Shown here piece by piece: positions 1 to 64,000 of a stretch of 64,000 bases of DNA (positions are counted from its first letter, which is position 1; each line of letters opens with the position of its first letter). The notes under the pieces were generated by a model. The model was given only the letters and a program-made list of their open reading frames with translations. It was not told the origin of the DNA and did no database searches. The stretch is taken from contig OZ245020.1 in assembly GCA_965223865.1 (NCBI GenBank), forward strand, positions 96,001 through 160,000. The letters run 5' to 3'. Source of the stretch: Nitrosarchaeum sp. (GTDB lineage Archaea; Thermoproteota; Nitrososphaeria; Nitrososphaerales; Nitrosopumilaceae). A program made the position numbers and the translations under genes.

Positions 1-1
1 G

Positions 2-928
2 CAGGGGTTTTTTGCAGGTGGAGAATGGGGAAGCGGTGCAGTAATTACAATGGAGACAGCACCCAAAGAAAAGAGGGGAATTCTTTCTGGGTTTTTACAA
101 AGTGGTTTTAATTTTGGTTTTGTAATTGCATCTATTGTATTTTTTGGAACCATTTCTTTATTCCCTGATGAACAATTTATAGAGATTGGATGGAGAGTTA
201 TGTTCTTTACAGGAATCATACCTGGTCTAGTAGCTCTGTTTGTTAGATTTAGAATGGACGAATCTGAAGTTTGGTTAGCAAAACAAAAACAGAAAAAAAC
301 AGAAAAATCGCCACTAAAAAAACTATTATCAAGTAAAGATGGGAGAAAAAAATTCATCTTTTCATTGATTTTGATGACAGGTTTGATGTATGCATACTAT
401 ACATCAATTGGGTTTTATCCGACCTTTTTACAAAATTATGTAGAGATTGAAAAATCTGAAGTTTCAGTACTAATGATTATTGGAACTACTACCTCTTTGT
501 TTGGACAAATTTTTACTGGTTACCTTAGCCAAAGAATAGGAAGGAAAAAAACAATTACAGTTTTTGCAATGGCAGCGATCATAGTTGCAATTCCAACATT
601 TTATGGATTGTATAATGCAGATTCGGCATATGAAAGAATATCATATACTATTTTGTTGATTGTTGTTGCAACAACGGGCTTTGGGCCAATTCCTGCATTT
701 CTTTCTGAGAGATTTCCAACAGAAGTTAGAAACAGTGCAAGTGGTTTTATCTACAATGGAGGATTGATTTTTGGTTCATGGGCACCGTTGATTGCAGTAA
801 CTATGCTATCAAAAGGTGCAGAATTAATTCCAATACTACTTGGAATTAATGTCATTATTGGTTCAATTATAATTTTGATTGGTGCCAAAATCAACCCTGA
901 AACAAGAGACGTTGATATCACTCAGTAA
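2..928 (+). CDS. MFS transporter (metabolite:H+ symporter-like), 5'-truncated by window edge
   Basis: Frame is open from position 2 (QGFFAGGEWGSGAVITMETAP..RG, MFS motif); multiple TM helices; SERFPTEVR and PETR motifs. Confidence 0.9.
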   Translation, partial: QGFFAGGEWGSGAVITMETAPKEKRGILSGFLQSGFNFGFVIASIVFFGTISLFPDEQFIEIGWRVMFFTGIIPGLVALFVRFRMDESEVWLAKQKQKKTEKSPLKKLLSSKDGRKKFIFSLILMTGLMYAYYTSIGFYPTFLQNYVEIEKSEVSVLMIIGTTTSLFGQIFTGYLSQRIGRKKTITVFAMAAIIVAIPTFYGLYNADSAYERISYTILLIVVATTGFGPIPAFLSERFPTEVRNSASGFIYNGGLIFGSWAPLIAVTMLSKGAELIPILLGINVIIGSIIILIGAKINPETRDVDITQ

Positions 929-967
929 TTCTTAAAATCATAAATAATTTAGAGAAAAAGGACATTC

Positions 968-1834
968 ATGAAAAATTTAACCAGTTTATTAAAGTCAAAA
1001 AAACCACTTGTTATACCAGGAGTCTATGATGCAATTGGTGCAAAGATTGCAGAAAAAGTAGGATTTGAAGCAATGTTTCAAACAGGTTACGGAACATCTG
1101 CTACATTATTTGGAATGCCAGATTATGGGTTCATCGGAGCAACTGAAACAGTTGATAATGCAAGAAGAATATGTAGAGCAGTATCAGTACCAATAATTGT
1201 TGATTCAGATACAGGATATGGAAATGCATTAAGTGTTTGGAAGTTAGTAAAAGAATTAGAATCTGCAGGAGCTTCTGGAATTTTTTTAGAAGATCAAAGA
1301 TGGCCTAAAAGATGTGGACATATGCAAGGAAAAGAAGTTGTTCCACAAGAAGAATATACAGAAAAACTTGGAGCTGCAATTGATGCGCGTCAAAGCAAAG
1401 ATTTCATAATTGTTGCTAGAACCGATGCAAGAGCAACAGAAGGTCTAGATTCTGCAATTGAGAGAGGATTACAAAACAAAAAAACAGGAGCAGATGCAGT
1501 GTTTATTGAAGCACCAAGAACAATTGAAGAAATGAAAATAATTGGCAGATCTATCAAGGCTCCTCTTGTGGCAAATATGATAGAAGGAGGAGCAACACCA
1601 ATTAGCTCTGCTCAAACACTGTACAAGATGGGATTTAAGATAATTCTTTATCCGCTTTCAGTATTATTTGCAAATACATTTGCTTCAATGAACATCTTAA
1701 AGGAATTAAAGAATACAGGAACTACTACAAAATTTAAACAAAAGGTAGTAAACTTTGATCAGTTCAATGACTTGGTAGAGTTACCAAAGTTTAGAAAGCT
1801 CGAAAAAAAGTACGGTTTTTCAAAAAGAGAATAA
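968..1834 (+). CDS. prpB: Methylisocitrate lyase / PEP mutase-isocitrate lyase family
   Basis: DSDTGYG, LEDQRWPKRCGH and ARTDA motifs. Confidence 0.8.
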   Translation: MKNLTSLLKSKKPLVIPGVYDAIGAKIAEKVGFEAMFQTGYGTSATLFGMPDYGFIGATETVDNARRICRAVSVPIIVDSDTGYGNALSVWKLVKELESAGASGIFLEDQRWPKRCGHMQGKEVVPQEEYTEKLGAAIDARQSKDFIIVARTDARATEGLDSAIERGLQNKKTGADAVFIEAPRTIEEMKIIGRSIKAPLVANMIEGGATPISSAQTLYKMGFKIILYPLSVLFANTFASMNILKELKNTGTTTKFKQKVVNFDQFNDLVELPKFRKLEKKYGFSKRE

Positions 1835-1860
1835 AAGAAAAAATTTCAAGTAAAGCGCAG

Positions 1861-2148
1861 TTATGCTGCGTTTCTCTTTACTTCAATTTCTATTGTTGAA
1901 ACGTTTCTTGTTCTACCGTCTTGTGACTCTAGTGATTCGGAGGCAATTTTGATATCTCCGATAGAGTACCCTGCATTTTCTGTTTTGCGTGCAATAATTT
2001 GAGCTACGTCTACAGCACGACCTATGCTAAGACCTCTAGCTTTGATGTTGACGGATGGTAAGTTAGCCAGTTGAATAAGCGTGGATGTAACATATGCCAT
2101 CAATGGTTTCTTACCAATGAATATGGTGTCTCTGGCTTCGGTTGACAT
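1861..2148 (-). CDS. albA: Alba DNA/RNA-binding protein
   Basis: IFIGKKPLMAYV...IKARG.SIGRAVDVA...RNVSTIEI. Confidence 0.95.
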   Translation of the reverse strand: MSTEARDTIFIGKKPLMAYVTSTLIQLANLPSVNIKARGLSIGRAVDVAQIIARKTENAGYSIGDIKIASESLESQDGRTRNVSTIEIEVKRNAA

Positions 2149-2213
2149 GTTGTTAATAATATTTGAGGATAATTTAAAGCTAAAAGGAAATTTTTGAATC
2201 TAGGAAAAAATTT

Positions 2214-2816
2214 TTGAAAAAAATTGAACTATTATTAACTAGATCAGGAGAATTATTGGAGTTGGATGAAATCATAAAATTAGACATTGGAACAAGTGAA
2301 GAGAAAATCAAAACTCTAGAATCACTTGAATTTACAAAGGATATGGAAATCATAAAAAAAATTATTTCAAAACTTGATGATGAAGATATTCAAGTAAGGG
2401 GTGAAGCCTTTAGTTCTTTGATTTTAAATGAAAATAAAATATCCGATTTATTGATAGAAAATCTAAGTTCAGACAGTAAGAATATCAGAGGATTTACTGC
2501 TCTTGTTTTGGGAAATCGAAATGATGTGAATGCAATTCCAGAAATTGTGAAGTTGACAAATGATGAAAGCTCCATGGTAAGATCTTGTGCCTTAGGGGCA
2601 CTTGGTCATCTAAAAGCAAAACAAGCAAAAGATGTCATAGAAAATTGTTTTACTGATTCTAATCTTGAAGTAAAGAAAAGTGCTTTGCAAGCTGCAATTT
2701 ACATTGATGATGAAATATCTGAAAATAAAATTAATGAAATTTCTAAAGACAACGATCCTGAATTAAAAAGATTACTTGAAAATATTAAAAGAAAAAGTGG
2801 ACCGGAAGGGATTTGA
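2214..2816 (+). CDS. HEAT-repeat (PBS lyase-like) protein
   Basis: Repeated L.D....VR..A..ALG units; start uncertain. Confidence 0.8.
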   Translation: MKKIELLLTRSGELLELDEIIKLDIGTSEEKIKTLESLEFTKDMEIIKKIISKLDDEDIQVRGEAFSSLILNENKISDLLIENLSSDSKNIRGFTALVLGNRNDVNAIPEIVKLTNDESSMVRSCALGALGHLKAKQAKDVIENCFTDSNLEVKKSALQAAIYIDDEISENKINEISKDNDPELKRLLENIKRKSGPEGI

Positions 2817-2871
2817 ACCCTTGATCCGATGCATGCCATGCACCTATCCTACCAGGCTAGACGACCGGCCC
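2798..2871 (-). tRNA. tRNA-Ala(GGC)
   Basis: GGGCCGG/CCGGTCC acceptor stem with G3:U70, anticodon arm GGTGC-ATGGCAT-GCATC, T-loop GGTTCAAATCC. Confidence 0.95.
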
Positions 2872-2996
2872 AAAAATCAGAAAACTGATCGAAATACACT
2901 TTTCGAATTGGTTATTAACGTTTAGCGGTTTAAAGAAGAATCCAACTGTAAAATTAACACAAGATATTTAACCATAATTTTCATGGTTTAATTGTT

Positions 2997-3842
2997 ATGG
3001 TAGTAGATAACAAGGCGACTGTTACATATGTTCAGTTGTTAAAAGAAGACCTTGTAATAATTAGACTTGTTCCAAAAGATGGTCCTGTTCCAGAATACAA
3101 AACTGGTCAGTTTATCACATTAGGATTACCAAATCCTGTTGAAGGTGGGAAGATTGTAAGAAGAGCATATTCAATTGCATCACATCCTGAAAATAGAAAG
3201 TATATTGAGCTTGTAATTAGATGGGTTAGAAAGCCACTTCCAGGTAGACTGACAACTCAGATTTTCAATCTAAAAGAAGGAGATGAAATTTTGTGGTTAA
3301 AACCAACTGGTAGAGCACTATTGGTTAATCAAGAAATGCCAAATGGTGAGCCAGATACTAGGAGAATTGTATGTGTTGGTGGTGGAACTGGTTTAGCACC
3401 ATTTGTTAGCTTTGCTCAACACTTTCATGATACAGGAGATAAGAGAGAGATTATTGTATTGCATGGTGCAAGTTATGTTGATGAGTTAAGTTACAAGGAA
3501 CTCTTGACTGACTTGGAGAATGAAAGTCTTGCCAAAGGAAAGGATGTATGGAACTTTAGATACAGAGCAGCAATAAGTAGACCTCAAGAATGGTTTAACA
3601 GATCATGGTCAGGTCAAGTTGGCAGAGTCGAAACATTTCTTAGACCAAGAAACAATGGAGTATCACCGTTAGAAGAATTAATTGAAGGTGAAATCACTAA
3701 AGAAAATACAATCTTTTACGTTTGTGGTTGGCAAGGAACGATTGACGGAGTAATGGATTTCTTAAAACCAAAAGGTTTCGTGACAGAACACGACAAACGT
3801 GAAGATGGAAGCTTTGAAGTAAAATACGAATCATACGGATAG
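2997..3842 (+). CDS. Ferredoxin--NADP+ reductase
   Basis: RAYSIAS FAD motif, GGGTGLAP, YVCG, terminal ESYG. Confidence 0.9.
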   Translation: MVVDNKATVTYVQLLKEDLVIIRLVPKDGPVPEYKTGQFITLGLPNPVEGGKIVRRAYSIASHPENRKYIELVIRWVRKPLPGRLTTQIFNLKEGDEILWLKPTGRALLVNQEMPNGEPDTRRIVCVGGGTGLAPFVSFAQHFHDTGDKREIIVLHGASYVDELSYKELLTDLENESLAKGKDVWNFRYRAAISRPQEWFNRSWSGQVGRVETFLRPRNNGVSPLEELIEGEITKENTIFYVCGWQGTIDGVMDFLKPKGFVTEHDKREDGSFEVKYESYG

Positions 3843-3886
3843 AAATTTTTAAAGAAATAAAATATTCAGAATAGTTTTGCCTATAC

Positions 3887-3960
3887 GGGGACGTAGGTTA
3901 GCTTGGTATACTGCCAGTCTCGGGTGCTGGAGATCATGGGTTCAAGTCCCATTGTCCCCA
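3887..3960 (+). tRNA. tRNA-Pro(CGG)
   Basis: GGGGACG/TGTCCCC acceptor stem, anticodon arm CCAGT-CTCGGGT-GCTGG, T-loop GGTTCAAGTCC. Confidence 0.95.
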
Positions 3961-3986
3961 CCTTTCCACAAATCAATCATTGAAAT

Positions 3987-4616
3987 ATGACAGATTTTAA
4001 CAGACCACAATTGATTACTGCACTATATCTTGCACATCTCAATCCAGTAACAAATGCCCATATTGAAATAATCCAAGAGTTAAAGGAAAAGGCTGATATT
4101 GTAAAAGTCATGCCTGTTGTATTCAAATCTGGAGACAAGGAAATTAACAGTAGAAGCTTTCCGTTTAATTTTGAGACAAGAAAGAAGATGTTAGAATCTG
4201 TTTTTGGGGACTCTATTGTAATAACTGATGACTATGCATTCTTTGCTCCATTCAAAAAATACTTTCCCCCACTTTTAGCACCAAAATCTTGGGAACTAAG
4301 AAAACAAGTTCTCAGAGGAGTCAAAGGTGAATTTTTTTCATATACAGGAGACAAGGCAGAGGGACTAATGTTAAAAATTTACAGATTAAAACCAAAAGTG
4401 GGAGAAAGAAAAGCAATATCTGCAGCATCTGTAAAACAAAAGATGTATGATGCAGTATTAGGAAATGATGCAGATTGGGAACAGGATGTAAATGAGAGTA
4501 TAGCCAAAATAATTAAAGAAGAATGGGAAATTGTTAAAAAATTTGCAGAATCTGAAGACATGACTACTCGAGTTGCAGGAATGAAATTTCCTAAAGAAGG
4601 GTGGTCTTCCAAATAG
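3987..4616 (+). CDS. Nucleotidylyltransferase (cytidylyltransferase/NMNAT-like fold)
   Basis: HLNPVTNAH variant of HxGH, PFNFETR, ISAASVK. Confidence 0.7.
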   Translation: MTDFNRPQLITALYLAHLNPVTNAHIEIIQELKEKADIVKVMPVVFKSGDKEINSRSFPFNFETRKKMLESVFGDSIVITDDYAFFAPFKKYFPPLLAPKSWELRKQVLRGVKGEFFSYTGDKAEGLMLKIYRLKPKVGERKAISAASVKQKMYDAVLGNDADWEQDVNESIAKIIKEEWEIVKKFAESEDMTTRVAGMKFPKEGWSSK

Positions 4617-4644
4617 ATTAATACGGATTTGGAAAAAAAATATT

Positions 4645-5562
4645 GTGAAATTACCTCTCTCAAAATTTGTTTGGTTTGATGGAAAATACCTCCTCACAGA
4701 AAAAGCTACAGTACCAATAACAACTCATGCAATTCATTATGGGACATCAATCTTTGAGGGAATCAGAGCATATTGGAATAAAAAAAATCTTTTTGTCTTT
4801 AGACTAGAGGAGCATGTAAAAAGATTTAGGCGCTCTGGACAGTTTTACAACATTTCATTAAATTTTACAGACAAAGAAATCATTGATGCAATTACTGGAA
4901 TATGCAAAAAAAGCAAAATAAAAGAATCATGTTACATTAGACCATTTTACTTTGTAGGAGATTATGGAATTAATCTTCATGTTACAGAAAAAGCACCAAC
5001 TCATGTTGCAATCTTTACCTTTCCATTTGGAGATCTATTTAACAAAAATGGGATTACTGCAGGTGTTGTATCATGGAGAAAATTCTCAGAACAATCAACA
5101 CCACCTCAAGCAAAGATGGGAGGAAATTATCTCAATTCAATCATTGCAACTCAAGAGGCAAAAAGAAATGGATTTGAAGAAGCAATACTTCTTGATTTCA
5201 ACGGAAATGTAAGTGAGGCGCCTGGTGAGAACATCTTCATAGTAAGAGATGGAAAAATAATCACACCACCTATTTCATCATCTGCTCTTGAAGGTATTAC
5301 TCGTGATGCAATAATCAAAATTGGGAGAGAACTTGACATTGAAGTAGAAGAAAGAGATATTGCAAGAAGCGAGTTGACAATTTCAGATGAAATTTTTCTT
5401 ACAGGAACTGCAGCAGAAATAACGCCCATAATTTCAATGGATGGTAAAAAAATTGCAAACGGAAAACCAGGAGACATTACAAAAAAGATGATGCAAGAGT
5501 ATTTTGATATTGTAATGGGTAAAAAGGAGCAATATTCTCACTGGTTGACTGCGGTGTATTAG
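4645..5562 (+). CDS. ilvE: Branched-chain amino acid aminotransferase
   Basis: HYGTSIFEG, YIRP, AKMGGNY, EAPGEN, LEGITR, GTAAE. Confidence 0.95.
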   Translation: MKLPLSKFVWFDGKYLLTEKATVPITTHAIHYGTSIFEGIRAYWNKKNLFVFRLEEHVKRFRRSGQFYNISLNFTDKEIIDAITGICKKSKIKESCYIRPFYFVGDYGINLHVTEKAPTHVAIFTFPFGDLFNKNGITAGVVSWRKFSEQSTPPQAKMGGNYLNSIIATQEAKRNGFEEAILLDFNGNVSEAPGENIFIVRDGKIITPPISSSALEGITRDAIIKIGRELDIEVEERDIARSELTISDEIFLTGTAAEITPIISMDGKKIANGKPGDITKKMMQEYFDIVMGKKEQYSHWLTAVY

Positions 5563-6498
5563 ATGAAAATAATTCAAATTGGCATTGGCGGATGGGGGAA
5601 AAACCACGTGCGCATTTTATCACAACTAGGAGTACTTTGTGCTATTTGTGATACAAATTTAGAGCGTAGTAAAGAGTATGGAGAGAAATATTCTGTAAAT
5701 TACTATACATCACTTGATGATTTGCTAAAATCTGAGGAGTTTGATGGAGCACTAGTTGTTACTCCTACATCAACACATGCAGAAATTGCTGCCAAAATAA
5801 TTAAGCTAAAAAAGCATGTTTTTGTAGAAAAACCAATTACTTACAAATCTGAAGAAGGTGAACAATTAATCAAACTTGCCCAAAAAAAGAAGGTGATTCT
5901 AACGTGTGGGTATATTGAACGATTTAATCCAGCAGTTAATACTGTGAAAAATTTCCTCAAGGAAAAAAAATACGGAGATCTTGTGATGTTAGAATTTCAT
6001 AGAGAAAACAGAATGCCGCTACACATCAAAGATGTTGGAATTATTAGTGACACATCAGTTCATGACATTGATACTGCAAACTGGCTTTTTGATGATATGC
6101 CAGTTGTTGTTTTTGCCAGAGCAGGAAAAATAAATCATGAATTTGAGGATTTTGCAAGTATTATGCTAGGATACAAAAATGACAAGACTGCAATAATATC
6201 ATCAAATTGGATTACACCTAAAAAAGTTCGGACATTTAGTGCAGTTTGCACGGATGCTATAATTACATCTGATTTTATTTCACAGGAAGTAAAGGTAGAA
6301 AAAGATCAAGAGATAGAGATTCCAAAAAATGAAGAAAAGGAACCACTTCTATTGGAGATTCAAAGTTTCCTCAAGGCAATTGAGGAAAACAATGAACCGA
6401 TTGTAAAGGCACAGCAGGCTGTAAATGTCACTAGAATAGCAGAAGCGGCACTTATATCTAGTCAGAAAGGTGTGCCAATCTATCTGGATCTAAAATGA
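5563..6498 (+). CDS. Gfo/Idh/MocA oxidoreductase (WbpB-like UDP-sugar dehydrogenase)
   Basis: GIGGWG, VFVEKP, ERFNP, DTSVHDID. Confidence 0.85.
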   Translation: MKIIQIGIGGWGKNHVRILSQLGVLCAICDTNLERSKEYGEKYSVNYYTSLDDLLKSEEFDGALVVTPTSTHAEIAAKIIKLKKHVFVEKPITYKSEEGEQLIKLAQKKKVILTCGYIERFNPAVNTVKNFLKEKKYGDLVMLEFHRENRMPLHIKDVGIISDTSVHDIDTANWLFDDMPVVVFARAGKINHEFEDFASIMLGYKNDKTAIISSNWITPKKVRTFSAVCTDAIITSDFISQEVKVEKDQEIEIPKNEEKEPLLLEIQSFLKAIEENNEPIVKAQQAVNVTRIAEAALISSQKGVPIYLDLK

Positions 6499-6764
6499 AT
6501 AGGAAAATGATGGACATTTTGGCATGTCCAATTGACAAAAAATATCCTCTAGAGTTATTTGAGATAAAAGAAAAAGATAATGTAATATCAGAAGGTGCCC
6601 TGTTTTGCCCAAAGTGTTCAAGATTCTATCCAATAATTGAGGAGATTCCAATAATGCTACCTGATGAACTAAGAAACAAAAAACAAGAGATAGAATTTCT
6701 CAAAAACAACAAAGACGAACTACCTGAAAAAATTATTACAAAGGCAAACCCATGGCATTTGTGA
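6495..6764 (+). CDS. Trm112 family protein
   Basis: LACPIDK...CPKC.R.YPI.E.IPIML. Confidence 0.9.
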   Translation: MNRKMMDILACPIDKKYPLELFEIKEKDNVISEGALFCPKCSRFYPIIEEIPIMLPDELRNKKQEIEFLKNNKDELPEKIITKANPWHL

Positions 6765-6769
6765 TTTAG

Positions 6770-7246
6770 TTGGTCACAAATTTCATATCTGAAAAAGCCG
6801 AGATAGGAGAGAATACAAAGATTTGGCATTTCTCCTATATTGGAGATGACGTAAAAATTGGAAAGAATGTAAAGATTGGATCCCTTGTTCACATTGATTA
6901 CAATGTAAAGATTGGCGACAATACAAAGATTGAAGGACAAGCATACATTCCTCCTTTGTCTAGAATAGGAAACGGAGTATTCATTGGACCAGCTGCAGTT
7001 CTTACAAATGATCCATATCCGATGTGTAACAAGATGATTGGAGTAAAAATTGAGGACAATGTAATCATTGGAGCTCGTGCAGTTATCAAGGCAGGGGTAA
7101 CTGTTGGCAAAAATAGCGTAGTCTCAATGGGAGCAGTAGTTACAAGAGATGTACCTGAAAATTCTGTTGTAATAGGAGTTCCAGCTACAATTAGATACAC
7201 CAGAGAAGAATACGACAAAAAACAGAGAAAGTGGAAGGAGGATTAG
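6770..7246 (+). CDS. Hexapeptide-repeat N-acetyltransferase (WbpD-like)
   Basis: IGENTKIWHF, LbH repeats, TNDPYP, GVPA. Confidence 0.85.
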   Translation: MVTNFISEKAEIGENTKIWHFSYIGDDVKIGKNVKIGSLVHIDYNVKIGDNTKIEGQAYIPPLSRIGNGVFIGPAAVLTNDPYPMCNKMIGVKIEDNVIIGARAVIKAGVTVGKNSVVSMGAVVTRDVPENSVVIGVPATIRYTREEYDKKQRKWKED

Positions 7247-7473
7247 GATTTTATTTCTTTTCTAAATATCCAGTTCTTTAGTTTAGATAGAATCAAAATC
7301 CAAGCTACAACTAAGAGTATCGCAATGACTGCCTTAGTTACAGATGATAAGAAAAAATTCATTTCTCCATATCCAGTAATTGATAATGGGCCTAAAACCA
7401 TCACTGCAATTCCTCCACCAATTAAGATAAGAATCCACATTCCAAATAAAAAACCAAATAATCCGACTTTCAA
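7243..7473 (-). CDS. Small 2-TM membrane protein
   Basis: Two hydrophobic helices; overlaps the stop of the upstream gene as in an operon. Confidence 0.7.
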   Translation of the reverse strand: MKVGLFGFLFGMWILILIGGGIAVMVLGPLSITGYGEMNFFLSSVTKAVIAILLVVAWILILSKLKNWIFRKEIKS

Positions 7474-8459
7474 ATCTTGATCTCCATCATAAATGCAGTA
7501 ATTATGCCCAAAATTCCAGAAAATATTGCAAGCTTGAATATTGCAAGCCCTACCTGGTTTTCAGTCATTGGCCCACCTGCAAGAATCAATCTTACTAGGG
7601 TAATTGGTGCTGTCTTTTCCTTAGTTGCTCGTAACCTAAATTCTTCATCATGATCTACTGGTTTTGCTTTAATTTGTCGATGTTCTACTATTTTTGCGCT
7701 TGATATGAACAAAAAAGAGTTGATTACGGCTGGCAATAGTATTACTGCTGCTATAATTTCTACTTGTCCTACTATCGCGATAACACCATACATTGCACCT
7801 AGTACAAGGGCTCCAGAATCTCCAGGAAATATCTTGCTTGGAATCTTGTGATATTTGTAAAAGGCAAGAGACACCAAACCCAGAGGCAAACTTACAATTG
7901 CCATCTCATAGTTTTGTAATATAAGCAATGCAATGCTTAGTGAGAAACTCGCTATTGTCATAAATCCACTTGCAACTCCATTTAGAACATCAATAGAATT
8001 TATTGTGTTTCCAGTAATTGGAATCATAAATATAATCACTCCAAGGTATAACACAGGAATTTTTACCTCACCGAACAAAGGAAATGCAAGATTAGAATCA
8101 TATGCGCCAAGAATAATTATTGGAATTGCTGAGATTGCAAGTGCAACTGGTTTGAACCATCCACCCATAACTTTTCTGTCATCAACATATCCAACTAGAA
8201 ATGCCAGAGAACTTGTAAAAAGTACTGCCAATATTTCATTTGACTGAAAGAATCCATACAGAATAATTTCAGAAACTATTATTCCCAAAATAATTGATGG
8301 ACCACCAGGTCTTGCAATCATGACCTCGGGTTTTTTGTTAACATCTTTTACTGTAAGATTTCTTTTCTCAAGATACTTGATTAATGGTGGAGTTGTGAAA
8401 TATACAATAAAAAATGCAACAAGACATGAAACAATAGCTGGTATTATTAGTTCAGTCAA
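7470..8459 (-). CDS. Glycosyltransferase family 4 (MraY/GPT/AglH-like GlcNAc-1-P transferase)
   Basis: GYVDD, NTINSIDVLNG, KIFPGDSG motifs; polytopic membrane protein. Confidence 0.85.
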   Translation of the reverse strand: MTELIIPAIVSCLVAFFIVYFTTPPLIKYLEKRNLTVKDVNKKPEVMIARPGGPSIILGIIVSEIILYGFFQSNEILAVLFTSSLAFLVGYVDDRKVMGGWFKPVALAISAIPIIILGAYDSNLAFPLFGEVKIPVLYLGVIIFMIPITGNTINSIDVLNGVASGFMTIASFSLSIALLILQNYEMAIVSLPLGLVSLAFYKYHKIPSKIFPGDSGALVLGAMYGVIAIVGQVEIIAAVILLPAVINSFLFISSAKIVEHRQIKAKPVDHDEEFRLRATKEKTAPITLVRLILAGGPMTENQVGLAIFKLAIFSGILGIITAFMMEIKI

Positions 8460-10586
8460 TCATCTAACCTTTCGTAATTCTGTCTTTATGTTATCTGAAA
8501 GGGTTGAGCCTATTTTATCAATCTCTGCTAATTTTTTCACAGGAATCTTTGCAAGATCATCAAGATTTTTAATTCCATTTTTGTATAGTATTCTTGCTCG
8601 TACTCGTCCAATTCCCTTTATCCTTACCAGATCAAGCAATTCTTCTCTAATTCCATAGGTGATGCGTTTTCTAAGATTTGTTAACTCTTCAAGAAGATCT
8701 GCACGTTCTACATGCTTTGATATCTCTCTGAGGCAATAAGTTAGCCAGTCAGCATTTTCTACCATTCTGTGCATGTCACCTGATTCTATTCCCAGACTAT
8801 CAGAGAGTGATAATTCAGAGGACTCTGTTATCCAAGATTGCAATGCCAAAAGGCTTCGGGAGCAATCATACTCAGATATTGGCTCTAGCAGCTCAGGTGT
8901 GTGGTTTTCAATCATTACACTTGCAGTTTCATAGTCCTTGTTTCTCATTGAGAATTTTGGAAAGAACTCCTCGCAGTTAGAGATTAGATGTAAAAAGCCA
9001 AAGGTATGTAGTCTGTCTTTTGAGACATTTTCAACTGCATCTCTAAAGTAAGTCGCAGTTAGAGGATCAATGTAAAGCATTGATGTCTTTTTTCCAAACT
9101 CTGTAGCAGCATATCTTTCACCTTTCTTTACAAGAAGATACTGACTAGATAAAAATCTCAAAGATATATCAATTGCAAATTTAATGGTGGGTTTTCTTGA
9201 CTGTCGTCCTCCAAGTGTCTGTAAAAAGAAATCAAGTATTTCTTCTTTTTTAATTCCAGGATTTGTAACAACAATACTTAGTACATGTGTTCGGAGTGAT
9301 TTGTCATCAGTTATTTTAGAAACAATCGGTTCTGGTTCTCCGTTAATATAATACTCTATCAGATCCTCAGCATTTTGATTCCCTACAATTATAGATTCAC
9401 CGTAATCATCATATTGTGGACGTCCTGCTCTTCCACATAGCTGTTTGTATTCTAAAATGCTAATTGGTCTATTTGCGCCAACCTTGGCATTGTACCTGTT
9501 GATATTTGAAATTACTACTCGTCTTGCTGGAAGATTAACTCCTGCGGCAAGTGTCGGAGTTGAGGATAATAGCTTTATTGTTCCTTTTCTAAATTCTGCT
9601 TCTATTGTTTCTCTGCAGTTTTGATTTAGTCCAGCATGATGAAATGCAACTCCTTTTTTGACAAGTGTTGCAAGCGTATTTACCAAGTCTGTATGTTCGT
9701 TATTTGCAAGAATTTTTTTTGATACCTTTTCAAGTTCTTTGGTTTCATTTTTTTGAAGAAATTGTGATATTGCCTCAGAAGCTTTGGTTGCCAATGACTT
9801 TGAGCGAATTCTAGTCTCAGCAAATACCAGTGATTGGCCTCCTTCTTTGACTGACTGCACGCCTAAATCTATAGGAGTGCCCCTAATACTTCGCTCAACC
9901 TCAAAGGTTGTTCCGTCACTCATTACAACCTCCCCTCCATCACAAACCCCTTCAGATAGAGGAACCGGTCTCCAGTCATTTTCTACCAGTTCGCAATCTA
10001 GCCATTCTCCAAGCTCCTCTGAATTAGTTATTGTAGCACTAAGCCCTACAATTTGAGGCTTGTTTTCTAATAGTTTGAGTTTTGTTAGAATCATTTCTAG
10101 GGTTGGTCCTCTACTTTCATCACCTATCAAGTGAACTTCATCGGCTATGACAAGACCAATATTATCAACCCATTCGACTCCATGCCGAATAATTGAATCC
10201 ATTTTCTCATTTGTTAGAATTAGAACGTCGCTTTTTTCTAGATTCTTTTCAATATTTTCAAAATCCCCTGTAGATATTCCTACTCTGATTTTTTTACTGA
10301 GAGGGATTTTCTCTAATTTTTTAAACTCTGTAAATTTCTCAGCAGCTAAAGCACGAAGAGGACTCAGATAAATTATCTTTCCTTTATTTTTTGATAAATG
10401 GCTCATCATTGCAAGGATTGCAATCAGGGTTTTGCCACTTGCAGTAGGAGCTGACACCAAAATACTTTGTCCCTCCAGTAATCCAGCCTTTATACAATCA
10501 GCTTGTGGAGGATACAGTTTTTCAAATCCTTCTGTCAAAAGAAAATCAATTGCAGGTTTTGGAAGATCTAACTTTTCTATTTTCAT
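8460..10586 (-). CDS. hel308: Ski2-like helicase Hel308/Hjm
   Basis: APTASGKT, DEVH, SAT, HHAGL, GRAGRP, C-terminal RAR motif. Confidence 0.9.
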   Translation of the reverse strand: MKIEKLDLPKPAIDFLLTEGFEKLYPPQADCIKAGLLEGQSILVSAPTASGKTLIAILAMMSHLSKNKGKIIYLSPLRALAAEKFTEFKKLEKIPLSKKIRVGISTGDFENIEKNLEKSDVLILTNEKMDSIIRHGVEWVDNIGLVIADEVHLIGDESRGPTLEMILTKLKLLENKPQIVGLSATITNSEELGEWLDCELVENDWRPVPLSEGVCDGGEVVMSDGTTFEVERSIRGTPIDLGVQSVKEGGQSLVFAETRIRSKSLATKASEAISQFLQKNETKELEKVSKKILANNEHTDLVNTLATLVKKGVAFHHAGLNQNCRETIEAEFRKGTIKLLSSTPTLAAGVNLPARRVVISNINRYNAKVGANRPISILEYKQLCGRAGRPQYDDYGESIIVGNQNAEDLIEYYINGEPEPIVSKITDDKSLRTHVLSIVVTNPGIKKEEILDFFLQTLGGRQSRKPTIKFAIDISLRFLSSQYLLVKKGERYAATEFGKKTSMLYIDPLTATYFRDAVENVSKDRLHTFGFLHLISNCEEFFPKFSMRNKDYETASVMIENHTPELLEPISEYDCSRSLLALQSWITESSELSLSDSLGIESGDMHRMVENADWLTYCLREISKHVERADLLEELTNLRKRITYGIREELLDLVRIKGIGRVRARILYKNGIKNLDDLAKIPVKKLAEIDKIGSTLSDNIKTELRKVR

Positions 10587-12667
10587 ACTCGGTTATAGTG
10601 ACCGGGTTTTGATTCATAAATAGATGCTTCGCGGAGCATTCTTCGAATATAGTTTCTTGCCTCTTCTTCAGTAAACTTTTCAGTCTTTTCAAGTTCTTTT
10701 ACAAACTCTCTTTCCTCAACAGGTACCTTGTTGTCTCCTTCAAGTGATTTTAAAACATCCATAAAGAGTTGCATCTTTGATACCTCACTTCTTGGCCTTC
10801 CCTGCAAGACACCCAGGTCTACCTTACCAGTATTGACATCAACGCCAGCATCTTCTAACATGCTCTGAATAAGGAAGATTGCACGTTCGGCATCTTCTTC
10901 TTCTACTTTGTCTTTCATGAGAAGTCTTGCCCTTGCAGTTGCAAGCCTAATAATACCACCTAACTGCCTAGGAGTAACTGTAATCATCTCCTCTGATTCA
11001 ACATTTCTCATCTTGAGATAATAATTAAGAATCGTCTCTTCTGCTTCTTTTGTTAGGTCTGGAGTTCCTCTTTTTGAATAAGCAAGATATTTTGTGAGCA
11101 AATCAACATCAATTACAGAACGTCTGTCTGTTCCTTGCGGAGTATGTAATTCTATGATGTGTCTTGCAATCATTTCATCTTTTTCTCTTCCTGGAATGTC
11201 TCTTACAACAAATATCAAGTCAAATCTTGTCAGTAATGGAATTGGAAGATTTACGTTTTCTGTAATATTTTTGAAAGGATCATACTTTCCATACATTGGG
11301 TTGGCAGCTGCAAGAATTGATGTTCTTGCATTTAGTGTAGCTACAATACCGCCCTTTGCAATACTTGCAGATTGTTGTTCCATGACTTCGTGTAATGCAC
11401 TTCTATCCTCTGGCTTCATTTTATCAAATTCATCTATGCATACTAGTCCCTGGTCTCCTAGTACAACGGCACCTGCTTCAAGCATCATGATTCCTGTTTT
11501 GTCACGTACTACTGCTGCTGTAAGTCCTGCTGCAGTTGAACCTCTACCAGAAGTATATAGGCCTCTTGGAGCAATTCTTGCACAAAACTTTAGCATCTCA
11601 CTTTTTGCAGTACCAGGATCTCCTACAAGAAATACGTTAATGTCTCCTCTAATCTTGCTGCCGTCACCTAATTGTCTCTGATTAGATCCCACAATCAAAA
11701 GTAGAATTGCTTCTTTGATTAAAGAATGGCCCTGAATATGGGGTGCAAAAGAATCAACTAATCTCTGGTAGACATCAGGGCTCTGGCCTAATGCCTTTAT
11801 CATTTTTTCATCTTCAGGGGAGATCTCTTCTCTTTCTATTTTTCTTGAGGATTTATCCCCACGTCCACCCAAAAATTCAATGTTATTTCCTTCTATTCTT
11901 AATCGATATAATCCACTATGTCCTCGAGTTACACCTGAAACTGATTCTTGTTCTACCCTTACTATTCCTGTTAAGATGATTCTATCGCCAGGTCTTGCGT
12001 TATCTACCAAGTCTTGTCTGATTGTCACATCAATATAATGAGGTAGCTGGCCTGGAGGAAGATCTTCTGGGAGCTCTTGTAATCTGAGGATCTGAAAATC
12101 AATAAACTTGCTTACCTCAGGTTTTAGCTCAAAATCTCTTTGTTTACAGTTTGGATTGTCACAAACAACTGGAACCTTTACATCCATTCCCTTTATCTGT
12201 ATGACCTTTGTTGTGTGTTCATCAGGACAGACAAAGATCAATTCTTTTGCAAGCGGTTTTACTTCTGAGGCCCTAACAACCATTCCTGAAACACTTGTAA
12301 TTCTTCCAATTGTTTCAGCATTGATTTGTCGAAGACTACGTTGTAATGGATAGTTTACTAGTCTTACTCTAACTTCATCTTTGATCTTTTCGGCATAATC
12401 AGGAAATCTGATCTGTAATGCTTCTTTGATTGCTCTAGAAAATGCGTTTAGTATTCTATCAGGATCCTCAGAAAATAAAATTTCAATTTCTGGCTCTACA
12501 ACCAAATCATTATAATCTACAAGGATGAATTTTGCATCCTTTGGCATCATTTCATCGATTGCTTCTACATACTTGTAGTTGCCATACTTGTCTTTGAACC
12601 TAGTCAGGAATTCTTTTACTTTATCAGATAGTGCAGATTCTGTGTAGGTACTTTGTACTCTACTCAT
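10583..12667 (-). CDS. mcm: MCM replicative helicase
   Basis: GDPGTAKS, IDEFDKM, LLTRFD; no intein-sized insert (694 aa). Confidence 0.97.
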   Translation of the reverse strand: MSRVQSTYTESALSDKVKEFLTRFKDKYGNYKYVEAIDEMMPKDAKFILVDYNDLVVEPEIEILFSEDPDRILNAFSRAIKEALQIRFPDYAEKIKDEVRVRLVNYPLQRSLRQINAETIGRITSVSGMVVRASEVKPLAKELIFVCPDEHTTKVIQIKGMDVKVPVVCDNPNCKQRDFELKPEVSKFIDFQILRLQELPEDLPPGQLPHYIDVTIRQDLVDNARPGDRIILTGIVRVEQESVSGVTRGHSGLYRLRIEGNNIEFLGGRGDKSSRKIEREEISPEDEKMIKALGQSPDVYQRLVDSFAPHIQGHSLIKEAILLLIVGSNQRQLGDGSKIRGDINVFLVGDPGTAKSEMLKFCARIAPRGLYTSGRGSTAAGLTAAVVRDKTGIMMLEAGAVVLGDQGLVCIDEFDKMKPEDRSALHEVMEQQSASIAKGGIVATLNARTSILAAANPMYGKYDPFKNITENVNLPIPLLTRFDLIFVVRDIPGREKDEMIARHIIELHTPQGTDRRSVIDVDLLTKYLAYSKRGTPDLTKEAEETILNYYLKMRNVESEEMITVTPRQLGGIIRLATARARLLMKDKVEEEDAERAIFLIQSMLEDAGVDVNTGKVDLGVLQGRPRSEVSKMQLFMDVLKSLEGDNKVPVEEREFVKELEKTEKFTEEEARNYIRRMLREASIYESKPGHYNRV

Positions 12668-13211
12668 TTATCCCACCTCGAATTTGTTTTTCAAATTCCT
12701 GACTGTTTTCATAAATTGATTTAAAAAATACTACTTCTTCTACTGTAAGTTTGTTGTATAGTTCAGAATTTAGCTTGATAGAGTCTGCAAGTTTTACAAG
12801 TTTTCCTCTTCTCATTCTAAATAGTTCTAGCATTATGCTTTCTACGTGATCAAAGTCATCACGTCCAAGTTCTTTCATTGATTGCTTTAACTTGATGTAA
12901 AAGTGTGGGTCCAGCGTAGATAGCTGGTATTCACCTACCATCTTTTCTTTTGACAATGCTTGTTTTAGTTCTGTAATCATGTCAGGTGACTCTAGTACTC
13001 CAAGATTATTATCAGCAATAGTCTTTCCAATCCATTGAGGCAAATTCAAGATCTCGCTTTGTGTGCCTTCAATTTTAATTCCAGCCACATCAAACTTGAC
13101 ATCTTGGCTTAGGGTTACTTTAGCATCCTTTAGCCCATATCCTATAGAATGCAGTTTTTCTACCTTGTCTATCTCCATCATAAGATCACTTTTTGTCACA
13201 AAGATACTCAT
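12660..13211 (-). CDS. GINS23-like subunit (start possibly a later ATG near 13181)
   Basis: Directly upstream of and overlapping mcm; LPQW, L.PHFY, R..KL motifs of B-A type GINS. Confidence 0.75.
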   Translation of the reverse strand: MSIFVTKSDLMMEIDKVEKLHSIGYGLKDAKVTLSQDVKFDVAGIKIEGTQSEILNLPQWIGKTIADNNLGVLESPDMITELKQALSKEKMVGEYQLSTLDPHFYIKLKQSMKELGRDDFDHVESIMLELFRMRRGKLVKLADSIKLNSELYNKLTVEEVVFFKSIYENSQEFEKQIRGGINE

Positions 13212-13348
13212 GTATCGGATCGATCAATTCTCTTCACTATTTTGTGAGATCAATTGATCCTAATTAATCACAGGCTGATCGCGTGCATAATTAAACGAAA
13301 TCAGATTTTAATTTACGGTATAACACAATAACCAATTCGGATTTATTA

Positions 13349-14323
13349 GTGGGTATAAAACTCAGAGTACTCATGTCAGCTACTGGTATGTGGGTAGAAA
13401 AGTACAGACCTCAAAAATTATCTGATGTAGTTAACCAGACTGAAATAATTGGAAGTTTAGAGGCATTAATCAAAGATCCAACTGATATGCCACACTTGTT
13501 GTTTTCTGGATCTGCGGGAGTAGGAAAAACCACCACAGCATTATGTATTGCAAGACAGATTCTTGGTGAATATGTAAGAGATTACACGTTGGAGCTAAAT
13601 GCTTCAGATGAAAGAGGAATAGGAATGGTTAGAGAAAAAGTAAAAAAGTTTTCCAGATATGCCGGAATGGTAGATGTTCCATTTAAGATAATAATTTTAG
13701 ATGAAGCAGATGAGATGACCTCTGATGCACAGACTGCGCTTCGAAGAATAATAGAAGATACTGCAAAATACTGCAGATTCATCCTGATTGCAAATAATAT
13801 CTCAAAGATTATCGACCCAATACAAAGTAGGTGTGCTACTTTCAAGTTTACCTCAATTCCTGAAGAGGACGTAATATCTCATCTAGAAAAAATTGCCAAA
13901 AAAGAAAAGACAAAGGCAGACAAGAAAGGTCTTAAGGCAATCTATGAATATTCTGAGGGAGATTTGAGACATGCCATTAACTTGATGCAAGCAACTGCAA
14001 GTCTTGGTGCAATCACTGAAGAACATGTAAAGGCCTCAGCAGGTCTTACAAAAACCACAGACGTTGATGTGGTTTTAAAACTTGCACTTGGAGGAAAAAT
14101 CCCTGATGCTAGGGAAAAAATGATAGAGCTTATCAAAGTTTATGGAATGTCTGAATCTGATTTTCTAAAATATCTAAACTCTGCAGTATTCAAGACAAAA
14201 CATCAAAAATTATCTGATATTTTACAGGTAATTGCAAAATATGATTATAGAATTCTAGTAGGGGCAAATCCGGAAATTCAGCTTTCTGCACTTTTAGCAG
14301 AACTAGGAAACATAGAAAACTAA
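13349..14323 (+). CDS. rfcS: Replication factor C small subunit (likely start ATG 13373)
   Basis: WVEKYRP, GVGKTT, ELNASDERG, DEAD, SRC. Confidence 0.95.
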   Translation: MGIKLRVLMSATGMWVEKYRPQKLSDVVNQTEIIGSLEALIKDPTDMPHLLFSGSAGVGKTTTALCIARQILGEYVRDYTLELNASDERGIGMVREKVKKFSRYAGMVDVPFKIIILDEADEMTSDAQTALRRIIEDTAKYCRFILIANNISKIIDPIQSRCATFKFTSIPEEDVISHLEKIAKKEKTKADKKGLKAIYEYSEGDLRHAINLMQATASLGAITEEHVKASAGLTKTTDVDVVLKLALGGKIPDAREKMIELIKVYGMSESDFLKYLNSAVFKTKHQKLSDILQVIAKYDYRILVGANPEIQLSALLAELGNIEN

Positions 14324-14525
14324 AAGCGCAAAATAATTTTAGGCCTAAACTTTTGTATAGAAGATTTCTGCTGGAATATTTGCAAATTAAAGATCATATT
14401 TATTAGAATATGGAAAATTTTCAATCAATCCAAATTCTAATTTTGTATCTCTGAGATATGGCCATAACTCTCCAACAAACTGCACCTGTAATTTTTTTCT
14501 TCATTAAGCAATGACGTTTAGATAG

Positions 14526-14954
14526 TTAGGAGCTTTTTTTCTCGTTGATGTCTTGGTGTAAGGTATCAATCATATTTTTTATCATATCTATCTCGCTTTT
14601 TTCGAGTTTTTCTAACTTTTCGATCTTTGATATCAACAATGATTTTGTCTCATCTGCGATTCCTGTTTTGTTCATCTTAGAACCAATTAAGGTAGCACCA
14701 ACAGTGGAAATGAATGCACCGATAATGCCAATGCCGACATACATCATACCAATTCCAATCATTCGTCCAGTTTCAGTAACGGGTACAATATCACCATACC
14801 CCACAGTTGTTGCAGTAGCTGAGGCCCACCAAAATGCATCAAGCCATGAATTTATCTGTGTATTTTCTGCTTCAGATTCTACTACATATATCGCACTTGC
14901 TCCTATAATAACAACAAAAGCAGATACTACTCCAATGTAGATCATCCCTTTCAT
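14526..14954 (-). CDS. 2-TM potassium channel (KcsA-like)
   Basis: TTVGYGD selectivity filter between two TM helices. Confidence 0.85.
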   Translation of the reverse strand: MKGMIYIGVVSAFVVIIGASAIYVVESEAENTQINSWLDAFWWASATATTVGYGDIVPVTETGRMIGIGMMYVGIGIIGAFISTVGATLIGSKMNKTGIADETKSLLISKIEKLEKLEKSEIDMIKNMIDTLHQDINEKKSS

Positions 14955-15143
14955 GAAGAGTCATTAAAATCAGAAATGGTAAGAGTTCTGATTCAAAATA
15001 ATTATCAAAAGCATGAAAAGTATTTGAAGTCACTTCACTGTTTTTGGTCTTGTTGTTTTAAATCATCCAAAAATAGTGTCATGAAAAAAATTGTTTGGAC
15101 AGGTATTTGTATTCAATATACAGATTGTCTTATCTCAAAAAAG

Positions 15144-15227
15144 CGCAGAGAGAGGGATTTGAACCCCCGTATGCTTGCGCACACAGGCTCTCAAGGCCCG
15201 CGCCCTACCGAGCTAGGCGACCTCTGC
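15144..15227 (-). tRNA. tRNA-Ser(TGA)
   Basis: GCAGAGG/TCTCTGC acceptor stem, G discriminator, anticodon loop CT-TGA-GA, long variable arm, GGTTCAAATCC. Confidence 0.93.
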
Positions 15228-15310
15228 GAAGAGAGTTGGAGAGAAGTGATTAAAATTTGTTGAGGAATAATTAATTCAAAATTAAAAAGAAGAAAAAAGA
15301 AAGAATTTCT

Positions 15311-15847
15311 TTAATCGTGTGCGTGTGGGTTTACTGAACCAGATTCCATCTTTACGAATGAGCCGTCGGCTTTCTCGTGGAATTCTTGGTAAGATGGTTC
15401 AATCAAGATTGCATGTGTTGGACATGCTTCTTGGCAAGCCATACATTGAGTACAATCATGTTCTCTGATTGGCATTGATTTGTCAGTGTAATCTAGACGT
15501 TCGTCTTGCTCGGTTAAACCAGTTCCATCAAAAGTTGCATCCAAGCATTCTACTGCCGGAATGTCTTTTTCGGTTCTGTACCATTGGAAGGTTTGAACAG
15601 GACATACACTCATGCAAGAACCTGCTGCAACACAAGAGTCCCAGTCAACTGCGACTGTGGTTCCGTGGATTCCAAGCGGAACTTGTTCTTCTCCACGTGC
15701 TTCATATGCTGCTTTGACATCATCATTTGAAAATGCCTCACCATCAGTTCTGCCTTTACCCCAGATAAAGTGTTTATTTTCACCATCACTGTGGCTTGTC
15801 TTTCCAACGACTTCTAGATTTTCAACAAATTTTTCATCTATTGGCAT
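15311..15847 (-). CDS. 7Fe-type (Zfx-like) ferredoxin
   Basis: CVAAGSCMSVCP and CTQCMACQEACP. Confidence 0.85.
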   Translation of the reverse strand: MPIDEKFVENLEVVGKTSHSDGENKHFIWGKGRTDGEAFSNDDVKAAYEARGEEQVPLGIHGTTVAVDWDSCVAAGSCMSVCPVQTFQWYRTEKDIPAVECLDATFDGTGLTEQDERLDYTDKSMPIREHDCTQCMACQEACPTHAILIEPSYQEFHEKADGSFVKMESGSVNPHAHD

Positions 15848-15996
15848 AACTTCAATATTTCAAAATATTATTTAAAGCTAGACAAAATTAGTGCGGACTA
15901 AATGCTTACAGATCAAATGAATTTAAAAAATTTTGATAGAAAATCAGGAAAAATGTAGAAAATAAATTATTTTTTGGTTAGATCGAATTTTTCTGT

Positions 15997-16533
<537 letters not shown>

Positions 16534-16643
16534 TTATTTAAAGCTAGGCAGTAATGATTAATAGAAATCAATCGATCTAGGTGGAATTACACCTGACAAA
16601 GCTTCCTTACGTTCATAACGTTGTATAATCAATTTCGAGTAAA

Positions 16644-17309
16644 ATGGACATTATCAAGTATGACGTGTATCGGGGACCAAACATTGGAATCTACATTAAT
16701 GTCAATGACAAGTATGTGATGATTCCTATGGGTTTTGCAGAATCAAAAGCTGAAAAGCTTGCAGAATATCTTCAAGTTAATTACATGTACATATCAATAG
16801 CAAATACTAGACTCTTGGGAGCTTTGAGTGTAATGAACAACAAGGGAATTTTGTTGCCAAAGACTGCATATGAAAATGAATATTCTCTGCTAAAAAAAGA
16901 GACAGACTTGGAAGTTGGAGTACTGGACTCAAAGTATACAGCACTTGGAAATGTCATATGTGCAAATGACAAGGGAGCAGTTGTCTCTCCTTGGTTATCA
17001 AAAGATGATGTTATGACTATTCAGGATACTTTGGGAGTCGAGGTCATACAAAAGAGGATTGCAGGTTTTAATCAGACAGGAGCTGTCTTAGTTGCAAACA
17101 ATTCTGGTGCTGCCATTCATCCTGAGGCAAACGAGGAAGATATGAAGGAGTTTGCAAATATTCTAGGCGTAAAAATAGAGCATTCTACAATAAACAACGG
17201 TATTCCTTATGTTACATCAGGAATTTTGGCAAACAACAAGTGCATTGTTGTAGGTACTCTAACTACGGGTCCTGAGATAATGATGTTAACTAGGGCGTTT
17301 CTAAATTAA
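16644..17309 (+). CDS. eif6: Translation initiation factor 6 (aIF6)
   Basis: PNIGIY, ALGNVICANDKGA, TINNG, GTLTTGPE. Confidence 0.93.
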   Translation: MDIIKYDVYRGPNIGIYINVNDKYVMIPMGFAESKAEKLAEYLQVNYMYISIANTRLLGALSVMNNKGILLPKTAYENEYSLLKKETDLEVGVLDSKYTALGNVICANDKGAVVSPWLSKDDVMTIQDTLGVEVIQKRIAGFNQTGAVLVANNSGAAIHPEANEEDMKEFANILGVKIEHSTINNGIPYVTSGILANNKCIVVGTLTTGPEIMMLTRAFLN

Positions 17310-18573
17310 GAACTGACCTTGGGTCATCAGTTATAGTTTCAATGTCGACTTTGGTTTCAGTTCCATCCTTCATGTTTCTTAGGACTATCTTGCCTTCTTC
17401 TAGCTCTTTTGGTCCAACAATAATACAGTATTTAGAATCAGATGCATTGTCCATCTGTTTTTTTAGATTCCTTCCAGTAAGGTCAATGTCAGTTGGTATG
17501 TTGCTTAGTCGAAGCAATGATGCAATAGACATTGCGACCTTTTGCATCTCATCATTGATGTACAAAACTGAGATGCGGTTGTGAGTTGGCTCTGGAATTA
17601 TTTTCTGCTCTTGCATGGTAAGTATGATTCTCTCAACACCTCCTGCAACTCCAGTTGCACCAATGTCTTCTCTTCCAAACGCTTTTGTTAGTGTGTCATA
17701 TCTTCCTCCACCTGCCAGAGCTCCTAATGTAGAGTCTTTGTCAAAGACTTCAAAGACTGTTCCAGAGTAATAGTCCAGTCCCCTAACAATTCCAAAATTA
17801 ATTCTGACATTTGACACTCCTCTATTTTCAAGTGAATCGATCAGAGACTTTAGGTCATACCAAGACTCTAGTTGTGTAGTGTCAAAGCTTTGTTCTACTT
17901 GTTGTATGGTTCCTTTGATTTGTGAAAACTCTAATATTTTTTCTAACTTTTCTGAATCATATCCCTTTATCTGGAATTCCTTTAGGATTTCATCTTTTGA
18001 TTTTTTTTGTATTTTATCTACTGCTCGCAGAATATCAGCTACTAATTCTGGATCCTTTGAATCAAATATTTTGTTGATGTAGGATTCTACTAGATTTCTG
18101 TGATTGATATCAATTGTAATATTTTTGAGCAATAGAGAATCAAAAAGTCTAGATGTCAACTCTATAATTTCTGCCTCAGACTCTAGTGAGGCCTTGCCGT
18201 AAATTTCGATATCCCACTGGTGAAAGTATCGATATCGTCCCTTTTGGGGCTCGTCATATCTAAACACACCTCCAAAGGCTGAGATTTTGGCAGGTAGTTT
18301 CATTGATTTTTGAGATGCTGCATACCGTGTCAGGCCCATCGTAAAGTCAAATCGAAGTGCGACCTCTCTGTCACCCTTGTCTTTGAAATAGTATATCTCA
18401 TCTCTAATTGAGGGACCTGACTTTGTCTCTAATACTGAGAGAAGCTCAATTGGGGATGGATCCATAAATGAAAACCCATACAAACTTGAGAGCTGCTTGA
18501 AGTGATATCGTATGTGCTCGATGTTTGCATTTTCATTTTCTTCAAAGTCTTTCATTCCTCGTGGCAGTTCCAT
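17290..18573 (-). CDS. hisS: Histidyl-tRNA synthetase
   Basis: PRGMKD, LRFDFT, RYDEPQKGRYR, RGLDYY, GGGRYD. Confidence 0.97.
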   Translation of the reverse strand: MELPRGMKDFEENENANIEHIRYHFKQLSSLYGFSFMDPSPIELLSVLETKSGPSIRDEIYYFKDKGDREVALRFDFTMGLTRYAASQKSMKLPAKISAFGGVFRYDEPQKGRYRYFHQWDIEIYGKASLESEAEIIELTSRLFDSLLLKNITIDINHRNLVESYINKIFDSKDPELVADILRAVDKIQKKSKDEILKEFQIKGYDSEKLEKILEFSQIKGTIQQVEQSFDTTQLESWYDLKSLIDSLENRGVSNVRINFGIVRGLDYYSGTVFEVFDKDSTLGALAGGGRYDTLTKAFGREDIGATGVAGGVERIILTMQEQKIIPEPTHNRISVLYINDEMQKVAMSIASLLRLSNIPTDIDLTGRNLKKQMDNASDSKYCIIVGPKELEEGKIVLRNMKDGTETKVDIETITDDPRSVLNLETP

Positions 18574-18743
18574 TTTATTGGTTGATTAGGATCTGATGAT
18601 TTAAGCATTGGTAAAATATGCAAACTATGCAGAACTAGTCAGTTTTTTGTAAAGTTGGGAACCAGTATAAAAGAACTATTTTTTCATCAATAACTCCCCC
18701 AATCAAAATAGTTCTCTTAAACAAGATTGGTGTACATGATATT

Positions 18744-19430
18744 ATGGCATTACAAATAAAATCAAAAAAAGGTGGACCATACCCAAAACATGAGCAAGAA
18801 AAACGCAGAAAACAAGTATATGAACTTCATTTTGAGAAGGGATTTTCTGCAGTAAGTATTGCAAACAAGATTGCTGTGAATAGAAATACAGTAAATGAAG
18901 ACATAAGACATTGGCAGACTCAGATAGCATCGCAGTTTGAGGATCTAGACTTGACAGGAATAATAGTAAAGCAGATCGAAAGACTAGAATCTCAAAAAAA
19001 GCGATTACATGAACAACTAGAGGCTGAGTCAAAATCTGAGGTAAAACTTAGAATTGAAAAAATGATCTTTGAGATAGACTATAAAATTACAGAATTTATG
19101 TCAAAGATTGTAGATAAGATTCCAGTTAGAAATCCAGTGCAAGTAACGCCAGCTGAGGATGCAGAAGAAATTCTAAGAGAGATTGTCTTAGCTGGGCGCC
19201 TGGATAATCCAGAGAATACATCTGAGGAATCTCTTCTACAAGAGATGGTAACCACAGCTAAATTGGGTGTAATGGGGGCTGAAGAAATATTGTATGAACT
19301 ACAAGATATGGGAATGGAAATGTTTCCAAGTAAGGAAGGCTACAACCTAGTGTCTTTTATGACTGCAAGAGAAATAATTACACCAAAGGAAAGAATTGGA
19401 ATTAAGCAGGAAAAAGATCAGAAAAAATGA
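18744..19430 (+). CDS. Hypothetical protein with N-terminal HTH and coiled coil
   Basis: GFSAVSIANKIAVNRNTVNEDI HTH-like segment. Confidence 0.65.
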   Translation: MALQIKSKKGGPYPKHEQEKRRKQVYELHFEKGFSAVSIANKIAVNRNTVNEDIRHWQTQIASQFEDLDLTGIIVKQIERLESQKKRLHEQLEAESKSEVKLRIEKMIFEIDYKITEFMSKIVDKIPVRNPVQVTPAEDAEEILREIVLAGRLDNPENTSEESLLQEMVTTAKLGVMGAEEILYELQDMGMEMFPSKEGYNLVSFMTAREIITPKERIGIKQEKDQKK

Positions 19431-19566
19431 AACTTGGTGATCCTGTAAAGGATCATTCTTTATTTTTATGCAAATAAAAAAATCAAATTCTGATTTTATC
19501 AGATCATAATCTAATGAAACCAGTAATTAGAAAATCGTTAAATGAAAAATCATTGTACCAAAGAAT

Positions 19567-20529
19567 ATGCAAAAATATGTTTTTCTTGGTTCTTCAATAC
19601 TTTTTATACTAAGTTTGGCTTTTGGTTCATCTGTACTTTTTACTGCATACAGTCAAGAGTCATCTATTCCATCGTGGATTAGAACAACTGCAGGTTGGTG
19701 GTCTACATCACAAATATCTGATAAAGAGTTTACAAAAGGTCTTGAATATCTAATTCAAAATGACATAGTAAAAGTTCCTAAAATTTCAACAAGTAATTCT
19801 GACAAATCTGATCATATCCCATCATGGTTGCAAAAGAACGCAGGGTGGTGGAGTCAAGGATTGTTATCTGATGATGAATTTGTAAAAGGAATACAGTATT
19901 TGGTAAACAATGGAATAATTAGAGTGACATTAGATACTGAATCTTTGTGTTCGGGTAGTGCGCTTTGTGTCATATCCAAGGTTGACAGGATTGTAGATGG
20001 TGACACAATATACATAGAGGGATACAAGGTAAGACTCTCTTTGACTAATACTCCTGAAAAAAATGAACCAGGATTCTCAGAAGCAACAGAATTTACAAAG
20101 AGATTGTGTCCGGTGGGTTCTGTTGTAACTGTTGATCAAGACGATAAGCAGCCATATGACGTCTATAACAGATTACTTGGAAAAGTGTACTGTGATGGTA
20201 AGATGCTTAATTCAGAATTATTGTTGAATGGTCATGCTAATATTTTGACTCAATATTGCAGCACCAGTGAGTTTTCTAGTGAACCATGGGCTCAAAATTT
20301 TGGATGTGAATCTAGTTCAAATGTTTCTGTACAGCCTAGTGAATCTGTAAAATCTAGTGAAAGAACAAATTCAACTAGTGATTGTGATCCTTCATATCCA
20401 GACTTTTGTATTCCTCCACCACCTCCAGATTTAGACTGTAAAGATATTCCACAGAAACGATTTACAGTATTGCAGCCTGACCCACACAGATTTGATGGAG
20501 ATAAAGATGGGATTGGTTGTGAATCATAA
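19567..20529 (+). CDS. Secreted thermonuclease (SNase-like) with two 'IPSW...AGWW' modules and a C-terminal Excalibur-like Ca-binding domain
   Basis: Signal peptide; VDGDTI, D.YNRLL; DLDCKDI...DPHRFDGDKDGIGCE. Confidence 0.85.
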   Translation: MQKYVFLGSSILFILSLAFGSSVLFTAYSQESSIPSWIRTTAGWWSTSQISDKEFTKGLEYLIQNDIVKVPKISTSNSDKSDHIPSWLQKNAGWWSQGLLSDDEFVKGIQYLVNNGIIRVTLDTESLCSGSALCVISKVDRIVDGDTIYIEGYKVRLSLTNTPEKNEPGFSEATEFTKRLCPVGSVVTVDQDDKQPYDVYNRLLGKVYCDGKMLNSELLLNGHANILTQYCSTSEFSSEPWAQNFGCESSSNVSVQPSESVKSSERTNSTSDCDPSYPDFCIPPPPPDLDCKDIPQKRFTVLQPDPHRFDGDKDGIGCES

Positions 20530-20715
20530 TTTTTAATCCATTTGTCTGAGGATTCTTCATAACCTGGAATTTCTTGAGGGTACACTCAATTGATCTATTG
20601 TTATGTTCATACATTTGGTGTCCATGTGTCATGCCACACATAAAAACAGCAATAATAAGCACTAGAAGATATTTTTTCATTATTGGAGTTATTCATCTTC
20701 TTTATTCCCTTTTTG

Positions 20716-21489
20716 TCAAATTGATTTTTGATGCTTGTATAATGCATAAATAATAACCAAATTCGAACCTATCCACAAGGAGGAAGCATTACTGATCCAG
20801 CTTCCATCTAAAATTTCTACATAATAGTAGGTAATATCACCAATAGTTCCTACAAATATCCCAACAAGAAGTAGCAACCATGTACTAAACAAAACAGTTT
20901 GTCTAAACAAGGAAAGCCCTACAAAAACAAGGCCCAGTTGCAGAGTTGCAAAAGTAACAAATACCAATGAATAGTAAAAATATGATAAATCATCAATTGG
21001 ATTGTTAAACACCAACAATGTATATCCCAAGGTGAGTATTCCCGGAACTAGTCCAATTGTAATTTTTTGGAAACTTGATATTTTTTCTGCAAAATATCTA
21101 ATGTTAATTATTAAATGTGCTAACAGTAGAGGATAGAACAAAAATAAGAAATAATCTGCAATCACTGGAACTTCTTGATCTAAAATATCCAAAAAATAAA
21201 CATAAAGTAATTCGGCCACAAAGGTTGCAAAATATGCTAAACCAAATACAAAGTAAGCACGTCCAAATACTTTAGAACCTCCATAAAGTCTTGAAATTCC
21301 AAATGAATAGATAGAGATGCATAAAGGAAGCAAGGTTATCAGATAGTGAGGAATCAAATTTGATTCAAAAAATTCTGGTTGTAATTCTAATCCAAATTGT
21401 AAAGCTGTTACTCCAATCAATATTAGAAAGAAAGGTCTGTAAGAATTTTTTATCTCATAAAAAACAGAACCGATTGATATTGATGCCAT
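20716..21489 (-). CDS. Polytopic membrane protein (sensor-like, ~7-8 TM)
   Basis: Hydrophobic helices; IADYFLFLFYPL and IGDI.Y resemble membrane sensor input domains. Confidence 0.65.
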   Translation of the reverse strand: MASISIGSVFYEIKNSYRPFFLILIGVTALQFGLELQPEFFESNLIPHYLITLLPLCISIYSFGISRLYGGSKVFGRAYFVFGLAYFATFVAELLYVYFLDILDQEVPVIADYFLFLFYPLLLAHLIINIRYFAEKISSFQKITIGLVPGILTLGYTLLVFNNPIDDLSYFYYSLVFVTFATLQLGLVFVGLSLFRQTVLFSTWLLLLVGIFVGTIGDITYYYVEILDGSWISNASSLWIGSNLVIIYALYKHQKSI

Positions 21490-21513
21490 TTTAATAGGTT
21501 CATCATGTGATAT

Positions 21514-21538
21514 TATTTATCAATTATGATAATTAATA
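21514..21538. promoter_or_regulatory. Palindromic operator TTATCA-N4-TGATAA (copy 1)
   Basis: tatttatcaattatgataattaata, nearly identical to 22066-22090; both lie ~25 bp upstream of minus-strand starts. Confidence 0.6.
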
Positions 21539-21545
21539 AAAAAGA

Positions 21546-22043
21546 TCAGGATAGGAAAATATTGCCTGATGTAATTCCCTTGTAAGACATGTCTTCCAAG
21601 TTAAACCATACACGCTCCTTACCTTCTCCAGTAGCCCCAGCAAACTTGCCTTCACCACCTACTATTTTCCATTCTGATTGGGCAATTCCATACTTGCCAT
21701 TTCCATATTCAACCCAAGACACCTCGCGGTTTTCAAATGCAAGGAGATTTCCCTGATCATCAGCGATTGTATACTGAGTGGTGTAATAGCCGCCCAATTC
21801 ATGATTCGGATCCTCTACGAATTGATATGTACCATGTACTTCTACTACTCCTTCAAACACAGAGTATGTTCCCGAATCGACAAAACTTCCGCTAAGTTCA
21901 TCTCCCTCTGAATCGTACCCTTCGTACATTCCCCTAAAAGGAATGGTTGTTTCAGCAAATACAGAAGCAGTTAGTCCTGTAGCAAAGAGACCTGCAACAA
22001 GAGTTGCAGTCAAGACTACGAATTGACTTGTTTTGCTTATCAT
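21546..22043 (-). CDS. Secreted beta-rich hypothetical protein
   Basis: Signal peptide ending VFA; WKIVGGEGKFAGATGEG resembles dirigent/AOC-like barrels. Confidence 0.7.
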   Translation of the reverse strand: MISKTSQFVVLTATLVAGLFATGLTASVFAETTIPFRGMYEGYDSEGDELSGSFVDSGTYSVFEGVVEVHGTYQFVEDPNHELGGYYTTQYTIADDQGNLLAFENREVSWVEYGNGKYGIAQSEWKIVGGEGKFAGATGEGKERVWFNLEDMSYKGITSGNIFLS

Positions 22044-22065
22044 TGTATTTTATTAGATAAAGTAC

Positions 22066-22090
22066 TATTTATCATTATTGATAATTAATA
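22066..22090. promoter_or_regulatory. Palindromic operator TTATCA-N4-TGATAA (copy 2)
   Basis: tatttatcattattgataattaata in the divergent region before the regulator at 22130. Confidence 0.6.
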
Positions 22091-22129
22091 TGCTGTTTAT
22101 CTTATATGGTATTTATTATATATCAGTGA

Positions 22130-22759
22130 ATGTTTCTATTAGGCATAAGAAAGATGAATCCCTTAGATAAAATTGTCTCTCAGAGTGTAAAACAGGTTTT
22201 AGAAGAAGATCTAGGTAATAGAACATACAAAAAAGTTGAAAAAGAACTAGATGAAATGTTTGGTGTTTCAGTTCTTGAAGCTGTAGATGATTTTTCAAAA
22301 TTAGATATCGTGTTAAGAAAATTGTTTGGAAAACATTCAACAAAAATGGAAATGAAGATCTTCAAGCAGATAATAATAGCCGAAAAAAAAGAAAAAGACG
22401 AATCTTCAATTACTATCAAAGATCCTGTTTTGGCAACTAGAATTTTTGAATCCTATGGGGATCCTGTAAAGAAGAACATTTTAGAAGTGTTACAAAAACA
22501 CCCCAAATCAATTCCAGAAGCAATAGAGGAAGTTAAACTTCCTCAGGCATCTACATACAGAAGAGCAAAAGAATTGATTCAAGATGGATTGTTAACTATG
22601 GTAGGACATACCCAAGCAAGCGATGGTAGAAAAGTAAATGAATATACTGCTACTCTAAACAGAGCAGTCTTTGATTTTCAAGAGAAGGGTTTGCATGTCA
22701 GTGTGAAATTGCAAAACAAGTTTCTCAAAGACAGTTTTGCTTACAATTCAATAACATAA
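22130..22759 (+). CDS. Winged-HTH transcriptional regulator with thaumarchaeal N-terminal domain
   Basis: C-terminal SIPEAIEEVKLPQASTYRRAKELIQDGLL. Confidence 0.75.
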   Translation: MFLLGIRKMNPLDKIVSQSVKQVLEEDLGNRTYKKVEKELDEMFGVSVLEAVDDFSKLDIVLRKLFGKHSTKMEMKIFKQIIIAEKKEKDESSITIKDPVLATRIFESYGDPVKKNILEVLQKHPKSIPEAIEEVKLPQASTYRRAKELIQDGLLTMVGHTQASDGRKVNEYTATLNRAVFDFQEKGLHVSVKLQNKFLKDSFAYNSIT

Positions 22760-22968
22760 AAAACAATGAAGACATATCAGAGACGAATTCAATTAACTAC
22801 TGATAATTTCTACGCGTTGTTTTTATGCAAAATCCTCAAACACAAAAACAGAAAGTAGACAGGTTGGAGGTTTCTTTCCCGACCATGACAGTACCTCATA
22901 GCCGTCTATTCTTTCATACAAAATATCAGAAGAACTTATGAACTTTACATAATTCCTTTGATCAAACA

Positions 22969-23094
22969 ATGAAATTTTTTGTTCTTTTGATTCTAGTTGG
23001 ATTTGTAGGAATTGCTCTGACCCAATAAGTCTTGGCAGATGATGCTTCTCTTTCTTTTGATTCTAGGCTTAATTTTTCAGAAAAGGATCCATGA
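22969..23094 (+). pseudogene. Remnant of a secreted-protein gene
   Basis: MKFFVLLILVGFVGIALTQ*VLADDASL...: signal peptide interrupted by in-frame TAA just before VLA-D. Confidence 0.35.
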
Positions 23095-23138
23095 CACAGG
23101 TCATCTTCAGGGCATGGCATTATACAACAAAACAAAAA

Positions 23139-23522
23139 CTACAAGGCTACTAGCTTTACTGTGTCCATTTTTCTGTCAGTCAGAAAACCCTTAGTTATGG
23201 ATTGGATCTTTTTGGAGTCCCCATCCAAGAAAAACATCTCCATACACCTATCACCATCTATCTTGTTATGTAGATGAGTCCTTATCAAATGCTCATAATC
23301 ATGTTTTATCCTTGCAACTTGGTCGTCAAACTCGTCGGCATGAACCACAATAAGTACTGCATTTTGTTTTCCTTTCAGATCTCCCTTCTGTTTTTCTTCC
23401 TGTACAAATGTTCTGATTCCTGCGCGAATAATCTCAGATCTTCCGGTAAATCCCATCGACCCTTGTAGTTTGTCTAGCTCCTTTAGTATCTCATCATTTA
23501 GAGAAATTGAAACGATAGGCAT
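23139..23522 (-). CDS. NikR-like CopG/RHH metal-responsive regulator
   Basis: VSISLN...GRSEIIRAGIR; C-terminal H..HLH..C metal site. Confidence 0.85.
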   Translation of the reverse strand: MPIVSISLNDEILKELDKLQGSMGFTGRSEIIRAGIRTFVQEEKQKGDLKGKQNAVLIVVHADEFDDQVARIKHDYEHLIRTHLHNKIDGDRCMEMFFLDGDSKKIQSITKGFLTDRKMDTVKLVAL

Positions 23523-23596
23523 TGATTCTATGATTATTAATTATTATTTAAATCTAGTACTGGTTTTTAATAATTTTAGGTAAAATCAGGCATGTT

Positions 23597-23662
23597 TGAT
23601 TATTAACAATAACAAAAGTCATGAGGTTTTTTATTAAGTTTATATTCTATTGTTAATAATCA
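23597..23662. promoter_or_regulatory. Perfect 15-bp inverted repeat upstream of the metal ABC operon
   Basis: tgattattaacaata (23597-23611) / tattgttaataatca (23648-23662); more TTATTAA half-sites at 23534, 23567 and 23631. Confidence 0.6.
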
Positions 23663-23683
23663 TTTATAGGAAAGATATTAGAT

Positions 23684-24973
23684 ATGAATAAGAAATCATC
23701 CGTTGCTGCAATTGGAGGCGGAGTAGCTGTAGTAGTCATAGCAGGTGCAGCATTCATGTTCTCTGGAATGTCAAATGAGCAAGTATCCATAGATAACAAT
23801 TTGGTTGATGATGCAAGTGAAAATAATGTTACTCTACAAGATGATGACAAGATGAGAGTATTAGCTTCTTTTTATCCGTATTATGAATTTACAAGAAATG
23901 TGGCCGGAGATGCTGCAATAGTAGAACAGTATCTCCCATCTGGAATTGAAGCTCATGACTGGGAGCCAAGAGCTCAGGAAATTCAATCATTGAAGGATGC
24001 AGACGTTTTTGTATACAATGGATTGGGCATGGAACCATATGTTGACAACATGATTAATTCCGGAGAGTTTGACAATGTGTTGTTTGTAAAAGCATCAGAG
24101 GGAATAGATATGATGAAATCAGATGAGGATGAGCATGATGAAGCACACACAGAAGAATTTGTAGAAGAGATAAAAGAAACCATAGAAGAGTTTGAGCATG
24201 GCCACATGACTGAATCTCAGACACTTGAAAAAATTGAAGAAATTCTGCATGAGCATGAGGGAGATGGACATGATCATGGAAACAAAACAATTGAAAGTAT
24301 TGAAGATATACTACATGAAATTGAGGATGGACATATAGGCCAAGAAGATGGAATAGAAGAGATACATCACATCATTTTAAATGTTAAAGGAGATCACGGA
24401 GACGAAGAAAAAGAGGAAGAACATGACGGACACGACCATGATTTTGAATTTGATCCTCATATTTGGTTAGACCCAATTTTGGTAAAACAACAAGTAAACA
24501 ATATCAAAGATGGGCTGATCAAAGCTGACCCTCAAAACAAAGAACATTATGAACAAAATGCCACGGAATACAACAAGGAACTTGATGAATTAGACATGAG
24601 AATTAAATCGTCTTTGTCTTCATGTGACAAAGATACCTTTGTCCCATTTCATAACGCATTTACATATCTTGGAGACAGATATGGTCTTAAGATAATGGCA
24701 CTCAGTGGGGTAGCTCCAGATTCTGAGGCCTCTGCAGCAGAGATTGCAGAGTTTATTGACTTTGTAAAAGACAACAACATCAAGGTAATCTTTGCAGAAG
24801 AGTTAGTAGATCCAAGACTTGCACAAGTCATTGCAGACGAAGCAGGGGCTGAAGTTTTACTGTTTAGCCCAATTGAAGCATTGACGCTGGACGAGATAGG
24901 ACAAAACATCACTTACATTGACAAGATGGATAAAAACTTGGATGCTTTGAAGGTGGCACTTGAATGTCAATGA
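23684..24973 (+). CDS. Zn/Mn ABC transporter substrate-binding protein with long His/acidic insert
   Basis: EAHDWEP, DPHIWLDP, FHNAFTY (ZnuA/AdcA cluster A-I). Confidence 0.9.
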   Translation: MNKKSSVAAIGGGVAVVVIAGAAFMFSGMSNEQVSIDNNLVDDASENNVTLQDDDKMRVLASFYPYYEFTRNVAGDAAIVEQYLPSGIEAHDWEPRAQEIQSLKDADVFVYNGLGMEPYVDNMINSGEFDNVLFVKASEGIDMMKSDEDEHDEAHTEEFVEEIKETIEEFEHGHMTESQTLEKIEEILHEHEGDGHDHGNKTIESIEDILHEIEDGHIGQEDGIEEIHHIILNVKGDHGDEEKEEEHDGHDHDFEFDPHIWLDPILVKQQVNNIKDGLIKADPQNKEHYEQNATEYNKELDELDMRIKSSLSSCDKDTFVPFHNAFTYLGDRYGLKIMALSGVAPDSEASAAEIAEFIDFVKDNNIKVIFAEELVDPRLAQVIADEAGAEVLLFSPIEALTLDEIGQNITYIDKMDKNLDALKVALECQ

Positions 24974-25773
24974 CAAACGTCCTTGAGGTAGAAGATCTTA
25001 GCATAGGTTACAATAGTCATCTGGCAGTAGATAAAATCAGTTTTGATGTGCAGGAAGGAGACCTACTTGGAATAGTTGGGCCAAACGGAGCGGGCAAGAC
25101 AACATTATTTAGAGCAATTTTGGGACTGCAGCAATATTCTGGTAAAATCAAACTGTTTGGATTTGAAGGTTCAAAGTATCGTTCGTTGTTACCTCTGATT
25201 GGATATGTTCCTCAAAAGGTAGCATTTGAGCCAAACTTTCCTGCAACAGTATACGATATTGTCTCAATGGGAGTAATATCTGATAAAAAACTGGTCAAGG
25301 GTGCTAAACTGATTCAGCAATGTGGTTGCTGTTGGAACAGGATATACAAGAAAATTGGAAACAATGATGATAAGATAACTGAAGCCCTCAAGACTGTGGG
25401 ATTGGAATCATTGAGAAATAGAAGGATTGGTGAGCTTTCAGGAGGAGAGCTGCAGCGGGTATTTATTGCAAAATCCCTTGTAAAGGATCCTTTACTGTTG
25501 ATACTAGATGAACCGGTAACCAGTGTTGATGTAGAATCACAAACCAAATTTTACAATGTAATAAAAAAGATCAACGAGGAAAATAACATCACGATAGTCT
25601 GGTCATCCCATGACCTTGACGCAATATCAAAATATGCAAACAGGGTGGCATGCATGAACAAAAAATTGTTCTTCCATGGCGAGAAAGAGAAATTCTTCTC
25701 TGACAAGGAACTCCTCAAGACATACACTGAATCATCAATGCAGATGCATATGCACAATCATGATATGCATTGA
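24964..25773 (+). CDS. Zn/Mn ABC transporter ATPase
   Basis: GPNGAGKT, GYVPQ, LSGGE, DEP. Confidence 0.92.
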   Translation: MSMTNVLEVEDLSIGYNSHLAVDKISFDVQEGDLLGIVGPNGAGKTTLFRAILGLQQYSGKIKLFGFEGSKYRSLLPLIGYVPQKVAFEPNFPATVYDIVSMGVISDKKLVKGAKLIQQCGCCWNRIYKKIGNNDDKITEALKTVGLESLRNRRIGELSGGELQRVFIAKSLVKDPLLLILDEPVTSVDVESQTKFYNVIKKINEENNITIVWSSHDLDAISKYANRVACMNKKLFFHGEKEKFFSDKELLKTYTESSMQMHMHNHDMH

Positions 25774-25793
25774 TAATTTAGGGAATAGGCAAT

Positions 25794-26648
25794 ATGGTTC
25801 TTGAAGCTCTCTCTTATGGTTTTGTGCAAAAAGCATTGATTGCAGGAATTGCAGTTGCCTTGATCTGTTCTTTTATGGGAACATTTCTTGTGTTAAGACG
25901 TTATTCATTGTTTGGAGACGGTATAGCTCACGTTGCATTTGGAGGAGTTTCTGTTGGTTTGTTTTTGGGAGTGTTTCCATTGTGGACTGCATTTATTGTA
26001 TCCATCTTTGGTGGATTAGGGTTACAAAAGCTTAGACAGAGCACCAAGATATCAGGAGATGCAGCAGTTGCCGTAGTACTAGTTTCGGGACTGGCCATAG
26101 GAGTAATTTTGGTGAGCTCCTCAGGTGGTTTTTCAGTTGATCTGTTTAGCTTTTTGTTTGGAAGTATTTTGTTGATTAGTAATGAAGACACCATAATGAT
26201 TCTTGCAATCAGTGCAGGTATCATTGCAACACTAGTAGTAATGCAAAAGCAATTTCTCCACCTTACATTTAATGAGGAACAGGCAAAAATTGCAGGACTT
26301 CCAGTCACCTTGCTAAACTATGCATTTGTAATACTTGCATCAGTAACGGTCGTAACATCAATGAGACTGGTTGGAATCCTGCTGATATCTGCACTCATTG
26401 TCATACCAAACATTACAGCAATGATGTTTGGCAAAGGTTTTAAAAAGACAGTAGGAATATCCATGTCAATTTCAGTCATATCTGTGGTGAGTGGGATTCT
26501 TTTGTCGTACTATTACAATGTTGCACCCTCAGGAACAATAGTTATGATTGCAGTTGCTATTCTCATAGGGGTGCTTGTTGCAAAATCTGCAGGAATAATA
26601 TCAAAAACAGACATCAAGAAACAACCAGAAATAACACACAATAGCTGA
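25794..26648 (+). CDS. Zn/Mn ABC transporter permease
   Basis: GDGIAHVAFGG, FLFGSIL, VGILLISAL. Confidence 0.92.
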   Translation: MVLEALSYGFVQKALIAGIAVALICSFMGTFLVLRRYSLFGDGIAHVAFGGVSVGLFLGVFPLWTAFIVSIFGGLGLQKLRQSTKISGDAAVAVVLVSGLAIGVILVSSSGGFSVDLFSFLFGSILLISNEDTIMILAISAGIIATLVVMQKQFLHLTFNEEQAKIAGLPVTLLNYAFVILASVTVVTSMRLVGILLISALIVIPNITAMMFGKGFKKTVGISMSISVISVVSGILLSYYYNVAPSGTIVMIAVAILIGVLVAKSAGIISKTDIKKQPEITHNS

Positions 26649-27211
26649 AAAGTAATTGGCCATTCCAGTTCAACAAATTCAGATTGATTTTGTGCTTTGA
26701 AAGTCTCCCTGATGATTTTGATTCAAACAAAAGATTTGATTCAGAATTGGAAGAGCTTAGAGAAGAGAACAAAGAACTTAAACCTACCAAGATGGTGTTA
26801 ACAGGTTTGATTGTAATATCTTTGATGGTCTATTTTACATCAAGAAGATAAGCTGATGTAAAACTGATTTCGTGCAGATTGTAATCGACTAGCTATCAAC
26901 AGAGTTCTATTCTCAATACGTCAGTTTTTCAAAAGAAAAATTCACTGTCATCTGAAATTATTTTCGCACAATGACGTTGATGACTTGCATACATACGTTG
27001 TACAAACAGTCATTATCTTGTTCCATAGCCTCTATCGCAAAATTTGCTTAAAAGGTTGATTATAACTGCCATGGTAAATTGGGCTAAAAATCCATCAATC
27101 TAATCAGTTGTGCTATTAGGCACAACTGATCAATTACCTGCTTTGAACATCGGCCACATCAACTTTCATGCCTACATAATAACTCAAAACTACTTTACGA
27201 TATTGCCAAAG

Positions 27212-27373
27212 ATGAGATGTCCAAATTGTGGAAACCAATCCAGTTGGAGGGATCCAACTTGTAACAAATGTGATAGTGTCTTGCATCAAAAAAATTGCAA
27301 GGCAAAGGCATCTGACTGTAAATGCCATGAAATTAACGAACAATCTTGGAATGACAAAAAATCCAAAGAATGA
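27212..27373 (+). CDS. Cys-rich zinc-ribbon microprotein
   Basis: MRCPNCG...CNKC...C...CKCH; ATG at 27212 inside the track ORF. Confidence 0.55.
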   Translation: MRCPNCGNQSSWRDPTCNKCDSVLHQKNCKAKASDCKCHEINEQSWNDKKSKE

Positions 27374-27426
27374 TCCTACCTAATGTGGTGCAAATCTCTT
27401 TTTTTATCCATAATTCTTGCTTAATG

Positions 27427-28719
27427 CTAGAAATCGACTCTAAAACTATTGTCCAAATTTGTTGATTTGATCATGGCATATTTTTTTAGTTTCATCAGAT
27501 CCTGTTTTTTCATGTATTTCGATGATTCGTCAACGATGTTATTCATGATCTCTATTCCTTCTTTGGCGCCTTTAGACAGTCCCAACCTGTACAGTAATGG
27601 CAGTTTGGCCATAGAGTTATGATGATTTGAATTATTTTTTACTTCTTTTGTGGTAAACTTTTGAACAATCATGCTTAGATATTTTTCTAAATTATCTGTC
27701 ATATCTCTTTCTAGCTTTGTATTTTTTTCTTTTAATGCCAATGCAAGAATCCCTTTAATCTTTAACAGGGCTTGATTGGTTTCTACCTTGTCTAGCTTCT
27801 TAGGGGGTATTTTTATCTCAAAAATTTTTTCAGTTGTAGTTGCAATATACTCTATGGCCTCTTTTCTGCAAGATGCCTTTGTTTGTCCAAAAGGACAGTT
27901 GTCACAATTTGTGGTGTGATACCTGATTCCACTATCTCCAAAACTAGAATGAACAATCTTGTTTTTATTTCGTAATTTCTTCATTATTCTAGAAACAGTT
28001 CCCTCATCCAGAGATAGCAGTTGGGATATTTCGGTATTAGAATAAGAGCCATCATCAATTAGCTTCAATACGTCTTCTTCCAGCTCTCCTGGAGAACGTC
28101 TGTACATCTCTTCAATGGCATCAGCCAAGTGATGACCGATGTATTTCTTGTCAATATGGTTGATGGTCAGTCTTGAATTTTCAAATGATGCATCAAACCC
28201 TGACTTTATTTCTTCCTTTATGATTTTTTTTAACGTTTTCTCCAAGTTAGGTATTTTGAATCCCTCTAACTGTTTTTTGATATCTGCTAATGATATTGTT
28301 TTTTTCCCAGAGCTGAATAGGTGATACAATGACCAACGTATCTGACGCTCATCGCTTCGTTCAATTAACCGCAATAGATCACAGATTTCTTCAATTTTGC
28401 TCCATTTGACATCCAGCAAGACATCAGACTCATCAATTAACACATTCACATTGCGTAATTTTTTTGTAAATTTATTTAATTTCTTCTTGATTTGGCTGTT
28501 CGAATAATCTGTTTTTTGTTTTAATTTTGATGATTTAATTCGTTCCAGGTATTTATCAACCAGCTGGTCTTTTTCTATAATGTGCTCATTTCTTAAATCA
28601 TCTGTATCATATTTTAGCATCTCAAAAAAATCCATCGATTCTCCAAGAATTGAAGACGGCTCAAAGGTTCTTAGTACAGCTAAATTTGTTACAGACAACC
28701 CCATGTCTTTATATATCAA
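27427..28719 (-). CDS. Large hypothetical regulator with wHTH followed by a CxxCPFG..C motif
   Basis: SNTEISQLLSLDEGTVSRIMKKL then TNCDNCPFGQTKASCR. Confidence 0.7.
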   Translation of the reverse strand: MIYKDMGLSVTNLAVLRTFEPSSILGESMDFFEMLKYDTDDLRNEHIIEKDQLVDKYLERIKSSKLKQKTDYSNSQIKKKLNKFTKKLRNVNVLIDESDVLLDVKWSKIEEICDLLRLIERSDERQIRWSLYHLFSSGKKTISLADIKKQLEGFKIPNLEKTLKKIIKEEIKSGFDASFENSRLTINHIDKKYIGHHLADAIEEMYRRSPGELEEDVLKLIDDGSYSNTEISQLLSLDEGTVSRIMKKLRNKNKIVHSSFGDSGIRYHTTNCDNCPFGQTKASCRKEAIEYIATTTEKIFEIKIPPKKLDKVETNQALLKIKGILALALKEKNTKLERDMTDNLEKYLSMIVQKFTTKEVKNNSNHHNSMAKLPLLYRLGLSKGAKEGIEIMNNIVDESSKYMKKQDLMKLKKYAMIKSTNLDNSFRVDF

Positions 28720-28984
28720 TTTGATTATTTATGCGTATCAGTTCAACTAGTTGGTAAAATTGAAATTTTATTCATGTGATTAATTAGAATCTATTTTTAT
28801 TCAATTATTTCTGATGATGTTCAATCAGGTTAATTTGTGAGTAAGTTAAATTCCATATGGCCACAAAAATTTTGAATGTCAACAATTGCGGTTACAAAAA
28901 TACAGAAAAATTTTTCTTTCATTACAATATCTGAATGTATTCCAAATGACAATTATGGGTTAAAGATCAAACAGGAGTCATGGA

Positions 28985-29935
28985 TTGAATAAACTTCCAG
29001 TTTTTGTTTTTTTCACTTTAGGTTTTATTTTACTAAATTCGTTTATTTTGCCTAATAGTTTTGCCCAATCTGAATTTTCTACAGACTTTTTGTATGAACC
29101 AGGAATTGATGCAATTACTGCATTTGCTACTACGGTTGCAGAATCTGCCCCGAAAATTATTGCAGCAGTAATATTGTTGATTATTGGTCTAATTGCAGGC
29201 AAAGTAATTGGAAAAGTAATTGAAAAATCTGCATCAAAGATACTAAAACAAGTTAACAAAAATGATAATGACAATGGAGATGCGATAACAAAAACCACAT
29301 CATCAAAAGATTCTTCAAAACTAATTGCTGCAAGTGTGCGATGGTTTGTTTATCTGTTCTTTATCATTGCTGCAATAAATGCACTCGAGTTTGAACAGCT
29401 CTCTTCAGCATTAACTAACTTGTGGGTTTGGGTACCAAATCTTCTTGCATTCATACTAATTGTGATAGTGGGATTAATTATTGTCAATTTTATTGGAAAA
29501 TGGCTTGATCAAGAACTAATCAAAAAAGAATTTGGTGGCTCTAAATATGTCATCATAGGCGTCAAGGTAATCATTTATGCCATTATCTTCTCAATTGCTC
29601 TTACACAGTTAGGCATTGGAGACACAATTATTCCAATTCTGGTATCTGCATTCTCCTGGAGTGTGGCAATAGGAATTGGTGCAGCAATTGCAATAGGCCT
29701 GGGATTTGCACTAAAAGACGTACTTCCCGCAGCAATCAATACTGCCACAAAACAAAAATCTGTGCTAAAGGTGGGCCAAAAGGTAACAATAGGTGAGAAT
29801 ACAGGAACATTGGCTGCAGTGGAATTGCTACATCTTATCTTGGTTACAGAGGATAACAAAAGCATAGTTATTCCAACTAAAACGCTTGAAGATAACACCA
29901 TCACTATACTGGGAGACATTGCTAAAAATGACTAG
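28985..29935 (+). CDS. MscS-like mechanosensitive channel (TM-helix repeat type)
   Basis: PKIIAAVILL / PNLLAFILI repeats, AIGLGFALKD, C-terminal beta domain. Confidence 0.75.
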   Translation: MNKLPVFVFFTLGFILLNSFILPNSFAQSEFSTDFLYEPGIDAITAFATTVAESAPKIIAAVILLIIGLIAGKVIGKVIEKSASKILKQVNKNDNDNGDAITKTTSSKDSSKLIAASVRWFVYLFFIIAAINALEFEQLSSALTNLWVWVPNLLAFILIVIVGLIIVNFIGKWLDQELIKKEFGGSKYVIIGVKVIIYAIIFSIALTQLGIGDTIIPILVSAFSWSVAIGIGAAIAIGLGFALKDVLPAAINTATKQKSVLKVGQKVTIGENTGTLAAVELLHLILVTEDNKSIVIPTKTLEDNTITILGDIAKND

Positions 29936-30047
29936 AACAAATTCAATTATTTCTAAAATCAACAAAGAGAAGATAATCATCTATCCTTGGCCTGAAAAAG
30001 AAGGCGAACTTGCATTTCTAGTTGAAAACCTTGAGGAAATCGATTAG
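29928..30047 (+). CDS. Possible 39-aa microprotein overlapping the mscS-like stop
   Basis: MTRTNSIISKINKEKIIIYPWPEKEGELAFLVENLEEID*. Confidence 0.35.
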   Translation: MTRTNSIISKINKEKIIIYPWPEKEGELAFLVENLEEID

Positions 30048-30144
30048 CAGCCTTGTTTCCAATAATCCACAAAAATAATTTCAGAATAGAAAAATTCTCA
30101 AATTTTCAGTATTTTGGAAGTCATGACAATGATTAATTTTCAAT

Positions 30145-30684
30145 GTGTGTTTTCTGGTCATCAGAAAATCAATCTTCAAACCTATCATGATTCAACTTCT
30201 GACATTCTATGTACTCTATGCGGAAAGATGTGGAGGCGATATAGAGATGAAGAATTTTAAAAATATTCTTGTAACTTATGTAAAGCCAACAAACAAGGAA
30301 ACTGCGTTTAACATGGGTCTGTCCTTGGCAAAATCCAACAGCTCCAAATTATCGGTTGTAGAATTTCTCTCTGCAGACCAGCCTGAACTTCTCTTCTTTA
30401 AGACAAAAAAGAACAAAGAAAAAGAGGAGAAGCAAAAGAGAATAGTGGAAGATGCCCTGAAGAAATTTGAGGAAAAAGCAAAACAAGAAAATATCAAGCT
30501 AAACACATCATTTCAGTCAACTGAAAACTTGGTGGACAGCATACTCCAATACGTTGAATCAAACAAGATAGATCTATTGATAGTTGATCATCCCCACATG
30601 TCTCATTCAGAGGAAACACACTACAACGACATGGTTAGTGCAATCCACGATGAGGTTCACTGCAATATGCTGACTCTAAAATAA
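30145..30684 (+). CDS. Universal stress protein (likely start MKNFKNILV at 30247)
   Basis: FKNILV...IDLLIV USP fold; ATP motif degenerate. Confidence 0.75.
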   Translation: MCFLVIRKSIFKPIMIQLLTFYVLYAERCGGDIEMKNFKNILVTYVKPTNKETAFNMGLSLAKSNSSKLSVVEFLSADQPELLFFKTKKNKEKEEKQKRIVEDALKKFEEKAKQENIKLNTSFQSTENLVDSILQYVESNKIDLLIVDHPHMSHSEETHYNDMVSAIHDEVHCNMLTLK

Positions 30685-30751
30685 AAAAAGGTATGAAAAA
30701 TATGGTTTGAGGATGTTTTAAGTATGAATTTTGGAAATAGTCTAGTGAGCA

Positions 30752-31195
30752 TTGGTAAGTGAAAAAATGCAACACTATGATGTCAGAAAAATACTAGTGC
30801 CACTTGATGGTTCACAAAATTCCTTTAGAGGATTGAACAAGGCAATCTATTTTGCGAGGCAATGTGGCGCAACACTTACCGGATTGTATGTTAGCCAAAA
30901 GCCATCAAGATATGGATTTGACACAGTTGAGGATTTAGACTCGTTCAAAAGAAAACACATTGATACATTTATGGAAAAGGCAAAAAATATGGCTGGTAAA
31001 AACGGCGTAGATCTTAAGAGGAAGATAATCCACGGTTCTACTAAAAAGGATATTCTTAACTTTGCAAACAGATGGAACTATGATCTAATTGTAATTGGTT
31101 CCAAGGGTGCAGGCTCTACAGATGAATCATTTATTGGAAGTGTTACAAACCACATACTTCACACATCCAAGATTCCTGTTTTGGTTGTAAAATAA
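30752..31195 (+). CDS. Universal stress protein
   Basis: ILVPLDGS, DLIVIGSKG, GSVTNHILH...PVLVVK. Confidence 0.92.
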   Translation: MVSEKMQHYDVRKILVPLDGSQNSFRGLNKAIYFARQCGATLTGLYVSQKPSRYGFDTVEDLDSFKRKHIDTFMEKAKNMAGKNGVDLKRKIIHGSTKKDILNFANRWNYDLIVIGSKGAGSTDESFIGSVTNHILHTSKIPVLVVK

Positions 31196-31630
31196 TAAGA
31201 TGAAATCATCTTCTTATCTTTGAACATGTCAAGATACAAGCACCCATAACACTTTCTATGATTGTTCTTAATTCAATCAACCATTCTTGTAAAAACAATT
31301 CATAATTTGTAATTATTAAACTTCTAATCATATGGCAATTACGATAACTAATACCGAAATTATTACATTTTTTGACATCTTAAGTCAAACCCTGAATGCC
31401 AGAATGGAGTCAACTCTTTTCTCTTTGTTATTTTCATTATTATTGGTCCTAGAGCAGGTATGCTCAAAAATAGCTTTTTACATTTTGTAGATTATCAATC
31501 TTGATTACCATAATTGAATCATTCAAACGACTTTTTGTGATTGTGTTATTGCAATACCATAACTCGCATATCAAAAATGAAAATCATAACGTCAGAATAA
31601 ATATTACAATACAGAAAATTAGAGATCTAA

Positions 31631-33274
31631 ATGTCACAACAGGTTGGAACCACTTCAGAAGGAGTTCCTGTAATTTTACTCAAGGAAGGAACTAAACAGT
31701 CACGTGGACGTGACGCCCAGAGAAACAACATAAGAGCTGCAAAACTAATTGCAGAAATTATTCAGACAAGCCTTGGTCCACGAGGAATGGACAAGATGCT
31801 GGTTGATTCTCTTGGTGATATAACAATCACAAATGATGGTGCAACCATACTAAAGGAAATCGATGTGCAGCATCCTGCAGCAAAGATGATGGTAGAAGTT
31901 GCAAAAGCCACAGACAGTGAGGTTGGTGATGGTACCACATCCGCAGTTGTCTTGGCGGGAGCCCTGCTTGAAAAGGCAGAATCTCTAATTGATGATGAAA
32001 TTCATCCTGTAATAATTGCTGATGGTTACAAAAAGGCATTAAAAAAAGCAATAGAATTTCTCTCTGAGATCACAATCAACGTAGAGTCAAAAGACAAGGA
32101 AGTACTTGAAAAGATAGCAAACACGTCGATGCAGACAAAACTTGTGTCAATTGAGGCAACTGACCTTGCCAAACTGGTGGTTGATGCCGTGTTAAAAGTC
32201 ATTGAAGAAAAAAATGGGAAATTTAAGGTAAATCTTGATAACATAAAGATAGAAAAAAAGGCAGGTGGTTCTATCTCTGACAGCGAACTGGTAAGCGGTA
32301 TAATACTTGATAAGGAGATAGTTCACAGTGGGATGCCAAGAAAGATTGAAAATGCAAAGATTGCTTTGATCAGCGACGCGCTTGAGATCAAAAAGACAGA
32401 GTTCGAGGCCAAACTAAACATCTCATCGCCAAACCAGATAAAGTCCTTCATGGAAGAGGAAAGCCAGATACTAAAAGACATGGTAAACAAGATAAAATCA
32501 ACTGGCGCAAATGTTGTCTTGTGCCAAAAAGGTATTGATGATATTATTCAGCATTATCTGAGCAAGGAAGGGATGCTTGCAGTTAGAAGAATCAAGGAAA
32601 GCGACATGACAAAGCTTGCAAAAGCAACTGGGGGAAGAATAGTTGGAAGAGTCGATGACCTAAATGACGCTGAATTGGGCCTGGCTGAAAATGTGGAGGA
32701 GAGAAGAGTGGAGGAGGATAACTGGGTGTTCATTGAAGGATGCAAGAACCCAAAGGCCATTAGTATTCTTGTACGGGGTGGCTCTCAGAGGGTGATTGAT
32801 GAGGCAGACAGGTCTATGCATGATGCATTGATGGTGGTAAAAGATGTTATTGAAAAACCAGCAATAGTATATGGAGGAGGTGCTCCTGAAGCATTTATTG
32901 CACTAAAACTTAGAGAATGGTCAAAGACGCTTTCTGGCAGGGAACAGCTTGCAGTAGAAAAGTTTGCAGATGCCTTGGAATCTATTCCACTTGCGCTTGC
33001 AAGAAATGCTGGAATGAATCCCATTGATACAATCACCCAATTACGATCAAAACAGAGTACAGGAGAAAGGTTCACCGGTGTCGATGTCATCAATGGGACA
33101 ATTGCAGATTTTGAAAAACTGCGGATAATGGAGCCAGTCAAGGTCAAGGAGCAGATAATAAAGTCAGCTACTGAGACTGCAAACATGATACTGCGAATCG
33201 ACAATGTTGTTGCGTCCTCAAAAGGTTCTGCTATGCCACCAACTGGAGGAATGCCTGGAATGGGAATGGAATAG
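31631..33274 (+). CDS. Thermosome (group II chaperonin) subunit
   Basis: [35 protein letters not shown] tail. Confidence 0.96.
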
Positions 33275-33548
33275 CCAAACGGCAGGTTTGCCCGGTTGAC
33301 AATGAATGATTCAAGTGTTACTTGAACAAGTGGGAATGTATGAGAGGTAATCATAGAACTCCTGCATTGATACTCTATCATGGAGAACTATGCCAGTATT
33401 TTGAGTATTAAAATGGACGCAGATAGATTTGCACATCTAATGCTGATTACAGAGCATTGACCACACAGAAAAAAAGTCTTACGAACAGAATTTCAGTTTT
33501 GCAAATATGATGCTAGGTTTTATTATTATAAATTAAAATCGGTCATAG

Positions 33549-34754
33549 ATGGTATCAGAGTTCGATGTAGTTCCAACAATTATCGGGGTTTTATTTTTAG
33601 TTTTACCCGCGTTACTTTTGGGCAGGCTATGTTCTCATTTTAAAATACCGGAAATCATCGGATTTGTTTTTGCAGGAATAATCTTAGGTCCTACTGCTCT
33701 AGGAGGCTTAATTCCAATTTTTGACAGACCAATTGTTGAACTAAATGATGTGATGCTAGCTTTATGGCAAATTTCTGGAATTATAATTCTATTTTCAGCA
33801 GGGTTACATTTTACATTTCATGACCTAATCAAGGCAGGTCCAAAGGCTGCAATAATTGGAATTTTTGGGGTAATTGTGCCACTTGTTACAGGATACTTTA
33901 TTGTACTTTGGATTGGTTTTGACTGGACAGTTGCAGTACTAATTGGAGCAACGTTTAGTGCCACAAGTATTGCGGTATCAATAGTAATTTTAGAAGAATT
34001 AGGAAAAGAGAAAAGCAAAGAAGGAAATATTTTGGTCAATGCAGCAGTGCTGGACGATGTTTTAGGTCTTGCAATTCTTTCTGCAGTAATTTCTTTGGTT
34101 GCATTAAATACAATTCCAACAATAGAATCTGTAGCAATTACAACTGTAACTGAAATAGGATTTTGGTTTTTGATATTACTTGGTGCAGTCTATATTCTAC
34201 CAAAAATTGTACATGTCGTTTCTAGAACACATCCATCTACTTTGGAAGCTAGAGGTACAAGACAAGGTGTTGCATTAGGTTCTGCATTTGGTTTAGCTGC
34301 AATTGCAGCTAGTGTCGGGTTAAATCCTATCGTAGGTGCTTTTGCAGCAGGTATGGGTCTTGCAGGATCAAAACTAGTAGTACAGGTTAGAGAATTTGTT
34401 GGCAGATTACAAGTGATTGTTTCACCTTTATTTTTTGCAATAATTGGTGCTCATGTAGACATCACACAAATCTCATCAATCAACTGGGGTTTGTTTGCAA
34501 TACTTTTAGTTGTAGCAGTAGTTTCTAAAGTTCTTGGCTGTGGAATACCCGCATCGCTTCTGCTAAAAAGTAAGAAAAGTGGTTTTCGAATTGGATATGG
34601 GATGGTAGCTAGAGGAGAAGTAGCATTCATTGTTGCAGGAATTGGATTGGCTTTTGAGGTACTTTCAGATGAGATTTATTCTACAATGATCTTTGTGATT
34701 TTGGCCACAATTTTCATTGCACCAATATTACTGAGAAATTCATTCAAATCATAA
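33549..34754 (+). CDS. Cation:proton antiporter (CPA2/NapA-like)
   Basis: ATSIAV, AAVLDD, GAFAAG, GMVARGEV. Confidence 0.92.
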   Translation: MVSEFDVVPTIIGVLFLVLPALLLGRLCSHFKIPEIIGFVFAGIILGPTALGGLIPIFDRPIVELNDVMLALWQISGIIILFSAGLHFTFHDLIKAGPKAAIIGIFGVIVPLVTGYFIVLWIGFDWTVAVLIGATFSATSIAVSIVILEELGKEKSKEGNILVNAAVLDDVLGLAILSAVISLVALNTIPTIESVAITTVTEIGFWFLILLGAVYILPKIVHVVSRTHPSTLEARGTRQGVALGSAFGLAAIAASVGLNPIVGAFAAGMGLAGSKLVVQVREFVGRLQVIVSPLFFAIIGAHVDITQISSINWGLFAILLVVAVVSKVLGCGIPASLLLKSKKSGFRIGYGMVARGEVAFIVAGIGLAFEVLSDEIYSTMIFVILATIFIAPILLRNSFKS

Positions 34755-34810
34755 TTTTTTTAAAAAAATTATTACGTGTGGATGCTTTTCTTAACCTCAA
34801 ATATATCCCC

Positions 34811-34824
34811 AAGCACATCCTGCT
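34811..34824 (+). repeat. 14-bp target-site duplication, left copy (AAGCACATCCTGCT)
   Basis: Identical to 40379-40392; abuts the left TIR. Confidence 0.92.
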
Positions 34825-34896
34825 GGGGTACTATAACAGCGCTCCATTTAACGCCCCCTGGATAGTATACCAAAAAGGGTCCTGATCAGTAACCTT
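34825..34896 (+). repeat. Left terminal inverted repeat, 72 bp, starts GGGGTACTATA
   Basis: Reverse complement of 40307-40378 with 3 mismatches; first 36 bp perfect. Confidence 0.95.
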
Positions 34897-34972
34897 GAAA
34901 CTTGTTATGAAACCAAACGACTACACACAACAAAAAATAACTATTCCGAGGATAAAGCCAATTCATTCGTGA

Positions 34973-35644
34973 ATGAATATGGAAACTGACCCTGATGATT
35001 TACAGAAAATGAGCGAATTGGCCAATTGGTTTGAACAGCGCAAAAATGAAATTCCAAACATAGACAGATTAATTCACAAACTTAGAAACGACCAACAATT
35101 AGGGCACCTTGTCAATGCACAATTTGTAAAACAATTTCATGAAGATGGAACTTTCAGAGTTACTGATGTTGAAGCCAGCACTGGCGATAACGATGTAGAT
35201 ATCGAGTTAGACCATAAAATCAATATTCAAACTTGGCACGGACAAAGCACAGCAGGACACATTATGGAGTCTCAATTTGACAGGAAGGGAATGCAACGAA
35301 ATGTACGGTTAGGGAACATTTCCCCGTTGGGGGGAATCAATAGTGATTTTGATAAAGACTGTCAAGTCATGAAAAAGAAACTAAGTCAATTACCTGATGA
35401 CAATTTCGGCATGGTTTTACTGTTAGACAGATTTGTTGGAATGACAATTTTTCCAGATTGGTGGGACGAGATTTCAGATAACAAATGTGTGGTTAAACTG
35501 AGTTACGTCAGTCACGATACGGGATTCGATAACGTATACGGAGAATCTGTAGTATATCATTCAGATAATTTCCAACAAATGAATAAAGCAAAAGAAATTA
35601 TCAAAGCATTAAAGTTTAATTTCAAAGCAGAAAATATTCCGTGA
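34973..35644 (+). CDS. Hypothetical protein (possible PD-(D/E)xK-like)
   Basis: 223-aa ORF; E...D.DIELD..INIQ segment weakly nuclease-like. Confidence 0.65.
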   Translation: MNMETDPDDLQKMSELANWFEQRKNEIPNIDRLIHKLRNDQQLGHLVNAQFVKQFHEDGTFRVTDVEASTGDNDVDIELDHKINIQTWHGQSTAGHIMESQFDRKGMQRNVRLGNISPLGGINSDFDKDCQVMKKKLSQLPDDNFGMVLLLDRFVGMTIFPDWWDEISDNKCVVKLSYVSHDTGFDNVYGESVVYHSDNFQQMNKAKEIIKALKFNFKAENIP

Positions 35645-35656
35645 ACTGAAATACAA

Positions 35657-36355
35657 TTACTTTGTAATGTGCCCTTTCAGTCTGTCGACGATTCTATGTA
35701 CTTCCTTTTCTGAAAACTGTTCCTTTCTGCCTTCAATAAATGAATTAATTCTATTCAAATCCGTAACTGAAACAAACCTGTAATTGGAATTGTATTTCAT
35801 ATTTCCACGGACAGATAACAAGACACTTGTGACGGGAGGGTTTTTCGGACTACGCCAGGATTTTAATGCAATCCATAACACTCTTCCAGCTCTGTCTACC
35901 TGTTCATGCGGACTGAGGTTCTCGTTTTGATTATAGTATTGGGTGCTCCAGTTTTTGACTTCGATTAGAACTATTCCTCTATTAGACACTACGACAAAGT
36001 CCATTTGTGCAGATTTTAGATTCTTTCTTCCATTGTAAGTTACGTAGTTTGGCAATTCAAAATTTAATCCACACATGACATGAAAATTATCAGACAGTTC
36101 AGATAGTTTTCCCAAGACACTTAATTCCCCATTTGCACCAGCATGGAACGGGTCGTCCTTGTTTTTCTCAAACCTGTTAACCTGTCTTTGTTTGTTCCAT
36201 TTTTTGATGCCTCCAAAAAATCCCTTGTGTTCTGCCTTTAGTTCTTCTTTTAATTCCTGATGAACTCTGTCAATGTCTTCTATTTTCTTTACTTTTCTCG
36301 GATACAAGTCAAGAAGTTCTTTTTCACTTTCAGCACGACCGTAAATTATGGCCAA
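35657..36355 (-). CDS. NERD-domain (nuclease-related) protein
   Basis: GANGE...QMDFVVVSNRGIVLIEVKNW...SPHEQ. Confidence 0.85.
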   Translation of the reverse strand: MAIIYGRAESEKELLDLYPRKVKKIEDIDRVHQELKEELKAEHKGFFGGIKKWNKQRQVNRFEKNKDDPFHAGANGELSVLGKLSELSDNFHVMCGLNFELPNYVTYNGRKNLKSAQMDFVVVSNRGIVLIEVKNWSTQYYNQNENLSPHEQVDRAGRVLWIALKSWRSPKNPPVTSVLLSVRGNMKYNSNYRFVSVTDLNRINSFIEGRKEQFSEKEVHRIVDRLKGHITK

Positions 36356-36453
36356 TATAGTGACGTTTGTATATTATTGAAAAAACGTTTTGTTTTACAA
36401 AAACCCTGTTTTTTAAAAAAGCATTTAACTCAACAATCCAAACCTCATACATC

Positions 36454-37249
36454 ATGCAAATGAAGAGATTTCGAGTCCAGAATTACAAGAAGGTTGAAGA
36501 TACGGATTGGGTAAAATGTGATAATCTAACTGTGTTTGTAGGGAAAAATGAGTCAGGCAAATCGGCCATTTTTAGAGGTCTTTCAAAACTTAACCCCTCA
36601 GATGGTGAAATCTATGATGCACTTAAGGAATTTCCAAGAAGGAGATACTCTGAATATAAAAATAGAATTTGGCCTGTGAGTAGTGCTGAATTTGAGTTAG
36701 AAAAAAATGAAATTGAAAAACTTTGCGAAATTTGTGACCCACTTAGAAAAATAAAAAGCGTTATTGTAACTAGATTTTATGACGATAGTCTGAAGGCTGA
36801 ATTTGAACCAAAACCAGATATTGATTCGTTATTAGTAAAAGATTACTTAAACTCAATAAAATCATGGAAAAAACAAATTGAAAAAACTGTAGCCCCTGAA
36901 GGAAAAGGGGAAATTTTAGGGCAAATTAAAAATAATTTTAATCAAGTATTTGATAGTACAATTGCCAAATTAACAGATGAAGATGAACTGTCTTCCGTTG
37001 ATTCTACAATAGTTAAAGAAGTAACAGATACACTCAATTCTAACATCAATGAAGAATGGCAACAAAAAATATTTGATTCAGTTATTGAAGAAAATGACAA
37101 ACTTTCAACAAGAATTGAAAAACGAGATGATTTAGAAAATGCAAAAAATTGGATTTATGAAAATATACCTCAATTCATTTATTTTGATAAATATGATGTT
37201 TTAGATAGTGCAGTTCACATAGACCGATTTATCCAAGACTTGAACAAAG
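36454..37249 (+). pseudogene. OLD/AAA_15-type ATPase, C-terminally truncated
   Basis: FRVQNYK and VGKNESGKS Walker A; no Walker B or signature motif; reads into unrelated sequence after ~37250. Confidence 0.75.
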
Positions 37250-37525
37250 ACACTATCCAAGAAAATAAATCTCAAACCTGCTGGAATTACAGTAAAATCC
37301 TTGAAGGGGAGGTGGGGCAGCGCAACATCCAAAGGAATCATTACTCTGAATTCTAATTTAATTAAGACGCCAAAGAAGGTAATTGATTACATCATAATTC
37401 ACGAATTGTGTCACTTGAATGTAAAGGAACATTCCAGAACATTTTGGAATCTTGTTTCAAAGTATGACAAGGACTATACTAAAAAGGAAAAGTGGTTGTC
37501 AGACAACCATGTAAAAATATCCTGA
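37250..37525 (+). pseudogene. YgjP/M48-like zinc metalloprotease, C-terminal fragment
   Basis: LSKKINLKPAGITVKSLKGRWGS...IDYIIIHELCHL..KEHS..FW; N-terminal part missing. Confidence 0.8.
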
Positions 37526-37537
37526 GTGCTTTCTAGG

Positions 37538-38029
37538 TTAATCATCTCCTGTCAAGACATGAAGTGCAATTAATCCAATCAATAAAAGTACCAATCCAAA
37601 CTGTCCATGCAACAACCTGTTGAAGACTTTTGTGTGTCTTGAGGAAGTGTATTTCAACAGAATTCCGCTAATCATCAAGACTGTCATTGTAATTGCCAAT
37701 GACAGAGAAATGGAATCCAAGTCATTTACAAGAAGCAGTCCATGCGACATTCCTGCAAAATAGCCAATTGAATTAAGAATAATGTGAAAGTTCAGAACTG
37801 GTTTGTAAAATTGAACTGCCTGTCTTGCCATCACTAATGATTGACCGCCTGCGCGTACAGCGTATTTTCTCCACTTGTTAAATACGATAAAAGGTAGATT
37901 TGCGACAACTCCTGCACCAATAGCCACCCATCCCAGGCTCTCTACTGCGTCTTCAGCGTCATCGTCTGCAAATACGGGTATTGGTACTAAAAATAATAGA
38001 AAAATAATAGGGAAAATTTTGAGATTCAT
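37538..38029 (-). CDS. Membrane protein, ~4 TM with His residues in the helices (possible heme b)
   Basis: Signal peptide; LNFHII, MSHGL, LLHGQ, ALHVL. Confidence 0.7.
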   Translation of the reverse strand: MNLKIFPIIFLLFLVPIPVFADDDAEDAVESLGWVAIGAGVVANLPFIVFNKWRKYAVRAGGQSLVMARQAVQFYKPVLNFHIILNSIGYFAGMSHGLLLVNDLDSISLSLAITMTVLMISGILLKYTSSRHTKVFNRLLHGQFGLVLLLIGLIALHVLTGDD

Positions 38030-38033
38030 CGGA

Positions 38034-38357
38034 TCAACTCGATTTCATCTGAGGTCTTTTGGCTTTGTAGATTTTGTATCCCGTATATGCAACAGAGCCT
38101 ACAATCACTGCAATGGTTCCATAAAGAATTGCATCTGGTATCCCTCCGCCTAGTGCAAGTCCCTCATCATCGTCATCTTCCTCATCATCTCCTCTTTCCC
38201 TTTCCTGTTCTCTTGCTTGTTCTCTTTCAGTCTCACCAAATCCTCTCTGTTCATCATCTTCATACTCATCATCGTCATCTTCATCAGCAAAGACTGTGGG
38301 AACTGTAACAACAGAAAGTGTTAGAATCAAAAATAGACCAAGTGTGAGTGCCTTCAT
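38034..38357 (-). CDS. Secreted acidic low-complexity protein with C-terminal TM
   Basis: Signal peptide, D/E tracts, TM helix plus basic tail. Confidence 0.7.
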   Translation of the reverse strand: MKALTLGLFLILTLSVVTVPTVFADEDDDDEYEDDEQRGFGETEREQAREQERERGDDEEDDDDEGLALGGGIPDAILYGTIAVIVGSVAYTGYKIYKAKRPQMKSS

Positions 38358-38770
38358 TGCTTTCTCACCCTTGTGCTTTCATGTTGCAACCATGGCTCTT
38401 TTCTGATTTGAGCCCATGCCAGTACGGAACCAATTACTACTCCTACTTGAAGTACTTTTGATACGATTCCCAAATGTCCTATTCCTCCAGCACTCATTCC
38501 GAAAACTGCAGCCATGTCAGTTCTTGTAACTGCATACAATGCAATTATTCCAACAGTTCCAGCTATTGTTACAGCATATGGAAGTGAACTGTTTGAACTC
38601 TTTAGCATCCAGACTGCAACTGGAATGTAGGCAACTGCCACAACCAAGAAGAATGGACCTTTTATCATGTCTTGTTCTTCAAACAACTCTTCTGATGTCT
38701 CTACAAAATAAACAGTAGAAGTTGCTATCATAAGACCAACAACAATTCCAATTATTGATTTTTTGTTCAT
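38354..38770 (-). CDS. 4-TM membrane protein
   Basis: Hydrophobic; YAVTRT, SKVLQ; overlaps the next gene. Confidence 0.7.
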   Translation of the reverse strand: MNKKSIIGIVVGLMIATSTVYFVETSEELFEEQDMIKGPFFLVVAVAYIPVAVWMLKSSNSSLPYAVTIAGTVGIIALYAVTRTDMAAVFGMSAGGIGHLGIVSKVLQVGVVIGSVLAWAQIRKEPWLQHESTRVRKQ

Positions 38771-38810
38771 GATACTATTACGTGAAAGTGAATATAATGC
38801 GTATTCATCA

Positions 38811-38827
38811 TTCCCAAATTTTGGGAA
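38811..38827. promoter_or_regulatory. Palindrome TTCCCAA-ATT-TTGGGAA, candidate operator
   Basis: Perfect 7-3-7 inverted repeat upstream of the 38770 operon; matches 39494-39510. Confidence 0.6.
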
Positions 38828-38834
38828 CGGTTTG

Positions 38835-39173
38835 TTATTCTGAAAACTTTTGCCAAAGCCTTACAATCTTGTCTTCCATCTTTACATGTTCAAGTTTGTA
38901 TGACAGTTCTCCATCTCTAAAAGTTACAATAATTTCATAGGTCCAGTTTTTGTAATAGCTTTCATCAAGGCCTTCCAAAGTTCTTACTACTTTGGTCTTC
39001 TTTACAATGTGTAGTTCTTCCAGCTTTCGTGTCTTGCGGTATGCAGTTGACTGTGGAATGTTTAGCAGATTGGAGATTTGCTGTATGGTGAGTTCTGTTT
39101 TTGACAATAGTGTTATTATCTTTCTGCTCTGTTTGTCAGACAACACATCAAGAATTTCGTCTGTTTCATCCAT
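38835..39173 (-). CDS. ArsR-like winged-HTH regulator
   Basis: LSDKQSRKII...IQQISNLLNIPQSTAYRKTRKL; C-terminal DKIVRLW. Confidence 0.85.
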   Translation of the reverse strand: MDETDEILDVLSDKQSRKIITLLSKTELTIQQISNLLNIPQSTAYRKTRKLEELHIVKKTKVVRTLEGLDESYYKNWTYEIIVTFRDGELSYKLEHVKMEDKIVRLWQKFSE

Positions 39174-39174
39174 T

Positions 39175-39441
39175 TCAGCTTCGTTTTACAGCCAATATCA
39201 GAACAATAAAACCTGCAATCTCGATTCCTTCTTCTAATATTTCTCCTAGTATATGGTCTTCAAACACAGAAACAACATCCCCCATTATGGTATCGCCTAT
39301 TACTATTAATGAAAAACCAACCGCTAGAAGGGCCATTGGAGGATATTTTGTCTTCTTGAATGCCTTCATAGCAAGGTAAACCAAGGCAAAACCAACTATG
39401 ATGTGAATAACTAGTATGGCGTAATGAATTTCCTGAACCAA
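39175..39441 (-). CDS. Small 3-TM membrane protein coupled to the HTH regulator
   Basis: LAMKAFKKTKY.PM.LLAVGF...EIAGF; 1 bp from the HTH start. Confidence 0.75.
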   Translation of the reverse strand: MVQEIHYAILVIHIIVGFALVYLAMKAFKKTKYPPMALLAVGFSLIVIGDTIMGDVVSVFEDHILGEILEEGIEIAGFIVLILAVKRS

Positions 39442-39493
39442 TATTTCTCCTCCATTCTAATTGTGATTCTGGATTTAAAGGACATATCTACCA

Positions 39494-39510
39494 TTCTCAT
39501 GAATTGAGAA
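39494..39510. promoter_or_regulatory. Palindrome TTCTCAT-GAA-TTGAGAA, candidate operator
   Basis: In the divergent region between the HTH pair and the Met-rich gene; same 7-3-7 form as 38811-38827. Confidence 0.55.
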
Positions 39511-39627
39511 TCATTTTTGGAGATTCTAAATTTTGATTAGCTGTTACAAAAATTTGAAATCAAGTTTGATTTTCATTAGTGAAAATTATATAATCTGTAT
39601 ATACTTTGCAAGGCTATTTTCTGTAAC

Positions 39628-40293
39628 ATGGTAAGTCAGTATGTCTGGATTGGCATTGCTGTTGGAGTTTTTGTAGCAGGCATTGGAATTGGTTTTGCAG
39701 CATTACAGGGCTCATCTCCAGCACCAGTTATGATGTCTCCTCAACAAATGCCACAGATGATGTCTGACCCTGAATTTAGGCAACAAATGAGAGACAACAT
39801 GAGCCAAAATCGACAATTTATGCAAGAGGCAATGCAAGACCCAGAATACATGCAACAGATGCATTCAACGATGATGGAAAACAGACAACACATGCAAGGA
39901 ATGATGGGTCCTATGATGAATTCCATGATGGATGATCCTGAATTAAGAGAAGAGATGATGAATACAATGTCACAACATCAGGCAATGATGCAGTCTATGA
40001 TGCAGAATCCAGAAATGATGAATATGATGAATCAGAATATGATGGGGTCAGGTATGATGGGACAAGGCAAAGGAATGATGAGTGGAGGTATGGGCCAGAT
40101 GATGATACAGGACCCTGAGTTGCTAGAGCAATTCAAACAACAAAAACTAGAACATCAAAAAATAATGAATGAGTTAATGTCTGGAGATATGAATGACCCA
40201 GCAGTACAACAGAAGCTCAAAGACCAGATTGAAGAACATCAAAAATTCATGGACGAGTTAATGAATCAGCTTAATTCTCAAACTGGTCCATAA
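39628..40293 (+). CDS. Membrane-anchored Met/Gln-rich protein (MMxDPE repeats)
   Basis: N-terminal TM; MMSDPE, MQDPE, MMDDPE, MMQNPE, IQDPE repeats. Confidence 0.8.
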   Translation: MVSQYVWIGIAVGVFVAGIGIGFAALQGSSPAPVMMSPQQMPQMMSDPEFRQQMRDNMSQNRQFMQEAMQDPEYMQQMHSTMMENRQHMQGMMGPMMNSMMDDPELREEMMNTMSQHQAMMQSMMQNPEMMNMMNQNMMGSGMMGQGKGMMSGGMGQMMIQDPELLEQFKQQKLEHQKIMNELMSGDMNDPAVQQKLKDQIEEHQKFMDELMNQLNSQTGP

Positions 40294-40306
40294 ATTCTAT
40301 TTTTCA

Positions 40307-40378
40307 AAGGTTACTGATCAGGACACTTTTTGGTATACCATTCAGGGGGCGTTAAATGGAGCGCTGTTATAGTACCCC
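40307..40378 (-). repeat. Right terminal inverted repeat, 72 bp
   Basis: Ends ...TATAGTACCCC; inverted copy of 34825-34896. Confidence 0.95.
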
Positions 40379-40392
40379 AAGCACATCCTGCT
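40379..40392 (+). repeat. 14-bp target-site duplication, right copy
   Basis: AAGCACATCCTGCT, identical to 34811-34824. Confidence 0.92.
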
Positions 40393-40668
40393 GCCATTAC
40401 GATTTGAACCACTTTTCAGAGTGCAAAATAAATCGGCCTAACTATATCCCCAGACAGGTTGTACTTCCAACTAATTTTGAACCGATTGTAAATACTTCTC
40501 TGAGATTAGTGATTGTATTTTTTTGTCTAACTACCAGCAAGGCTGAATTTGAGCTTCGTAGTTTATCTTCATTTTAATGAATATTCATCCAAATTTCATC
40601 TATAAAATAAACAAGTTTAAAGAAAAATTATTTCAGATTTAACTTCTAGTTTGACTATTACTCATTGT

Positions 40669-40800
40669 TTGAAAGAAGACTATGCAGAGTATACAAAGTG
40701 TGAAAGCTGTGATGCACCGCTACTTCTATGTGACTGTAATTGCCCAAAGTGTGGTAAAAGACAAGAGTGTAGATGCGAGCTAATGCCAATTGCCAATTAG
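40669..40800 (+). CDS. 43-aa Cys-rich microprotein (not in ORF track)
   Basis: TTG start; KCESC...CDCNCPKC...CRC, 8 Cys. Confidence 0.6.
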   Translation: MKEDYAEYTKCESCDAPLLLCDCNCPKCGKRQECRCELMPIAN

Positions 40801-40982
40801 AACTGTGATTTCCTAGATTAATAATCATCATTTCAGTCTATAAAGAAATTTCAAGGTGACATTTTTGATGTTCTACACATCTCAAGTTTTTTGCCAATCT
40901 ACCAATATATTGGATCTATCATTGGTGATAAATGGTAATAGTTGGTTTTTATTACCAATAAGTAATTCCAAGGTGTGCAAAT

Positions 40983-41861
40983 ATGAGTGATCTTAACGTA
41001 GCTGTTGTCATAAAATTAGAACCAGATTTTTCAGAAGGAAACGTAAGTTACAATCCAGATGGAACCCTAAATCGAGCTGAAACAAAGAATACTTTGGGTC
41101 CACACAGCGCAATTGCAGCTCATGCTGCATTTTATGCCAGAGTGATGTATGGTGCTAAAGTCTCTATTGGAACGATGGGTCCTCCAAATGCAGACATTGC
41201 ATTACAACAAGCTCAGCAAATCTCTGATGCAGAAGAGCTTCACCTGTATAGTGACAGATTGTTTGCAGGTGCTGATACTCTGGGAACTGCCGAAGTTCTA
41301 AAGACAGGAGTTGAAAAGATGCAAGGAAAGATGGATATTGTTTTTGCAGGACACAGAGCATCTGATGGTGAAACAGGACAGACAGGGCCACAGGCAGCAT
41401 GGAAGCTTGGATTTACTTTTCTTGGAAACGTAATTAGTTATAATTTAGATATGGAAACTAGAATTATTCGTGCAAAACGATTGATTAGTTTGCAGGGTGC
41501 TCCTGATGTAATTGAGGAAGTTGAAGCTCCACTTCCAGTATTCATATCAATTGATCCAACATACAAGTCAAGCTTTGATAAGGTATCTCAACGACTTGCA
41601 TTTCAGAAATATCAAAAAGAAGCAACAGAGAGAGCAGAGAATTTTAAAGATTATTTCAAAATTTTTAATGCCAAAGAATTAGGAGTTGATGAAACTCTAG
41701 TGGGACTTCCAGGTTCACCAACAATAGTTTACAAAGTTGAAAGAGTTCCAAAATCTACAGCTACTAGAAGAGCTGAAGTAGTAGATGGCTCTGATCCTGA
41801 ACAACTCCAAAAGGTTGTAGGAAAAATGAAAGAAGCCTTGGAGGCAATGGTGATAAAGTGA
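40983..41861 (+). CDS. etfB: Electron transfer flavoprotein beta subunit (FixA)
   Basis: TMGPP, DRLFAGADTLGT, DGETGQTG, GSPT. Confidence 0.93.
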   Translation: MSDLNVAVVIKLEPDFSEGNVSYNPDGTLNRAETKNTLGPHSAIAAHAAFYARVMYGAKVSIGTMGPPNADIALQQAQQISDAEELHLYSDRLFAGADTLGTAEVLKTGVEKMQGKMDIVFAGHRASDGETGQTGPQAAWKLGFTFLGNVISYNLDMETRIIRAKRLISLQGAPDVIEEVEAPLPVFISIDPTYKSSFDKVSQRLAFQKYQKEATERAENFKDYFKIFNAKELGVDETLVGLPGSPTIVYKVERVPKSTATRRAEVVDGSDPEQLQKVVGKMKEALEAMVIK

Positions 41862-43045
41862 TGGCAGAAAAATATCGACACCTATACGTCGTAGTTGAAA
41901 TTGAAGAAGGGCAAATTCTTCCAGTAAGCCTTGAGATGATCGGAGAGGCAAGACGTCTTTTAGATGATTTTAATTCAAAATATTCTTCTAAGGAAAAAGT
42001 TGTTGCAGTTATGTTAGGACACAATGTAAAAGATTTCTCAAAACAGCTAATCGAGTACGGTGCTGATGCTGTAATCTATTCAGACAATCCGGAACTAAAA
42101 GATGTAAGAAATACCATTTACACCAAAATCATTAGTCAGATTGCACAAGACCCCAAGACTTTGGGAGAGATAGAAACAGAGTATGCAAGTGAGATAAAAA
42201 GACCAAGATACATGTTTTTTGCAGCAGACAGCATAGGCAGGCACCTCTCCTCTACAGTTCTAGCAGAATTAGAATCAGGTCTGGCCTCTGATATCAACAA
42301 ACTTGTAATTGAGGACATTGAGATGTCTCACCAACAAAAGACTGCAGGTAAAAACGAAACCTATGAAAAAACCCTAGAGATGTACAGGCCTGACTTTTCA
42401 GGATTCTTGTGGACTACAATTCTTTGTCTTGATAACCGCAATCCAGCTTTTCAGCGAGACTATCACCCACAGTCTTGCAGTATCATTCCAGGCGTATTTG
42501 AACCAGTAAAACCAGACTCAGCACGTGAGGGAAAGATAATTGAATTTGTTCCGAGTCTAGACCCACAAGATCTCAAAGTAAAGGTAATAGGCAGACAAAT
42601 AATTGAAAGCGAGGTTGATTTTGAGACTCCTCGAACAATCGTATCCTTTGGCAGGGGAATAAAAGAAGACCCAGAGAAAAATATCAAACTAATCGAAGAG
42701 TTGGCAAAGCAATTAAACGCAGAAATTGGTGTGACCTTACCAATATCTAAAAAACCATACCAAGTAAGTTCTGCCTTGGATTCAAAGTATATGATTCCAG
42801 ACAGAGTCATTGGAACTAGTGGACACAAGACAAGTGCCATGTTATACATTGCAGCAGGAGTCAGCGGCGCGATGCAGCATGTATGGGGAATGAAGGATTC
42901 AGGATTTGTAGTTGCAATTAATCCTGATGAGGAGGCCCCAATCAAAGATGAGTGTGATGTTTTCATAAAAGGAAGATTAGAAGATGTGATTCCTCGATTA
43001 ATTGAGGAGATAAAAAAGCAGATACAAATTGTGGAGGCATCGTAA
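41858..43045 (+). CDS. etfA: Electron transfer flavoprotein alpha subunit (FixB)
   Basis: IGTSG, YIAAGVSGAMQH..GM, AINPD..API. Confidence 0.92.
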   Translation: MMAEKYRHLYVVVEIEEGQILPVSLEMIGEARRLLDDFNSKYSSKEKVVAVMLGHNVKDFSKQLIEYGADAVIYSDNPELKDVRNTIYTKIISQIAQDPKTLGEIETEYASEIKRPRYMFFAADSIGRHLSSTVLAELESGLASDINKLVIEDIEMSHQQKTAGKNETYEKTLEMYRPDFSGFLWTTILCLDNRNPAFQRDYHPQSCSIIPGVFEPVKPDSAREGKIIEFVPSLDPQDLKVKVIGRQIIESEVDFETPRTIVSFGRGIKEDPEKNIKLIEELAKQLNAEIGVTLPISKKPYQVSSALDSKYMIPDRVIGTSGHKTSAMLYIAAGVSGAMQHVWGMKDSGFVVAINPDEEAPIKDECDVFIKGRLEDVIPRLIEEIKKQIQIVEAS

Positions 43046-43046
43046 T

Positions 43047-44915
43047 TTGGAAAAATATGATGTTGCAATAATTGGTGGAGGCACTGCAGGACTAGCTGCT
43101 CTAAAACAGTTATCAAATCTTGGCAAGCAAGCAATTCTACTGGAGGCAGGATCAGAGGTTGGCTCAAAGAATCTCTCAGGTGGAATTCTTTACTCAAAGA
43201 AACCAAAGAAGGGAACTGTAAATAATGTAGAGCAGGTCTATGAGAATTTTTTAGATGATGCTCCTTTTGAGAGAAAGATAACAAAGTATGTTTTGCACTC
43301 AACATCAAAAGACAAGATCTACTCGATGGATCTTACTGCAGCACACGAGTATCAAGCAAATTTTGGATATTCTGTTTTGTTGAACAAACTAAATTCATGG
43401 TTTGCAAGACAAGCAAATGATGCAGCTGAAAAACTAGGTGGCGGAATAATTCCAGGTGTGCATGTACGCTCAATTACCTGGAATGATAGTGGTAGTGCTG
43501 TAATTCAGACTGATGAGTTAGATGAATTTGAAGTCAAAGCAGTAATTGCAGCTGATGGAGTAAACTCTGAAATTGCTGAAATGGTAGGTGCAAGACCAAA
43601 GTTCACACCAACACAGTTGTATCAAGGAGTAAAAGTAATTGTAAAACTTCCTGAAGAGATTATTGAGAAGAGATTTGGAATCTCATCAAATGAAGGTGCA
43701 GCCCATCTATTTGCAGGAGATGTTACACTAAACCATATTGGAGGGGGATTTCTGTATACAAATTCAAATACACTTTCAGTTGGTGCAGTATACCACTTTG
43801 ACTCTCAGTTGTCAAATCCAACTGAACCATACACCCTCATTGATGCACTTTTGAAAAATCCAATGATAAGTGAATTTATCAAAGATGATGTACCAATCAA
43901 AGGAGAAATCGACAAGAATCTTCCACAAGAAGAACAGTTACGAATTCGCTTTGCAGTAGCAAAGCAAATCAAAAACTGGAATGAGATCCGTGAGGCACAT
44001 CTGTCATCAAGTGGAAGACAACGACTAATTGATTCAGGCAAATTCAAGACTGAAGAAGCAATTGCAACTAGACTATCTAAAATTGAAGAGATGCTAGACA
44101 AGTTGGGAGTAACTTTTGGTTCAGACTATGTAGAGGCAGAATATGGGGCAAAACTAGTTCCTGATGGAAAGAGATGCAGGATGACAAAGCCATTTTACAA
44201 AAATATCTTATTTGTCGGAGATGCAGCAGGCAGAGGAGTCTTTGTTGGTCCAAGAATTGAGGGACTAAATGTAGGAATAGATGATGGAGTAAGAGCAGCC
44301 AATGCAGTAGCAAGGGCAATTGACAAGAATGACTTTTCATCTGATTATCTAGGTGAATACTATTCTCAGCAGACAGAGGAGAGTCCATACACCACAGATA
44401 TGAAACAGATTGACAAGGATTACCTCAAGATTTTTCTTGATGCAGCAAAAGATGTACCAAAAGATATCATTGGATCACGCTATGGCCCAATTTTGAAAAT
44501 GATGTCAAGTGGAACCTTGCGAGGCATTGCTGTAAAGTTTGCAAATATTTTAGGATACGAAAAACTTCTTCCAATGGTAGAATCAGAGGACACCTACGTA
44601 AAGGTGCCAATTGAGCTTGCCGAACGCCTAGGTGAGACAGTATCTACAACCTATTCTCCAAGTATTCCCTCAATTGCAGACAGAATTGCAAATCTAAGTT
44701 ACAATGATGATAACTCATCTCACATCAAGGTTCTAAAGCCTACTAGTGAATATATGAAAAAGATGGTAACTCTTTGTCCTGCAAAGTGTTACACAGAAGA
44801 AGGTGGAAATGTCATAATACAACACGAGGGATGTGTAGATTGTGGAACATGTTCACAAGAAACAGAGTGGAGACATCCCCGTGGTGAAAAAGGAATTCAT
44901 TACAAGTACGGCTAG
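43047..44915 (+). CDS. FixC-like FAD oxidoreductase fused to a FixX-like ferredoxin
   Basis: GGGTAG, GSKNLSGG, AADGVNS, GDAAG; C-terminal CPAKCY...GCVDCGTC...W.HPRG.KG..YKYG. Confidence 0.88.
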   Translation: MEKYDVAIIGGGTAGLAALKQLSNLGKQAILLEAGSEVGSKNLSGGILYSKKPKKGTVNNVEQVYENFLDDAPFERKITKYVLHSTSKDKIYSMDLTAAHEYQANFGYSVLLNKLNSWFARQANDAAEKLGGGIIPGVHVRSITWNDSGSAVIQTDELDEFEVKAVIAADGVNSEIAEMVGARPKFTPTQLYQGVKVIVKLPEEIIEKRFGISSNEGAAHLFAGDVTLNHIGGGFLYTNSNTLSVGAVYHFDSQLSNPTEPYTLIDALLKNPMISEFIKDDVPIKGEIDKNLPQEEQLRIRFAVAKQIKNWNEIREAHLSSSGRQRLIDSGKFKTEEAIATRLSKIEEMLDKLGVTFGSDYVEAEYGAKLVPDGKRCRMTKPFYKNILFVGDAAGRGVFVGPRIEGLNVGIDDGVRAANAVARAIDKNDFSSDYLGEYYSQQTEESPYTTDMKQIDKDYLKIFLDAAKDVPKDIIGSRYGPILKMMSSGTLRGIAVKFANILGYEKLLPMVESEDTYVKVPIELAERLGETVSTTYSPSIPSIADRIANLSYNDDNSSHIKVLKPTSEYMKKMVTLCPAKCYTEEGGNVIIQHEGCVDCGTCSQETEWRHPRGEKGIHYKYG

Positions 44916-44920
44916 ATCAA

Positions 44921-45595
44921 CTAGACAGTAACTTTAACAGTTTTTAGTTCATCATAGGCTTTTCTAATTTCAGAGTAGTACTCTGGGAGTTGTGGAGGAA
45001 GTAAAGTAAATCCAATGTAAAAGTCCTCAGCTTCTCTTAGATACCTCTTTATTTTCTCATGTTGAGGAACTTGAGCCATAAATTTCATGTTGTTTATTCT
45101 ATCGGCTAGCTTGATTATCTTTACATCATATTTTGAACTGGACAGATCAGAGCAGTATTCAAAAAATCTTTGTTGCTTTTTTTCCTCCTCATTAGAACCT
45201 GTAAAGTTTTCAATTGGTTTTGTTTTTAATATCATGGAATTGTTGTAGACATAGTCTCCAAATCTGTGTTTAAAGTATGCATCAAATCCATAAGCTTTTG
45301 CAGAATAAAGATCTAGGATTTTATCATTGTCTTCCATGACATCATGTAAAACTGCTGAGACAATCTGAAGTGTGGTAAGAAGTTTGTCAGTACCTTGATA
45401 ATGTTTGATTACATCTAGAGTGACAGGCCATACATGAGTTTCAAGAAATGAAGACTTGCCATCTTCTCTTGTAATTTCTAAATGAACTTCTTCAGCTAGT
45501 TCTATTGCGTTTTCAACAAAACTATCAACTATAATTTTTGCATCATTTTCAATGTATGATATAAGATCCTCTCGTGTTACTTCTTGAATTGTCAC
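44921..45595 (-). CDS. HD-domain hydrolase (RelA/SpoT HD, Mesh1-like)
   Basis: H..R.DG..F..H, AVLHDVMED, IKLADRINN. Confidence 0.8.
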   Translation of the reverse strand: MTIQEVTREDLISYIENDAKIIVDSFVENAIELAEEVHLEITREDGKSSFLETHVWPVTLDVIKHYQGTDKLLTTLQIVSAVLHDVMEDNDKILDLYSAKAYGFDAYFKHRFGDYVYNNSMILKTKPIENFTGSNEEEKKQQRFFEYCSDLSSSKYDVKIIKLADRINNMKFMAQVPQHEKIKRYLREAEDFYIGFTLLPPQLPEYYSEIRKAYDELKTVKVTV

Positions 45596-45674
45596 TAACT
45601 ATCAATAGGTAATTATCATTCAAAAACTTGTTTATTGCTACTTTGAGGCGCGAACAAGTGATAGATTATTGTAT

Positions 45675-46118
45675 CTAAGAATAGTATTCTTTGAATCCCT
45701 TGTCAGTAGGATATAGCTCAATTTTTGGACCAAACAATCCTTGTTTTTGTTGTACCTTTAGAAGTCCTTTTTTTTCTAGATCCTCTAAAATTGAATCAAG
45801 TTCTTTATTGTCAAAACCTGTGTTTTTTTGAATGCTTTCAAATGTTTTTGATCCTCTGTTTAGTTCTCCTAAAACAAGCATCTTTTTGCTTTGAGGCTTT
45901 GAAAAGTCTCTTTGAGGTTTTGTAGATTCCCTTTGAGGTTCTGAAAAGTTCCGTTGAGGTTCCCTGTATTCATCAAAACTTTGTCGAAATTCATTTTCTT
46001 GAATGGTTTGAGGTGAACCATCCCTCATTTTTCTTCTAGCCAAGAAACGAGGAATGATCCTGGCAAGCGGGATTATTAAAAAAATCAGCAAATAAATCCA
46101 AGAATAATCTGTGGCCAT
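45675..46118 (-). CDS. Membrane-anchored protein with short PQR repeats and C-terminal wHTH
   Basis: N-terminal TM; EPQRNFS/EPQREST/KPQRDFS; wHTH tail. Confidence 0.7.
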   Translation of the reverse strand: MATDYSWIYLLIFLIIPLARIIPRFLARRKMRDGSPQTIQENEFRQSFDEYREPQRNFSEPQRESTKPQRDFSKPQSKKMLVLGELNRGSKTFESIQKNTGFDNKELDSILEDLEKKGLLKVQQKQGLFGPKIELYPTDKGFKEYYS

Positions 46119-46232
46119 CTATTTTTGATACGTCAAGAGATGATAAATTTGTTAACCAGAGATAGTTCTAATGTCTAACTTCATTTGAAATTAGGATTGG
46201 TATAAAAGTAGGAAATAACCAGGTAATAGTAA

Positions 46233-47096
46233 TTGTCAAGATATCAAACTCCCAAAGTTAATGTAAATATGAATGCCGCAAAAGGCATTGCAATTGGTTT
46301 TGTTATACTTATTCTTATTGGAGTAGTTGCATTTGCTTCAGTAAAAATTGTAGATGCAGGTCATAGAGGAGTACTTTTACACTGGAATGCAGTTGATCTT
46401 ACAAATCCACCTCTTGATGAGGGATTACATTTTGTGGTTCCCTTCCAAGATGAAGTGGTTGATGTTGAGGTCCGTACCCTCAAATATGAAAAAGAGACTC
46501 GAAGTGCATCAAAAGACCTTCAGACAGTAGAAACAACTGTGACTGTTAACTATCATCCAGATAGAGAGGCTGTACATAGATTATACAAGAATCTGGGTCT
46601 TGACTATGAAAATAGGGTTATTCAGCCGGCCATAGAGGAGACAGTAAAACAGGTAACTGCAAATTATAATGCTGAAGAACTAATTACAAAAAGACCCTTA
46701 GTTAAGCAAGATATCGAAGCTTCAATTAGAGACAGATTAAGTCAATTTGAGGTTGTAACAGAAGTAATTTCAATTACTGATTTTGAATTCTCGCCATTGT
46801 TTGCTCAAGCAATTGAGGCCAAGGTGGAGGCCGAACAAAAGGCACTCAAAGCTGAAAACGACTTGAGAAGAATAGAAGTTGAGGCAAGACAAAGAGAGGC
46901 AAATGCCATAGGTGTGGCAAATGCAAACATTGCAGAGGCCAAAGGCGAAGCAGAAGCTATTGCAATAATTAACAAGGCATTAGCTGAGAATCCAAATTAT
47001 TTGGAATGGCTCAAAACACAAGCATGGGATGGTAAATTACCACTTGTTGTAGGTGAAGGTGGAACGCCGTTTATCCAGATACCTGTTAGTCCTTGA
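46233..47096 (+). CDS. SPFH/prohibitin family protein
   Basis: EGLHFVVP, SKDLQTV, AIEAKVEAEQ, WDGKLP. Confidence 0.92.
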   Translation: MSRYQTPKVNVNMNAAKGIAIGFVILILIGVVAFASVKIVDAGHRGVLLHWNAVDLTNPPLDEGLHFVVPFQDEVVDVEVRTLKYEKETRSASKDLQTVETTVTVNYHPDREAVHRLYKNLGLDYENRVIQPAIEETVKQVTANYNAEELITKRPLVKQDIEASIRDRLSQFEVVTEVISITDFEFSPLFAQAIEAKVEAEQKALKAENDLRRIEVEARQREANAIGVANANIAEAKGEAEAIAIINKALAENPNYLEWLKTQAWDGKLPLVVGEGGTPFIQIPVSP

Positions 47097-47110
47097 TCAT
47101 TTAGAAAATT

Positions 47111-47407
47111 CTATTCTTTTTTGGGATTCTCTCTGATTGCATCATACATGGCAAGAAATTGCTCAGGTTCGTTTTGTCTGTAATTTTTCTCAAGGTTTTG
47201 GATTTCTTCGTGTGAGATGTCTTCTCCCTTGTTATTGTAATATTCTTTAATTATTTGGGATGGAGTCTTTTTGATGTTATATTTTTGAAGTGTCTGTCTA
47301 ACTGATCTTTTACATAACAAATCGTAAATAAAAAATCGATGAATGAGATATCCTGATAATCCTATGATTGCGACAATAATGATAGGAATTACAATTGGTG
47401 ATGCCAT
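47111..47407 (-). CDS. Hypothetical single-TM protein
   Basis: N-terminal TM; plausible coding composition. Confidence 0.6.
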   Translation of the reverse strand: MASPIVIPIIIVAIIGLSGYLIHRFFIYDLLCKRSVRQTLQKYNIKKTPSQIIKEYYNNKGEDISHEEIQNLEKNYRQNEPEQFLAMYDAIRENPKKE

Positions 47408-47426
47408 ACTAAATTATACGTTTTTT

Positions 47427-47798
47427 TTAGTATTTCATTGTTATTCTTTTTAACTGAATTTGAACTTTGATTATGAGGCGTGAATTTACCTTTTTTCTTC
47501 TTGGATTAAAGTGAATGTAACCATTTGAGATAGAATAGCTCTCTTTGAGTTGCTCATCTTCAGGCAAGAATTCATATTCAAAGTTTCCAAATTTCAGCAT
47601 TTCAATAATATGTTCCTTAATTGGTGTACCTGATTTGTCTAAATCAATTTTGTGTCTTCCCTGGGAGATGATTCTTGGATAATAATCACGGTCAAACTTT
47701 TCAGAGACATATTTTCTCAAATAATTATGATCATTTCTAGCCTTTAGCCACCAATTTGGCGATACATCCATAAAAAATTTCAGTTCTTTCATATACAT
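47427..47798 (-). CDS. Hypothetical protein
   Basis: 123-aa ORF filling the intergenic gap. Confidence 0.6.
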   Translation of the reverse strand: MYMKELKFFMDVSPNWWLKARNDHNYLRKYVSEKFDRDYYPRIISQGRHKIDLDKSGTPIKEHIIEMLKFGNFEYEFLPEDEQLKESYSISNGYIHFNPRRKKVNSRLIIKVQIQLKRITMKY

Positions 47799-47902
47799 TA
47801 GGAATCACTTGTTTGCATTTATTACTAATCTCAAACAGGAAGACAGTGGGTTAGTCATGCAAAACAGCCTTCCACAAAAATTTCAATGTAGTTTGAGCAC
47901 AT

Positions 47903-48574
47903 GTGAAAAAAATGAATACGATTGATTCACTTAACACAAGAATTGCAAAATGCAGGAAATGTCCAAGATTGTCTCAATATATCAGAGATGTTGCAAAAAA
48001 TAAGGTAAGACGATTCAGAGATGAAAAATATTATGGTAAGCCATTGTCTGGATTTGGCGATATCAATGCCAGACTGCTAATTGTTGGATTGGCGCCAGCT
48101 GCTCATGGCGGAAATAGGACAGGCAGGATGTTTACAGGAGATTCCTCTGGAGACTGGCTTGCAAAAGTAATGCACAGACATGGATTTGCCTCAATTCCTA
48201 CCAGTCAAAGTAGAGATGACGGATTGGTTCTAAATGATGCTTACATTACAGCAACCCTAAGATGTGCCCCTCCACAAAACAAGCCTACAAGAGATGAGAT
48301 GGAAAATTGTTTTGTTTACCTACAAGAGGAGATTAAAATTCTCAAAAACATTTCAGTGATCCTATGTCTTGGAAAGATTGCATATGATACTACATGTAAG
48401 TTACTTGAGATAAAGTCTGAAAAATTTGGACATAACAAGCTGTTCACAGATGATAACTACAAGATTCTAACCTCATACCATCCATCAAAACAAAACACAC
48501 AGACAGGAAGATTAACTTGGAGAGATTGGTCTGCTGTGTTTGCAAAGGCAAAGAGAATAACTCGAAATGCTTAG
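47903..48574 (+). CDS. Uracil-DNA glycosylase family 5 (UdgB-like, Fe-S)
   Basis: CRKCPRL, GLAPAAHGGNRTGRMFTGD, YHPSKQN. Confidence 0.92.
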   Translation: MKKMNTIDSLNTRIAKCRKCPRLSQYIRDVAKNKVRRFRDEKYYGKPLSGFGDINARLLIVGLAPAAHGGNRTGRMFTGDSSGDWLAKVMHRHGFASIPTSQSRDDGLVLNDAYITATLRCAPPQNKPTRDEMENCFVYLQEEIKILKNISVILCLGKIAYDTTCKLLEIKSEKFGHNKLFTDDNYKILTSYHPSKQNTQTGRLTWRDWSAVFAKAKRITRNA

Positions 48575-48599
48575 ATTTTCTCAAATTCTATAATTTATT

Positions 48600-48914
48600 G
48601 TGAGCCAAGAGATTATTTCATTTATTGAAGTATCATATGATCAGCTAAAATCAAGCCCAATTGATAAACTAGAAGAAGAGATCACCAAAAATATCCAACC
48701 ATATTTTGAAAAGATTTCTCAGATGGATTTAGATGAGAAGATTAAACTCAGAGAATATGTAAAGCAGACAAGAAAAGAGAAATTTCGATTCTCACAGGAA
48801 ATCACAAAAGATATTCCAAAGGAAAGAATTCAAATTGCACTTTCACATCTTGCAAAATTATTTCGAAGATTAGATGATGAGATAAAAAATGAAACAGATC
48901 AAAGCAAAGCTTAG
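48600..48914 (+). CDS. Hypothetical helical protein
   Basis: 104-aa charged ORF. Confidence 0.55.
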   Translation: MSQEIISFIEVSYDQLKSSPIDKLEEEITKNIQPYFEKISQMDLDEKIKLREYVKQTRKEKFRFSQEITKDIPKERIQIALSHLAKLFRRLDDEIKNETDQSKA

Positions 48915-48939
48915 ATGCAATACTTTGAAGATAGATTAA

Positions 48940-49053
48940 ATGAGTGAAGAAATAAGATTTTGTCCAAAGTGTGGAGGTCTGATGTTTAGAGAGCATGGCG
49001 AATCTGTTTCGTGGTACTGTCCTTCTTGCAATGTAAAGTTCAAAACTGAATAA
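48940..49053 (+). CDS. 37-aa zinc-ribbon microprotein (not in ORF track)
   Basis: MSEEIRFCPKCGGLM...WYCPSC. Confidence 0.7.
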   Translation: MSEEIRFCPKCGGLMFREHGESVSWYCPSCNVKFKTE

Positions 49054-49093
49054 TAGAGAAATACTTGTATTCATAGCAAATAGGATTAACGTT

Positions 49094-49282
49094 ATGAAAA
49101 AGTGTCAGTGTGACAAGTGCGATTGTCCAAATGAGATCAAGGAGTTTGGACACAGATATGAAGAAGAAAATGCAATTGTAGAGGCTGAATTTCAAAAGGA
49201 TGCAGACAAGGTAGAATCAATTATCAAGGAAATTTGTGATTATTGCGAAAGGGGTCAACACCAAGGATCTCCAAGTTCTTAA
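49094..49282 (+). CDS. Small Cys-rich protein
   Basis: CQCDKCDC...CDYC..GQH. Confidence 0.65.
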   Translation: MKKCQCDKCDCPNEIKEFGHRYEEENAIVEAEFQKDADKVESIIKEICDYCERGQHQGSPSS

Positions 49283-49283
49283 G

Positions 49284-49538
49284 ATGGAAATCAAAAACGT
49301 TACTTTATTTTTTGTAGGCATTGCTGTAATAATTTTAGGAACGTTTGTTGTGGTTTTTGATTATCCTCAGATTCAATACTTTGAAAGCATGGAATCTGAA
49401 TCATACCTGATGCTAGATGGGCAAGAAAGAGATATTCATCAAAGACTAGTGATAGAGTTTAGCATAGGAATCGGAGTTTTGGTAATAGGAATTGCATTAT
49501 TGATAGTTTCAGTTTTCAAAAAATCAAAGACAACATAA
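49284..49538 (+). CDS. 2-TM membrane protein
   Basis: ATG at 49284; two hydrophobic helices. Confidence 0.65.
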   Translation: MEIKNVTLFFVGIAVIILGTFVVVFDYPQIQYFESMESESYLMLDGQERDIHQRLVIEFSIGIGVLVIGIALLIVSVFKKSKTT

Positions 49539-49548
49539 ATTTGAAAAT

Positions 49549-49902
49549 TTATCTAATTAACTGCAAAATTTTTTGAATTACTGGATCGTGTGCTACTTCG
49601 ACTTCAGTACTAATTATGAGAAAAGCATGTGTGTCAAGAGGAAATGTAATTCGTTTGACTTTTTCATACTCAGTTAGGGAATATTTTCCCTTTCCTAAAA
49701 ATGGATAAAGTGATTCACGGGTTTTCCAACGTGAAATTATATTATGTACAGATTTGGTTACTTCGCCTATAGGTAGCCTAGATTCAACATCTCTTCGCAT
49801 TCCTCCAGCTAATATTTCACCATTAGGATGATATACAAACGCACTTCTGATTTGAGGCTCAATTCCTAAAATAAGAGAACAGATCTTTGTATACTCCATC
49901 AA
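49549..49902 (-). CDS. Thaumarchaeal roadblock/profilin-like protein (DUF6659-like)
   Basis: IRSAFV...GGMR...LGKGKYSLTEYEKVKRITFP. Confidence 0.7.
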   Translation of the reverse strand: MMEYTKICSLILGIEPQIRSAFVYHPNGEILAGGMRRDVESRLPIGEVTKSVHNIISRWKTRESLYPFLGKGKYSLTEYEKVKRITFPLDTHAFLIISTEVEVAHDPVIQKILQLIR

Positions 49903-50389
49903 GTGTTAACTTGGTAATAATAAGATGTAAATTTTTTCAAAGCAGAAAACAAAATTCAATCATAGGTAAGAATTGAAAAACAATTCGTATAATTGCTCTG
50001 TATACACTAACTACTTTGGTAACAAAGAGAATTGCAAGTATTCTGATCAGATATTTATTTACAGTAAGCACTTGATATATTGCTATATTGACACGTAGAA
50101 ATCATCAGTAGGATCTAAATATCAATAGTAGTAACCATAATCAGTTGGAGCTGTCACCAAATAACTAATCGTTGTTGGTCTTAAGTTCCACTTTTATCAT
50201 TTAAATAAAAAAAGAGGTTAAATTCTTGTTTAGTTTTTTTAAAAATTTTCAAAATTTGTCTAAGTGCGGTTTGAATTCAATGGTTAAAGTTGTACCATGA
50301 GCCAGTTAATTAAAAGAAATAGAATGAGAAACTCTGATTTTCATAGGTGACATAGTAATATTGGCAGGTCTTGTGTTGTCACTAGTTTC

Positions 50390-51880
50390 ATGCAATTATT
50401 TAATTGGAAACACGACACATTGACTATGATGAAGGAAGTTATTTTTGCAGTAATACTATTGTCTATATTTCCAGTAGCATATGCACAGGATTATCCAGAA
50501 TATGGGGTACGAGTAGAAACTGTGGCTGATAACCTATCAATTCCATGGAGCATTGATTTTGCTCCTGATAATAGAATATTTTTCACTGAGAGAACAGGAA
50601 ATCTTCGGGTAATAGAGGATGGTCAGGTGCTTCCACCAATAATGTCCCTTGATGTTGCAGGTGGAGAGGGAGGACTGTTAGGTATTGCCCTTGATCCGGA
50701 TTTTGAGGAAAATCATTTTCTTTATCTATATTTTACATATAACGAATTTTTTGAAACAAAAAACAAGGTTGTAAGATATGTTGAATCTAACAGTTCTCTT
50801 AGAGAAGATAAGACAATTCAGGAACCTTTTGCAGGGGCCTCATACCATGATGGTGGTAGGTTAAAGTTCGGACCTGATGGAAAACTATACATCACAACAG
50901 GGGATGCAGGAAATCCAGACGCATCACAAAATAAAGAAACGGTTGTTGGAAAAATTCTCAGAATAAATTCAGATGGCACTATTCCTACTGATAATCCATT
51001 TGGAACTGCAGTTTATTCATGGGGTCACAGAAATCCGCAGGGCATAGACTGGGATGCAAATGGTAAAATGCTTGCAACAGAACATGGTCCATCTGGATGG
51101 AGAGGAGTAGCACATGATGAAATCAACGAGATTCTTCCTGGAGGCAACTATGGATGGCCCGACATTATAGGTGATGAGAAAAAGCAGAACATGATAAATC
51201 CGATATTGCATTCAGGGGATGATACATGGGCTCCATCTGGAGCTACATTTTACTATGGTGAAAAAATTCCACAGTGGACTGGAAAGTTTTTTGTTGCAAC
51301 ACTTAGAGGAGAACACCTTCACATGATATCTTTTGAACAAAATGAAATTTCATCTCATGAAAAATTATTTCTTGGAGACTATGGCCGACTACGAGATGTA
51401 GTAGAGGGTCCTGATGAATATCTTTACTTGCTTACAAGCAACAGGGATGGACGTGGCAGTCCTGAAGTAAATGATGATAAAATTCTAAGAATTGTGCCAA
51501 TTCCAGTTATTAACAGTTTTGAGCAGTGTGTTGATGCAGGAAATCCCGTAATGGAATCATACCCAAGACAATGCAGAACACAAGATGGAAAGCATTTTGT
51601 CGAGGATATTTCAAAAATTCCAGACTGGGTAAGGAAAACTGCAAAATGGTGGTCTCTAACACAAATTTCTGATCAGGACTTTGCATTGAGTCTTGAATAT
51701 CTCATAAATCAAAGAATCATCATAATTCCAAAAGAAACAGCATCTGAAGGCAATCCAGAATCACAATTACCTTCTTGGCTTCGAGAAAATGCAGGATGGT
51801 GGAGCCAGGAATTGATAGATGATGATGAATTTTTCAGAGGAATCCAGTGGATGATAAATAATGGATTTATCAAAATCTAG
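50390..51880 (+). CDS. PQQ-dependent glucose/sorbosone dehydrogenase with C-terminal 'W...AxWW' modules
   Basis: GGLLGIALDPDF, HDGGRLKFGPDG, GHRNPQG, GNYGWP, GRLRDV. Confidence 0.88.
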   Translation: MQLFNWKHDTLTMMKEVIFAVILLSIFPVAYAQDYPEYGVRVETVADNLSIPWSIDFAPDNRIFFTERTGNLRVIEDGQVLPPIMSLDVAGGEGGLLGIALDPDFEENHFLYLYFTYNEFFETKNKVVRYVESNSSLREDKTIQEPFAGASYHDGGRLKFGPDGKLYITTGDAGNPDASQNKETVVGKILRINSDGTIPTDNPFGTAVYSWGHRNPQGIDWDANGKMLATEHGPSGWRGVAHDEINEILPGGNYGWPDIIGDEKKQNMINPILHSGDDTWAPSGATFYYGEKIPQWTGKFFVATLRGEHLHMISFEQNEISSHEKLFLGDYGRLRDVVEGPDEYLYLLTSNRDGRGSPEVNDDKILRIVPIPVINSFEQCVDAGNPVMESYPRQCRTQDGKHFVEDISKIPDWVRKTAKWWSLTQISDQDFALSLEYLINQRIIIIPKETASEGNPESQLPSWLRENAGWWSQELIDDDEFFRGIQWMINNGFIKI

Positions 51881-52263
51881 ATGCTAGCCTGATTTATTCT
51901 CCTTTGGGATAGGCGGAATATGGATGAATACAACTTGTCTTTTCTTTCTTAGACGAAACATAAAACCAATAATACAAAATTTGGTTATAAAGCTCAAGTA
52001 GGAGTTATCTTTTATCCATTTGAGATTTTTTTCTTTCAGCAAGAAATGATTACTTTGATTGCATTCCTGCAACAATTACTAAAAGAGCCAAAACTGCAAA
52101 ACAGGTTCAGAAAAATTAAGACTTGAAAACTTGCATTTGCAAAAAAGTGTCAGAAAAGATCATAATTTTCTAGTACAACCGTAGAATGTACCAATTCCTT
52201 TTTTATCAGAAATGACTAAACCCAAATACTAACAGGCTGTTCACGTCGTTTATCTTGCCAAAA

Positions 52264-52675
52264 ATAACCTGACCAGTTATCTGCCTGACTGCAACGAGGA
52301 GTCATTCTAATGCAGTCAGGTACATTCATCAAATGTACCAATTGTGTTTATAATCTTAATTTAGCAGTAAAGATGTCTGTACAAGTCATCTCATGGTTGT
52401 ATGAAGACATCCCAACTATACAACCAGGGTATTTTTCATAATACTCTCCCAGAAATATTACAAATTCCTTCAACTGCAAATACAAGGCCGGAATGTAATT
52501 TCTTAGTTAAGGATCTCCTTTTTATTTTGGTACGACCTATATTATATAGAAAGCTGACACAATCTCCTATTGTCAAAAGTTGGCGATTGTTTACCGGTCT
52601 GAGCATAAAGGCAGGGCTGCGTAAAGGTTGTTCCGCACTAGTCAGCTTTCGAATTTTTACTGAATGTAAGTTAAT
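52264..52675 (-). ncRNA. Candidate large structured ncRNA with pseudoknot
   Basis: At least 7 stems of 7-14 bp and a loop-tail pseudoknot; TTAAATAGC TATA at 52703-52695. Confidence 0.5.
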
Positions 52676-52778
52676 TTTTGAAGTTTATGATTAAGCTATT
52701 TAAGACTCAAAACACATCAAGCGATCAAAAATTAATTTTCACACCCCAGGCTAAATTAAGAATTTTAAATCAACTATC

Positions 52779-52943
52779 ATGAGTGAAATGCAGTTAGGAG
52801 ACAGGATAAAGATGGCACATACCATTAAGGTTAGAAAAGCAATGAGAAGAAATCTAGCACTTGAAGTAAGCTGGTATGATGTTCATGGAGAATCTCACAC
52901 ACAAGAATTTTCAGTTAAAGAAGGTTCAACAATAGAGTTTTAA
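52779..52943 (+). CDS. 54-aa hypothetical microprotein (not in ORF track)
   Basis: MSEMQLGDRIKMAHTIKVRK...EGSTIEF*; T-rich terminator follows. Confidence 0.65.
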   Translation: MSEMQLGDRIKMAHTIKVRKAMRRNLALEVSWYDVHGESHTQEFSVKEGSTIEF

Positions 52944-53066
52944 CTCTTCTTTTTTTGTTTTTAAAAAAATTATCAATAAATCTTGGATTTTTTATAAAAA
53001 AAATCAAATGCTGATAAAATTATTCTAGGAAAAAGAGTTTTTATCATAGTGTAAAATTGACAGATT

Positions 53067-53222
53067 ATGGCAAAACGCATTACAATAATGTTAGACGACG
53101 ATTTGGTCACAAAGATAAGACAAAAACAAGCAAAGATGATTCAAAAAGAAAACAAATCTGTCAGTTTCTCAAAGGTAATAAATCTGATTATAGAAGATTC
53201 ACTAAAAAAGAAAACTAGTTAG
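53067..53222 (+). CDS. Ribbon-helix-helix-like microprotein (not in ORF track)
   Basis: MAKRITIMLDDDLVTKIR...SVSFSKVIN. Confidence 0.7.
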   Translation: MAKRITIMLDDDLVTKIRQKQAKMIQKENKSVSFSKVINLIIEDSLKKKTS

Positions 53223-53279
53223 TAACTAAAATCAACTTTAAACAATTCTTGTAGTATTGACAAATCCAAAGGTAAAAAA

Positions 53280-54563
53280 TCACGTGTTGTTCCAAACATA
53301 GTCAAACAAATCAATGCACCAAGAGATGAAATCCTGATTTCTGCTAAACATCAAATTGTTATCATCAATGGTTCCATCCTGATTTAAAAATCCCAGGCAG
53401 GCAGATTTATCTGAAACGCCTAAAATAATGGGAATGTTTTTTGCAATTTTTCCTTTAAAGCTTCCATACAGCATAGATTTTTCTGATTCAAGTTTTTTTG
53501 TTAAATTTTGCCAATTGGGAGAATTGACGGTATTATTATCTGATATATGAGATATTTTGATCTTTTTTTTCATTAGTTTTGAGACTGTAGGAAATTCTAA
53601 GTTAAAGTAATTTTTTAGTATAATCAGTTTTACAAATTCTTTTGAATCGTTAAAAAAAGTATTGAGTCTTTCTTCTTTTCCTGAGACCATTTCAAATTCT
53701 TGTAAATCTCCTATTCTTTGTAAAAACTGTATTGGAATTAACGACAGATTATGGGTTTTAAAATATTCACGTTTTTCAAATAAAAATTGAATTGAGGGAA
53801 TCTGTTTTGCAACTACAAAACCAAGTTCTGTAAGTGAAACATTACCATCTGATTTTTTTTCAATGATATCTAATTCAATTAATTTTGGAAAATGTTTTTG
53901 AAGTGCTTGGAGAGTCATGTTCAATTTTTTAGCAAGTTGAGAGAGTGTCATGTTTTGTTCATATAAATAAAAAATCATAGATCGACGAATTTCATTATCT
54001 AGGGCAGAAAAAATATCAAGTTTTTGTTGATTTGATTTGTTTTTAATCTCTCTAATTTTTTGTTTAGCAGGGGTTGCAGTTTTCCATAAACTATCAAAAA
54101 AATTTTGTTGTTGTTCTACAACATCAATGACATTACTATATACCACTTGAGTTAGGGGTTTTGATTCGTGAAGAATATTGGTTGCCATGTACTCAGTTTC
54201 ACTTATTGCAGTACCTCCTTTGATATTGTCAAGATGTCGCATTTCATCAACAATATCCATCAAGTCTTTACAATATTCTATGTTCTCTTTGGTAACTTCT
54301 GTAATTACTCTAATTTTTCCTCCTCTTTTTCTAATTTCGATATACCCATTCTTGTACTGATCTACGTTTAGAACTATTGATGGGGCCTTGCTGTCATAAC
54401 ATAGGTCCATTTTCTTGTTGATTTTTTGCATAAATTCTACTCCTTTTGCAACAGCGTCTTTGGTACCATAGATGATTTTCATTGTATCATTAACACGAGA
54501 ATAATTAGAAATAGCCAATTCGTTACTTTTTTGATCAAATTTGGAATCTTGAGATTTGCTCAT
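53280..54563 (-). CDS. Multi-domain regulator (sensor-like N-terminus, ArsR-type wHTH, DUF1724/FilR1-like C-terminus)
   Basis: ITEVTKENI..C...EMRHLD; FSALDNEIRR HTH; terminal WCIDLFDYVW. Confidence 0.75.
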   Translation of the reverse strand: MSKSQDSKFDQKSNELAISNYSRVNDTMKIIYGTKDAVAKGVEFMQKINKKMDLCYDSKAPSIVLNVDQYKNGYIEIRKRGGKIRVITEVTKENIEYCKDLMDIVDEMRHLDNIKGGTAISETEYMATNILHESKPLTQVVYSNVIDVVEQQQNFFDSLWKTATPAKQKIREIKNKSNQQKLDIFSALDNEIRRSMIFYLYEQNMTLSQLAKKLNMTLQALQKHFPKLIELDIIEKKSDGNVSLTELGFVVAKQIPSIQFLFEKREYFKTHNLSLIPIQFLQRIGDLQEFEMVSGKEERLNTFFNDSKEFVKLIILKNYFNLEFPTVSKLMKKKIKISHISDNNTVNSPNWQNLTKKLESEKSMLYGSFKGKIAKNIPIILGVSDKSACLGFLNQDGTIDDNNLMFSRNQDFISWCIDLFDYVWNNT

Positions 54564-54724
54564 AAAAGTTTCAGACGTCAGAAATATTAAAAAACATTCA
54601 TTTTTTCAAAGAATATTTTGTCAAAAACTTCCATGTCCGAAGGTAAAAATTGATTTTTTTAAAAAAAATCAATGATCTTGTTTTTTAGGTACTACTAAAC
54701 CAAGTGGTTTACTAGTATTCTTTT

Positions 54725-55033
54725 TTGTTGTTAATTATTTTTATCATTAGACCAAAAAAATCCTTTGTGAAACTTGGATCTCGTTTTTGTGATACCTGTC
54801 AGTGTGAGATAAATGATGATTTATGCAGATTTTTTATTTTGAAGGATGTGGATGATAATCCCAGAGTATTGCACTTTCATTATTTTTTTCCTTGTTGGGA
54901 TTTTGAGATGTTCTGCCAAAAATATCCTAATCTAGAATTCATCAAAGGTGGATTTGATTGTGATGAAAAAATTTCTCATAATCCTAATTATGTAAAAAAT
55001 TTACAATCAAATCTAGAAATGTGGTTATCATAG
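54725..55033 (+). CDS. Hypothetical Cys/His protein (likely GTG start 54767)
   Basis: CDTC...HFHYFFPCWD. Confidence 0.6.
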   Translation: MLLIIFIIRPKKSFVKLGSRFCDTCQCEINDDLCRFFILKDVDDNPRVLHFHYFFPCWDFEMFCQKYPNLEFIKGGFDCDEKISHNPNYVKNLQSNLEMWLS

Positions 55034-55180
55034 ATTCAATTTACATCATAAAACAATATTAATAATTCTGGATCTTTTTAGGAATTCAATTTTTATCCTT
55101 AATGACTTGTGGTTTACTTCAAAGTAATCATTCCTAAAAATTAGATTTTATGAAATAAAATTATACAGTTCCTAGTATAT

Positions 55181-55354
55181 CTAGGAACGAGATTTTGTTC
55201 TGAGTATGGCACTGCAACATGGACATCTGACTGAATTAACATCCATAAACAGTCCACAGAATGTGCATCTCTTCTGGCCAAGTGAATACCTTAAACCATT
55301 TCTTACGGGCTTGCCTTCAAACTGATAGCAAAGTCCTCTACAGCTTCGAGCCAT
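55181..55354 (-). CDS. Cys-rich zinc-finger microprotein
   Basis: MARSCRGLC...KRCTFC...RCPCC..LRT. Confidence 0.75.
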   Translation of the reverse strand: MARSCRGLCYQFEGKPVRNGLRYSLGQKRCTFCGLFMDVNSVRCPCCSAILRTKSRS

Positions 55355-55542
55355 TAGAGACTTCCCCTTATCAATGAATTGTGGCAGCAGGGACATCTAT
55401 GATATTTTGAGATTAGGTAATCATCACATACTGAGCACCACTTTTTGTAAATAGAAGTGCCTGATTTTCTAAATGATGCATCTGCTTGATAATACTTGCA
55501 AATGTTAGAACAGAAATTTGTACTCATATCGCTTACCTCCAT
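55354..55542 (-). CDS. Cys-rich zinc-finger microprotein, paralog of the neighbour
   Basis: CSNIC...KWCSVC...RCPCC. Confidence 0.7.
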   Translation of the reverse strand: MEVSDMSTNFCSNICKYYQADASFRKSGTSIYKKWCSVCDDYLISKYHRCPCCHNSLIRGSL

Positions 55543-55740
55543 TTAGCAGGCGCAAGCCTCCTCCCGTTGGAATTTAGAGTCACAGTCTTTACAGTATATT
55601 CCGTAATTGTCGATCTTGACTCCTATATTACCACATGTAACGCAAATCCTGATTGCGTTATTTACAACCCTTTTTTTCTGTTCAAATTCATATGTACTTC
55701 CTAAATTGCTATGGCTATTCATGCTTCTATTAGGAATCAT
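55543..55740 (-). CDS. Zinc-ribbon microprotein (start probably ATG 55722)
   Basis: CVTCG...CKDC...CAC. Confidence 0.6.
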   Translation of the reverse strand: MIPNRSMNSHSNLGSTYEFEQKKRVVNNAIRICVTCGNIGVKIDNYGIYCKDCDSKFQREEACAC

Positions 55741-55780
55741 TCCTATTAAAGTGTTATTATTTATTCAGAATAATTCCTAA
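55731..55780. promoter_or_regulatory. Fur/PerR-box-like 7-1-7 palindromes
   Basis: TAGGAAT-C-ATTCCTA (55731-55745) and CAGAAT-A-ATTCCTA (~55766-55779) upstream of the Fur-family gene. Confidence 0.55.
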
Positions 55781-55821
55781 TAATAAATAAATATTAAATA
55801 CAGAGAACTAGAAAAAATATC

Positions 55822-56244
55822 ATGCAGTTAGAACAAATTGTTACCTCACTTAGAGAAGAAGGGCATAGAATCACTCCTCAGAGAATAGCAATAATGGATT
55901 ATCTGCTGCATACTGATGACCATCCAAGTGCCGAGAGGGTTCACAACATTGTAAGGAAGAGATATCCAATGGTAAGCCTCTCAACTGTTTACAAAACACT
56001 AGATCTTCTAAGAGAAAAGAAACTTGTAAACGAGATTGAAGTTGAAGGAGAGGCAAGATTTGATGCACATGTTGATGAGCACATAAATCTGGTATGTCTT
56101 AACTGTGGAAAAATAGATGACATTGATGAGAAAGCACTAAAGAATATTCAGACAAAGATCTCAAAAAAATCAGAATATCTCATCATTAAAGGAAGTTTTG
56201 AGATGCATGGTTACTGTAGTAGATGTAAATTAAAATTCGAATAA
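55822..56244 (+). CDS. Fur-family regulator (PerR-like)
   Basis: RITPQR, HPSAE, STVYKTL, CLNCG, C..C. Confidence 0.92.
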   Translation: MQLEQIVTSLREEGHRITPQRIAIMDYLLHTDDHPSAERVHNIVRKRYPMVSLSTVYKTLDLLREKKLVNEIEVEGEARFDAHVDEHINLVCLNCGKIDDIDEKALKNIQTKISKKSEYLIIKGSFEMHGYCSRCKLKFE

Positions 56245-56565
56245 ACTTTAGGTTCAATTATAGATAATTTCATTTTCAATCTTCAATAAATTAAGAATAT
56301 TTTTTTTGTACATTTAGAAAACTTTCTTTTGTTGCATCACAAAAAAAATTCAATGTTGGGAAGTTAATTTTCTACTGGTTCTCAAATAAAATGAGGAACT
56401 CATTCGTGATATAACAATGAGAATAATTCTAGAAGTCAATGCATATCTGCTCTTAATAGAAGATACTGATAAAAGGAAATTCTAGGAGGATTCATTAGAC
56501 AGGATACACAGCGGAGTAGAACAATAGTCTTTCAGAATTTAAGATTAATAGAACAAAATTTAATG

Positions 56566-56692
56566 GCGTAACCCTTTTTTCGCAGAACTATGAGAGATTT
56601 CCTCTCTTTGTCAGGTCGTCATGACGCCTGATTGCCATTTTCGTTCTGCAGGGCTACGCGGTCTATTTGAAGTCTAGGATGCCTAGTGACAT
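56566..56692 (-). ncRNA. Candidate ~125-nt multibranch structured RNA
   Basis: Nested stems GCGTAGCCC/GGGTTACGC, TGCAGAAC/GTTCTGCG, TCAGG/CCTGA, GAGAG/CTCTC; TTAAATAGC at 56721-56713. Confidence 0.55.
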
Positions 56693-56902
56693 CGATTTAA
56701 TTTGTCAAATGTGCTATTTAATATCTAATACAGGAATTTTGAACATTTGTTTAGTTTAGAAATTGCTCTGATCTGGATCTAGGTGAGGGCAATTTGTTTC
56801 TCAGTTTACAGATTATTTGATCTGACAGAATAAACAATTTCAATATATTAAAAATCAAATATTTCGAAACTACTTTAAACTGGATAAAAATCAAAAAGAA
56901 TC

Positions 56903-57157
56903 ATGTTATCATACATGCTTCTAAATTGTAGTCCAGGTTCCGAATCTGAGGTAATTTCTGAAATAAGTAATCTTCCAGGAGTGATAGAGGTAAATGGCGT
57001 ATTGGGAAAATATGATGTATTTGTAAAAATATCAGCAGATAATCCTGATGCCATGGAAATAACGGTTTCACAAATAAGAAAAGTAAAGATGGTAAGCAGC
57101 CACACATTACCTGTGGTGTATGGCCAGGGTGGGACAATAGATAAAGAAATCAACTAG
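56903..57157 (+). CDS. Lrp/AsnC ligand-binding (RAM) domain protein
   Basis: GV.EV.GV.GKYD..VKI...IRKV..V..SHTL. Confidence 0.85.
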   Translation: MLSYMLLNCSPGSESEVISEISNLPGVIEVNGVLGKYDVFVKISADNPDAMEITVSQIRKVKMVSSHTLPVVYGQGGTIDKEIN

Positions 57158-57304
57158 GCCTGAATTTGATTACTATGGTAGCTAGCAGCCTAAATTTTCA
57201 GCATACATGATAAAACTATTGAGATTCATAATCTGCATATTTGAAATTAATACCTCTTTGATTTTCTGCTAAAATAAAAAAGAGAAGATAACACCTACAG
57301 TAAA

Positions 57305-58087
57305 ATGAAAGTAAAGATTGGATGTACTGGTTGGAGTTATTCTGGTTGGTCTGGCACATTTTATCCAAAGGGTATGAAGAGTTCTGACTGGTTAAAATAT
57401 TATTCACAAATTTTTGACATTACTGAAATAAATTCAACTTTTTACAAGATACCTGATAAATCTATTACAAAGCGATGGCATGACGATACTCCAGATAACT
57501 TTAGGTTTACAGCAAAATTTCCAAAGATAATAACACATGAAAAAAGACTGAAAGACGTCAGTTCTGATGTGTTTTCATTTCTTGCTGCACTAACTCCACT
57601 TTATCAAAAAATTTCTGCTCTGGTTTTACAAATGCCTCCCTCTTTGTCATTTTATGAGGCAAAATCTAGGCTTGAGAGCTTATTTTCTTTATTGCCTGAT
57701 GATTTTTTGTATCCAATTGAAGGAAGACATGAATCCTGGTTCTCTGAGGAAGCAATAGACTATCTTAAAGAAAAAAATCTTTGCTTGGTTGGGAATGAAA
57801 TTGCAGGAGTCAATAATCCAAAGCCAGTTACATCTGATTACCTATATGTCAGATTAATCGGAGATCGCTCTATTTCTGATTCAGATTTTGGTATGGTATC
57901 AAAGGATAGAAGTGAATTGATAAAGTCATGGGCCAAAATCCTTCAATCACGAAATATTCCTCTTGCGTTGGTAATGGCAAATAATCATTTTGAAGGGTTT
58001 GGTCCAGCAACTGCAAACTCGTTAAGACTTGAGCTTGGAATGTCAGAACTGATCTGGGAAGAAAAAAAGCAAGCAAAACTAATCTAG
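57305..58087 (+). CDS. DUF72 family protein
   Basis: IGCTGWSY..W.G.FYP, EINSTFY, ITHEK, NNHFEG. Confidence 0.92.
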   Translation: MKVKIGCTGWSYSGWSGTFYPKGMKSSDWLKYYSQIFDITEINSTFYKIPDKSITKRWHDDTPDNFRFTAKFPKIITHEKRLKDVSSDVFSFLAALTPLYQKISALVLQMPPSLSFYEAKSRLESLFSLLPDDFLYPIEGRHESWFSEEAIDYLKEKNLCLVGNEIAGVNNPKPVTSDYLYVRLIGDRSISDSDFGMVSKDRSELIKSWAKILQSRNIPLALVMANNHFEGFGPATANSLRLELGMSELIWEEKKQAKLI

Positions 58088-58177
58088 CCAGTTTAACAAA
58101 AGTAAAATGAATTAAAAAAGATAAAAAAAATTCTAAAAATCCAGTTGATTAAAATACATAAAAATGTAAAAAACATT

Positions 58178-58279
58178 ATGAAGTGTTCTAGTTGTTCAAG
58201 GGATTTAGATGAGCATAATTTTGTTACCGCCTATTATTGTTATCAAAAGATAAAAATTCTAAAAGAAATGGCGAGCTAA
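58178..58279 (+). CDS. 33-aa CxxC-H-C microprotein (not in ORF track)
   Basis: MKCSSCSRDLDEH...YYCY. Confidence 0.5.
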   Translation: MKCSSCSRDLDEHNFVTAYYCYQKIKILKEMAS

Positions 58280-58393
58280 TACCATTTACCTTTTTTGAAA
58301 GAGTATGTCAAATACCATAAAAGGAACCAAGAAAAGATAATTCAAACCTAATATCATTTCAGTATTTGATTTATTCATTGGGGTAACTAATTT

Positions 58394-58918
58394 TTAAAAA
58401 CTGTTTAATCCAGTTCCGAAATAATATCCAGATAGAATTGTTCCACCAGACCAGACACAAGAGCCACAGAATGTGTACAAGACAAACTTTAGAATTTTCA
58501 TCCTTAGCAATCCAGCTGGAATTGAGATCATCTCTCTCATTACGGGAACTACTCTTCCAAAAAATACAGCCTTATCACCATACTTTTCAAACCATGCCTC
58601 AACTTTTTCCAGTTTTTTCTCTGAAACCCTAACTTTTTTGAGATATCTCAAAAGAATTGTTCTTCCAAGTTTTAATGCAATAAAATAGAGTGTAGAGGTA
58701 CCAATAGTAGCTCCTGCTGCACCCAATAATATCATAGGGATTACAGAAATAAGTGGCATTTGTTGTTGAGATGCCAAAAATCCTGCGGTAGGAAATATAG
58801 CAAGGGTAGGTACTGGTGGAACTATTGTCTCAATCAGCGCTGCAAGAAAAATTCCTTCGTATAGATGATCTCCTAAAAACTCTGAAATCCATATCAAAAA
58901 TGAATCTAGTAATTCCAA
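58394..58918 (-). CDS. DedA family membrane protein
   Basis: ETIVPPVP, GRVVPVMR..ISIPAG. Confidence 0.9.
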   Translation of the reverse strand: MELLDSFLIWISEFLGDHLYEGIFLAALIETIVPPVPTLAIFPTAGFLASQQQMPLISVIPMILLGAAGATIGTSTLYFIALKLGRTILLRYLKKVRVSEKKLEKVEAWFEKYGDKAVFFGRVVPVMREMISIPAGLLRMKILKFVLYTFCGSCVWSGGTILSGYYFGTGLNSF

Positions 58919-59287
58919 TATGATCTCAACATGCTCCCCATCTAAATTACTTTAAAAAAATTGTTGGCTAAATCAGAACACCCAATAATTCATGAATTAT
59001 TGGATTTGTTTTAACTTATCCTAGCACTAATGAGGCTTGGACATCAGATTCTAGTAATGAAATTGCTAATCTTGTAAATGCAATTGCAAAATGCCCGTTT
59101 GAGGTTGCAATTACTAATGCCAAAATTATTACAAGTGCTAATGTTAGTTTTGCAATAGTCAAATGATAAACAGTCAAAATATTATCAGTTTCGCGGTTTT
59201 TTTGCTAATGATTTCTTTGTTTTAGAAATTTTCAAATTATAACAAAAAACCAACTGAATTAATAATTAGAAAATATTTCCAGGAATA

Positions 59288-59704
59288 TTGAGCTATAATT
59301 TTTTAGATCATGCAACTGATGCAATAATTGAAGTAAGGGCAAAGGATCTGATAGAAGCATTTACAGTAACAGCTGATGCTGTCATAAACATTACACTAGA
59401 CCAAGACAAGGTAGAAGAAAAAGAAGAAAAAGAGATTGTGGCAAAAGGAAAAGATCTTAGATACCTCCTTTTTAGTTGGTTAGAAGAGATTACTTTTGTT
59501 CTGATAACTGAAGGGTTTGCAATAAGAAGAGTGAAGGTAGACGTTTCAGAACAAAATGGCTATACAATCAATGCAAAGGTGTTTGGAGAACCTCTTGACT
59601 TTAAAAAACATAATTTCAAGGTAGAAATCAAAGCTCCTACGTTTTATGACATGGAAATCAAGAAAAATAATGAAGTGTACATGAGATTTTTATTAGATTT
59701 ATGA
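59288..59704 (+). CDS. Archease
   Basis: FLDHATD...EIKAPTF...LDL. Confidence 0.92.
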   Translation: MSYNFLDHATDAIIEVRAKDLIEAFTVTADAVINITLDQDKVEEKEEKEIVAKGKDLRYLLFSWLEEITFVLITEGFAIRRVKVDVSEQNGYTINAKVFGEPLDFKKHNFKVEIKAPTFYDMEIKKNNEVYMRFLLDL

Positions 59705-59781
59705 TTTTGTGAATAATTCTTAGCAAAGAATGAGAAGAAGTTATACGCTTTTTTTAAAAACAGACAATTAAAACCAGTAAT

Positions 59782-61419
59782 GTGAACAAGAAATTAACAG
59801 TATTTGTACTATTTTCAATATTTGTAGTTATGATAACACCAGCATATGCTAGCGTGACTTCTATTTCACTTGAAGAAGAATTTTACACAGAAGAGGATAA
59901 CATGAAATTTATCGGTACTCAAAGTGGCAAAGAGGTAGTACATGTCATAATTCGTGATTCTTCTGGTGGTTTTGAGGATATACTATCTGATCCCACACCT
60001 GACCAAAATGAATTTTCAACAATACCTAGAACAGTAGAAAAAATCTTTGATAGAATTGGAGTTTATACTGCAACGGCATTTACAGATTCACAAAAGGAAG
60101 AAAACGGAGTTAAAATAGAATTAGAGTTTGATGGGAATAAAGTATTTGAAGTTGCTGATTTTGTTTTAGAATTAAAATCAATTTCAGATAAAACAATTGA
60201 AGAAGAAAGGACTTTGTCATTTACAGCATCACTTACTGAATCAGTTAAAGATGCCGTGTTTAGTTTAGAAAAAGAACCAACAGGTGCTATAATTAATTCT
60301 GATACAGGAAAATTCACATGGACTCCAACTAAATCCCAAGCTCCTGCCTCTTATTTTTTTGATATTGTGGTAAAGAAAGGAGTACTTGTAGACAGAGAAT
60401 CAATCAAGGTAACAGTTACAGAAAAACCAGAACCAGTTACACAGCCAACCCAACCAACAGAACCAGAGCCACCAAAACCTGAACCAACAAAACCAAAAGA
60501 GTTGGGACTAGCACCATTTGTAGATGAGACAAAAGATCCTCAAACCTATGTTGATAGATACAATAACGAGCCAAGCTACAAGGAGTGGTTTGATGAGAAC
60601 TATCCAGAGTATTCCTCTATTTACCAGGCAGTCGGACTAGAAGAGCCAGTGGAGATGCCCGCCTTTGTAGATCCAAATCAAGATCCGCAATACTATGTTG
60701 ATAGATACAATAACGAGCCAAGCTACAAGGAGTGGTTTGATGAGAACTATCCAGAGTATTCCTCTATTTACCAGGCAGTCGGACTAGAAGAGCCAGTGGA
60801 GATGCCCGCCTTTGTAGATCCAAATCAAGATCCGCAATACTATGTTGATAGATACAATAACGAGCCAAGCTACAAGGAGTGGTTTGATGAGAACTATCCA
60901 GAGTATTCCTCTATTTACCAGGCAGTCGGACTAGAAGAGCCAGTAGAACCTGAAGAAATTATTGGAGAATGTGGTAAAGGAACAATTTTGGTTAATGGTG
61001 TATGTACTCCTGATAAATCAACAGCAAATGGAAATAGTGGAGGTGGATGTCTGATTGCAACTGCAGCATATGGTTCTGAGATGGCACCACAGGTACAATT
61101 CCTTAGAGAAATTAGAGACAATAAGGTAATGAGTACAGAATCTGGAGCTTCATTTATGACAGGATTCAACCAAGTTTACTATTCATTTTCACCATACATA
61201 GCAGATTATGAAAGAGAAAACCCAGCTTTTAAGGAATTAGTAAAGATTGGAATAACTCCATTGCTGTCATCTCTTTCTGTAATGTCAATGGCAGACTCTG
61301 AAGAGGAGGTTTTAGGATATGGTATTGGTGTTATTTTGATGAATCTTGGAATGTATGTTGTAGCTCCTGCAATGTTAATTTATGGAATTGACAAGGCAAG
61401 AAAAAAAGTTAGGTTTTAA
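59782..61419 (+). CDS. Surface protein: signal peptide, Ig/cadherin-like domain, Pro/Thr linker, 49-aa repeats, CFI-box-CTERM-like domain
   Basis: TGKFTWTP; YVDRYNNEPSYKEWFD x3; GGGCLIATAAYGS. Confidence 0.88.
   Translation: MNKKLTVFVLFSIFVVMITPAYASVTSISLEEEFYTEEDNMKFIGTQSGKEVVHVIIRDSSGGFEDILSDPTPDQNEFSTIPRTVEKIFDRIGVYTATAFTDSQKEENGVKIELEFDGNKVFEVADFVLELKSISDKTIEEERTLSFTASLTESVKDAVFSLEKEPTGAIINSDTGKFTWTPTKSQAPASYFFDIVVKKGVLVDRESIKVTVTEKPEPVTQPTQPTEPEPPKPEPTKPKELGLAPFVDETKDPQTYVDRYNNEPSYKEWFDENYPEYSSIYQAVGLEEPVEMPAFVDPNQDPQYYVDRYNNEPSYKEWFDENYPEYSSIYQAVGLEEPVEMPAFVDPNQDPQYYVDRYNNEPSYKEWFDENYPEYSSIYQAVGLEEPVEPEEIIGECGKGTILVNGVCTPDKSTANGNSGGGCLIATAAYGSEMAPQVQFLREIRDNKVMSTESGASFMTGFNQVYYSFSPYIADYERENPAFKELVKIGITPLLSSLSVMSMADSEEEVLGYGIGVILMNLGMYVVAPAMLIYGIDKARKKVRF
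60546..60944 (+). repeat. Perfect 147-bp intragenic tandem repeat (~2.7 copies)
   Basis: Units start at 60547, 60694 and 60841 and are identical at the nucleotide level. Confidence 0.95.
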
Positions 61420-61443
61420 TCATAACTCATTTTGGGTATAGAC

Positions 61444-61590
61444 ATGGGTAAACTGAGCAGAAATCTTAGAATTTGCGGAGACTGTGGTATTGCATATACC
61501 TCCGTTAGTTTTACGAAATATATTGATCAATGCCCAATTTGCCATTCAAAAAGATACGAGTCTGTTCCAATAAAGACAGACGGCGACTAG
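61444..61590 (+). CDS. 48-aa zinc-ribbon protein (not in ORF track)
   Basis: ICGDCG...QCPICHS. Confidence 0.7.
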   Translation: MGKLSRNLRICGDCGIAYTSVSFTKYIDQCPICHSKRYESVPIKTDGD

Positions 61591-61630
61591 TATCATATTA
61601 AATCGATATAGATTTTTTAATAGAAATGAC

Positions 61631-62044
61631 TTGTTTACAGCAATGTCTGAAGATCCAGAGATAGAGAAGATAAAGCAGAGAAAGCTAGAAGAGATGCTAA
61701 GGCAGCAAAATCAACCTCAAATTAAACCTGGAATTGTTGATTTGAATGGTGCAAATTTTGATCAAATAGTATCAGCTGATAATCCAACACTTGTAGATTT
61801 TTGGGCAGAGTGGTGTGGTCCATGCAAGATGATGCATCCAGTATTTGAGAGCCTCTCAAAAAAATACCCAAATGTAAAATTTGCACGAGTCAATGTTGAT
61901 CTAAATCAAAACATTGCAATGAGATTTGGTGTTCAATCCATTCCTACATTTATCATGTTCAAGTCAGGGCAAATTGTTGATAAAATGATGGGGGCAGTAG
62001 GTGCACCTGGAATACATATGATATGCAAGAAATATTCCGAATAG
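61631..62044 (+). CDS. trxA: Thioredoxin
   Basis: DFWAEWCGPC, VQSIPT. Confidence 0.95.
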   Translation: MFTAMSEDPEIEKIKQRKLEEMLRQQNQPQIKPGIVDLNGANFDQIVSADNPTLVDFWAEWCGPCKMMHPVFESLSKKYPNVKFARVNVDLNQNIAMRFGVQSIPTFIMFKSGQIVDKMMGAVGAPGIHMICKKYSE

Positions 62045-62284
62045 ACAAAATCAATAATACAAATAATTATCATGGTAAAGATTTCAATAACAAAAACTGC
62101 AATTATCGTAAACTTTGAGAATTAAAATCCTTGTATTAAAAGTCTAAGAATTCTATTTTCCCATATAAAATCAATCTCAACTGTACTGCAAAGTAAAATT
62201 TTTTTGCAGAAATTGGGAAGTTTATCTGAAAATTAAAATTTAGATCCTTAAAGTTGTAAGAATATTATTTGTTTTATTTGAGGG

Positions 62285-64000
62285 TTAGTAAGCGTATGCT
62301 GCATCTTTTTTTCTTTGAATCTCAACTATTTCATTTAGTATTTCTTGTTCTTCAGGATTAAGCTTGTGCATGTATTTTTTCAATATTGTCTTTGCTTCAT
62401 GTGAAGGAGGTAATGTATAGTAAACATCTTCTTCAAAGATTTGTCTTCCAATTGTAACGTCTTGAACAGAGCATGCAACTTCTTGTCCGACTTTTGCTGA
62501 AGTGACTGTCTTTCCTTCATGTTGAAGCTGATGAATTATTCCAACTCTTCTTCCATCTTTGTTCATAAAAGGTATTTTTTGATGCAATGTTCCAACATCA
62601 ACTTTGATACCAAACACTGCTGGATTATTATTTCGAAATACAAACCCTTTCAAGAAAGTAAATTTTGCAATGGGTGTAAATTCTGCAAAAATGGCATCTT
62701 CCTCATGAGCAGTATCTTCTTCAACCCAGGCGTTATAGTTATCAATAAGACTGTAAATTACTTTGTCCTCAAAAATTCGAATGTGACTCTCTTCTGATTC
62801 GTCTTTTGCATCTGGTAGAATCTTTACGTTAAATGCCAATAAAACTCCTAAATGCCTATTTTTTTCCTTTATTGCCTTTGCTTCCATAATATCACGTCTA
62901 TTTACAGGTCCAATGTCCGCTTTGGCAACTGGTACTTGAGAACGTCGAAGCATCTCAACAATTGCCTCAAGGGAACCAATTGTATCACATTTTAGAATAA
63001 TTCCGTTAGTTTCAGTATCGATAAAGACAGATTCCATCTCTGATGCAATTACTTTAGTATATTTTTCTACATCATCATGAGTGGATGCAACATAGAGAGT
63101 GCTGCCAGGTAAAACTCCTTCTAGTTCAGGAGATGCAATTTTCAGGCCAGCTGCTGCATCAACTTGGTCTACAAGTTTAAATTTATCTCTAGGATCTCTC
63201 ATCTCATCAAGTGGTTTTGGCAACAGTATAGCTTTTGGTTTTGTTACAATAATCGAATCTCTTTTGGCTACAACAATGCTATCTCCTTTCTTTATTGAAC
63301 CATCAATTAAAATAATATTTGCTGTCTGTCCGAGACCAATCTCATCATTTACTTCAAGTACAATTCCACGAGGATCTTTTTCTTCTTGTTTTAATCGGTT
63401 TTGAAGATATTGTTGTGTAAGTCCTACAAGTACTGCAAGCAGTTCTGGGATTCCAACACCTGATCTTGCAGAGATTGGTACAATTGCTATTTCTGTTTTA
63501 AAATCCTTAACTCGGTAAAATGCTTCAGATTTGTATCCAAGAATTGAAAGAGTACCTACAACATCATATATTTTTTGATCAAGGTCTGTCTGAATTGATG
63601 TATCTTGTTCTTTTATTGCCTTTGAGATAAAAGGGGTTTCAGATTTTCGCCAACCAGATATCTGATCACATTTGTTTAATGCAACAACGAATGGGACTTT
63701 TCTACTTTGCAAAATCTTCAAACTTTCATTTGTTTGAGGTTGAAATCCACGGTTTACATCAACTACCAAAATTGCAATATCAGCAGCAGAACCTCCACGT
63801 GCTCTAAGATTTGTAAAGACCTCGTGTCCAGGAGTATCAATAACTAGAATTCCAGGTACTTGATTTTCAGACTCTTCTAATTTCTTGTATAGAGGACCGC
63901 ATGTCTCCTTGATTGTCTCAGTAGGAAGAAAACTTGCTCCAATGTGTTGTGTAATTCCTCCTGCTTCTCGACCTTGGACACCAGTACCTCTAATTCTGTC
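62285..64000 (-). CDS. infB: Translation initiation factor aIF5B/IF-2, 5'-truncated by window edge
   Basis: Frame continues upstream (REAGGITQHIGAS, DTPGHE); QPQT.ES, NKCD, DTIGSLEA. Confidence 0.96.
   Translation of the reverse strand, partial: DRIRGTGVQGREAGGITQHIGASFLPTETIKETCGPLYKKLEESENQVPGILVIDTPGHEVFTNLRARGGSAADIAILVVDVNRGFQPQTNESLKILQSRKVPFVVALNKCDQISGWRKSETPFISKAIKEQDTSIQTDLDQKIYDVVGTLSILGYKSEAFYRVKDFKTEIAIVPISARSGVGIPELLAVLVGLTQQYLQNRLKQEEKDPRGIVLEVNDEIGLGQTANIILIDGSIKKGDSIVVAKRDSIIVTKPKAILLPKPLDEMRDPRDKFKLVDQVDAAAGLKIASPELEGVLPGSTLYVASTHDDVEKYTKVIASEMESVFIDTETNGIILKCDTIGSLEAIVEMLRRSQVPVAKADIGPVNRRDIMEAKAIKEKNRHLGVLLAFNVKILPDAKDESEESHIRIFEDKVIYSLIDNYNAWVEEDTAHEEDAIFAEFTPIAKFTFLKGFVFRNNNPAVFGIKVDVGTLHQKIPFMNKDGRRVGIIHQLQHEGKTVTSAKVGQEVACSVQDVTIGRQIFEEDVYYTLPPSHEAKTILKKYMHKLNPEEQEILNEIVEIQRKKDAAYAY

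Follow-up and report, generated by a model that had tools for sequence, protein, structure and literature searches.

A casposon-like element without a casposase, carrying nuclease and ArsR-linked genes, at a leader-associated target site in Nitrosarchaeum

Family 2 casposons, such as MetMaz-C1 of Methanosarcina mazei, AciBoo-C1 of Aciduliprofundum boonei and NitNCS1-C1 of Nitrosotalea, have terminal inverted repeats (TIRs) and a 14-bp target-site duplication, use a sequence-specific target composed of a leader and the duplicated segment, and form tandem arrays with a common duplication. Artificial mini-casposons, in which marker genes lie between the TIRs and the casposase is supplied in trans, integrate at the resident leader-duplication site and repeat the duplicated segment (excerpts of PMC10359463 and PMC8464041); lacking cas1, they move in vivo in M. 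mazei (excerpt of PMC10359463) and integrate in vitro (excerpt of PMC8464041). In Methanosarcina genomes without a full element, casposon-derived solo TIRs and inactivated tandem copies persist at target sites, next to a conserved motif (excerpt of PMC4779613). The family 1 thaumarchaeal casposons (NitAR1-C1, NitNF5-C1 and relatives) occupy the same host family as the element reported here; their TIRs end in TTCTA, they make a 13-bp duplication, mostly in ef-2 (excerpt of PMC8464041), and their accessory cargo includes NERD and OLD-type nuclease genes (excerpt of PMC6563490). MITEs and other non-autonomous derivatives keep their ends, have lost the transposase and need a partner to move, and our literature search found no description of a natural derivative of this kind among casposons, whose enzyme family is Cas1.

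The window analyzed here is a 64,000-nt stretch of a Nitrosarchaeum sp. genome (GCA_965223865.1 OZ245020.1:96001-160000). It contains a 5,554-bp element (window 34825-40378) with TIRs at both ends and a 14-bp direct repeat outside them. The element is casposon-like in its TIRs, its ~14-bp duplication and its sequence-specific target, and it carries neither Cas1 nor a family B polymerase. The features of the element and its flanks are as follows (window coordinates, strand, description).

34770-34810, minus: degenerate TIR of the family type, from an older element, at the side away from the leader (nhmmer family profile, C1:130828-130771, equal to window 34828-34771, E 0.006)
34811-34824, no strand: target-site duplication copy far from the leader, AAGCACATCCTGCT, exact copy of 40379-40392
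34825-34896, plus: TIR at the end far from the leader, 72 nt, 69 of 72 positions equal to the other arm, outer 36 perfect
34973-35644, plus: ORF1, 223 aa, no family in Pfam, PHROGs, PADLOC or NCBIfam
35657-36355, minus: NERD-domain nuclease gene, 232 aa, apparently intact (PF08378, E 1.1e-11)
36367-37356, plus: AAA_15/AriA/OLD-like ATPase gene, truncated, N-terminal part only (AAA_15 profile 1-224 of 374; AriA 1-283 of 373)
37301-37525, plus: YgjP-like metallopeptidase gene, C-terminal fragment (PF01863 profile 139-206 of 207 only, E 4.9e-27)
37538-38770, minus: three small membrane-protein genes, 163, 107 and 138 aa (ORFs; only sub-threshold Pfam matches)
38835-39173, minus: ArsR/SmtB-type winged-helix regulator gene (PF01022, E 5.9e-7; NF033788 metalloregulator below cut-off)
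39175-39441, minus: DUF7521 small membrane protein gene (PF24365, E 6.5e-11)
39628-40293, plus: Met/Gln-rich protein gene, 221 aa, 20.8% Met (composition; no family above cut-off)
40307-40378, minus: TIR at the leader-side end, 92-95% identical to TIR copies in metagenome loci L110, L121, L178 and L188
40379-40392, no strand: target-site duplication copy adjoining the leader, AGCAGGATGTGCTT on the minus strand, 10 of 14 positions equal to the family 14-mer consensus
40393-40412, minus: leader motif of the target, GTGGTTCAAATCGTAATGGC on the minus strand, with motif and spacing as upstream of the Cas1-bearing G332, G233 and G030 elements
40413-40484, minus: neighboring solo TIR of the family type at 40413-40451, with a 14-mer of its own at 40452-40465 and a second leader at 40466-40484 (nhmmer, C1:136486-136414, E 6.6e-14)

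A repeat search placed the arms at 34824-34896 and 40307-40379 (73 nt, 96% identity), and a base-by-base comparison found 69 of 72 positions equal, the mismatches being positions 37, 40 and 54 as counted from the outside. Both ends start GGGGTACTATA, the outer 36 nt are perfect, and the exact 14-bp repeat AAGCACATCCTGCT abuts both TIRs; the 72-bp TIRs with three mismatches and the flanking direct repeat described in the initial annotation were thus both recovered. The direct repeat reads as 19 bp when bases common to the TIR ends are counted, and the boundary of the element is therefore formally ambiguous by a few bases. The TIRs and the duplication are far beyond chance: by chance the window would contain ~8e-12 exact inverted pairs of 36 nt, the longest exact inverted repeat is 37 nt compared with 16-22 nt in 10 shuffles, and the probability of two equal 14-mers at a given pair of ends is ~1e-8. 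The two copies of the window 14-mer are equal even though 4 of its 14 positions are off consensus, which argues for a true duplication and not for two consensus sites. It is the perfect duplication and the 96% TIR identity that suggest a recent insertion. The TIR subtype and the interior are single-copy in their own genome, where no identical unit was found at a second site. Tn3-family elements have GGGG-ended TIRs of ~38 bp, a 5-bp duplication and a DDE transposase, and a transposon of this family is ruled against by the 14-bp duplication, the 72-nt TIR and the absence of a DDE domain. A tyrosine-recombinase integrative element, with att direct repeats and no TIRs, was also rejected, given the long TIRs and the lack of an integrase domain here.

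An assembly artefact at one or both junctions, a possibility raised in the initial annotation, is very improbable. In source-like runs, contigs cover window 34649-34853 (X12) on the left and 40350-40900 (X12) and 40350-40654 (X13) on the right with zero mismatches, and no contig skipping the element was seen in the runs examined. The layout of TIR, 14-mer and leader also recurs in independent metagenome contigs. These junction contigs enter the TIR by only 29 nt because contigs break at the perfect repeat, and, since they stop inside its 36 nt, no contig extends 31 nt to either side of a junction; they show no artefact but bridge the junctions only in part. A search for empty sites (a single 14-mer, no element), advised in the initial annotation, returned none in the relatives or runs searched.

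At the insertion site the leader motif GGTTCAAAT..GG precedes the duplicated 14-mer. Four TIR elements that carry Cas1, two in G332 and one each in G233 and G030, have the same leader/14-mer consensus on their leader side. On the far side, the older TIR at 34770-34810 ends TATATCCCC, directly before the 14-mer, and the older element holds a CPA2 antiporter gene (33549-34754). Both flanks together rebuild one complete leader-14-mer-older-TIR site. Within a small array, the window element is probably the one inserted closest to the leader, and the older member has the antiporter gene. In G030, the homologous ETF-side leader carries a 10-kb TIR element. A second casposase-less TIR-bounded element, of 11.7 kb, is present in the window's own genome, and with it ~14 further leader-14-mer-TIR loci, solo or paired; family TIRs stand at ~16 loci there, several back to back.

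Cas1-bearing elements with this architecture are found in relatives. G332 element A (~21.0 kb) encodes a 409-aa Cas1 and has the exact duplication AGCACAACGTGCAT, element B of the same genome (~21.6 kb) has the exact duplication AGCACAATGGGTAT, and in the 10.9-kb G030 element the TIRs are intact, the duplication AGCACAACGTGTAT is exact and only the C-terminal 190 residues of Cas1 are left. In G233, Cas1 lies 1.6 kb inside the element end and the far-end 14-mer is inverted and not direct. Across three genomes, four elements combine Cas1 with the TIR, 14-bp duplication and leader, and the duplication is exact in three of the four (G332 A, G332 B and G030). Across the host family, Cas1 is present in 19 of 23 relatives with the TIR family compared with 120 of 377 others, counts in which kin are not independent. 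Residues 2-397 of the G332 Cas1 align with the M. mazei casposase 6opm (E 6.5e-70), and the G030 fragment is 81% identical to the C-terminal 188 residues of the G332 protein; judged from these alignments, the Cas1 proteins of the leader/14-mer elements are family-2-type casposases, most like the Methanosarcina mazei family-2 casposase. No family B polymerase was recognized by Pfam in the Cas1-bearing relatives examined, so that their status as classical casposons is not complete; a 944-aa ORF of G332 A matched nothing in Pfam, PHROGs or the PDB. G332 A also stands in tandem with a 5.3-kb casposase-less unit, the 14-mers being alike at 13 of 14 positions.

Three features are common to the window TIR and the family TIR, namely the GGGG at the terminus, a TA-rich 13-mer and, near position 30, a CCCnCnTGGA box. 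The two differ in the rest, and on this comparison the window TIR appears to be a diverged subtype of the family TIR. The subtype (92-95% over the TIR) occurs with other interiors and flanks in L110, L121, L178 and L188, identity to the 40307-40378 TIR being 82-95% over longer stretches that reach into the flanks, and a variant is present in L104 and G030. Altogether, of 120 metagenome loci (contigs) fetched, 5 have it, and it is also present in sludge runs and in G030. The leader and 14-mer are visible at L178 and L104, and the subtype is placed in tandem after a family TIR in L188, G030 and one sludge contig. The same ends thus enclose different interiors at different sites (L110, L121, L178, L188, L104, G030 and sludge contigs). 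No Cas1-bearing element with the window subtype was found, the 400 family genomes giving no match; a genome-contig scan for the subtype returned G030 only, and the viral contigs searched returned none. Among the metagenome contigs, of which 0.4-1.1 kb of interior is visible, none has Cas1 beside the subtype TIR. The TIR sequence shows no relation to those published TIR sequences that could be compared.

The ten listed ORFs make up 90.6% of the element; eight have no sign of truncation and two are gene fragments. With Pfam searched at E<=0.1, none of the ten encodes Cas1, PolB, a DDE or other transposase or an integrase family, as the initial annotation had said of the first three, and no family B DNA polymerase was found in the element by Pfam. 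The own genome, rated 99.98% complete, has no PF01867 match, a search of it with the G332 casposase gave three short weak matches only, none within the element, and no autonomous Cas1-bearing partner was found there. ORF1 has 16 proteins in a large protein collection, including its own entry and none with an informative name, and is found in 9 of 401 family genomes (own genome counted). The NERD gene is 51% identical to a G003 NERD gene 1.5 kb from Cas1 and 55% identical to one beside a Cas1 fragment in G073. A tyrosine-recombinase gene also adjoins this G073 fragment. Sludge-run contigs are ~97% alike to the ATPase region and differ in their continuation after 37251; as read from the partial profiles, the junction between the ATPase and YgjP fragments marks a deletion scar. 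The 37538-38770 region has 77% nucleotide identity to stretches within leader-TIR-bounded elements of G073 and G030, and elsewhere only parts of the interior recur, in relatives and runs. The genes appear to form two cargo modules, one of nuclease and ATPase genes (ORF1, NERD and the truncated AriA/OLD-like ATPase) and an ArsR-linked membrane and Met-rich-protein module. The metal-stress and defence cargo proposed earlier is supported in part: an ArsR/SmtB-type regulator, the 20.8%-Met protein and membrane proteins are present and may have a role in metal handling, and there are a NERD nuclease and, in truncated form, the AriA/OLD-like ATPase.

Compared with the described systems, the element resembles family 2 casposons in its TIRs with a 14-bp duplication, its leader-plus-duplication target, its conserved 5' tetranucleotide of the 14-mer, which is AGCA or AGTA here and CGCA in M. 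mazei (excerpt of PMC4779613), and its tandem arrangement with a common duplication, and the linked casposase of relatives is most like 6opm. It differs from them in lacking Cas1 and family B polymerase and in a target that is a short intergenic motif at ~16 genome loci and not a tRNA gene or single intergenic site. Like mini-casposons it has cargo between TIRs and no cas1, but those are laboratory constructs, whereas this is a natural element of 5.5 kb with ten listed ORFs in a genome now without a casposase. The ~14 solo or paired TIR loci recall the Methanosarcina solo TIRs; unlike those remnants, the window element retains both TIRs and the duplication intact around an interior of ORFs that mostly appear whole. 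It is also much larger and richer in cargo than MITEs. With family 1 it shares NERD and OLD-type genes, but its ends and target are of the other type, and the family 1 casposase (~330 aa, no helix-turn-helix) has 28% identity to that of G332. Family 1 elements are present in G003 and G054, both of this genus, and the G003 copy lies directly after the ef-2 gene. The 14-15-bp duplications that had been ascribed to casposons, said to occur in Nitrosopumilus, do not agree with the 13 bp made by the studied family 1 Nitrosopumilus casposase (excerpt of PMC8464041). The host genus here is Nitrosarchaeum, not Nitrosopumilus.

We favor, at a probability of roughly 55%, a casposon-derived cargo element that was integrated by a casposase acting in trans and is now stranded. 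A casposase of the family 2 type, which is a Cas1 homologue that has a helix-turn-helix at its C-terminus, would have joined the GGGG-ended termini to the two ends of a 14-bp segment that immediately follows a short leader motif, and repair of the 14-nt stagger would have given the duplication. The unit most likely arrived already without cas1 and a polymerase gene, the enzyme being supplied by an autonomous relative since lost from the lineage, a loss that would leave the element immobile. The core of the initial annotation, that an element of casposon type carries cargo and no longer has its casposase, is supported by the target and 14-mer common to Cas1-bearing elements, by the family-2-type Cas1 and by NERD homologues beside Cas1. 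The main rival, less likely but serious, is an autonomous casposon that was inserted by its own casposase, from which internal deletion in place then removed cas1 and any polymerase gene, and which was never mobilized in trans. The deletion scar, where the truncated AriA/OLD-like ATPase gene is joined to the last third of the YgjP-like gene, indicates that deletions occurred in the lineage and fits this history as well. Sludge contigs keep the undeleted continuation, and G030 shows decay under way between TIRs and duplication copies that are still intact. Full casposons typically carry NERD and OLD-type accessory genes (excerpt of PMC6563490), and the element is small (5.55 kb versus 10.9-21.6 kb in Cas1-bearing relatives). 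However, it contains no cas1 remnant, its interior is largely ORFs without truncation signs, the TIR subtype sits on unrelated interiors in at least five other contexts with no Cas1 in the visible 0.4-1.1 kb, and G332 has a casposase-less unit in tandem with a Cas1-bearing one.

That the interval is ordinary chromosomal DNA between two independently deposited solo TIRs, or results from recombination or inversion between TIR copies with no single-unit insertion, is improbable. The genome does have many family-TIR loci, several back to back, the family 14-mer is itself conserved so that similar 14-mers may flank unrelated copies, and the inverted 14-mer in G233 suggests that inversions occur; yet both window TIRs are a rare subtype found nowhere else in the genome and 96% alike, the two 14-mers agree despite four positions off consensus, and the flanks rebuild a single site. 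Slightly less probable still is insertion by a non-Cas1 enzyme, whether unrecognized (ORF1, for example, without assignable family or known fold), a tyrosine recombinase with an att core of 14-19 bp, to which the 19-bp reading and the recombinase gene in G073 could be related, or a Tn3-like enzyme, although the duplications of Tn3-type elements are 5 bp long. The element has neither an integrase nor a DDE domain, no leader or TIR motif is found within ~10 kb of the ORF1 homologues in G169 and G144, ORF1 is not present in the other TIR-bounded elements examined, and TIR, duplication and leader accompany Cas1 in relatives.

A broader and more tentative idea, which we regard as rather doubtful at present, is that a family-2-type casposase and its leader-plus-14-mer target form a site-specific cassette platform in ammonia-oxidizing archaea, in which casposase-less units (~5 to 12 kb here, perhaps along with a TIR-less insert of 93 bp at C1:650181-650273) are stacked at many leader sites per genome and separated by the repeated 14-mer. 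If this is true, arrays of the form leader-repeat-insert-repeat would stand, as natural intermediates, between the tandem arrays of casposons and CRISPR arrays, and the cassette arrays would be a route for the spread of antiporter, metal-handling and defence genes in ammonia-oxidizing archaea.

The element spans 5,554 bp (window 34825-40378) and carries 72-nt terminal inverted repeats (TIRs) at both ends, the outer 36 nt of the arms being perfect and the mismatches falling at positions 37, 40 and 54 counted from the outer end. Immediately outside each TIR stands the 14-bp direct repeat AAGCACATCCTGCT, whose two copies (34811-34824 and 40379-40392) are identical. Exact 36-nt inverted pairs are expected by chance in the window ~8e-12 times, identical 14-mers at a given pair of ends have a chance probability of ~1e-8, and the longest exact inverted repeat is 37 nt, compared with 16-22 nt across 10 shuffles; chance is no explanation for these inverted and direct repeats. 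Junction contigs with no mismatches were recovered from source-like sequencing runs, with run X12 giving both junctions and run X13 the right junction also, and no contig in these runs skips the element. The contigs enter the TIR by only 29 nt, breaking at the perfect repeat, so an assembly artefact at the junctions is no more than unlikely. Base comparison, shuffles and junction contigs thus bear out the 72-bp TIRs with three mismatches and the exact 14-bp repeat described in the initial annotation. The empty site with a single 14-mer that it had proposed to look for was found neither in same-genus genomes nor in four runs. The antiporter-ETF synteny is not kept in those genomes and no contig across the four runs joins the sequences on either side of the element, so that no empty site could be demonstrated.

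The left flank of the element ends in TATATCCCC, and a second copy of this motif lies 60 nt to the right of the element; it was this pair that led to the discovery of a dispersed repeat family. Each member is composed of a leader (GGTTCAAATTTGA followed by a few bases, the last two GG), a 14-mer with a consensus near AGCACAACGTGCAT, and an end of ~42 nt that starts GGGGATATAGTTA and has CCCACGTGGAA near position 30. Some copies are arranged back to back, their two ends separated by a single 14-mer. Searching with a 14-copy profile gave 22 matches at ~16 loci in the genome that holds the window, which comprises 2.01 Mb in four contigs (C1-C4; the window is C1:96001-160000) and is rated 99.98% complete. 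The TIR of the element itself is found in this genome at the element's two ends only. No Rfam match was obtained in window 33000-42000 at E<=1 and the nearest tRNA is at 15227, so the leader is not a recognised RNA gene. Promoter and terminator scans rely on bacterial-type models and are uninformative for an archaeal host. We also considered that the dispersed repeat might be a promoter, an origin-recognition box or an independent palindromic MITE, and dropped these candidates because complete, Cas1-bearing elements share its ends.

Around the element, the components of the repeat family are arranged as follows.

Features at the insertion site, in the order read on the minus strand (window coordinates)
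40466-40484, minus strand reading: second leader
40452-40465, minus strand reading: 14-mer of the second leader
40413-40451, minus strand reading: solo family TIR
40393-40412, minus strand reading: leader of the element's own target
40379-40392, minus strand reading: leader-side 14-mer, AGCAGGATGTGCTT
34825-40378, minus strand reading: the element
34811-34824, minus strand reading: far copy of the same 14-mer as on the leader side
~34770-34810, minus strand reading: degenerate family TIR
33549-34754, minus strand reading: antiporter gene

If the element and one 14-mer are taken out, what is left is a normal repeat-family member. Although four of the 14 positions in the 14-mer deviate from the consensus, its two copies are identical, as a duplication predicts. 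In casposon tandem arrays, as described in the accessible text of PMC4779613 and PMC6563490, the newest insert adjoins the leader and an older, decayed one lies beyond. The order in the window, with the element at the leader and a decayed TIR beyond, fits this polarity. In G030, a related genome of the same genus, the antiporter orthologue is placed 190 nt inward from a leader-14-mer-TIR end, with a Cas1 fragment ~4 kb away, and the ETF-side leader is followed by a different element of ~10 kb, truncated at one end, that contains homologues of the window's membrane-protein genes. Three CPA2 antiporter paralogues in the window's genome each adjoin a casposon-family TIR repeat (loci noted: window 33549-34754, C1 ~775.9-777.1 kb, C1 ~486.2-486.5 kb and L061 ~17150-17440); antiporter genes may be a recurrent cargo of casposon-family elements. 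A 49-aa Cys-rich ORF with CxxC pairs (window 40651-40800) lies in the interval from the second leader to the ETF genes.

The ten ORFs listed for the element account for 90.6% of its length, and its G+C content is 36.5%, compared with 35.4% for the window. Comparison with Pfam, PADLOC, NCBIfam and PHROGs revealed no Cas1, polymerase, DDE transposase or integrase domain, in agreement with the initial reading that no internal ORF resembles Cas1, PolB or a DDE transposase. The cargo includes a NERD nuclease gene, three small membrane proteins, an ArsR/SmtB-type regulator, a DUF7521 protein and a protein rich in Met (20.8%) and Gln (14.9%). An AAA_15/AriA/OLD-like ATPase gene is cut after about three quarters of its profile and continues into the final third of a gene for a YgjP-like peptidase, a junction that marks a deletion scar. 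From family names and composition, we infer that the right-hand module may be metal-related and the left-hand module defensive. ORF1 (223 aa) matched no family in the four libraries, nor did 12 of its homologues scanned singly; a profile search of the PDB gave matches at chance level only, and in the Atlas it falls in unnamed clusters under 0.9. The ORF1 homologue loci of two related genomes, G169 and G144, contain neither leader nor TIR motif.

Cas1 (PF01867) has no match in the window's own genome, and a search with a relative's casposase returned three short, weak matches, none of them in the element. One, at window 26647-26739 on the minus strand, in the spacer after a ZnuB-like gene, is a 29-residue stretch 66% identical to residues 50-78 of the casposase of the related genome G332 (E 4e-4 for one genome), and could be either a final remnant of a cas1 gene or a coincidence. 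A scan of the same genome for GGG/CCC-ended inverted repeats flanked by identical 14-mers yielded two elements, that of the window included. The other, of 11.7 kb (C1:1337346-1349068; locus L027 1847-13569), also lacks a casposase and has 40-nt TIRs (78%) and the 14-bp repeat ATACACGTTGTGCT. Metabolic and regulatory genes make up its cargo (exosortase-like, alpha/beta hydrolase, Fe-S/SCP2, beta-lactamase-fold and FAD monooxygenase proteins, with HxlR and TetR regulators), and no transposase family was recognised among the ten largest ORFs scanned. Elsewhere, C1:650181-650304 (minus strand) consists of a leader and 14-mer AGCACAGCATGTAT, a 93-bp insert without recognisable TIRs, the same 14-mer and a degenerate TIR-like start, a layout resembling repeat-spacer-repeat; a 66-nt part of the insert recurs with 89% similarity at C1:1877820-1877885. 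A repeat scan of contig C4 (11,096 bp) found at least four head-to-tail copies of a ~2.58-kb unit.

The link to Cas1 comes from relatives. Cas1 was found in 139 of the 401 Nitrosopumilaceae genomes searched, a count that takes in the unpublished G205, G257, G259, G092, G077 and G339, and in four of the six other genomes of the genus. The repeat family occurs in 24 of the 401 (unpublished G259 included), representing 5 of 27 genera. Among relatives with the repeat family 19 of 23 have Cas1, compared with 120 of 377 others, a comparison in which kin are not independent and the same genomes are assumed to stand behind both counts, as their handles suggest. Four elements have Cas1 within family-type ends.

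Cas1-bearing elements with family-type ends
G332 element A: ~21.0 kb; 14-mer AGCACAACGTGCAT, exact at both ends; Cas1 of 409 aa
G332 element B: ~21.6 kb; 14-mer AGCACAATGGGTAT, exact at both ends; Cas1 present (418-aa open frame)
G030 element (window's genus): 10.9 kb; 14-mer AGCACAACGTGTAT, exact at both ends; Cas1 as a 190-aa C-terminal remnant
G233 element: partly delimited; far-end 14-mer inverted; Cas1 1.6 kb inside the leader-side end

In another relative, G268 (L063 15140-17540), a 367-aa Cas1 gene lies 1.5 kb outside a family TIR, on the leader side, a position that does not fit simply with the Cas1-inside pattern. The G332 Cas1 aligns over residues 2-397 with the M. mazei casposase structure 6opm (E 6.5e-70), and the G030 remnant shows 81% identity to the last 188 residues of the G332 Cas1, whereas the G332 enzyme is only 28% identical to the 331-aa family-1 Cas1 of G003. 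Pfam recognised no family B polymerase in the Cas1-bearing relatives examined, and the 944-aa ORF of G332 element A gave no family or structure match. Family-1 casposons are present in the window's genus: in G003 (L058 6972-12896) an ef-2 gene (730 aa) is directly followed by the 331-aa Cas1 and a NERD gene, and in G054 (L059 9583-18394) Cas1 lies between paired 49-nt TIRs with a TTCTA end, the repeat being ~13-16 bp. Of the Cas1 locus with similar TIRs that had been sought, relatives have a form in which family-type ends bound Cas1; no Cas1-bearing element with the window's own TIR subtype was found in the genomes and contigs searched.

The TIR of the window is a diverged subtype. It resembles the family TIR in its terminal GGGG, in a TA-rich 13-mer and in the CCCnCnTGGA box at about position 30, and is otherwise different. 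BLAST against 400 family genomes at E<=0.001 gave no match beyond the own genome, and a strict pattern across genome contigs found G030 only; the subtype does occur in metagenome contigs L110, L121, L178 and L188 (92-95% identity over the TIR itself), with a variant in contig L104 and at G030:138586. A loose pattern matched at least 120 metagenome loci; among those listed, 5 are window-type, and the other 115 were dismissed on BLAST and context as chance or other-repeat matches. Viral contigs scanned for both TIR types gave no match. Each window-type context has a different interior and different flanks. L178 and L104 have a leader plus 14-mer at the window-type end, and in L188 and G030 that end sits after a family TIR and 14-mer. 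Two sludge-type runs contain a contig with a window-type end, then a 14-mer, then a family TIR, as well as a differently flanked copy of the NERD-ATPase stretch (35656-37251), ~97% identical; the runs of studies P1 and P2 may be a single data set filed twice. No Cas1 was found beside the window-type TIRs within the 0.4-1.1 kb of interior covered.

We put the probability that a casposase made the insertion at roughly 0.85. Within this we lean towards arrival as a casposase-less unit. The other course, arrival with cas1 and loss of the gene in place, we consider less likely; that such loss happens is shown by the deletion scar inside the element and by the half-deleted Cas1 of G030, whereas casposase-less, TIR-bounded units recur, namely the 11.7-kb element and a 5.3-kb unit in G332 (L068 ~4491-9828). 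The latter lies directly behind the Cas1-bearing 21-kb element A, has 14-mers alike at 13 of 14 positions and a third TIR start beyond it, and none of its seven ORFs of at least 70 aa contains a Cas1 domain. Arrival as a casposase-less unit would call for a casposase supplied in trans, which is mechanistically plausible by analogy with laboratory mini-casposons lacking cas1, since the available text of PMC8464041 describes their integration in vitro and that of PMC10359463 their translocation in vivo into a resident duplication site. The core of the initial interpretation, a casposon derivative without casposase, is supported: Cas1-bearing elements of relatives share its leader and 14-mer consensus and some features of its ends, and no Cas1 was found in its own genome.

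Casposons are generally regarded as self-synthesising transposons, invariably equipped with Cas1 and a polymerase, and as the source of CRISPR adaptation. The element resembles family-2 casposons in having a 14-bp duplication and a leader-dependent target, and in the occurrence of tandem arrays and solo TIRs, but the two defining features, Cas1 and the polymerase, are missing, and we therefore class it as a casposon derivative and not a casposon. Its NERD and OLD-type genes are matched by accessory genes of thaumarchaeal casposons, as given in the accessible text of PMC6563490. In the available text of the casposon literature (PMC4779613, PMC6452270, PMC6563490, PMC8464041, PMC12097351 and PMC13343696), supplementary tables aside, we came across no natural casposon derivative that carries cargo and lacks a casposase, and no account of the window's TIR and target or of this casposase lineage in Nitrosopumilaceae; a word search of the text obtained for the review PMC9939771 likewise found no mention of such derivatives.

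The two TIR subtypes, the leader and the 14-mer consensus provide a concrete, testable set for the Nitrosopumilaceae casposase lineage. If this reading is correct, the element would be a natural counterpart of mini-casposons, and Cas1-type integrases would be able to move foreign gene sets in nature, as the laboratory constructs suggested. It would also mean that arrays in which a repeated target segment separates the inserts form without CRISPR, and that Cas1-type integrases can shape the accessory genomes of ammonia oxidisers.

Follow-up and report, generated by a model that had tools for sequence, protein, structure and literature searches.

A probable casposon-type integration hotspot with nested insertions at tRNA-end-like leaders in a member of the Nitrosopumilaceae

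Casposons are regarded as ancestors of the CRISPR adaptation module, and to our knowledge a natural case of a leader and repeat that have been freed from a host gene and accumulate inserts has so far been missing. The terminal inverted repeats (TIRs) of the Aciduliprofundum boonei casposon start GGGGATAT. The family-2 casposase of this organism uses as its target the motif TCAAATC located 8 bp upstream of the target site duplication (TSD), integration duplicates 14 bp, and the first two bases of the TSD matter while its distal half has little specificity, according to the part of PMC6614799 drawn on here. Published family-2 elements sit in a functional tRNA-Pro gene, and for the archaeal group considered here the sections used of PMC6563490 give a single family-2 casposon, in a tRNA-Pro gene, next to family-1 casposons that occur as tandem pairs. 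The same sections describe tandem casposons, of family 2 in Methanosarcina and NitNF5-C1/C2 in ef-2, for which the target is re-used and the TSD is common to neighbours. Family 1 is characterised by an ef-2 target, a 13-bp TSD, an ATAA ruler, a TTT leader, ends that finish with TTCTA, and a casposase without an HTH domain (PMC8464041, in the portion used), and a family-1 Cas1 has been reported in Nitrosarchaeum (PMC12097351, likewise in part). Pseudo-tRNA leaders, leader-bearing ends, nested arrays and cargo-only derivatives are not described in the casposon literature covered here, which was taken without its supplementary tables.

Here we show how a locus in a window of 64,000 nucleotides (the whole stretch of DNA that was analysed, from the genome referred to as G000) compares with these systems. 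Its positions 34755-40483 likely form, in our judgement, the leader-side end of an integration hotspot of casposon type in a member of the Nitrosopumilaceae, at which a box-guided casposase would have made nested insertions. An earlier note on this DNA had proposed two T-loop-mimic target sites of identical geometry, neither of them inside a tRNA gene, and both parts of that proposal hold. On the minus strand, site B reads GGTTCAAAAT-TAGTTGGA-AGTACAACCTGTCT-GGGGATATAG (40483..40442) and site A reads GGTTCAAATC-GTAATGGC-AGCAGGATGTGCTT-GGGG (40410..40375), both found where they had been placed and at a distance of 73 nt from each other. The pattern GGTTCAAA-N24-GGGG has two matches in the window versus none in 100 dinucleotide shuffles, and four on contig C1 of G000 versus 0.105 expected from word frequencies, a frequency above background on which the note had made its reading depend. 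ARAGORN finds tRNAs in the window only at 2797-2871, 3887-3962 and 15143-15227, none of them at sites A or B, and no family in an Rfam scan matches the sites, for which reason a tRNA or other RNA gene was rejected; folding of the T-arm by hand, also with end and leader together, yielded no tRNA either.

In site A, TCAAATC occupies positions -15 to -9 relative to the TSD and is followed by 8 nt and the 14-bp TSD, which is the geometry published for A. boonei and, with the first TSD bases, the likeness to a family-2 target (PMC6614799, in the part cited above). Motif and spacing are thus exact, yet the site is no tRNA gene and appears to be a decayed tRNA-Glu-like end. In site B the box is TCAAAAT instead of TCAAATC. 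The two sites agree at 11/18 positions of the leader and 7/14 of the 14-nt repeat, so that by their sequences they are not recent duplicates of one another, and the 14-mer of site A is atypical, agreeing with the consensus at 9/14 positions. The next five features lie on the minus strand. Leader B, GGTTCAAAATTAGTTGGA, which is a pseudo-tRNA T-loop box, spans 40466..40483 and is followed at 40452..40465 by its 14-nt repeat R(B), AGTACAACCTGTCT, one of the AGCACAACGTGTAT-like junction 14-mers. Then comes a casposon-type end of 41 nt (40411..40451), taken to be the end of an outer, decayed element and assigned to class T1b (GGGGATATAGTTAG...TTTTGCAC), which shares its start with class T1a (GGGGATATAGTTAG-N13-ACCCACGTGGAA). 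This end passes straight into the internal leader A, GGTTCAAATCGTAATGGC (40393..40410), which begins 42 nt inside the T1b end and whose TCAAATC stops 8 nt before the leader-proximal copy of the TSD, AGCAGGATGTGCTT (40379..40392). A second copy of R(B) is absent from the window; its sole near match, with two mismatches at 51927, was rejected as the partner copy because element ends are absent beside it. Beyond those at 34810, 34825, 40378 and 40451, the window has no casposon-type ends.

The 14-mer of site A had been called a TSD, and an exact second copy does lie at 34811..34824 (minus strand). Between the two copies, the inverted repeats 34824-34896 and 40307-40379 are 73 nt long and 96% complementary, and 34825..40378 is therefore a TIR element with a 14-bp target duplication, for which site A was the insertion point. 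This non-autonomous element of 5,554 bp, with TIRs that start GGGGTACTATAACAGCGCTCC (end class T4), carries as cargo a NERD-domain nuclease (35657..36355, minus strand; Pfam E 1.1e-11), an AAA_15-type ATPase (36367..37356, plus strand) whose AriA/GajA-like matches are weak and fall short of the Pfam cut-off, and a winged-HTH regulator of ArsR/TrmB type with a Csa3-like HTH part (38835..39173, minus strand), its remaining ORFs being small or without recognised function. No Cas1 was found among 8 of its ORFs searched against Pfam and 9 against PHROGs, nor did the element show a PolB, an integrase or a recognisable transposase domain. For a 223-aa ORF beside the left TIR, Pfam, PADLOC and PHROG were without a match, and ESM Atlas leads did not exceed 0.89. 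The neighbours of the element are ETF genes in one direction and a Na+/H+ exchanger gene in the other. The distal TSD copy is immediately followed by a solo, decayed T1a-like end of 56 nt, GGGGATATATTTGAGG...CCACACGT (34755..34810, minus strand), which abuts the stop codon of the exchanger gene and is probably what an earlier insertion left behind at the same inner site.

The T4 end is also present on five metagenome contigs (1.3-4 kb), where the flanks differ and each junction has the same layout. It follows a leader and 14-mer on L201, a T1a end and 14-mer on L202 and L203, a T1b end and an inverted 14-mer on L199, and a degenerate leader on L200; of these five contigs, only L203 has interior sequence in common with the T4 element of the window. 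T4 is a mobile family whose insertion sites are those of the T1 ends. With its ends and TSD, its lack of a transposase and its varied sites, it has the features of a non-autonomous, cargo-only derivative of a TIR transposon. Searches with the T4 end returned no match in viral contigs and one weak match in 250 other genomes of the family. The five metagenome contigs, at 1.3-4 kb, bear no casposase, and T4 was never found beside one.

Site B belongs to a repeat of ~75 nt that consists of the leader GGTTCAAATTTGAnTGGG, a 14-mer near AGCACAACGTGTAT and then an element end. At a threshold of at most 9/32 mismatches, G000 contains 14 look-alikes of leader and 14-mer, against 0, 2, 0, 0 and 0 for five shuffles of the consensus. 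All 14 continue into a casposon-type end or a remnant of one, with no pristine empty site among them, and only some of the ~14 leader copies stand behind a T1b end. Solo ends are common in G000, and at six further places the same 14-mer lies between two ends, the first of them in reverse complement. At C1 1337346-1349068, an element of 11.7 kb with T1a ends and an exact TSD sits beside a leader and carries cargo genes only; the order at this 1349-kb locus is that of the window, with an intact element beside the leader and a decayed one distal. About 110 nt upstream are common to only 3/11 sites in G000 (C1 283068, 1349100 and 1475939, all leader/14-mer/T1a units), and because of these three units the copied unit must sometimes be larger than the leader; a common upstream unit as the general vehicle of the leader was rejected on the same count. 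At C1 650180-650305, a leader and the 14-mer AGCACAGCATGTAT precede a 93-bp insert whose ends are not clearly inverted, after which come a second, exact copy of the 14-mer and a degenerate end; the arrangement is either a very short insert at the leader-proximal repeat or a deletion remnant.

Where does this repeat come from? Its consensus, GGTTCAAATTTGAATGGG followed by AGCACAA, has a counterpart in the real tRNA end GGGTTCAAATCCCGATGGGAGCACCA of L101, where an end of the same class occupies the site, and it also matches the 3' end of the G000 tRNA-Glu(ctc) gene, which ends GGGTTCAAATCCCGACGGGAGCA and is unoccupied. A scan of public genomes for TTCAAA-N24-GGGGATATAG gave at least 116 matches, with ~277 chance matches expected for 16 specified bases, and the junctions were sorted by their T-stem, counted as intact with at least 4/5 Watson-Crick pairs. 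Among the matches listed, ends of the GGGGATATAGATA type, with the start given above for the A. boonei TIRs, adjoin an intact T-stem in 14/15 junctions at real tRNA 3' ends, where the TSD starts CCC, and several of these are in records titled Thermoplasmatota or Thermoplasmata. Ends of the GGGGATATAGTT type make up at least 30 of the rows listed, two of them spurious bacterial ones, and of the 28 remaining only four have an intact T-stem, L101 being one of them; many of these listed records are titled Nitrosopumilus, Nitrosarchaeum or Nitrosopumilaceae. To judge from these sequence matches, leader and 14-mer together appear to be a decayed copy of a tRNA-Glu-type 3' end that is no part of a tRNA gene, and together with the target geometry this supports the T-loop mimicry of the earlier note.

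The same note had also supposed that the outer element brings its own landing pad inside its end, and that later elements made use of it. The exact pattern TTTTGCAC-N8-18-GTTCAAA occurs at 51 places in 401 genomes, 37 of which were inspected. Since a reversed-pattern control is about equally frequent, the raw count shows no enrichment, and support for the nested landing pad comes from the recurrence of the module and the exact occupancy of inner leaders. A T1b start lies directly upstream in 10 of the 37 inspected places, which makes these exact modules of the 41-nt end plus leader, distributed over six genomes of at least two genera (the window, G073, G336, G233 with two, G385 with four, and G391); degenerate copies exist in L082 and at G000 1978004. 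In five of the ten modules another end begins exactly after leader, 8 nt and 14 nt. The occupants are T4 in the window, T1a in G073 and twice in G385, and, at G385 1770215, a second T1b and leader module with the same 73-nt period, forming a nest in the manner of a Russian doll. All five used inner 14-mers begin with AG(C/T)A, and none of the unused ones nor that of the degenerate copy in L082 does, one of them beginning with AGCG. Second 14-mer copies were not found in the stretches around the other four occupied modules, and no casposase was found on the G385 and G073 pieces. In G233, a unit that has identical 14-mers on both sides (1436818-1444954) ends in the module; the inner site is empty here, and the unoccupied leader runs on into unique interior DNA. 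Both suppositions are supported by these modules.

Does an inner leader of this kind serve as a target at all? The inner TCAAA box could primarily be a subterminal site that the casposase binds for the element's own transposition, in which case its use as a target would be a by-product and no adaptation for spreading pads. We consider this possible, if rather doubtful. The box has a fixed position at ~+42 to +44 from the end in 10/10 exact modules, another subterminal box, CCCACGTGG, is conserved at about this position in T1a ends, and half of the inner boxes (5/10) are unused, all of which would suit a binding site. However, the T1b ends of L116, L146, G030 275395 and G000 1200681 do without a good box, and an AG(C/T)A border as at canonical targets follows the used boxes only, because of which a target fits better than a pure binding site. 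Alternatively, nothing would have been carried, and site B with its 41-nt end would be a solo remnant that came to lie by chance beside an independent pseudo-tRNA target A. The missing partner end in the window, the abundance of solo ends in G000 and the low agreement between the two sites, which excludes a recent duplication of one from the other, are in keeping with such a coincidence; we nevertheless think it improbable, as end and leader recur with the same spacing in six genomes of at least two genera, and as in the G233 unit mentioned above the leader continues into unique interior between identical flanking 14-mers.

More distant explanations would do away with the casposase altogether. 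As tRNA genes are the target of 39/68 integrative elements in this archaeal group (PMC6563490, in the sections used) and the leader is tRNA-derived, the repeats might be att sites of tyrosine-recombinase elements that target tRNAs, or else the ends might belong to ordinary DDE transposons. Against this speak the long TIRs with an exact 14-bp duplication and without att direct repeats, the T4 element having neither an integrase nor a transposase domain, the presence of the same junctions at the borders of the casposase-encoding units of G233, and a geometry that is that of a casposase target, and we hold this explanation to be very improbable. Hardly any credence at all, in our opinion, is due to the idea that the units are small RNA genes or regulatory boxes with a coincidental likeness to casposon targets: they are indeed intergenic, multi-copy and ~75 nt in size, tRNA or rRNA genes are 130-210 nt away from some of them, and two short palindromes are present inside them, but no Rfam family matches the units, and kilobase inserts split them precisely at the border of 14-mer and GGGG while duplicating the 14-mer.

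The preferred reading, insertion by a casposase at box-containing leaders, calls for an enzyme that G000 itself does not encode. While 83/251 sampled genomes of the family have Cas1 genes, several of them for proteins of 405-435 aa, and a DNA search found the leader/14-mer/end unit in 18/251, a PF01867 search of G000 (99.98% completeness) gave no Cas1, and tblastn for the casposase returned short relics only. One of these is the relic of a family-2-type casposase gene in the window (26651..26701, minus strand), with 16/18 residues identical to residues 60-77 of the G233 casposase and 51 nt that are 86% identical. A possible second relic lies at C1 1430020-1430073, where 18 aa are 78% identical to G233 residues 244-261 (E 0.037). 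In G030, of the same genus as G000, the casposase genes are truncated only. Matches to PF00136 in G000 are located at 1326613 and 1100367, both outside the T4 element; the latter (C1 1100367-1101119, E 4.8e-16, in a 483-aa frame) is a partial match to family-B polymerases, additional to the 861-aa chromosomal PolB.

Intact casposase genes between the same ends and 14-mers are present in G233. Here the 14-mer AGCACAATGTTATT has six copies, one of them with a leader, each flanked by T1 ends, and together they form an array (L059-L063, C1 1415217-1497947) of at least five units, 8.1-21.6 kb in size. A Cas1 of ~410 aa is borne by three of them. For the one that was tested (410 aa), the best solved match is PDB 6opm, the Methanosarcina mazei casposase (E 3e-69, residues 2-402). 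The array has no PolB by PF00136 and PF03175, and a 944-aa ORF in it has no Pfam or PDB match. Measured against family 2, these units have a Cas1 that matches 6opm, TIRs and identical 14-mers; as PolB was not detected, such relatives are casposase-encoding TIR elements and no canonical self-synthesising casposons. The five internal 14-mers of G233 are inverted relative to the leader copy, and so are those at 1055-1080 kb in G000, for which inversion between inverted ends may be invoked as an extra assumption.

As such, the locus resembles family 2 most closely. It has in common with AciBoo-C1 (Aciduliprofundum boonei) and NitNCS1-C1 (Ca. Nitrosotalea okcheonensis) the TIRs and the 14-bp TSD, the casposase of its relatives aligns over its full length to the family-2 casposase 6opm, and, among the matches listed, ends that start like GGGGATATAG are found also at real tRNA ends in Thermoplasmatota- or Thermoplasmata-titled records. 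Unlike the published family-2 elements in their functional tRNA-Pro gene (PMC6563490, in the sections used), the elements here occupy what appears to be a decayed, tRNA-Glu-like leader outside tRNA genes, at ~14 per genome. Furthermore, the TSD starts with AG(C/T)A here versus CC in published family-2 elements, the element of the window lacks both Cas1 and PolB, PolB was not detected in the casposase-bearing relatives, and one end class bears a leader of its own. The likeness to tandem casposons lies in the re-use of the same target and in elements being parted by a common TSD; those published are pairs at a host gene, whereas here at least five units make up an array (G233), and the arrays mix autonomous with cargo-only units and show nesting inside an element end. 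With family 1 of Nitrosopumilus (NitAR1-C1), the locus shares the host family and a Cas1-type integration needing leader and TSD. None of the family-1 features (ef-2, 13-bp TSD, ATAA, TTT, TTCTA, HTH-less casposase) is found, however, and a family-1 identity was rejected on this misfit of the junction sequence with the features in PMC8464041, as far as the portion used describes them.

CRISPR spacer acquisition offers a further parallel, in that a leader motif stands at a fixed distance from the insertion point, a short repeat is duplicated with each insertion, and at just two loci in G000 the intact unit adjoins the leader with the decayed unit distal. Here, by contrast, the inserts are of kilobase size and have TIRs, the repeat is 14 bp long, and there is no crRNA or effector. 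A CRISPR array as such was rejected, the inserts being 5.5-21 kb and cas1 being absent from the genome.

How could the locus have come about? The integrase would belong to the family-2 type of casposases, Cas1 homologues with an HTH at the C terminus, and would since have gone from the genome and left the 51-nt relic. It would recognise the T-loop-like box TCAAA(T/A)(C/T), make a first cut 8 bp downstream at the border of leader and AG(C/T)A, and a second cut 14 bp further on, from which the 14-bp duplication would result. An element with a T1b-class end would have integrated at leader B, and with this end, which would natively bear a second leader 42 nt inside, the inner target would have arrived. 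A T1a-class element would then have entered the inner leader, 56 nt of its end remaining, before the 5,554-bp T4 cargo element entered the same leader on its proximal side, presumably moved by such a casposase supplied in trans. The position of the intact T4 beside the inner leader, with the older remnant distal, is consistent with leader-proximal insertion, as judged from two loci only.

A wider proposal follows the same lines, namely that casposon-type elements of the T1b class carry a working copy of the leader for their own integrase, by which each insertion would plant a new pad, leading to nesting and to a spread uncoupled from tRNA genes. We consider the case for and against this carriage to be about evenly balanced; the self-propagation of the array that the earlier note had in mind is likewise inferred. 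If the proposal is true, the locus represents a naturally occurring step from a site-specific casposon towards a CRISPR-like leader-repeat array that stands on its own, and it could explain the origin of ~14 pseudo-tRNA targets in a 2-Mb genome. What the comparison brings forward in any case is that the target of a family-2-type casposase appears here as a decayed, multi-copy mimic of a tRNA end, that one 14-bp repeat borders at least five units in a single array, that the same sites are used by cargo-only elements, with defence-like genes among the cargo of some, in a genome in which the integrase is lost, and that one end class brings a leader along. Box, 8-bp spacing and AG border yield specific predictions open to in vitro test. 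Moreover, casposon arrays suggest themselves as sites at which islands turn over and genomes of ammonia-oxidising archaea are rearranged.

The surroundings of the locus bear on its outer element. Coming from the ETF side, homology to G030 (89.6%) breaks off precisely at GGTTCAAA in site B, and at the orthologous place G030 has a leader, 14-mer and T1a end of its own. At the other border, the two genomes are syntenic again from the HisRS gene onwards (window 17000-18572, 92%), with 21.5 kb of G000-specific DNA in between versus 14.5 kb of other DNA in G030. As the two flanks of the window locus lie 1.4 Mb apart there, G030 offers no simple empty site. The outer mobile region that had been postulated for this locus is thus matched by ~21.5 kb of locus-specific DNA behind site B that contains the casposase relic. 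Apart from the end and element described above, this island extends over 18926..34754, from the HisRS gene towards the leader, and includes genes for an SNase-like protein, wHTH proteins, NikR and ZnuABC, MscS, two Usp proteins, a thermosome paralogue and the Na+/H+ exchanger. No T1b partner end of the outer element was found in the window. At C1 1977976-1978060, a T1b-like end in reverse complement is followed by AGCACAACCTGTCT and a degenerate module of T1b and leader-like sequence; AGCACAACCTGTCT agrees with the 14-mer of site B at 13/14 positions, including two otherwise rare bases, and it may be to this place that an inversion across the contig start has removed the partner end of the outer element.

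Several observations on the neighbouring genes can be added. The NikR and ZnuABC block (23088-26655) is 93.5% identical to a differently placed stretch of G030 (10583-14153) and ends a few bases inside the casposase relic. The Na+/H+ exchanger gene (33549-34754 versus G030 C1 274002-275395, 83% at the nucleotide level) is the sole stretch common to both neighbourhoods, and in both genomes it lies directly beside a casposon-type end, which is on the 3' side of the gene in G000 and on the 5' side in G030, where the gene is found 190 nt behind a leader/14-mer/T1b end; the gene may be cargo. For the thermosome (Cpn60/TCP-1) gene in the island (31631-33274), the best DNA of relatives is 77-78% identical and at other loci, and paralogues are at 66-69%, so it looks like an extra paralogue in mobile DNA. 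ETF beta, in the stretch 40983-44915 that adjoins with ETF alpha and a FixC-like oxidoreductase, is present in 3/7 genomes of the genus, and the ETF flank may be accessory DNA itself. Lastly, at 60517-60957 the window contains a 147-nt unit three times in tandem, at 100%, 94% and 87% identity to the reference copy.

Follow-up and report, generated by a model that had tools for sequence, protein, structure and literature searches.

A conserved, covarying RNA of about 105 nt, probably a stand-alone trans-acting gene, in part of a family of ammonia-oxidising archaea

In the window, by which we mean the whole stretch of 64,000 nucleotides of Nitrosarchaeum DNA that was analysed, positions 52549-52650 of the plus strand most likely (probability roughly 0.6) hold a stand-alone gene for a structured RNA of about 105 nt, which is new to Rfam 15 and which would act in trans through its fold, as part of an RNP or by binding protein. 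Judged from sequence, it is very probable that a real non-coding RNA gene lies here on the plus strand, and it is probable that this RNA acts in trans rather than as a leader; a specifically protein-bound or RNP mode of action is a more tentative proposal that the pattern of conservation suggests. Among the genomes searched, the RNA family was confined to some members of the window's family of ammonia-oxidising archaea, organisms that are among the most abundant microbes of ocean and soil and that drive the first step of nitrification. The finding adds to these archaea a conserved, covarying small RNA with its own promoter-like box, and thereby a testable entry point into their RNA-based regulation or RNP biology. 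The feature that had originally been flagged here, a much larger RNA of the minus strand, is corrected in both size and strand.

Table 1. Features of the RNA gene and its surroundings, in positions of the window.
Feature	Position	Strand	Detail	Basis
Small-RNA core, P1 to P1	52549..52650	+	102 nt	model hits, covariation, MFE z
Promoter-like box	52511..52525	+	GGATCTCC (BRE position) then TTTTTAT (TATA-like)	
T5 run, candidate archaeal oligo-T terminator	52654..52658	+	3 nt after P1	
P1, 5′ strand	52549..52558	+	GAAAGCUGAC; pairs with GUCAGCUUUC at 52641-52650	
P2 hairpin	52559..52573	+	ACAAU 52559-52563, loop CUCCU 52564-52568, AUUGU 52569-52573	
P4-P3 arm	52584..52630	+	P4: CGAU 52584-52587 / GUUG 52627-52630, plus GG 52582-52583 / CC 52633-52634	
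P3	52591-52600 / 52614-52624	+	inner GC/GC 52603-52604/52611-52612; apical loop AUAAAG	
Repeat pair	52284-52293 / 52311-52320		CCTGACTGCA / TGCAGTCAGG	sequence reading
Repeat pair	52319-52326 / 52332-52339		GGTACATT / AATGTACC	sequence reading
Repeat pair	52394-52402 / 52418-52426		TGGTTGTAT / ATACAACCA	sequence reading
Repeat pair	52549-52558 / 52641-52650		GAAAGCTGAC / GTCAGCTTTC	sequence reading
Proposed pseudoknot arms	52405-52411 / 52372-52378		loop AGACATC, complementary to GATGTCT	sequence reading
Long-range pair	52365-52371 / 52656-52662		CAGTAAA / TTTACTG	sequence reading
TATA of the earlier note	52695-52703		GCTATTTAA; minus strand reads TTAAATAGC	
Two-species element, separate from the conserved RNA	52197..52436	+ (putative)	in G000 and G004 only	
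Remnant of an ArsR-type membrane regulator gene, 3′ end	51903..52097	-		DNA match to sister genomes

The extent of the conserved RNA was apparent from a BLAST search with positions 52200-52760 against 61 related genomes, eight of which matched, including the window's own (G000). Only one genome (G004) gave a full-length match (88% identity). The remaining five genomes of the genus, and a single genome from a different genus, shared no more than ~52507-52659 with the query, a part that was present in 6/6 other genomes of the genus and in that one further genus. Alignments of the sequences from the eight genomes revealed a nearly invariant block running from one strand of the outermost helix to the other (the fourth repeat pair of Table 1), and a second invariant block, GGATCT(C/A)CTTTTTAT, located about 25 nt upstream of the core.

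RNAalifold analysis of these eight sequences yielded the helices P1 and P3 with compensating changes, together with a long-range helix of which 4/8 pairs were broken by the one sequence from another genus. A model built from P1 and P3 only (R1) gathered 36 copies from six genera (alignment A6), and a model comprising all four helices (R2) gathered 48 genome copies (A7) and 80 metagenome copies, 64 of them distinct (A8); the core in the window scored 138 bits with R1 and 115 bits with R2. In A6, 95.0% of the 1054 cells were paired (slid controls, 28-43%), 19 of the 31 pairs changed on both sides, and 0/500 shuffles were as high on four of five measures, although related sequences are not independent and such shuffle counts are therefore not probabilities. 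The paired fraction was 94.9% in A7, with both-side changes in 23/31 pairs, and 96.5% in A8, both alignments having been made to the model's own structure and thus leaning towards it. On the measure of both-side changes, 102/500 shuffles of A8 reached the observed value of 9, so that this alignment adds little independent covariation. Covariation, which the earlier note had named as a check on its structured RNA, was accordingly strong for the core in A6 and A7, and the seed alignments A6, A7 and A8 could become a family definition.

The resulting fold is a three-way junction, composed of P1, the P2 hairpin and a long P4-P3 arm. In A6, the ten pairs of P1 were formed in 96.6% of cells, with five pairs changing on both sides, and the 12 pairs of P3 in 98%, with nine pairs changing on both sides; G001 carries G.U variants in P1. 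Of the two helices absent from R1, P2 was paired in 87.8% of cells (both-side changes in 2/5 pairs in A6 and 3/5 in A7) and P4 in 90.5% (3/4 pairs with both-side changes in A6). Separate MFE folds of divergent members recovered the same P2 hairpin and P4-P3 arm, and a scan of all A7 column pairs for tertiary or pseudoknot pairs returned only the known helices and G.U-tolerant noise. Across the 48-row alignment, the nearly invariant nucleotides were AAGCUGAC/GUCAGCUU in P1, CAC and GUC flanking P2, UAG before the 3′ strand of P1, GU and AAAGG in the internal loop between P4 and P3, and UAC in the P3 loop. Pyrimidines prevail in the P2 loop, which has CC in most genera.

Since G.U cells outnumber A.C cells in the helices by 157 to 27, the RNA can be assigned to the plus strand, on which the fold would pair at 94.9%, as against 85.7% on the minus strand. 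The promoter-like box upstream of the core points the same way. In the window its TTTTTAT ends at 52525, 23 nt before P1 (52549). TTTWT was found at positions -35..-16 in 41/48 genome copies and in 61 of the 65 distinct metagenome copies, and the longer motif GATC..TTTWT was carried by 29/48 genome copies, in 26 of which it ends 22-24 nt before P1, and by 51/65 distinct metagenome copies, where it ends at that distance in 51/51. As far as motifs go, the family hence has a promoter-like element of its own at a fixed distance, as a stand-alone archaeal small RNA should. The spacing between TATA box and start in archaea fits a start at or just before P1. From its sequence, the box may well act as the BRE/TATA promoter of the small RNA, and a plus-strand transcript from ~52546 to ~52658 is predicted. 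A T4 run was found within 28 nt (counted from the last eight positions of the model match) in 29/48 genome copies and 30/65 metagenome copies. As T-runs thus follow roughly half of the copies only, the gene model is least secure at its 3′ end.

No reading frame was open in more than 9 of the 47 distinct family members, indicating that the RNA is non-coding. This also disposes of the 97-aa ORF that overlaps the flagged interval, for which protein-level conservation would have spoken against an RNA: it showed no such conservation, and neither this ORF nor a 43-aa ORF matched a Pfam family. A tblastx comparison of positions 51880-52560 with the window's own genome likewise returned self matches only.

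The RNA could not be assigned to any known family. When the 4227 models of Rfam 15 were searched against the whole window, with the gathering score of each family as the criterion, only three tRNAs reached that score. At E-values up to 10, the best match in the region was csRNA, with 26.9 bits against a cut-off of 57, and a search of 20 diverse family members produced a single noise match (11.4 bits vs 86.7). The earlier description of the region as an uncharacterised ncRNA that is neither RNase P RNA, SRP RNA, tRNA nor rRNA thus held; RNase P RNA (RF00373; G000:C1:1697181-1697459, 191 bits) and SRP RNA (RF01857; G000:C1:235214-235525, 114 bits) were found elsewhere in the genome. When inspected by eye, the 48 aligned rows showed neither a conserved RUGAUGA nor tandem G.A pairs beside a 3-nt bulge, as in C/D-box RNAs, and the 3 nt following P1 vary (GAA, AAA, AUA, AGA, CAG, UAA), which does not fit an H/ACA guide sRNA.

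Searches with R2 found the RNA in 39 of the 151 sampled genomes of the window's family, distributed over 8/27 genera, and in 31 of the 115 that are at least 90% complete. By genus, it was present in 6/6 genomes of g1, 9/9 of g22, 8/9 of g17, 2/2 of g21, 5/7 of g3, 4/9 of g13, 3/9 of g20 and 1/9 of g24. It was not found in the 127 genomes searched from 19 other families of the order; as the genome searches used Infernal's stricter filters, absence here means no more than that these searches did not find it. A strict pattern retrieved at least 101 metagenome contigs, and R2 confirmed 80/80 of the matches listed, at 69-117 bits. A pattern based on P1 also occurred on 19 viral contigs, and as 0/19 of these match R2, they are considered chance inverted repeats that provide no viral link.

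Genomes contain one to four copies. The second copy in the window's own genome (G000:C1:862993-863111, minus strand; 91 bits) is preceded by the same promoter box, and has a compensated P2 (ACUGU/ACAGU) and a compensated P4. A candidate third copy in this genome, AGAAGCTGACACA at ~C1:1030445 (minus strand), came from a scan for the promoter motif and was rejected, as it has no family fold and is not an R2 match.

A full-text literature search did not turn up an account of this RNA. PMC5069720 deals with ncRNAs of other marine groups only, and PMC13475601 names no ncRNAs other than those of SRP and RNase P. In PMC3043068 a "conserved noncoding RNA" is mentioned, which the supplement identifies as RNase P RNA. 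The review PMC8049014 cites a study by Shi et al. (2009; Nature 459:266), whose small-RNA groups, reportedly of marine origin, could include the present RNA. Within the searchable text of this literature, RNase P and SRP RNA were the only ncRNAs named for ammonia-oxidising archaea.

In the mechanism that we propose, the RNA's own BRE/TATA-like box would drive transcription from P1 or from 1-3 nt before it, and the transcript would end near the T-run that follows P1. The RNA would then be closed by P1, its short P2 would carry a pyrimidine-rich (CC) loop, and P4 and P3 would stack coaxially in a long arm under an AUAC-type apical loop. So folded, it would act in trans, either as a component of an RNP or as an RNA that specifically binds or sequesters a protein. 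What favours recognition of the shape by protein is that P3 and P4 drift freely by compensation, whereas the sequence of P1, of the junction and of the internal loop hardly changes. Frozen junctions combined with compensating helices are typical of RNAs recognised by shape, whereas antisense regulators conserve only a single-stranded seed. Among modes of action we accordingly place the RNP first, tentatively, ahead of an antisense regulator, with an aptamer or ribozyme ranked well down the list and a cis-acting leader last.

Two known types of RNA resemble this RNA in part. Y RNAs, whose function is carried by the protein that they bind (Ro), are likewise about 100 nt long, with their ends joined in a long conserved stem and with internal loops. 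Unlike the stem-loop-stem of Y RNA, however, the present fold has a three-way junction; no Rfam Y RNA hit was obtained, and the TROVE (Ro) domain, PF05731, had 0 matches in the genome, which is 99.98% complete (the control was positive in 2/14 known genomes). Stand-alone regulatory sRNAs of archaea, such as those of Methanosarcina and Haloferax, share with this RNA a gene of about 100 nt with an archaeal promoter of its own, a location between unrelated genes and, sometimes, paralogs, but they show no similarity to it in sequence or model, and compared with theirs its fold is far more elaborate and also more strongly conserved.

The best-surviving alternative, possible yet less likely than a protein-bound RNA, is a trans-acting antisense regulator whose P2 loop (CUCCU; YCC in the majority of genera), possibly together with the AUAC loop of P3, would pair with purine-rich stretches of mRNA, by analogy with the C-rich-loop sRNAs of bacteria; the remainder of the fold would then serve only to present the loops. 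Most genera, and both paralogs of the window's own genome, do retain CC in this loop, and such a regulator would be suited both by the promoter-like box of a stand-alone gene and by the presence of several paralogs in a genome, a trait shared by many sRNA families. However, the well-sampled genus g22 has mostly UUUUCAC loops without CC, the conserved unpaired stretch measures merely 3-5 nt, and helices and junctions are more conserved than is usual in seed-type sRNAs. Moreover, SD-like 4-mers precede only 251 of the 1358 long ORFs in the genome, in a crude count that has no chance baseline.

A free-standing orphan aptamer or ribozyme, possibly one that switches between two folds, appears improbable. 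The purine and TPP riboswitch aptamers are three-way-junction classes, and this RNA is like them in that P1 joins its 5′ and 3′ ends, in its nearly invariant junction and internal-loop nucleotides set among variable, compensating helices, and in the T-run directly after P1. It differs from them in having its own promoter-like box at P1, no match to an Rfam aptamer and no constant gene downstream. More generally, no Rfam riboswitch or ribozyme matched even at E up to 10, and no conserved cleavage-site motif was recognised by eye.

The idea of switching arises from the window's genus. For the window's copy, the family fold has a free energy of -27.3 kcal/mol, as compared to -35.4 kcal/mol for the single-sequence MFE, which replaces P2 and P4 by a long-range helix of 52559-52567 with 52583-52591 and is thus 8 kcal/mol more stable than the fold with which it is mutually exclusive. 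This helix can form in all seven genomes of the genus and partly in genus g22, but not elsewhere, and its absence from other genera speaks against this reading. As predicted structures, the two folds might reflect either a mere coincidence of the repeated AUUGU or a genus-specific alternative conformation. It is conceivable, if rather unlikely, that this RNA represents the first of a new shape-dependent class, either an aptamer-like sensor or the core of an RNP, with riboswitch-like toggling in trans in this genus.

A cis-acting role, as leader or riboswitch of the 54-aa ORF that lies downstream (52779-52943), is very improbable for this RNA. This ORF lies on the same strand, 128 nt after P1, and the bins that cover it (52800-52900) are 97-99% identical in G004, the bin at 52700 being 93% identical; yet it is separated from P1 by the T5 run and by a further, distinct block of conserved A/T-rich sequence (52707-52742), and no copy of it accompanies the second RNA copy of the same genome. 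Elsewhere the next gene is a different one or is convergent. The first ORF of at least 60 aa beyond the RNA is on the opposite strand in 14 of the 35 loci examined (13 of the 35 if the window's own 54-aa ORF is taken as the next gene), and the next ORFs on the same strand fall into at least 12 unrelated clusters, including MFS, Zn-ribbon, DLH, HAD, DUF72, AsnC-type and eIF2-beta. Across these 35 loci, the RNA therefore does not keep the constant position before related same-strand genes that marks a riboswitch or cis-acting leader. Because its neighbouring genes differ between genomes in this way, the RNA is read as a stand-alone gene and not as a leader. Within genera, its chromosomal contexts are conserved. 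Small genes of the Zn-ribbon and RHH-like types, which occur near both copies in the window's own genome, were considered as partners and rejected, as they belong to families of ~22 and 8 paralogs and do not lie near the RNA in other genera.

The earlier note had proposed a single minus-strand ncRNA of about 400 nt spanning 52264-52703, with an H-type pseudoknot, or else the remnant of a mobile-element RNA akin to omega RNA. Each inverted repeat that it listed was indeed present (Table 1), and compared with dinucleotide shuffles the whole 440 nt folded with an MFE z-score of -3.70 on the plus strand (0/100 shuffles as good) and -2.18 on the minus strand (2/100). The folding signal was unevenly spread over these 440 nt. 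It stood out from shuffles for the core 52549-52650 (z of -3.40 on the plus and -2.38 on the minus strand) and for the twin hairpins at 52280-52345 (-4.08 and -3.47), but not for the region of the pseudoknot hairpin, 52360-52430 (-1.55 and -1.04, with 18 and 28 of 200 shuffles equalling it), nor for that of a supposed bulged 14-bp stem, 52445-52510 (-0.41 and -0.35, chance level). With its hairpin region no better than shuffles, the pseudoknot was not supported. Its arms are identical in G004, which makes that comparison uninformative. The long-range closing helix (52365/52656) fared no better, as it contains a mismatch in G004 on either strand.

What remains of the structured unit are its local repeats. 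Since only ~52507-52659 is conserved beyond G004, the single 400-nt unit dissolves, leaving a conserved RNA of only about 105 nt, and the promoter-like box at its near-fixed distance and the excess of G.U both place this RNA on the plus rather than the minus strand. The omega-RNA idea shares with the data a structured non-coding RNA in a gene-poor gap. Unlike omega RNA or HEARO of IS200/605 elements, however, the RNA adjoins no TnpB or IscB gene and has no HEARO-type Rfam hit, its contexts are conserved within genera, and it occurs in one to four copies per genome; the neighbouring genes encode GSDH, an ArsR/FilR1-type regulator and small ORFs, without a TnpB-type domain in Pfam searches, and PF07282 (TnpB-type) had 0 matches in the whole genome (control positive in 8/14 known genomes). 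Hence, even though its repeats exist, its 440 nt outfold shuffles on both strands and G000 and G004 are unusually similar over 52200-52440, the minus-strand RNA of about 400 nt is barely credible, given that 52264-52500 is missing from 5/6 other genomes of the genus that retain the core, that the strand evidence favours plus, that its inner stem, pseudoknot hairpin and closing pair fail as described, and that neither a TnpB-type domain nor a viral contig matching the covariance model (0/19) was found.

The upstream part of the flagged interval belongs to a separate element found in G000 and G004, which combines a TATA-like CCTTTTTTAT (52197-52206), hairpins at 52284-52320, 52319-52339 and 52394-52426, and a T5 run (52432-52436). 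Positions 52200-52400 are 94-97% identical between the two genomes, as compared to 76-82% in the flanking non-coding bins; the coding neighbour bins (50800-51800) are 89-95% identical, at or below the level of 52200-52400. The sole substitution in a stem, C to U at 52339 in the comparison with G004, gives a G.U pair on the plus strand. A search of viral sequences with 27 nt from these hairpins had 0 hits. Based on these two sequences, the region 52197-52436 may specify a second small transcript that is restricted to two species.

Further upstream, the remnant of the regulator gene shows 74-76% DNA identity to G005 and G002. In sister genomes this gene is intact and lies just upstream of the RNA; L206 has an intact gene of 231 aa, and the G001 orthologue carries the Pfam domain HTH_5. 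A tblastn comparison aligned regulator residues 202-225 with positions 52026-52097, in a weak match (E 0.23) that includes an in-frame stop. In G000 and G004, ~450 nt of unrelated sequence, which include positions 52200-52400, stand in place of most of the regulator gene.

In the genus of the window, the approximately 105-nt structured RNA may adopt an alternative long-range helix, which competes with P2 and P4 of the family fold (P1, the P2 hairpin and the P4-P3 arm, common to RNA copies across genera). For copy 1, the RNA copy in the window, the computed folding energy of this helix was more favorable than that of the family fold by 8 kcal/mol.

Both copies of the RNA in the window's own genome (G000) were found to be surrounded by small multi-copy genes. 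Specifically, three of the approximately 22 Zn-ribbon paralogs of this genome are located within 2 kb of copy 2, and a 51-aa family of 8 paralogs is represented near each RNA copy by a single gene, at a distance of 520 nt for copy 1 and 855 nt for copy 2. From their sequence, the members of this latter family are putative ribbon-helix-helix proteins; a Pfam search returned no match. No such Zn-ribbon or 51-aa neighbourhood of the RNA was seen in other genera.

Besides being conserved in the sister species (G004), the A/T-rich block has a 94%-identical copy in that genome next to a further copy of the RNA; the two are divergently oriented and 76 nt apart. The 54-aa ORF revealed 97–99% identity with G004 across its bins, and matched no family in a Pfam search.

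Features in and around the two RNA copies (window coordinates unless prefixed; G005 and G006, further genomes of the genus)
Feature	Position	Strand	Remark
Glucose/sorbosone dehydrogenase gene	50390-51880		
Weak C/D-box snoRNA model matches	51813-51894	+	Rfam models
3′-end remnant, ArsR-type membrane-anchored regulator gene	51903-52097	-	
240-nt element	52197-52436	+	restricted to G000 and G004
Alternative long-range helix	52559-52567 with 52583-52591		genus-specific
A/T-rich block	52707-52742	+	conserved, also in G004, G005, G006
54-aa ORF	52779-52943	+	3′ of A/T-rich block
Small multi-copy genes near copy 1	53067-53222, 55184-55396		
Surroundings of copy 2 with small multi-copy genes	G000:C1:861998-864855		

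The 240-nt element is 94–97% identical between G000 and G004, exceeding the flanking non-coding sequence. It carries a TATA-like box and three hairpins, with a T5 run behind a terminal hairpin. It may constitute a second small transcript, confined to these two species. The ArsR-type regulator gene is intact in G005 (231 aa); its remnant in the window carries an in-frame stop, and the remainder of the gene has been replaced in both G000 and G004.

Five distinct C/D-box snoRNA models coincided weakly (13.6–21.4 bits, E 0.23–3.1) at one site, with AUGAUGA close to the 5′ end, GGAUGAU internally and CUGA close to the 3′ end of the model alignments. This site may represent an archaeal C/D-box guide RNA. 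It overlaps the end of the dehydrogenase gene.
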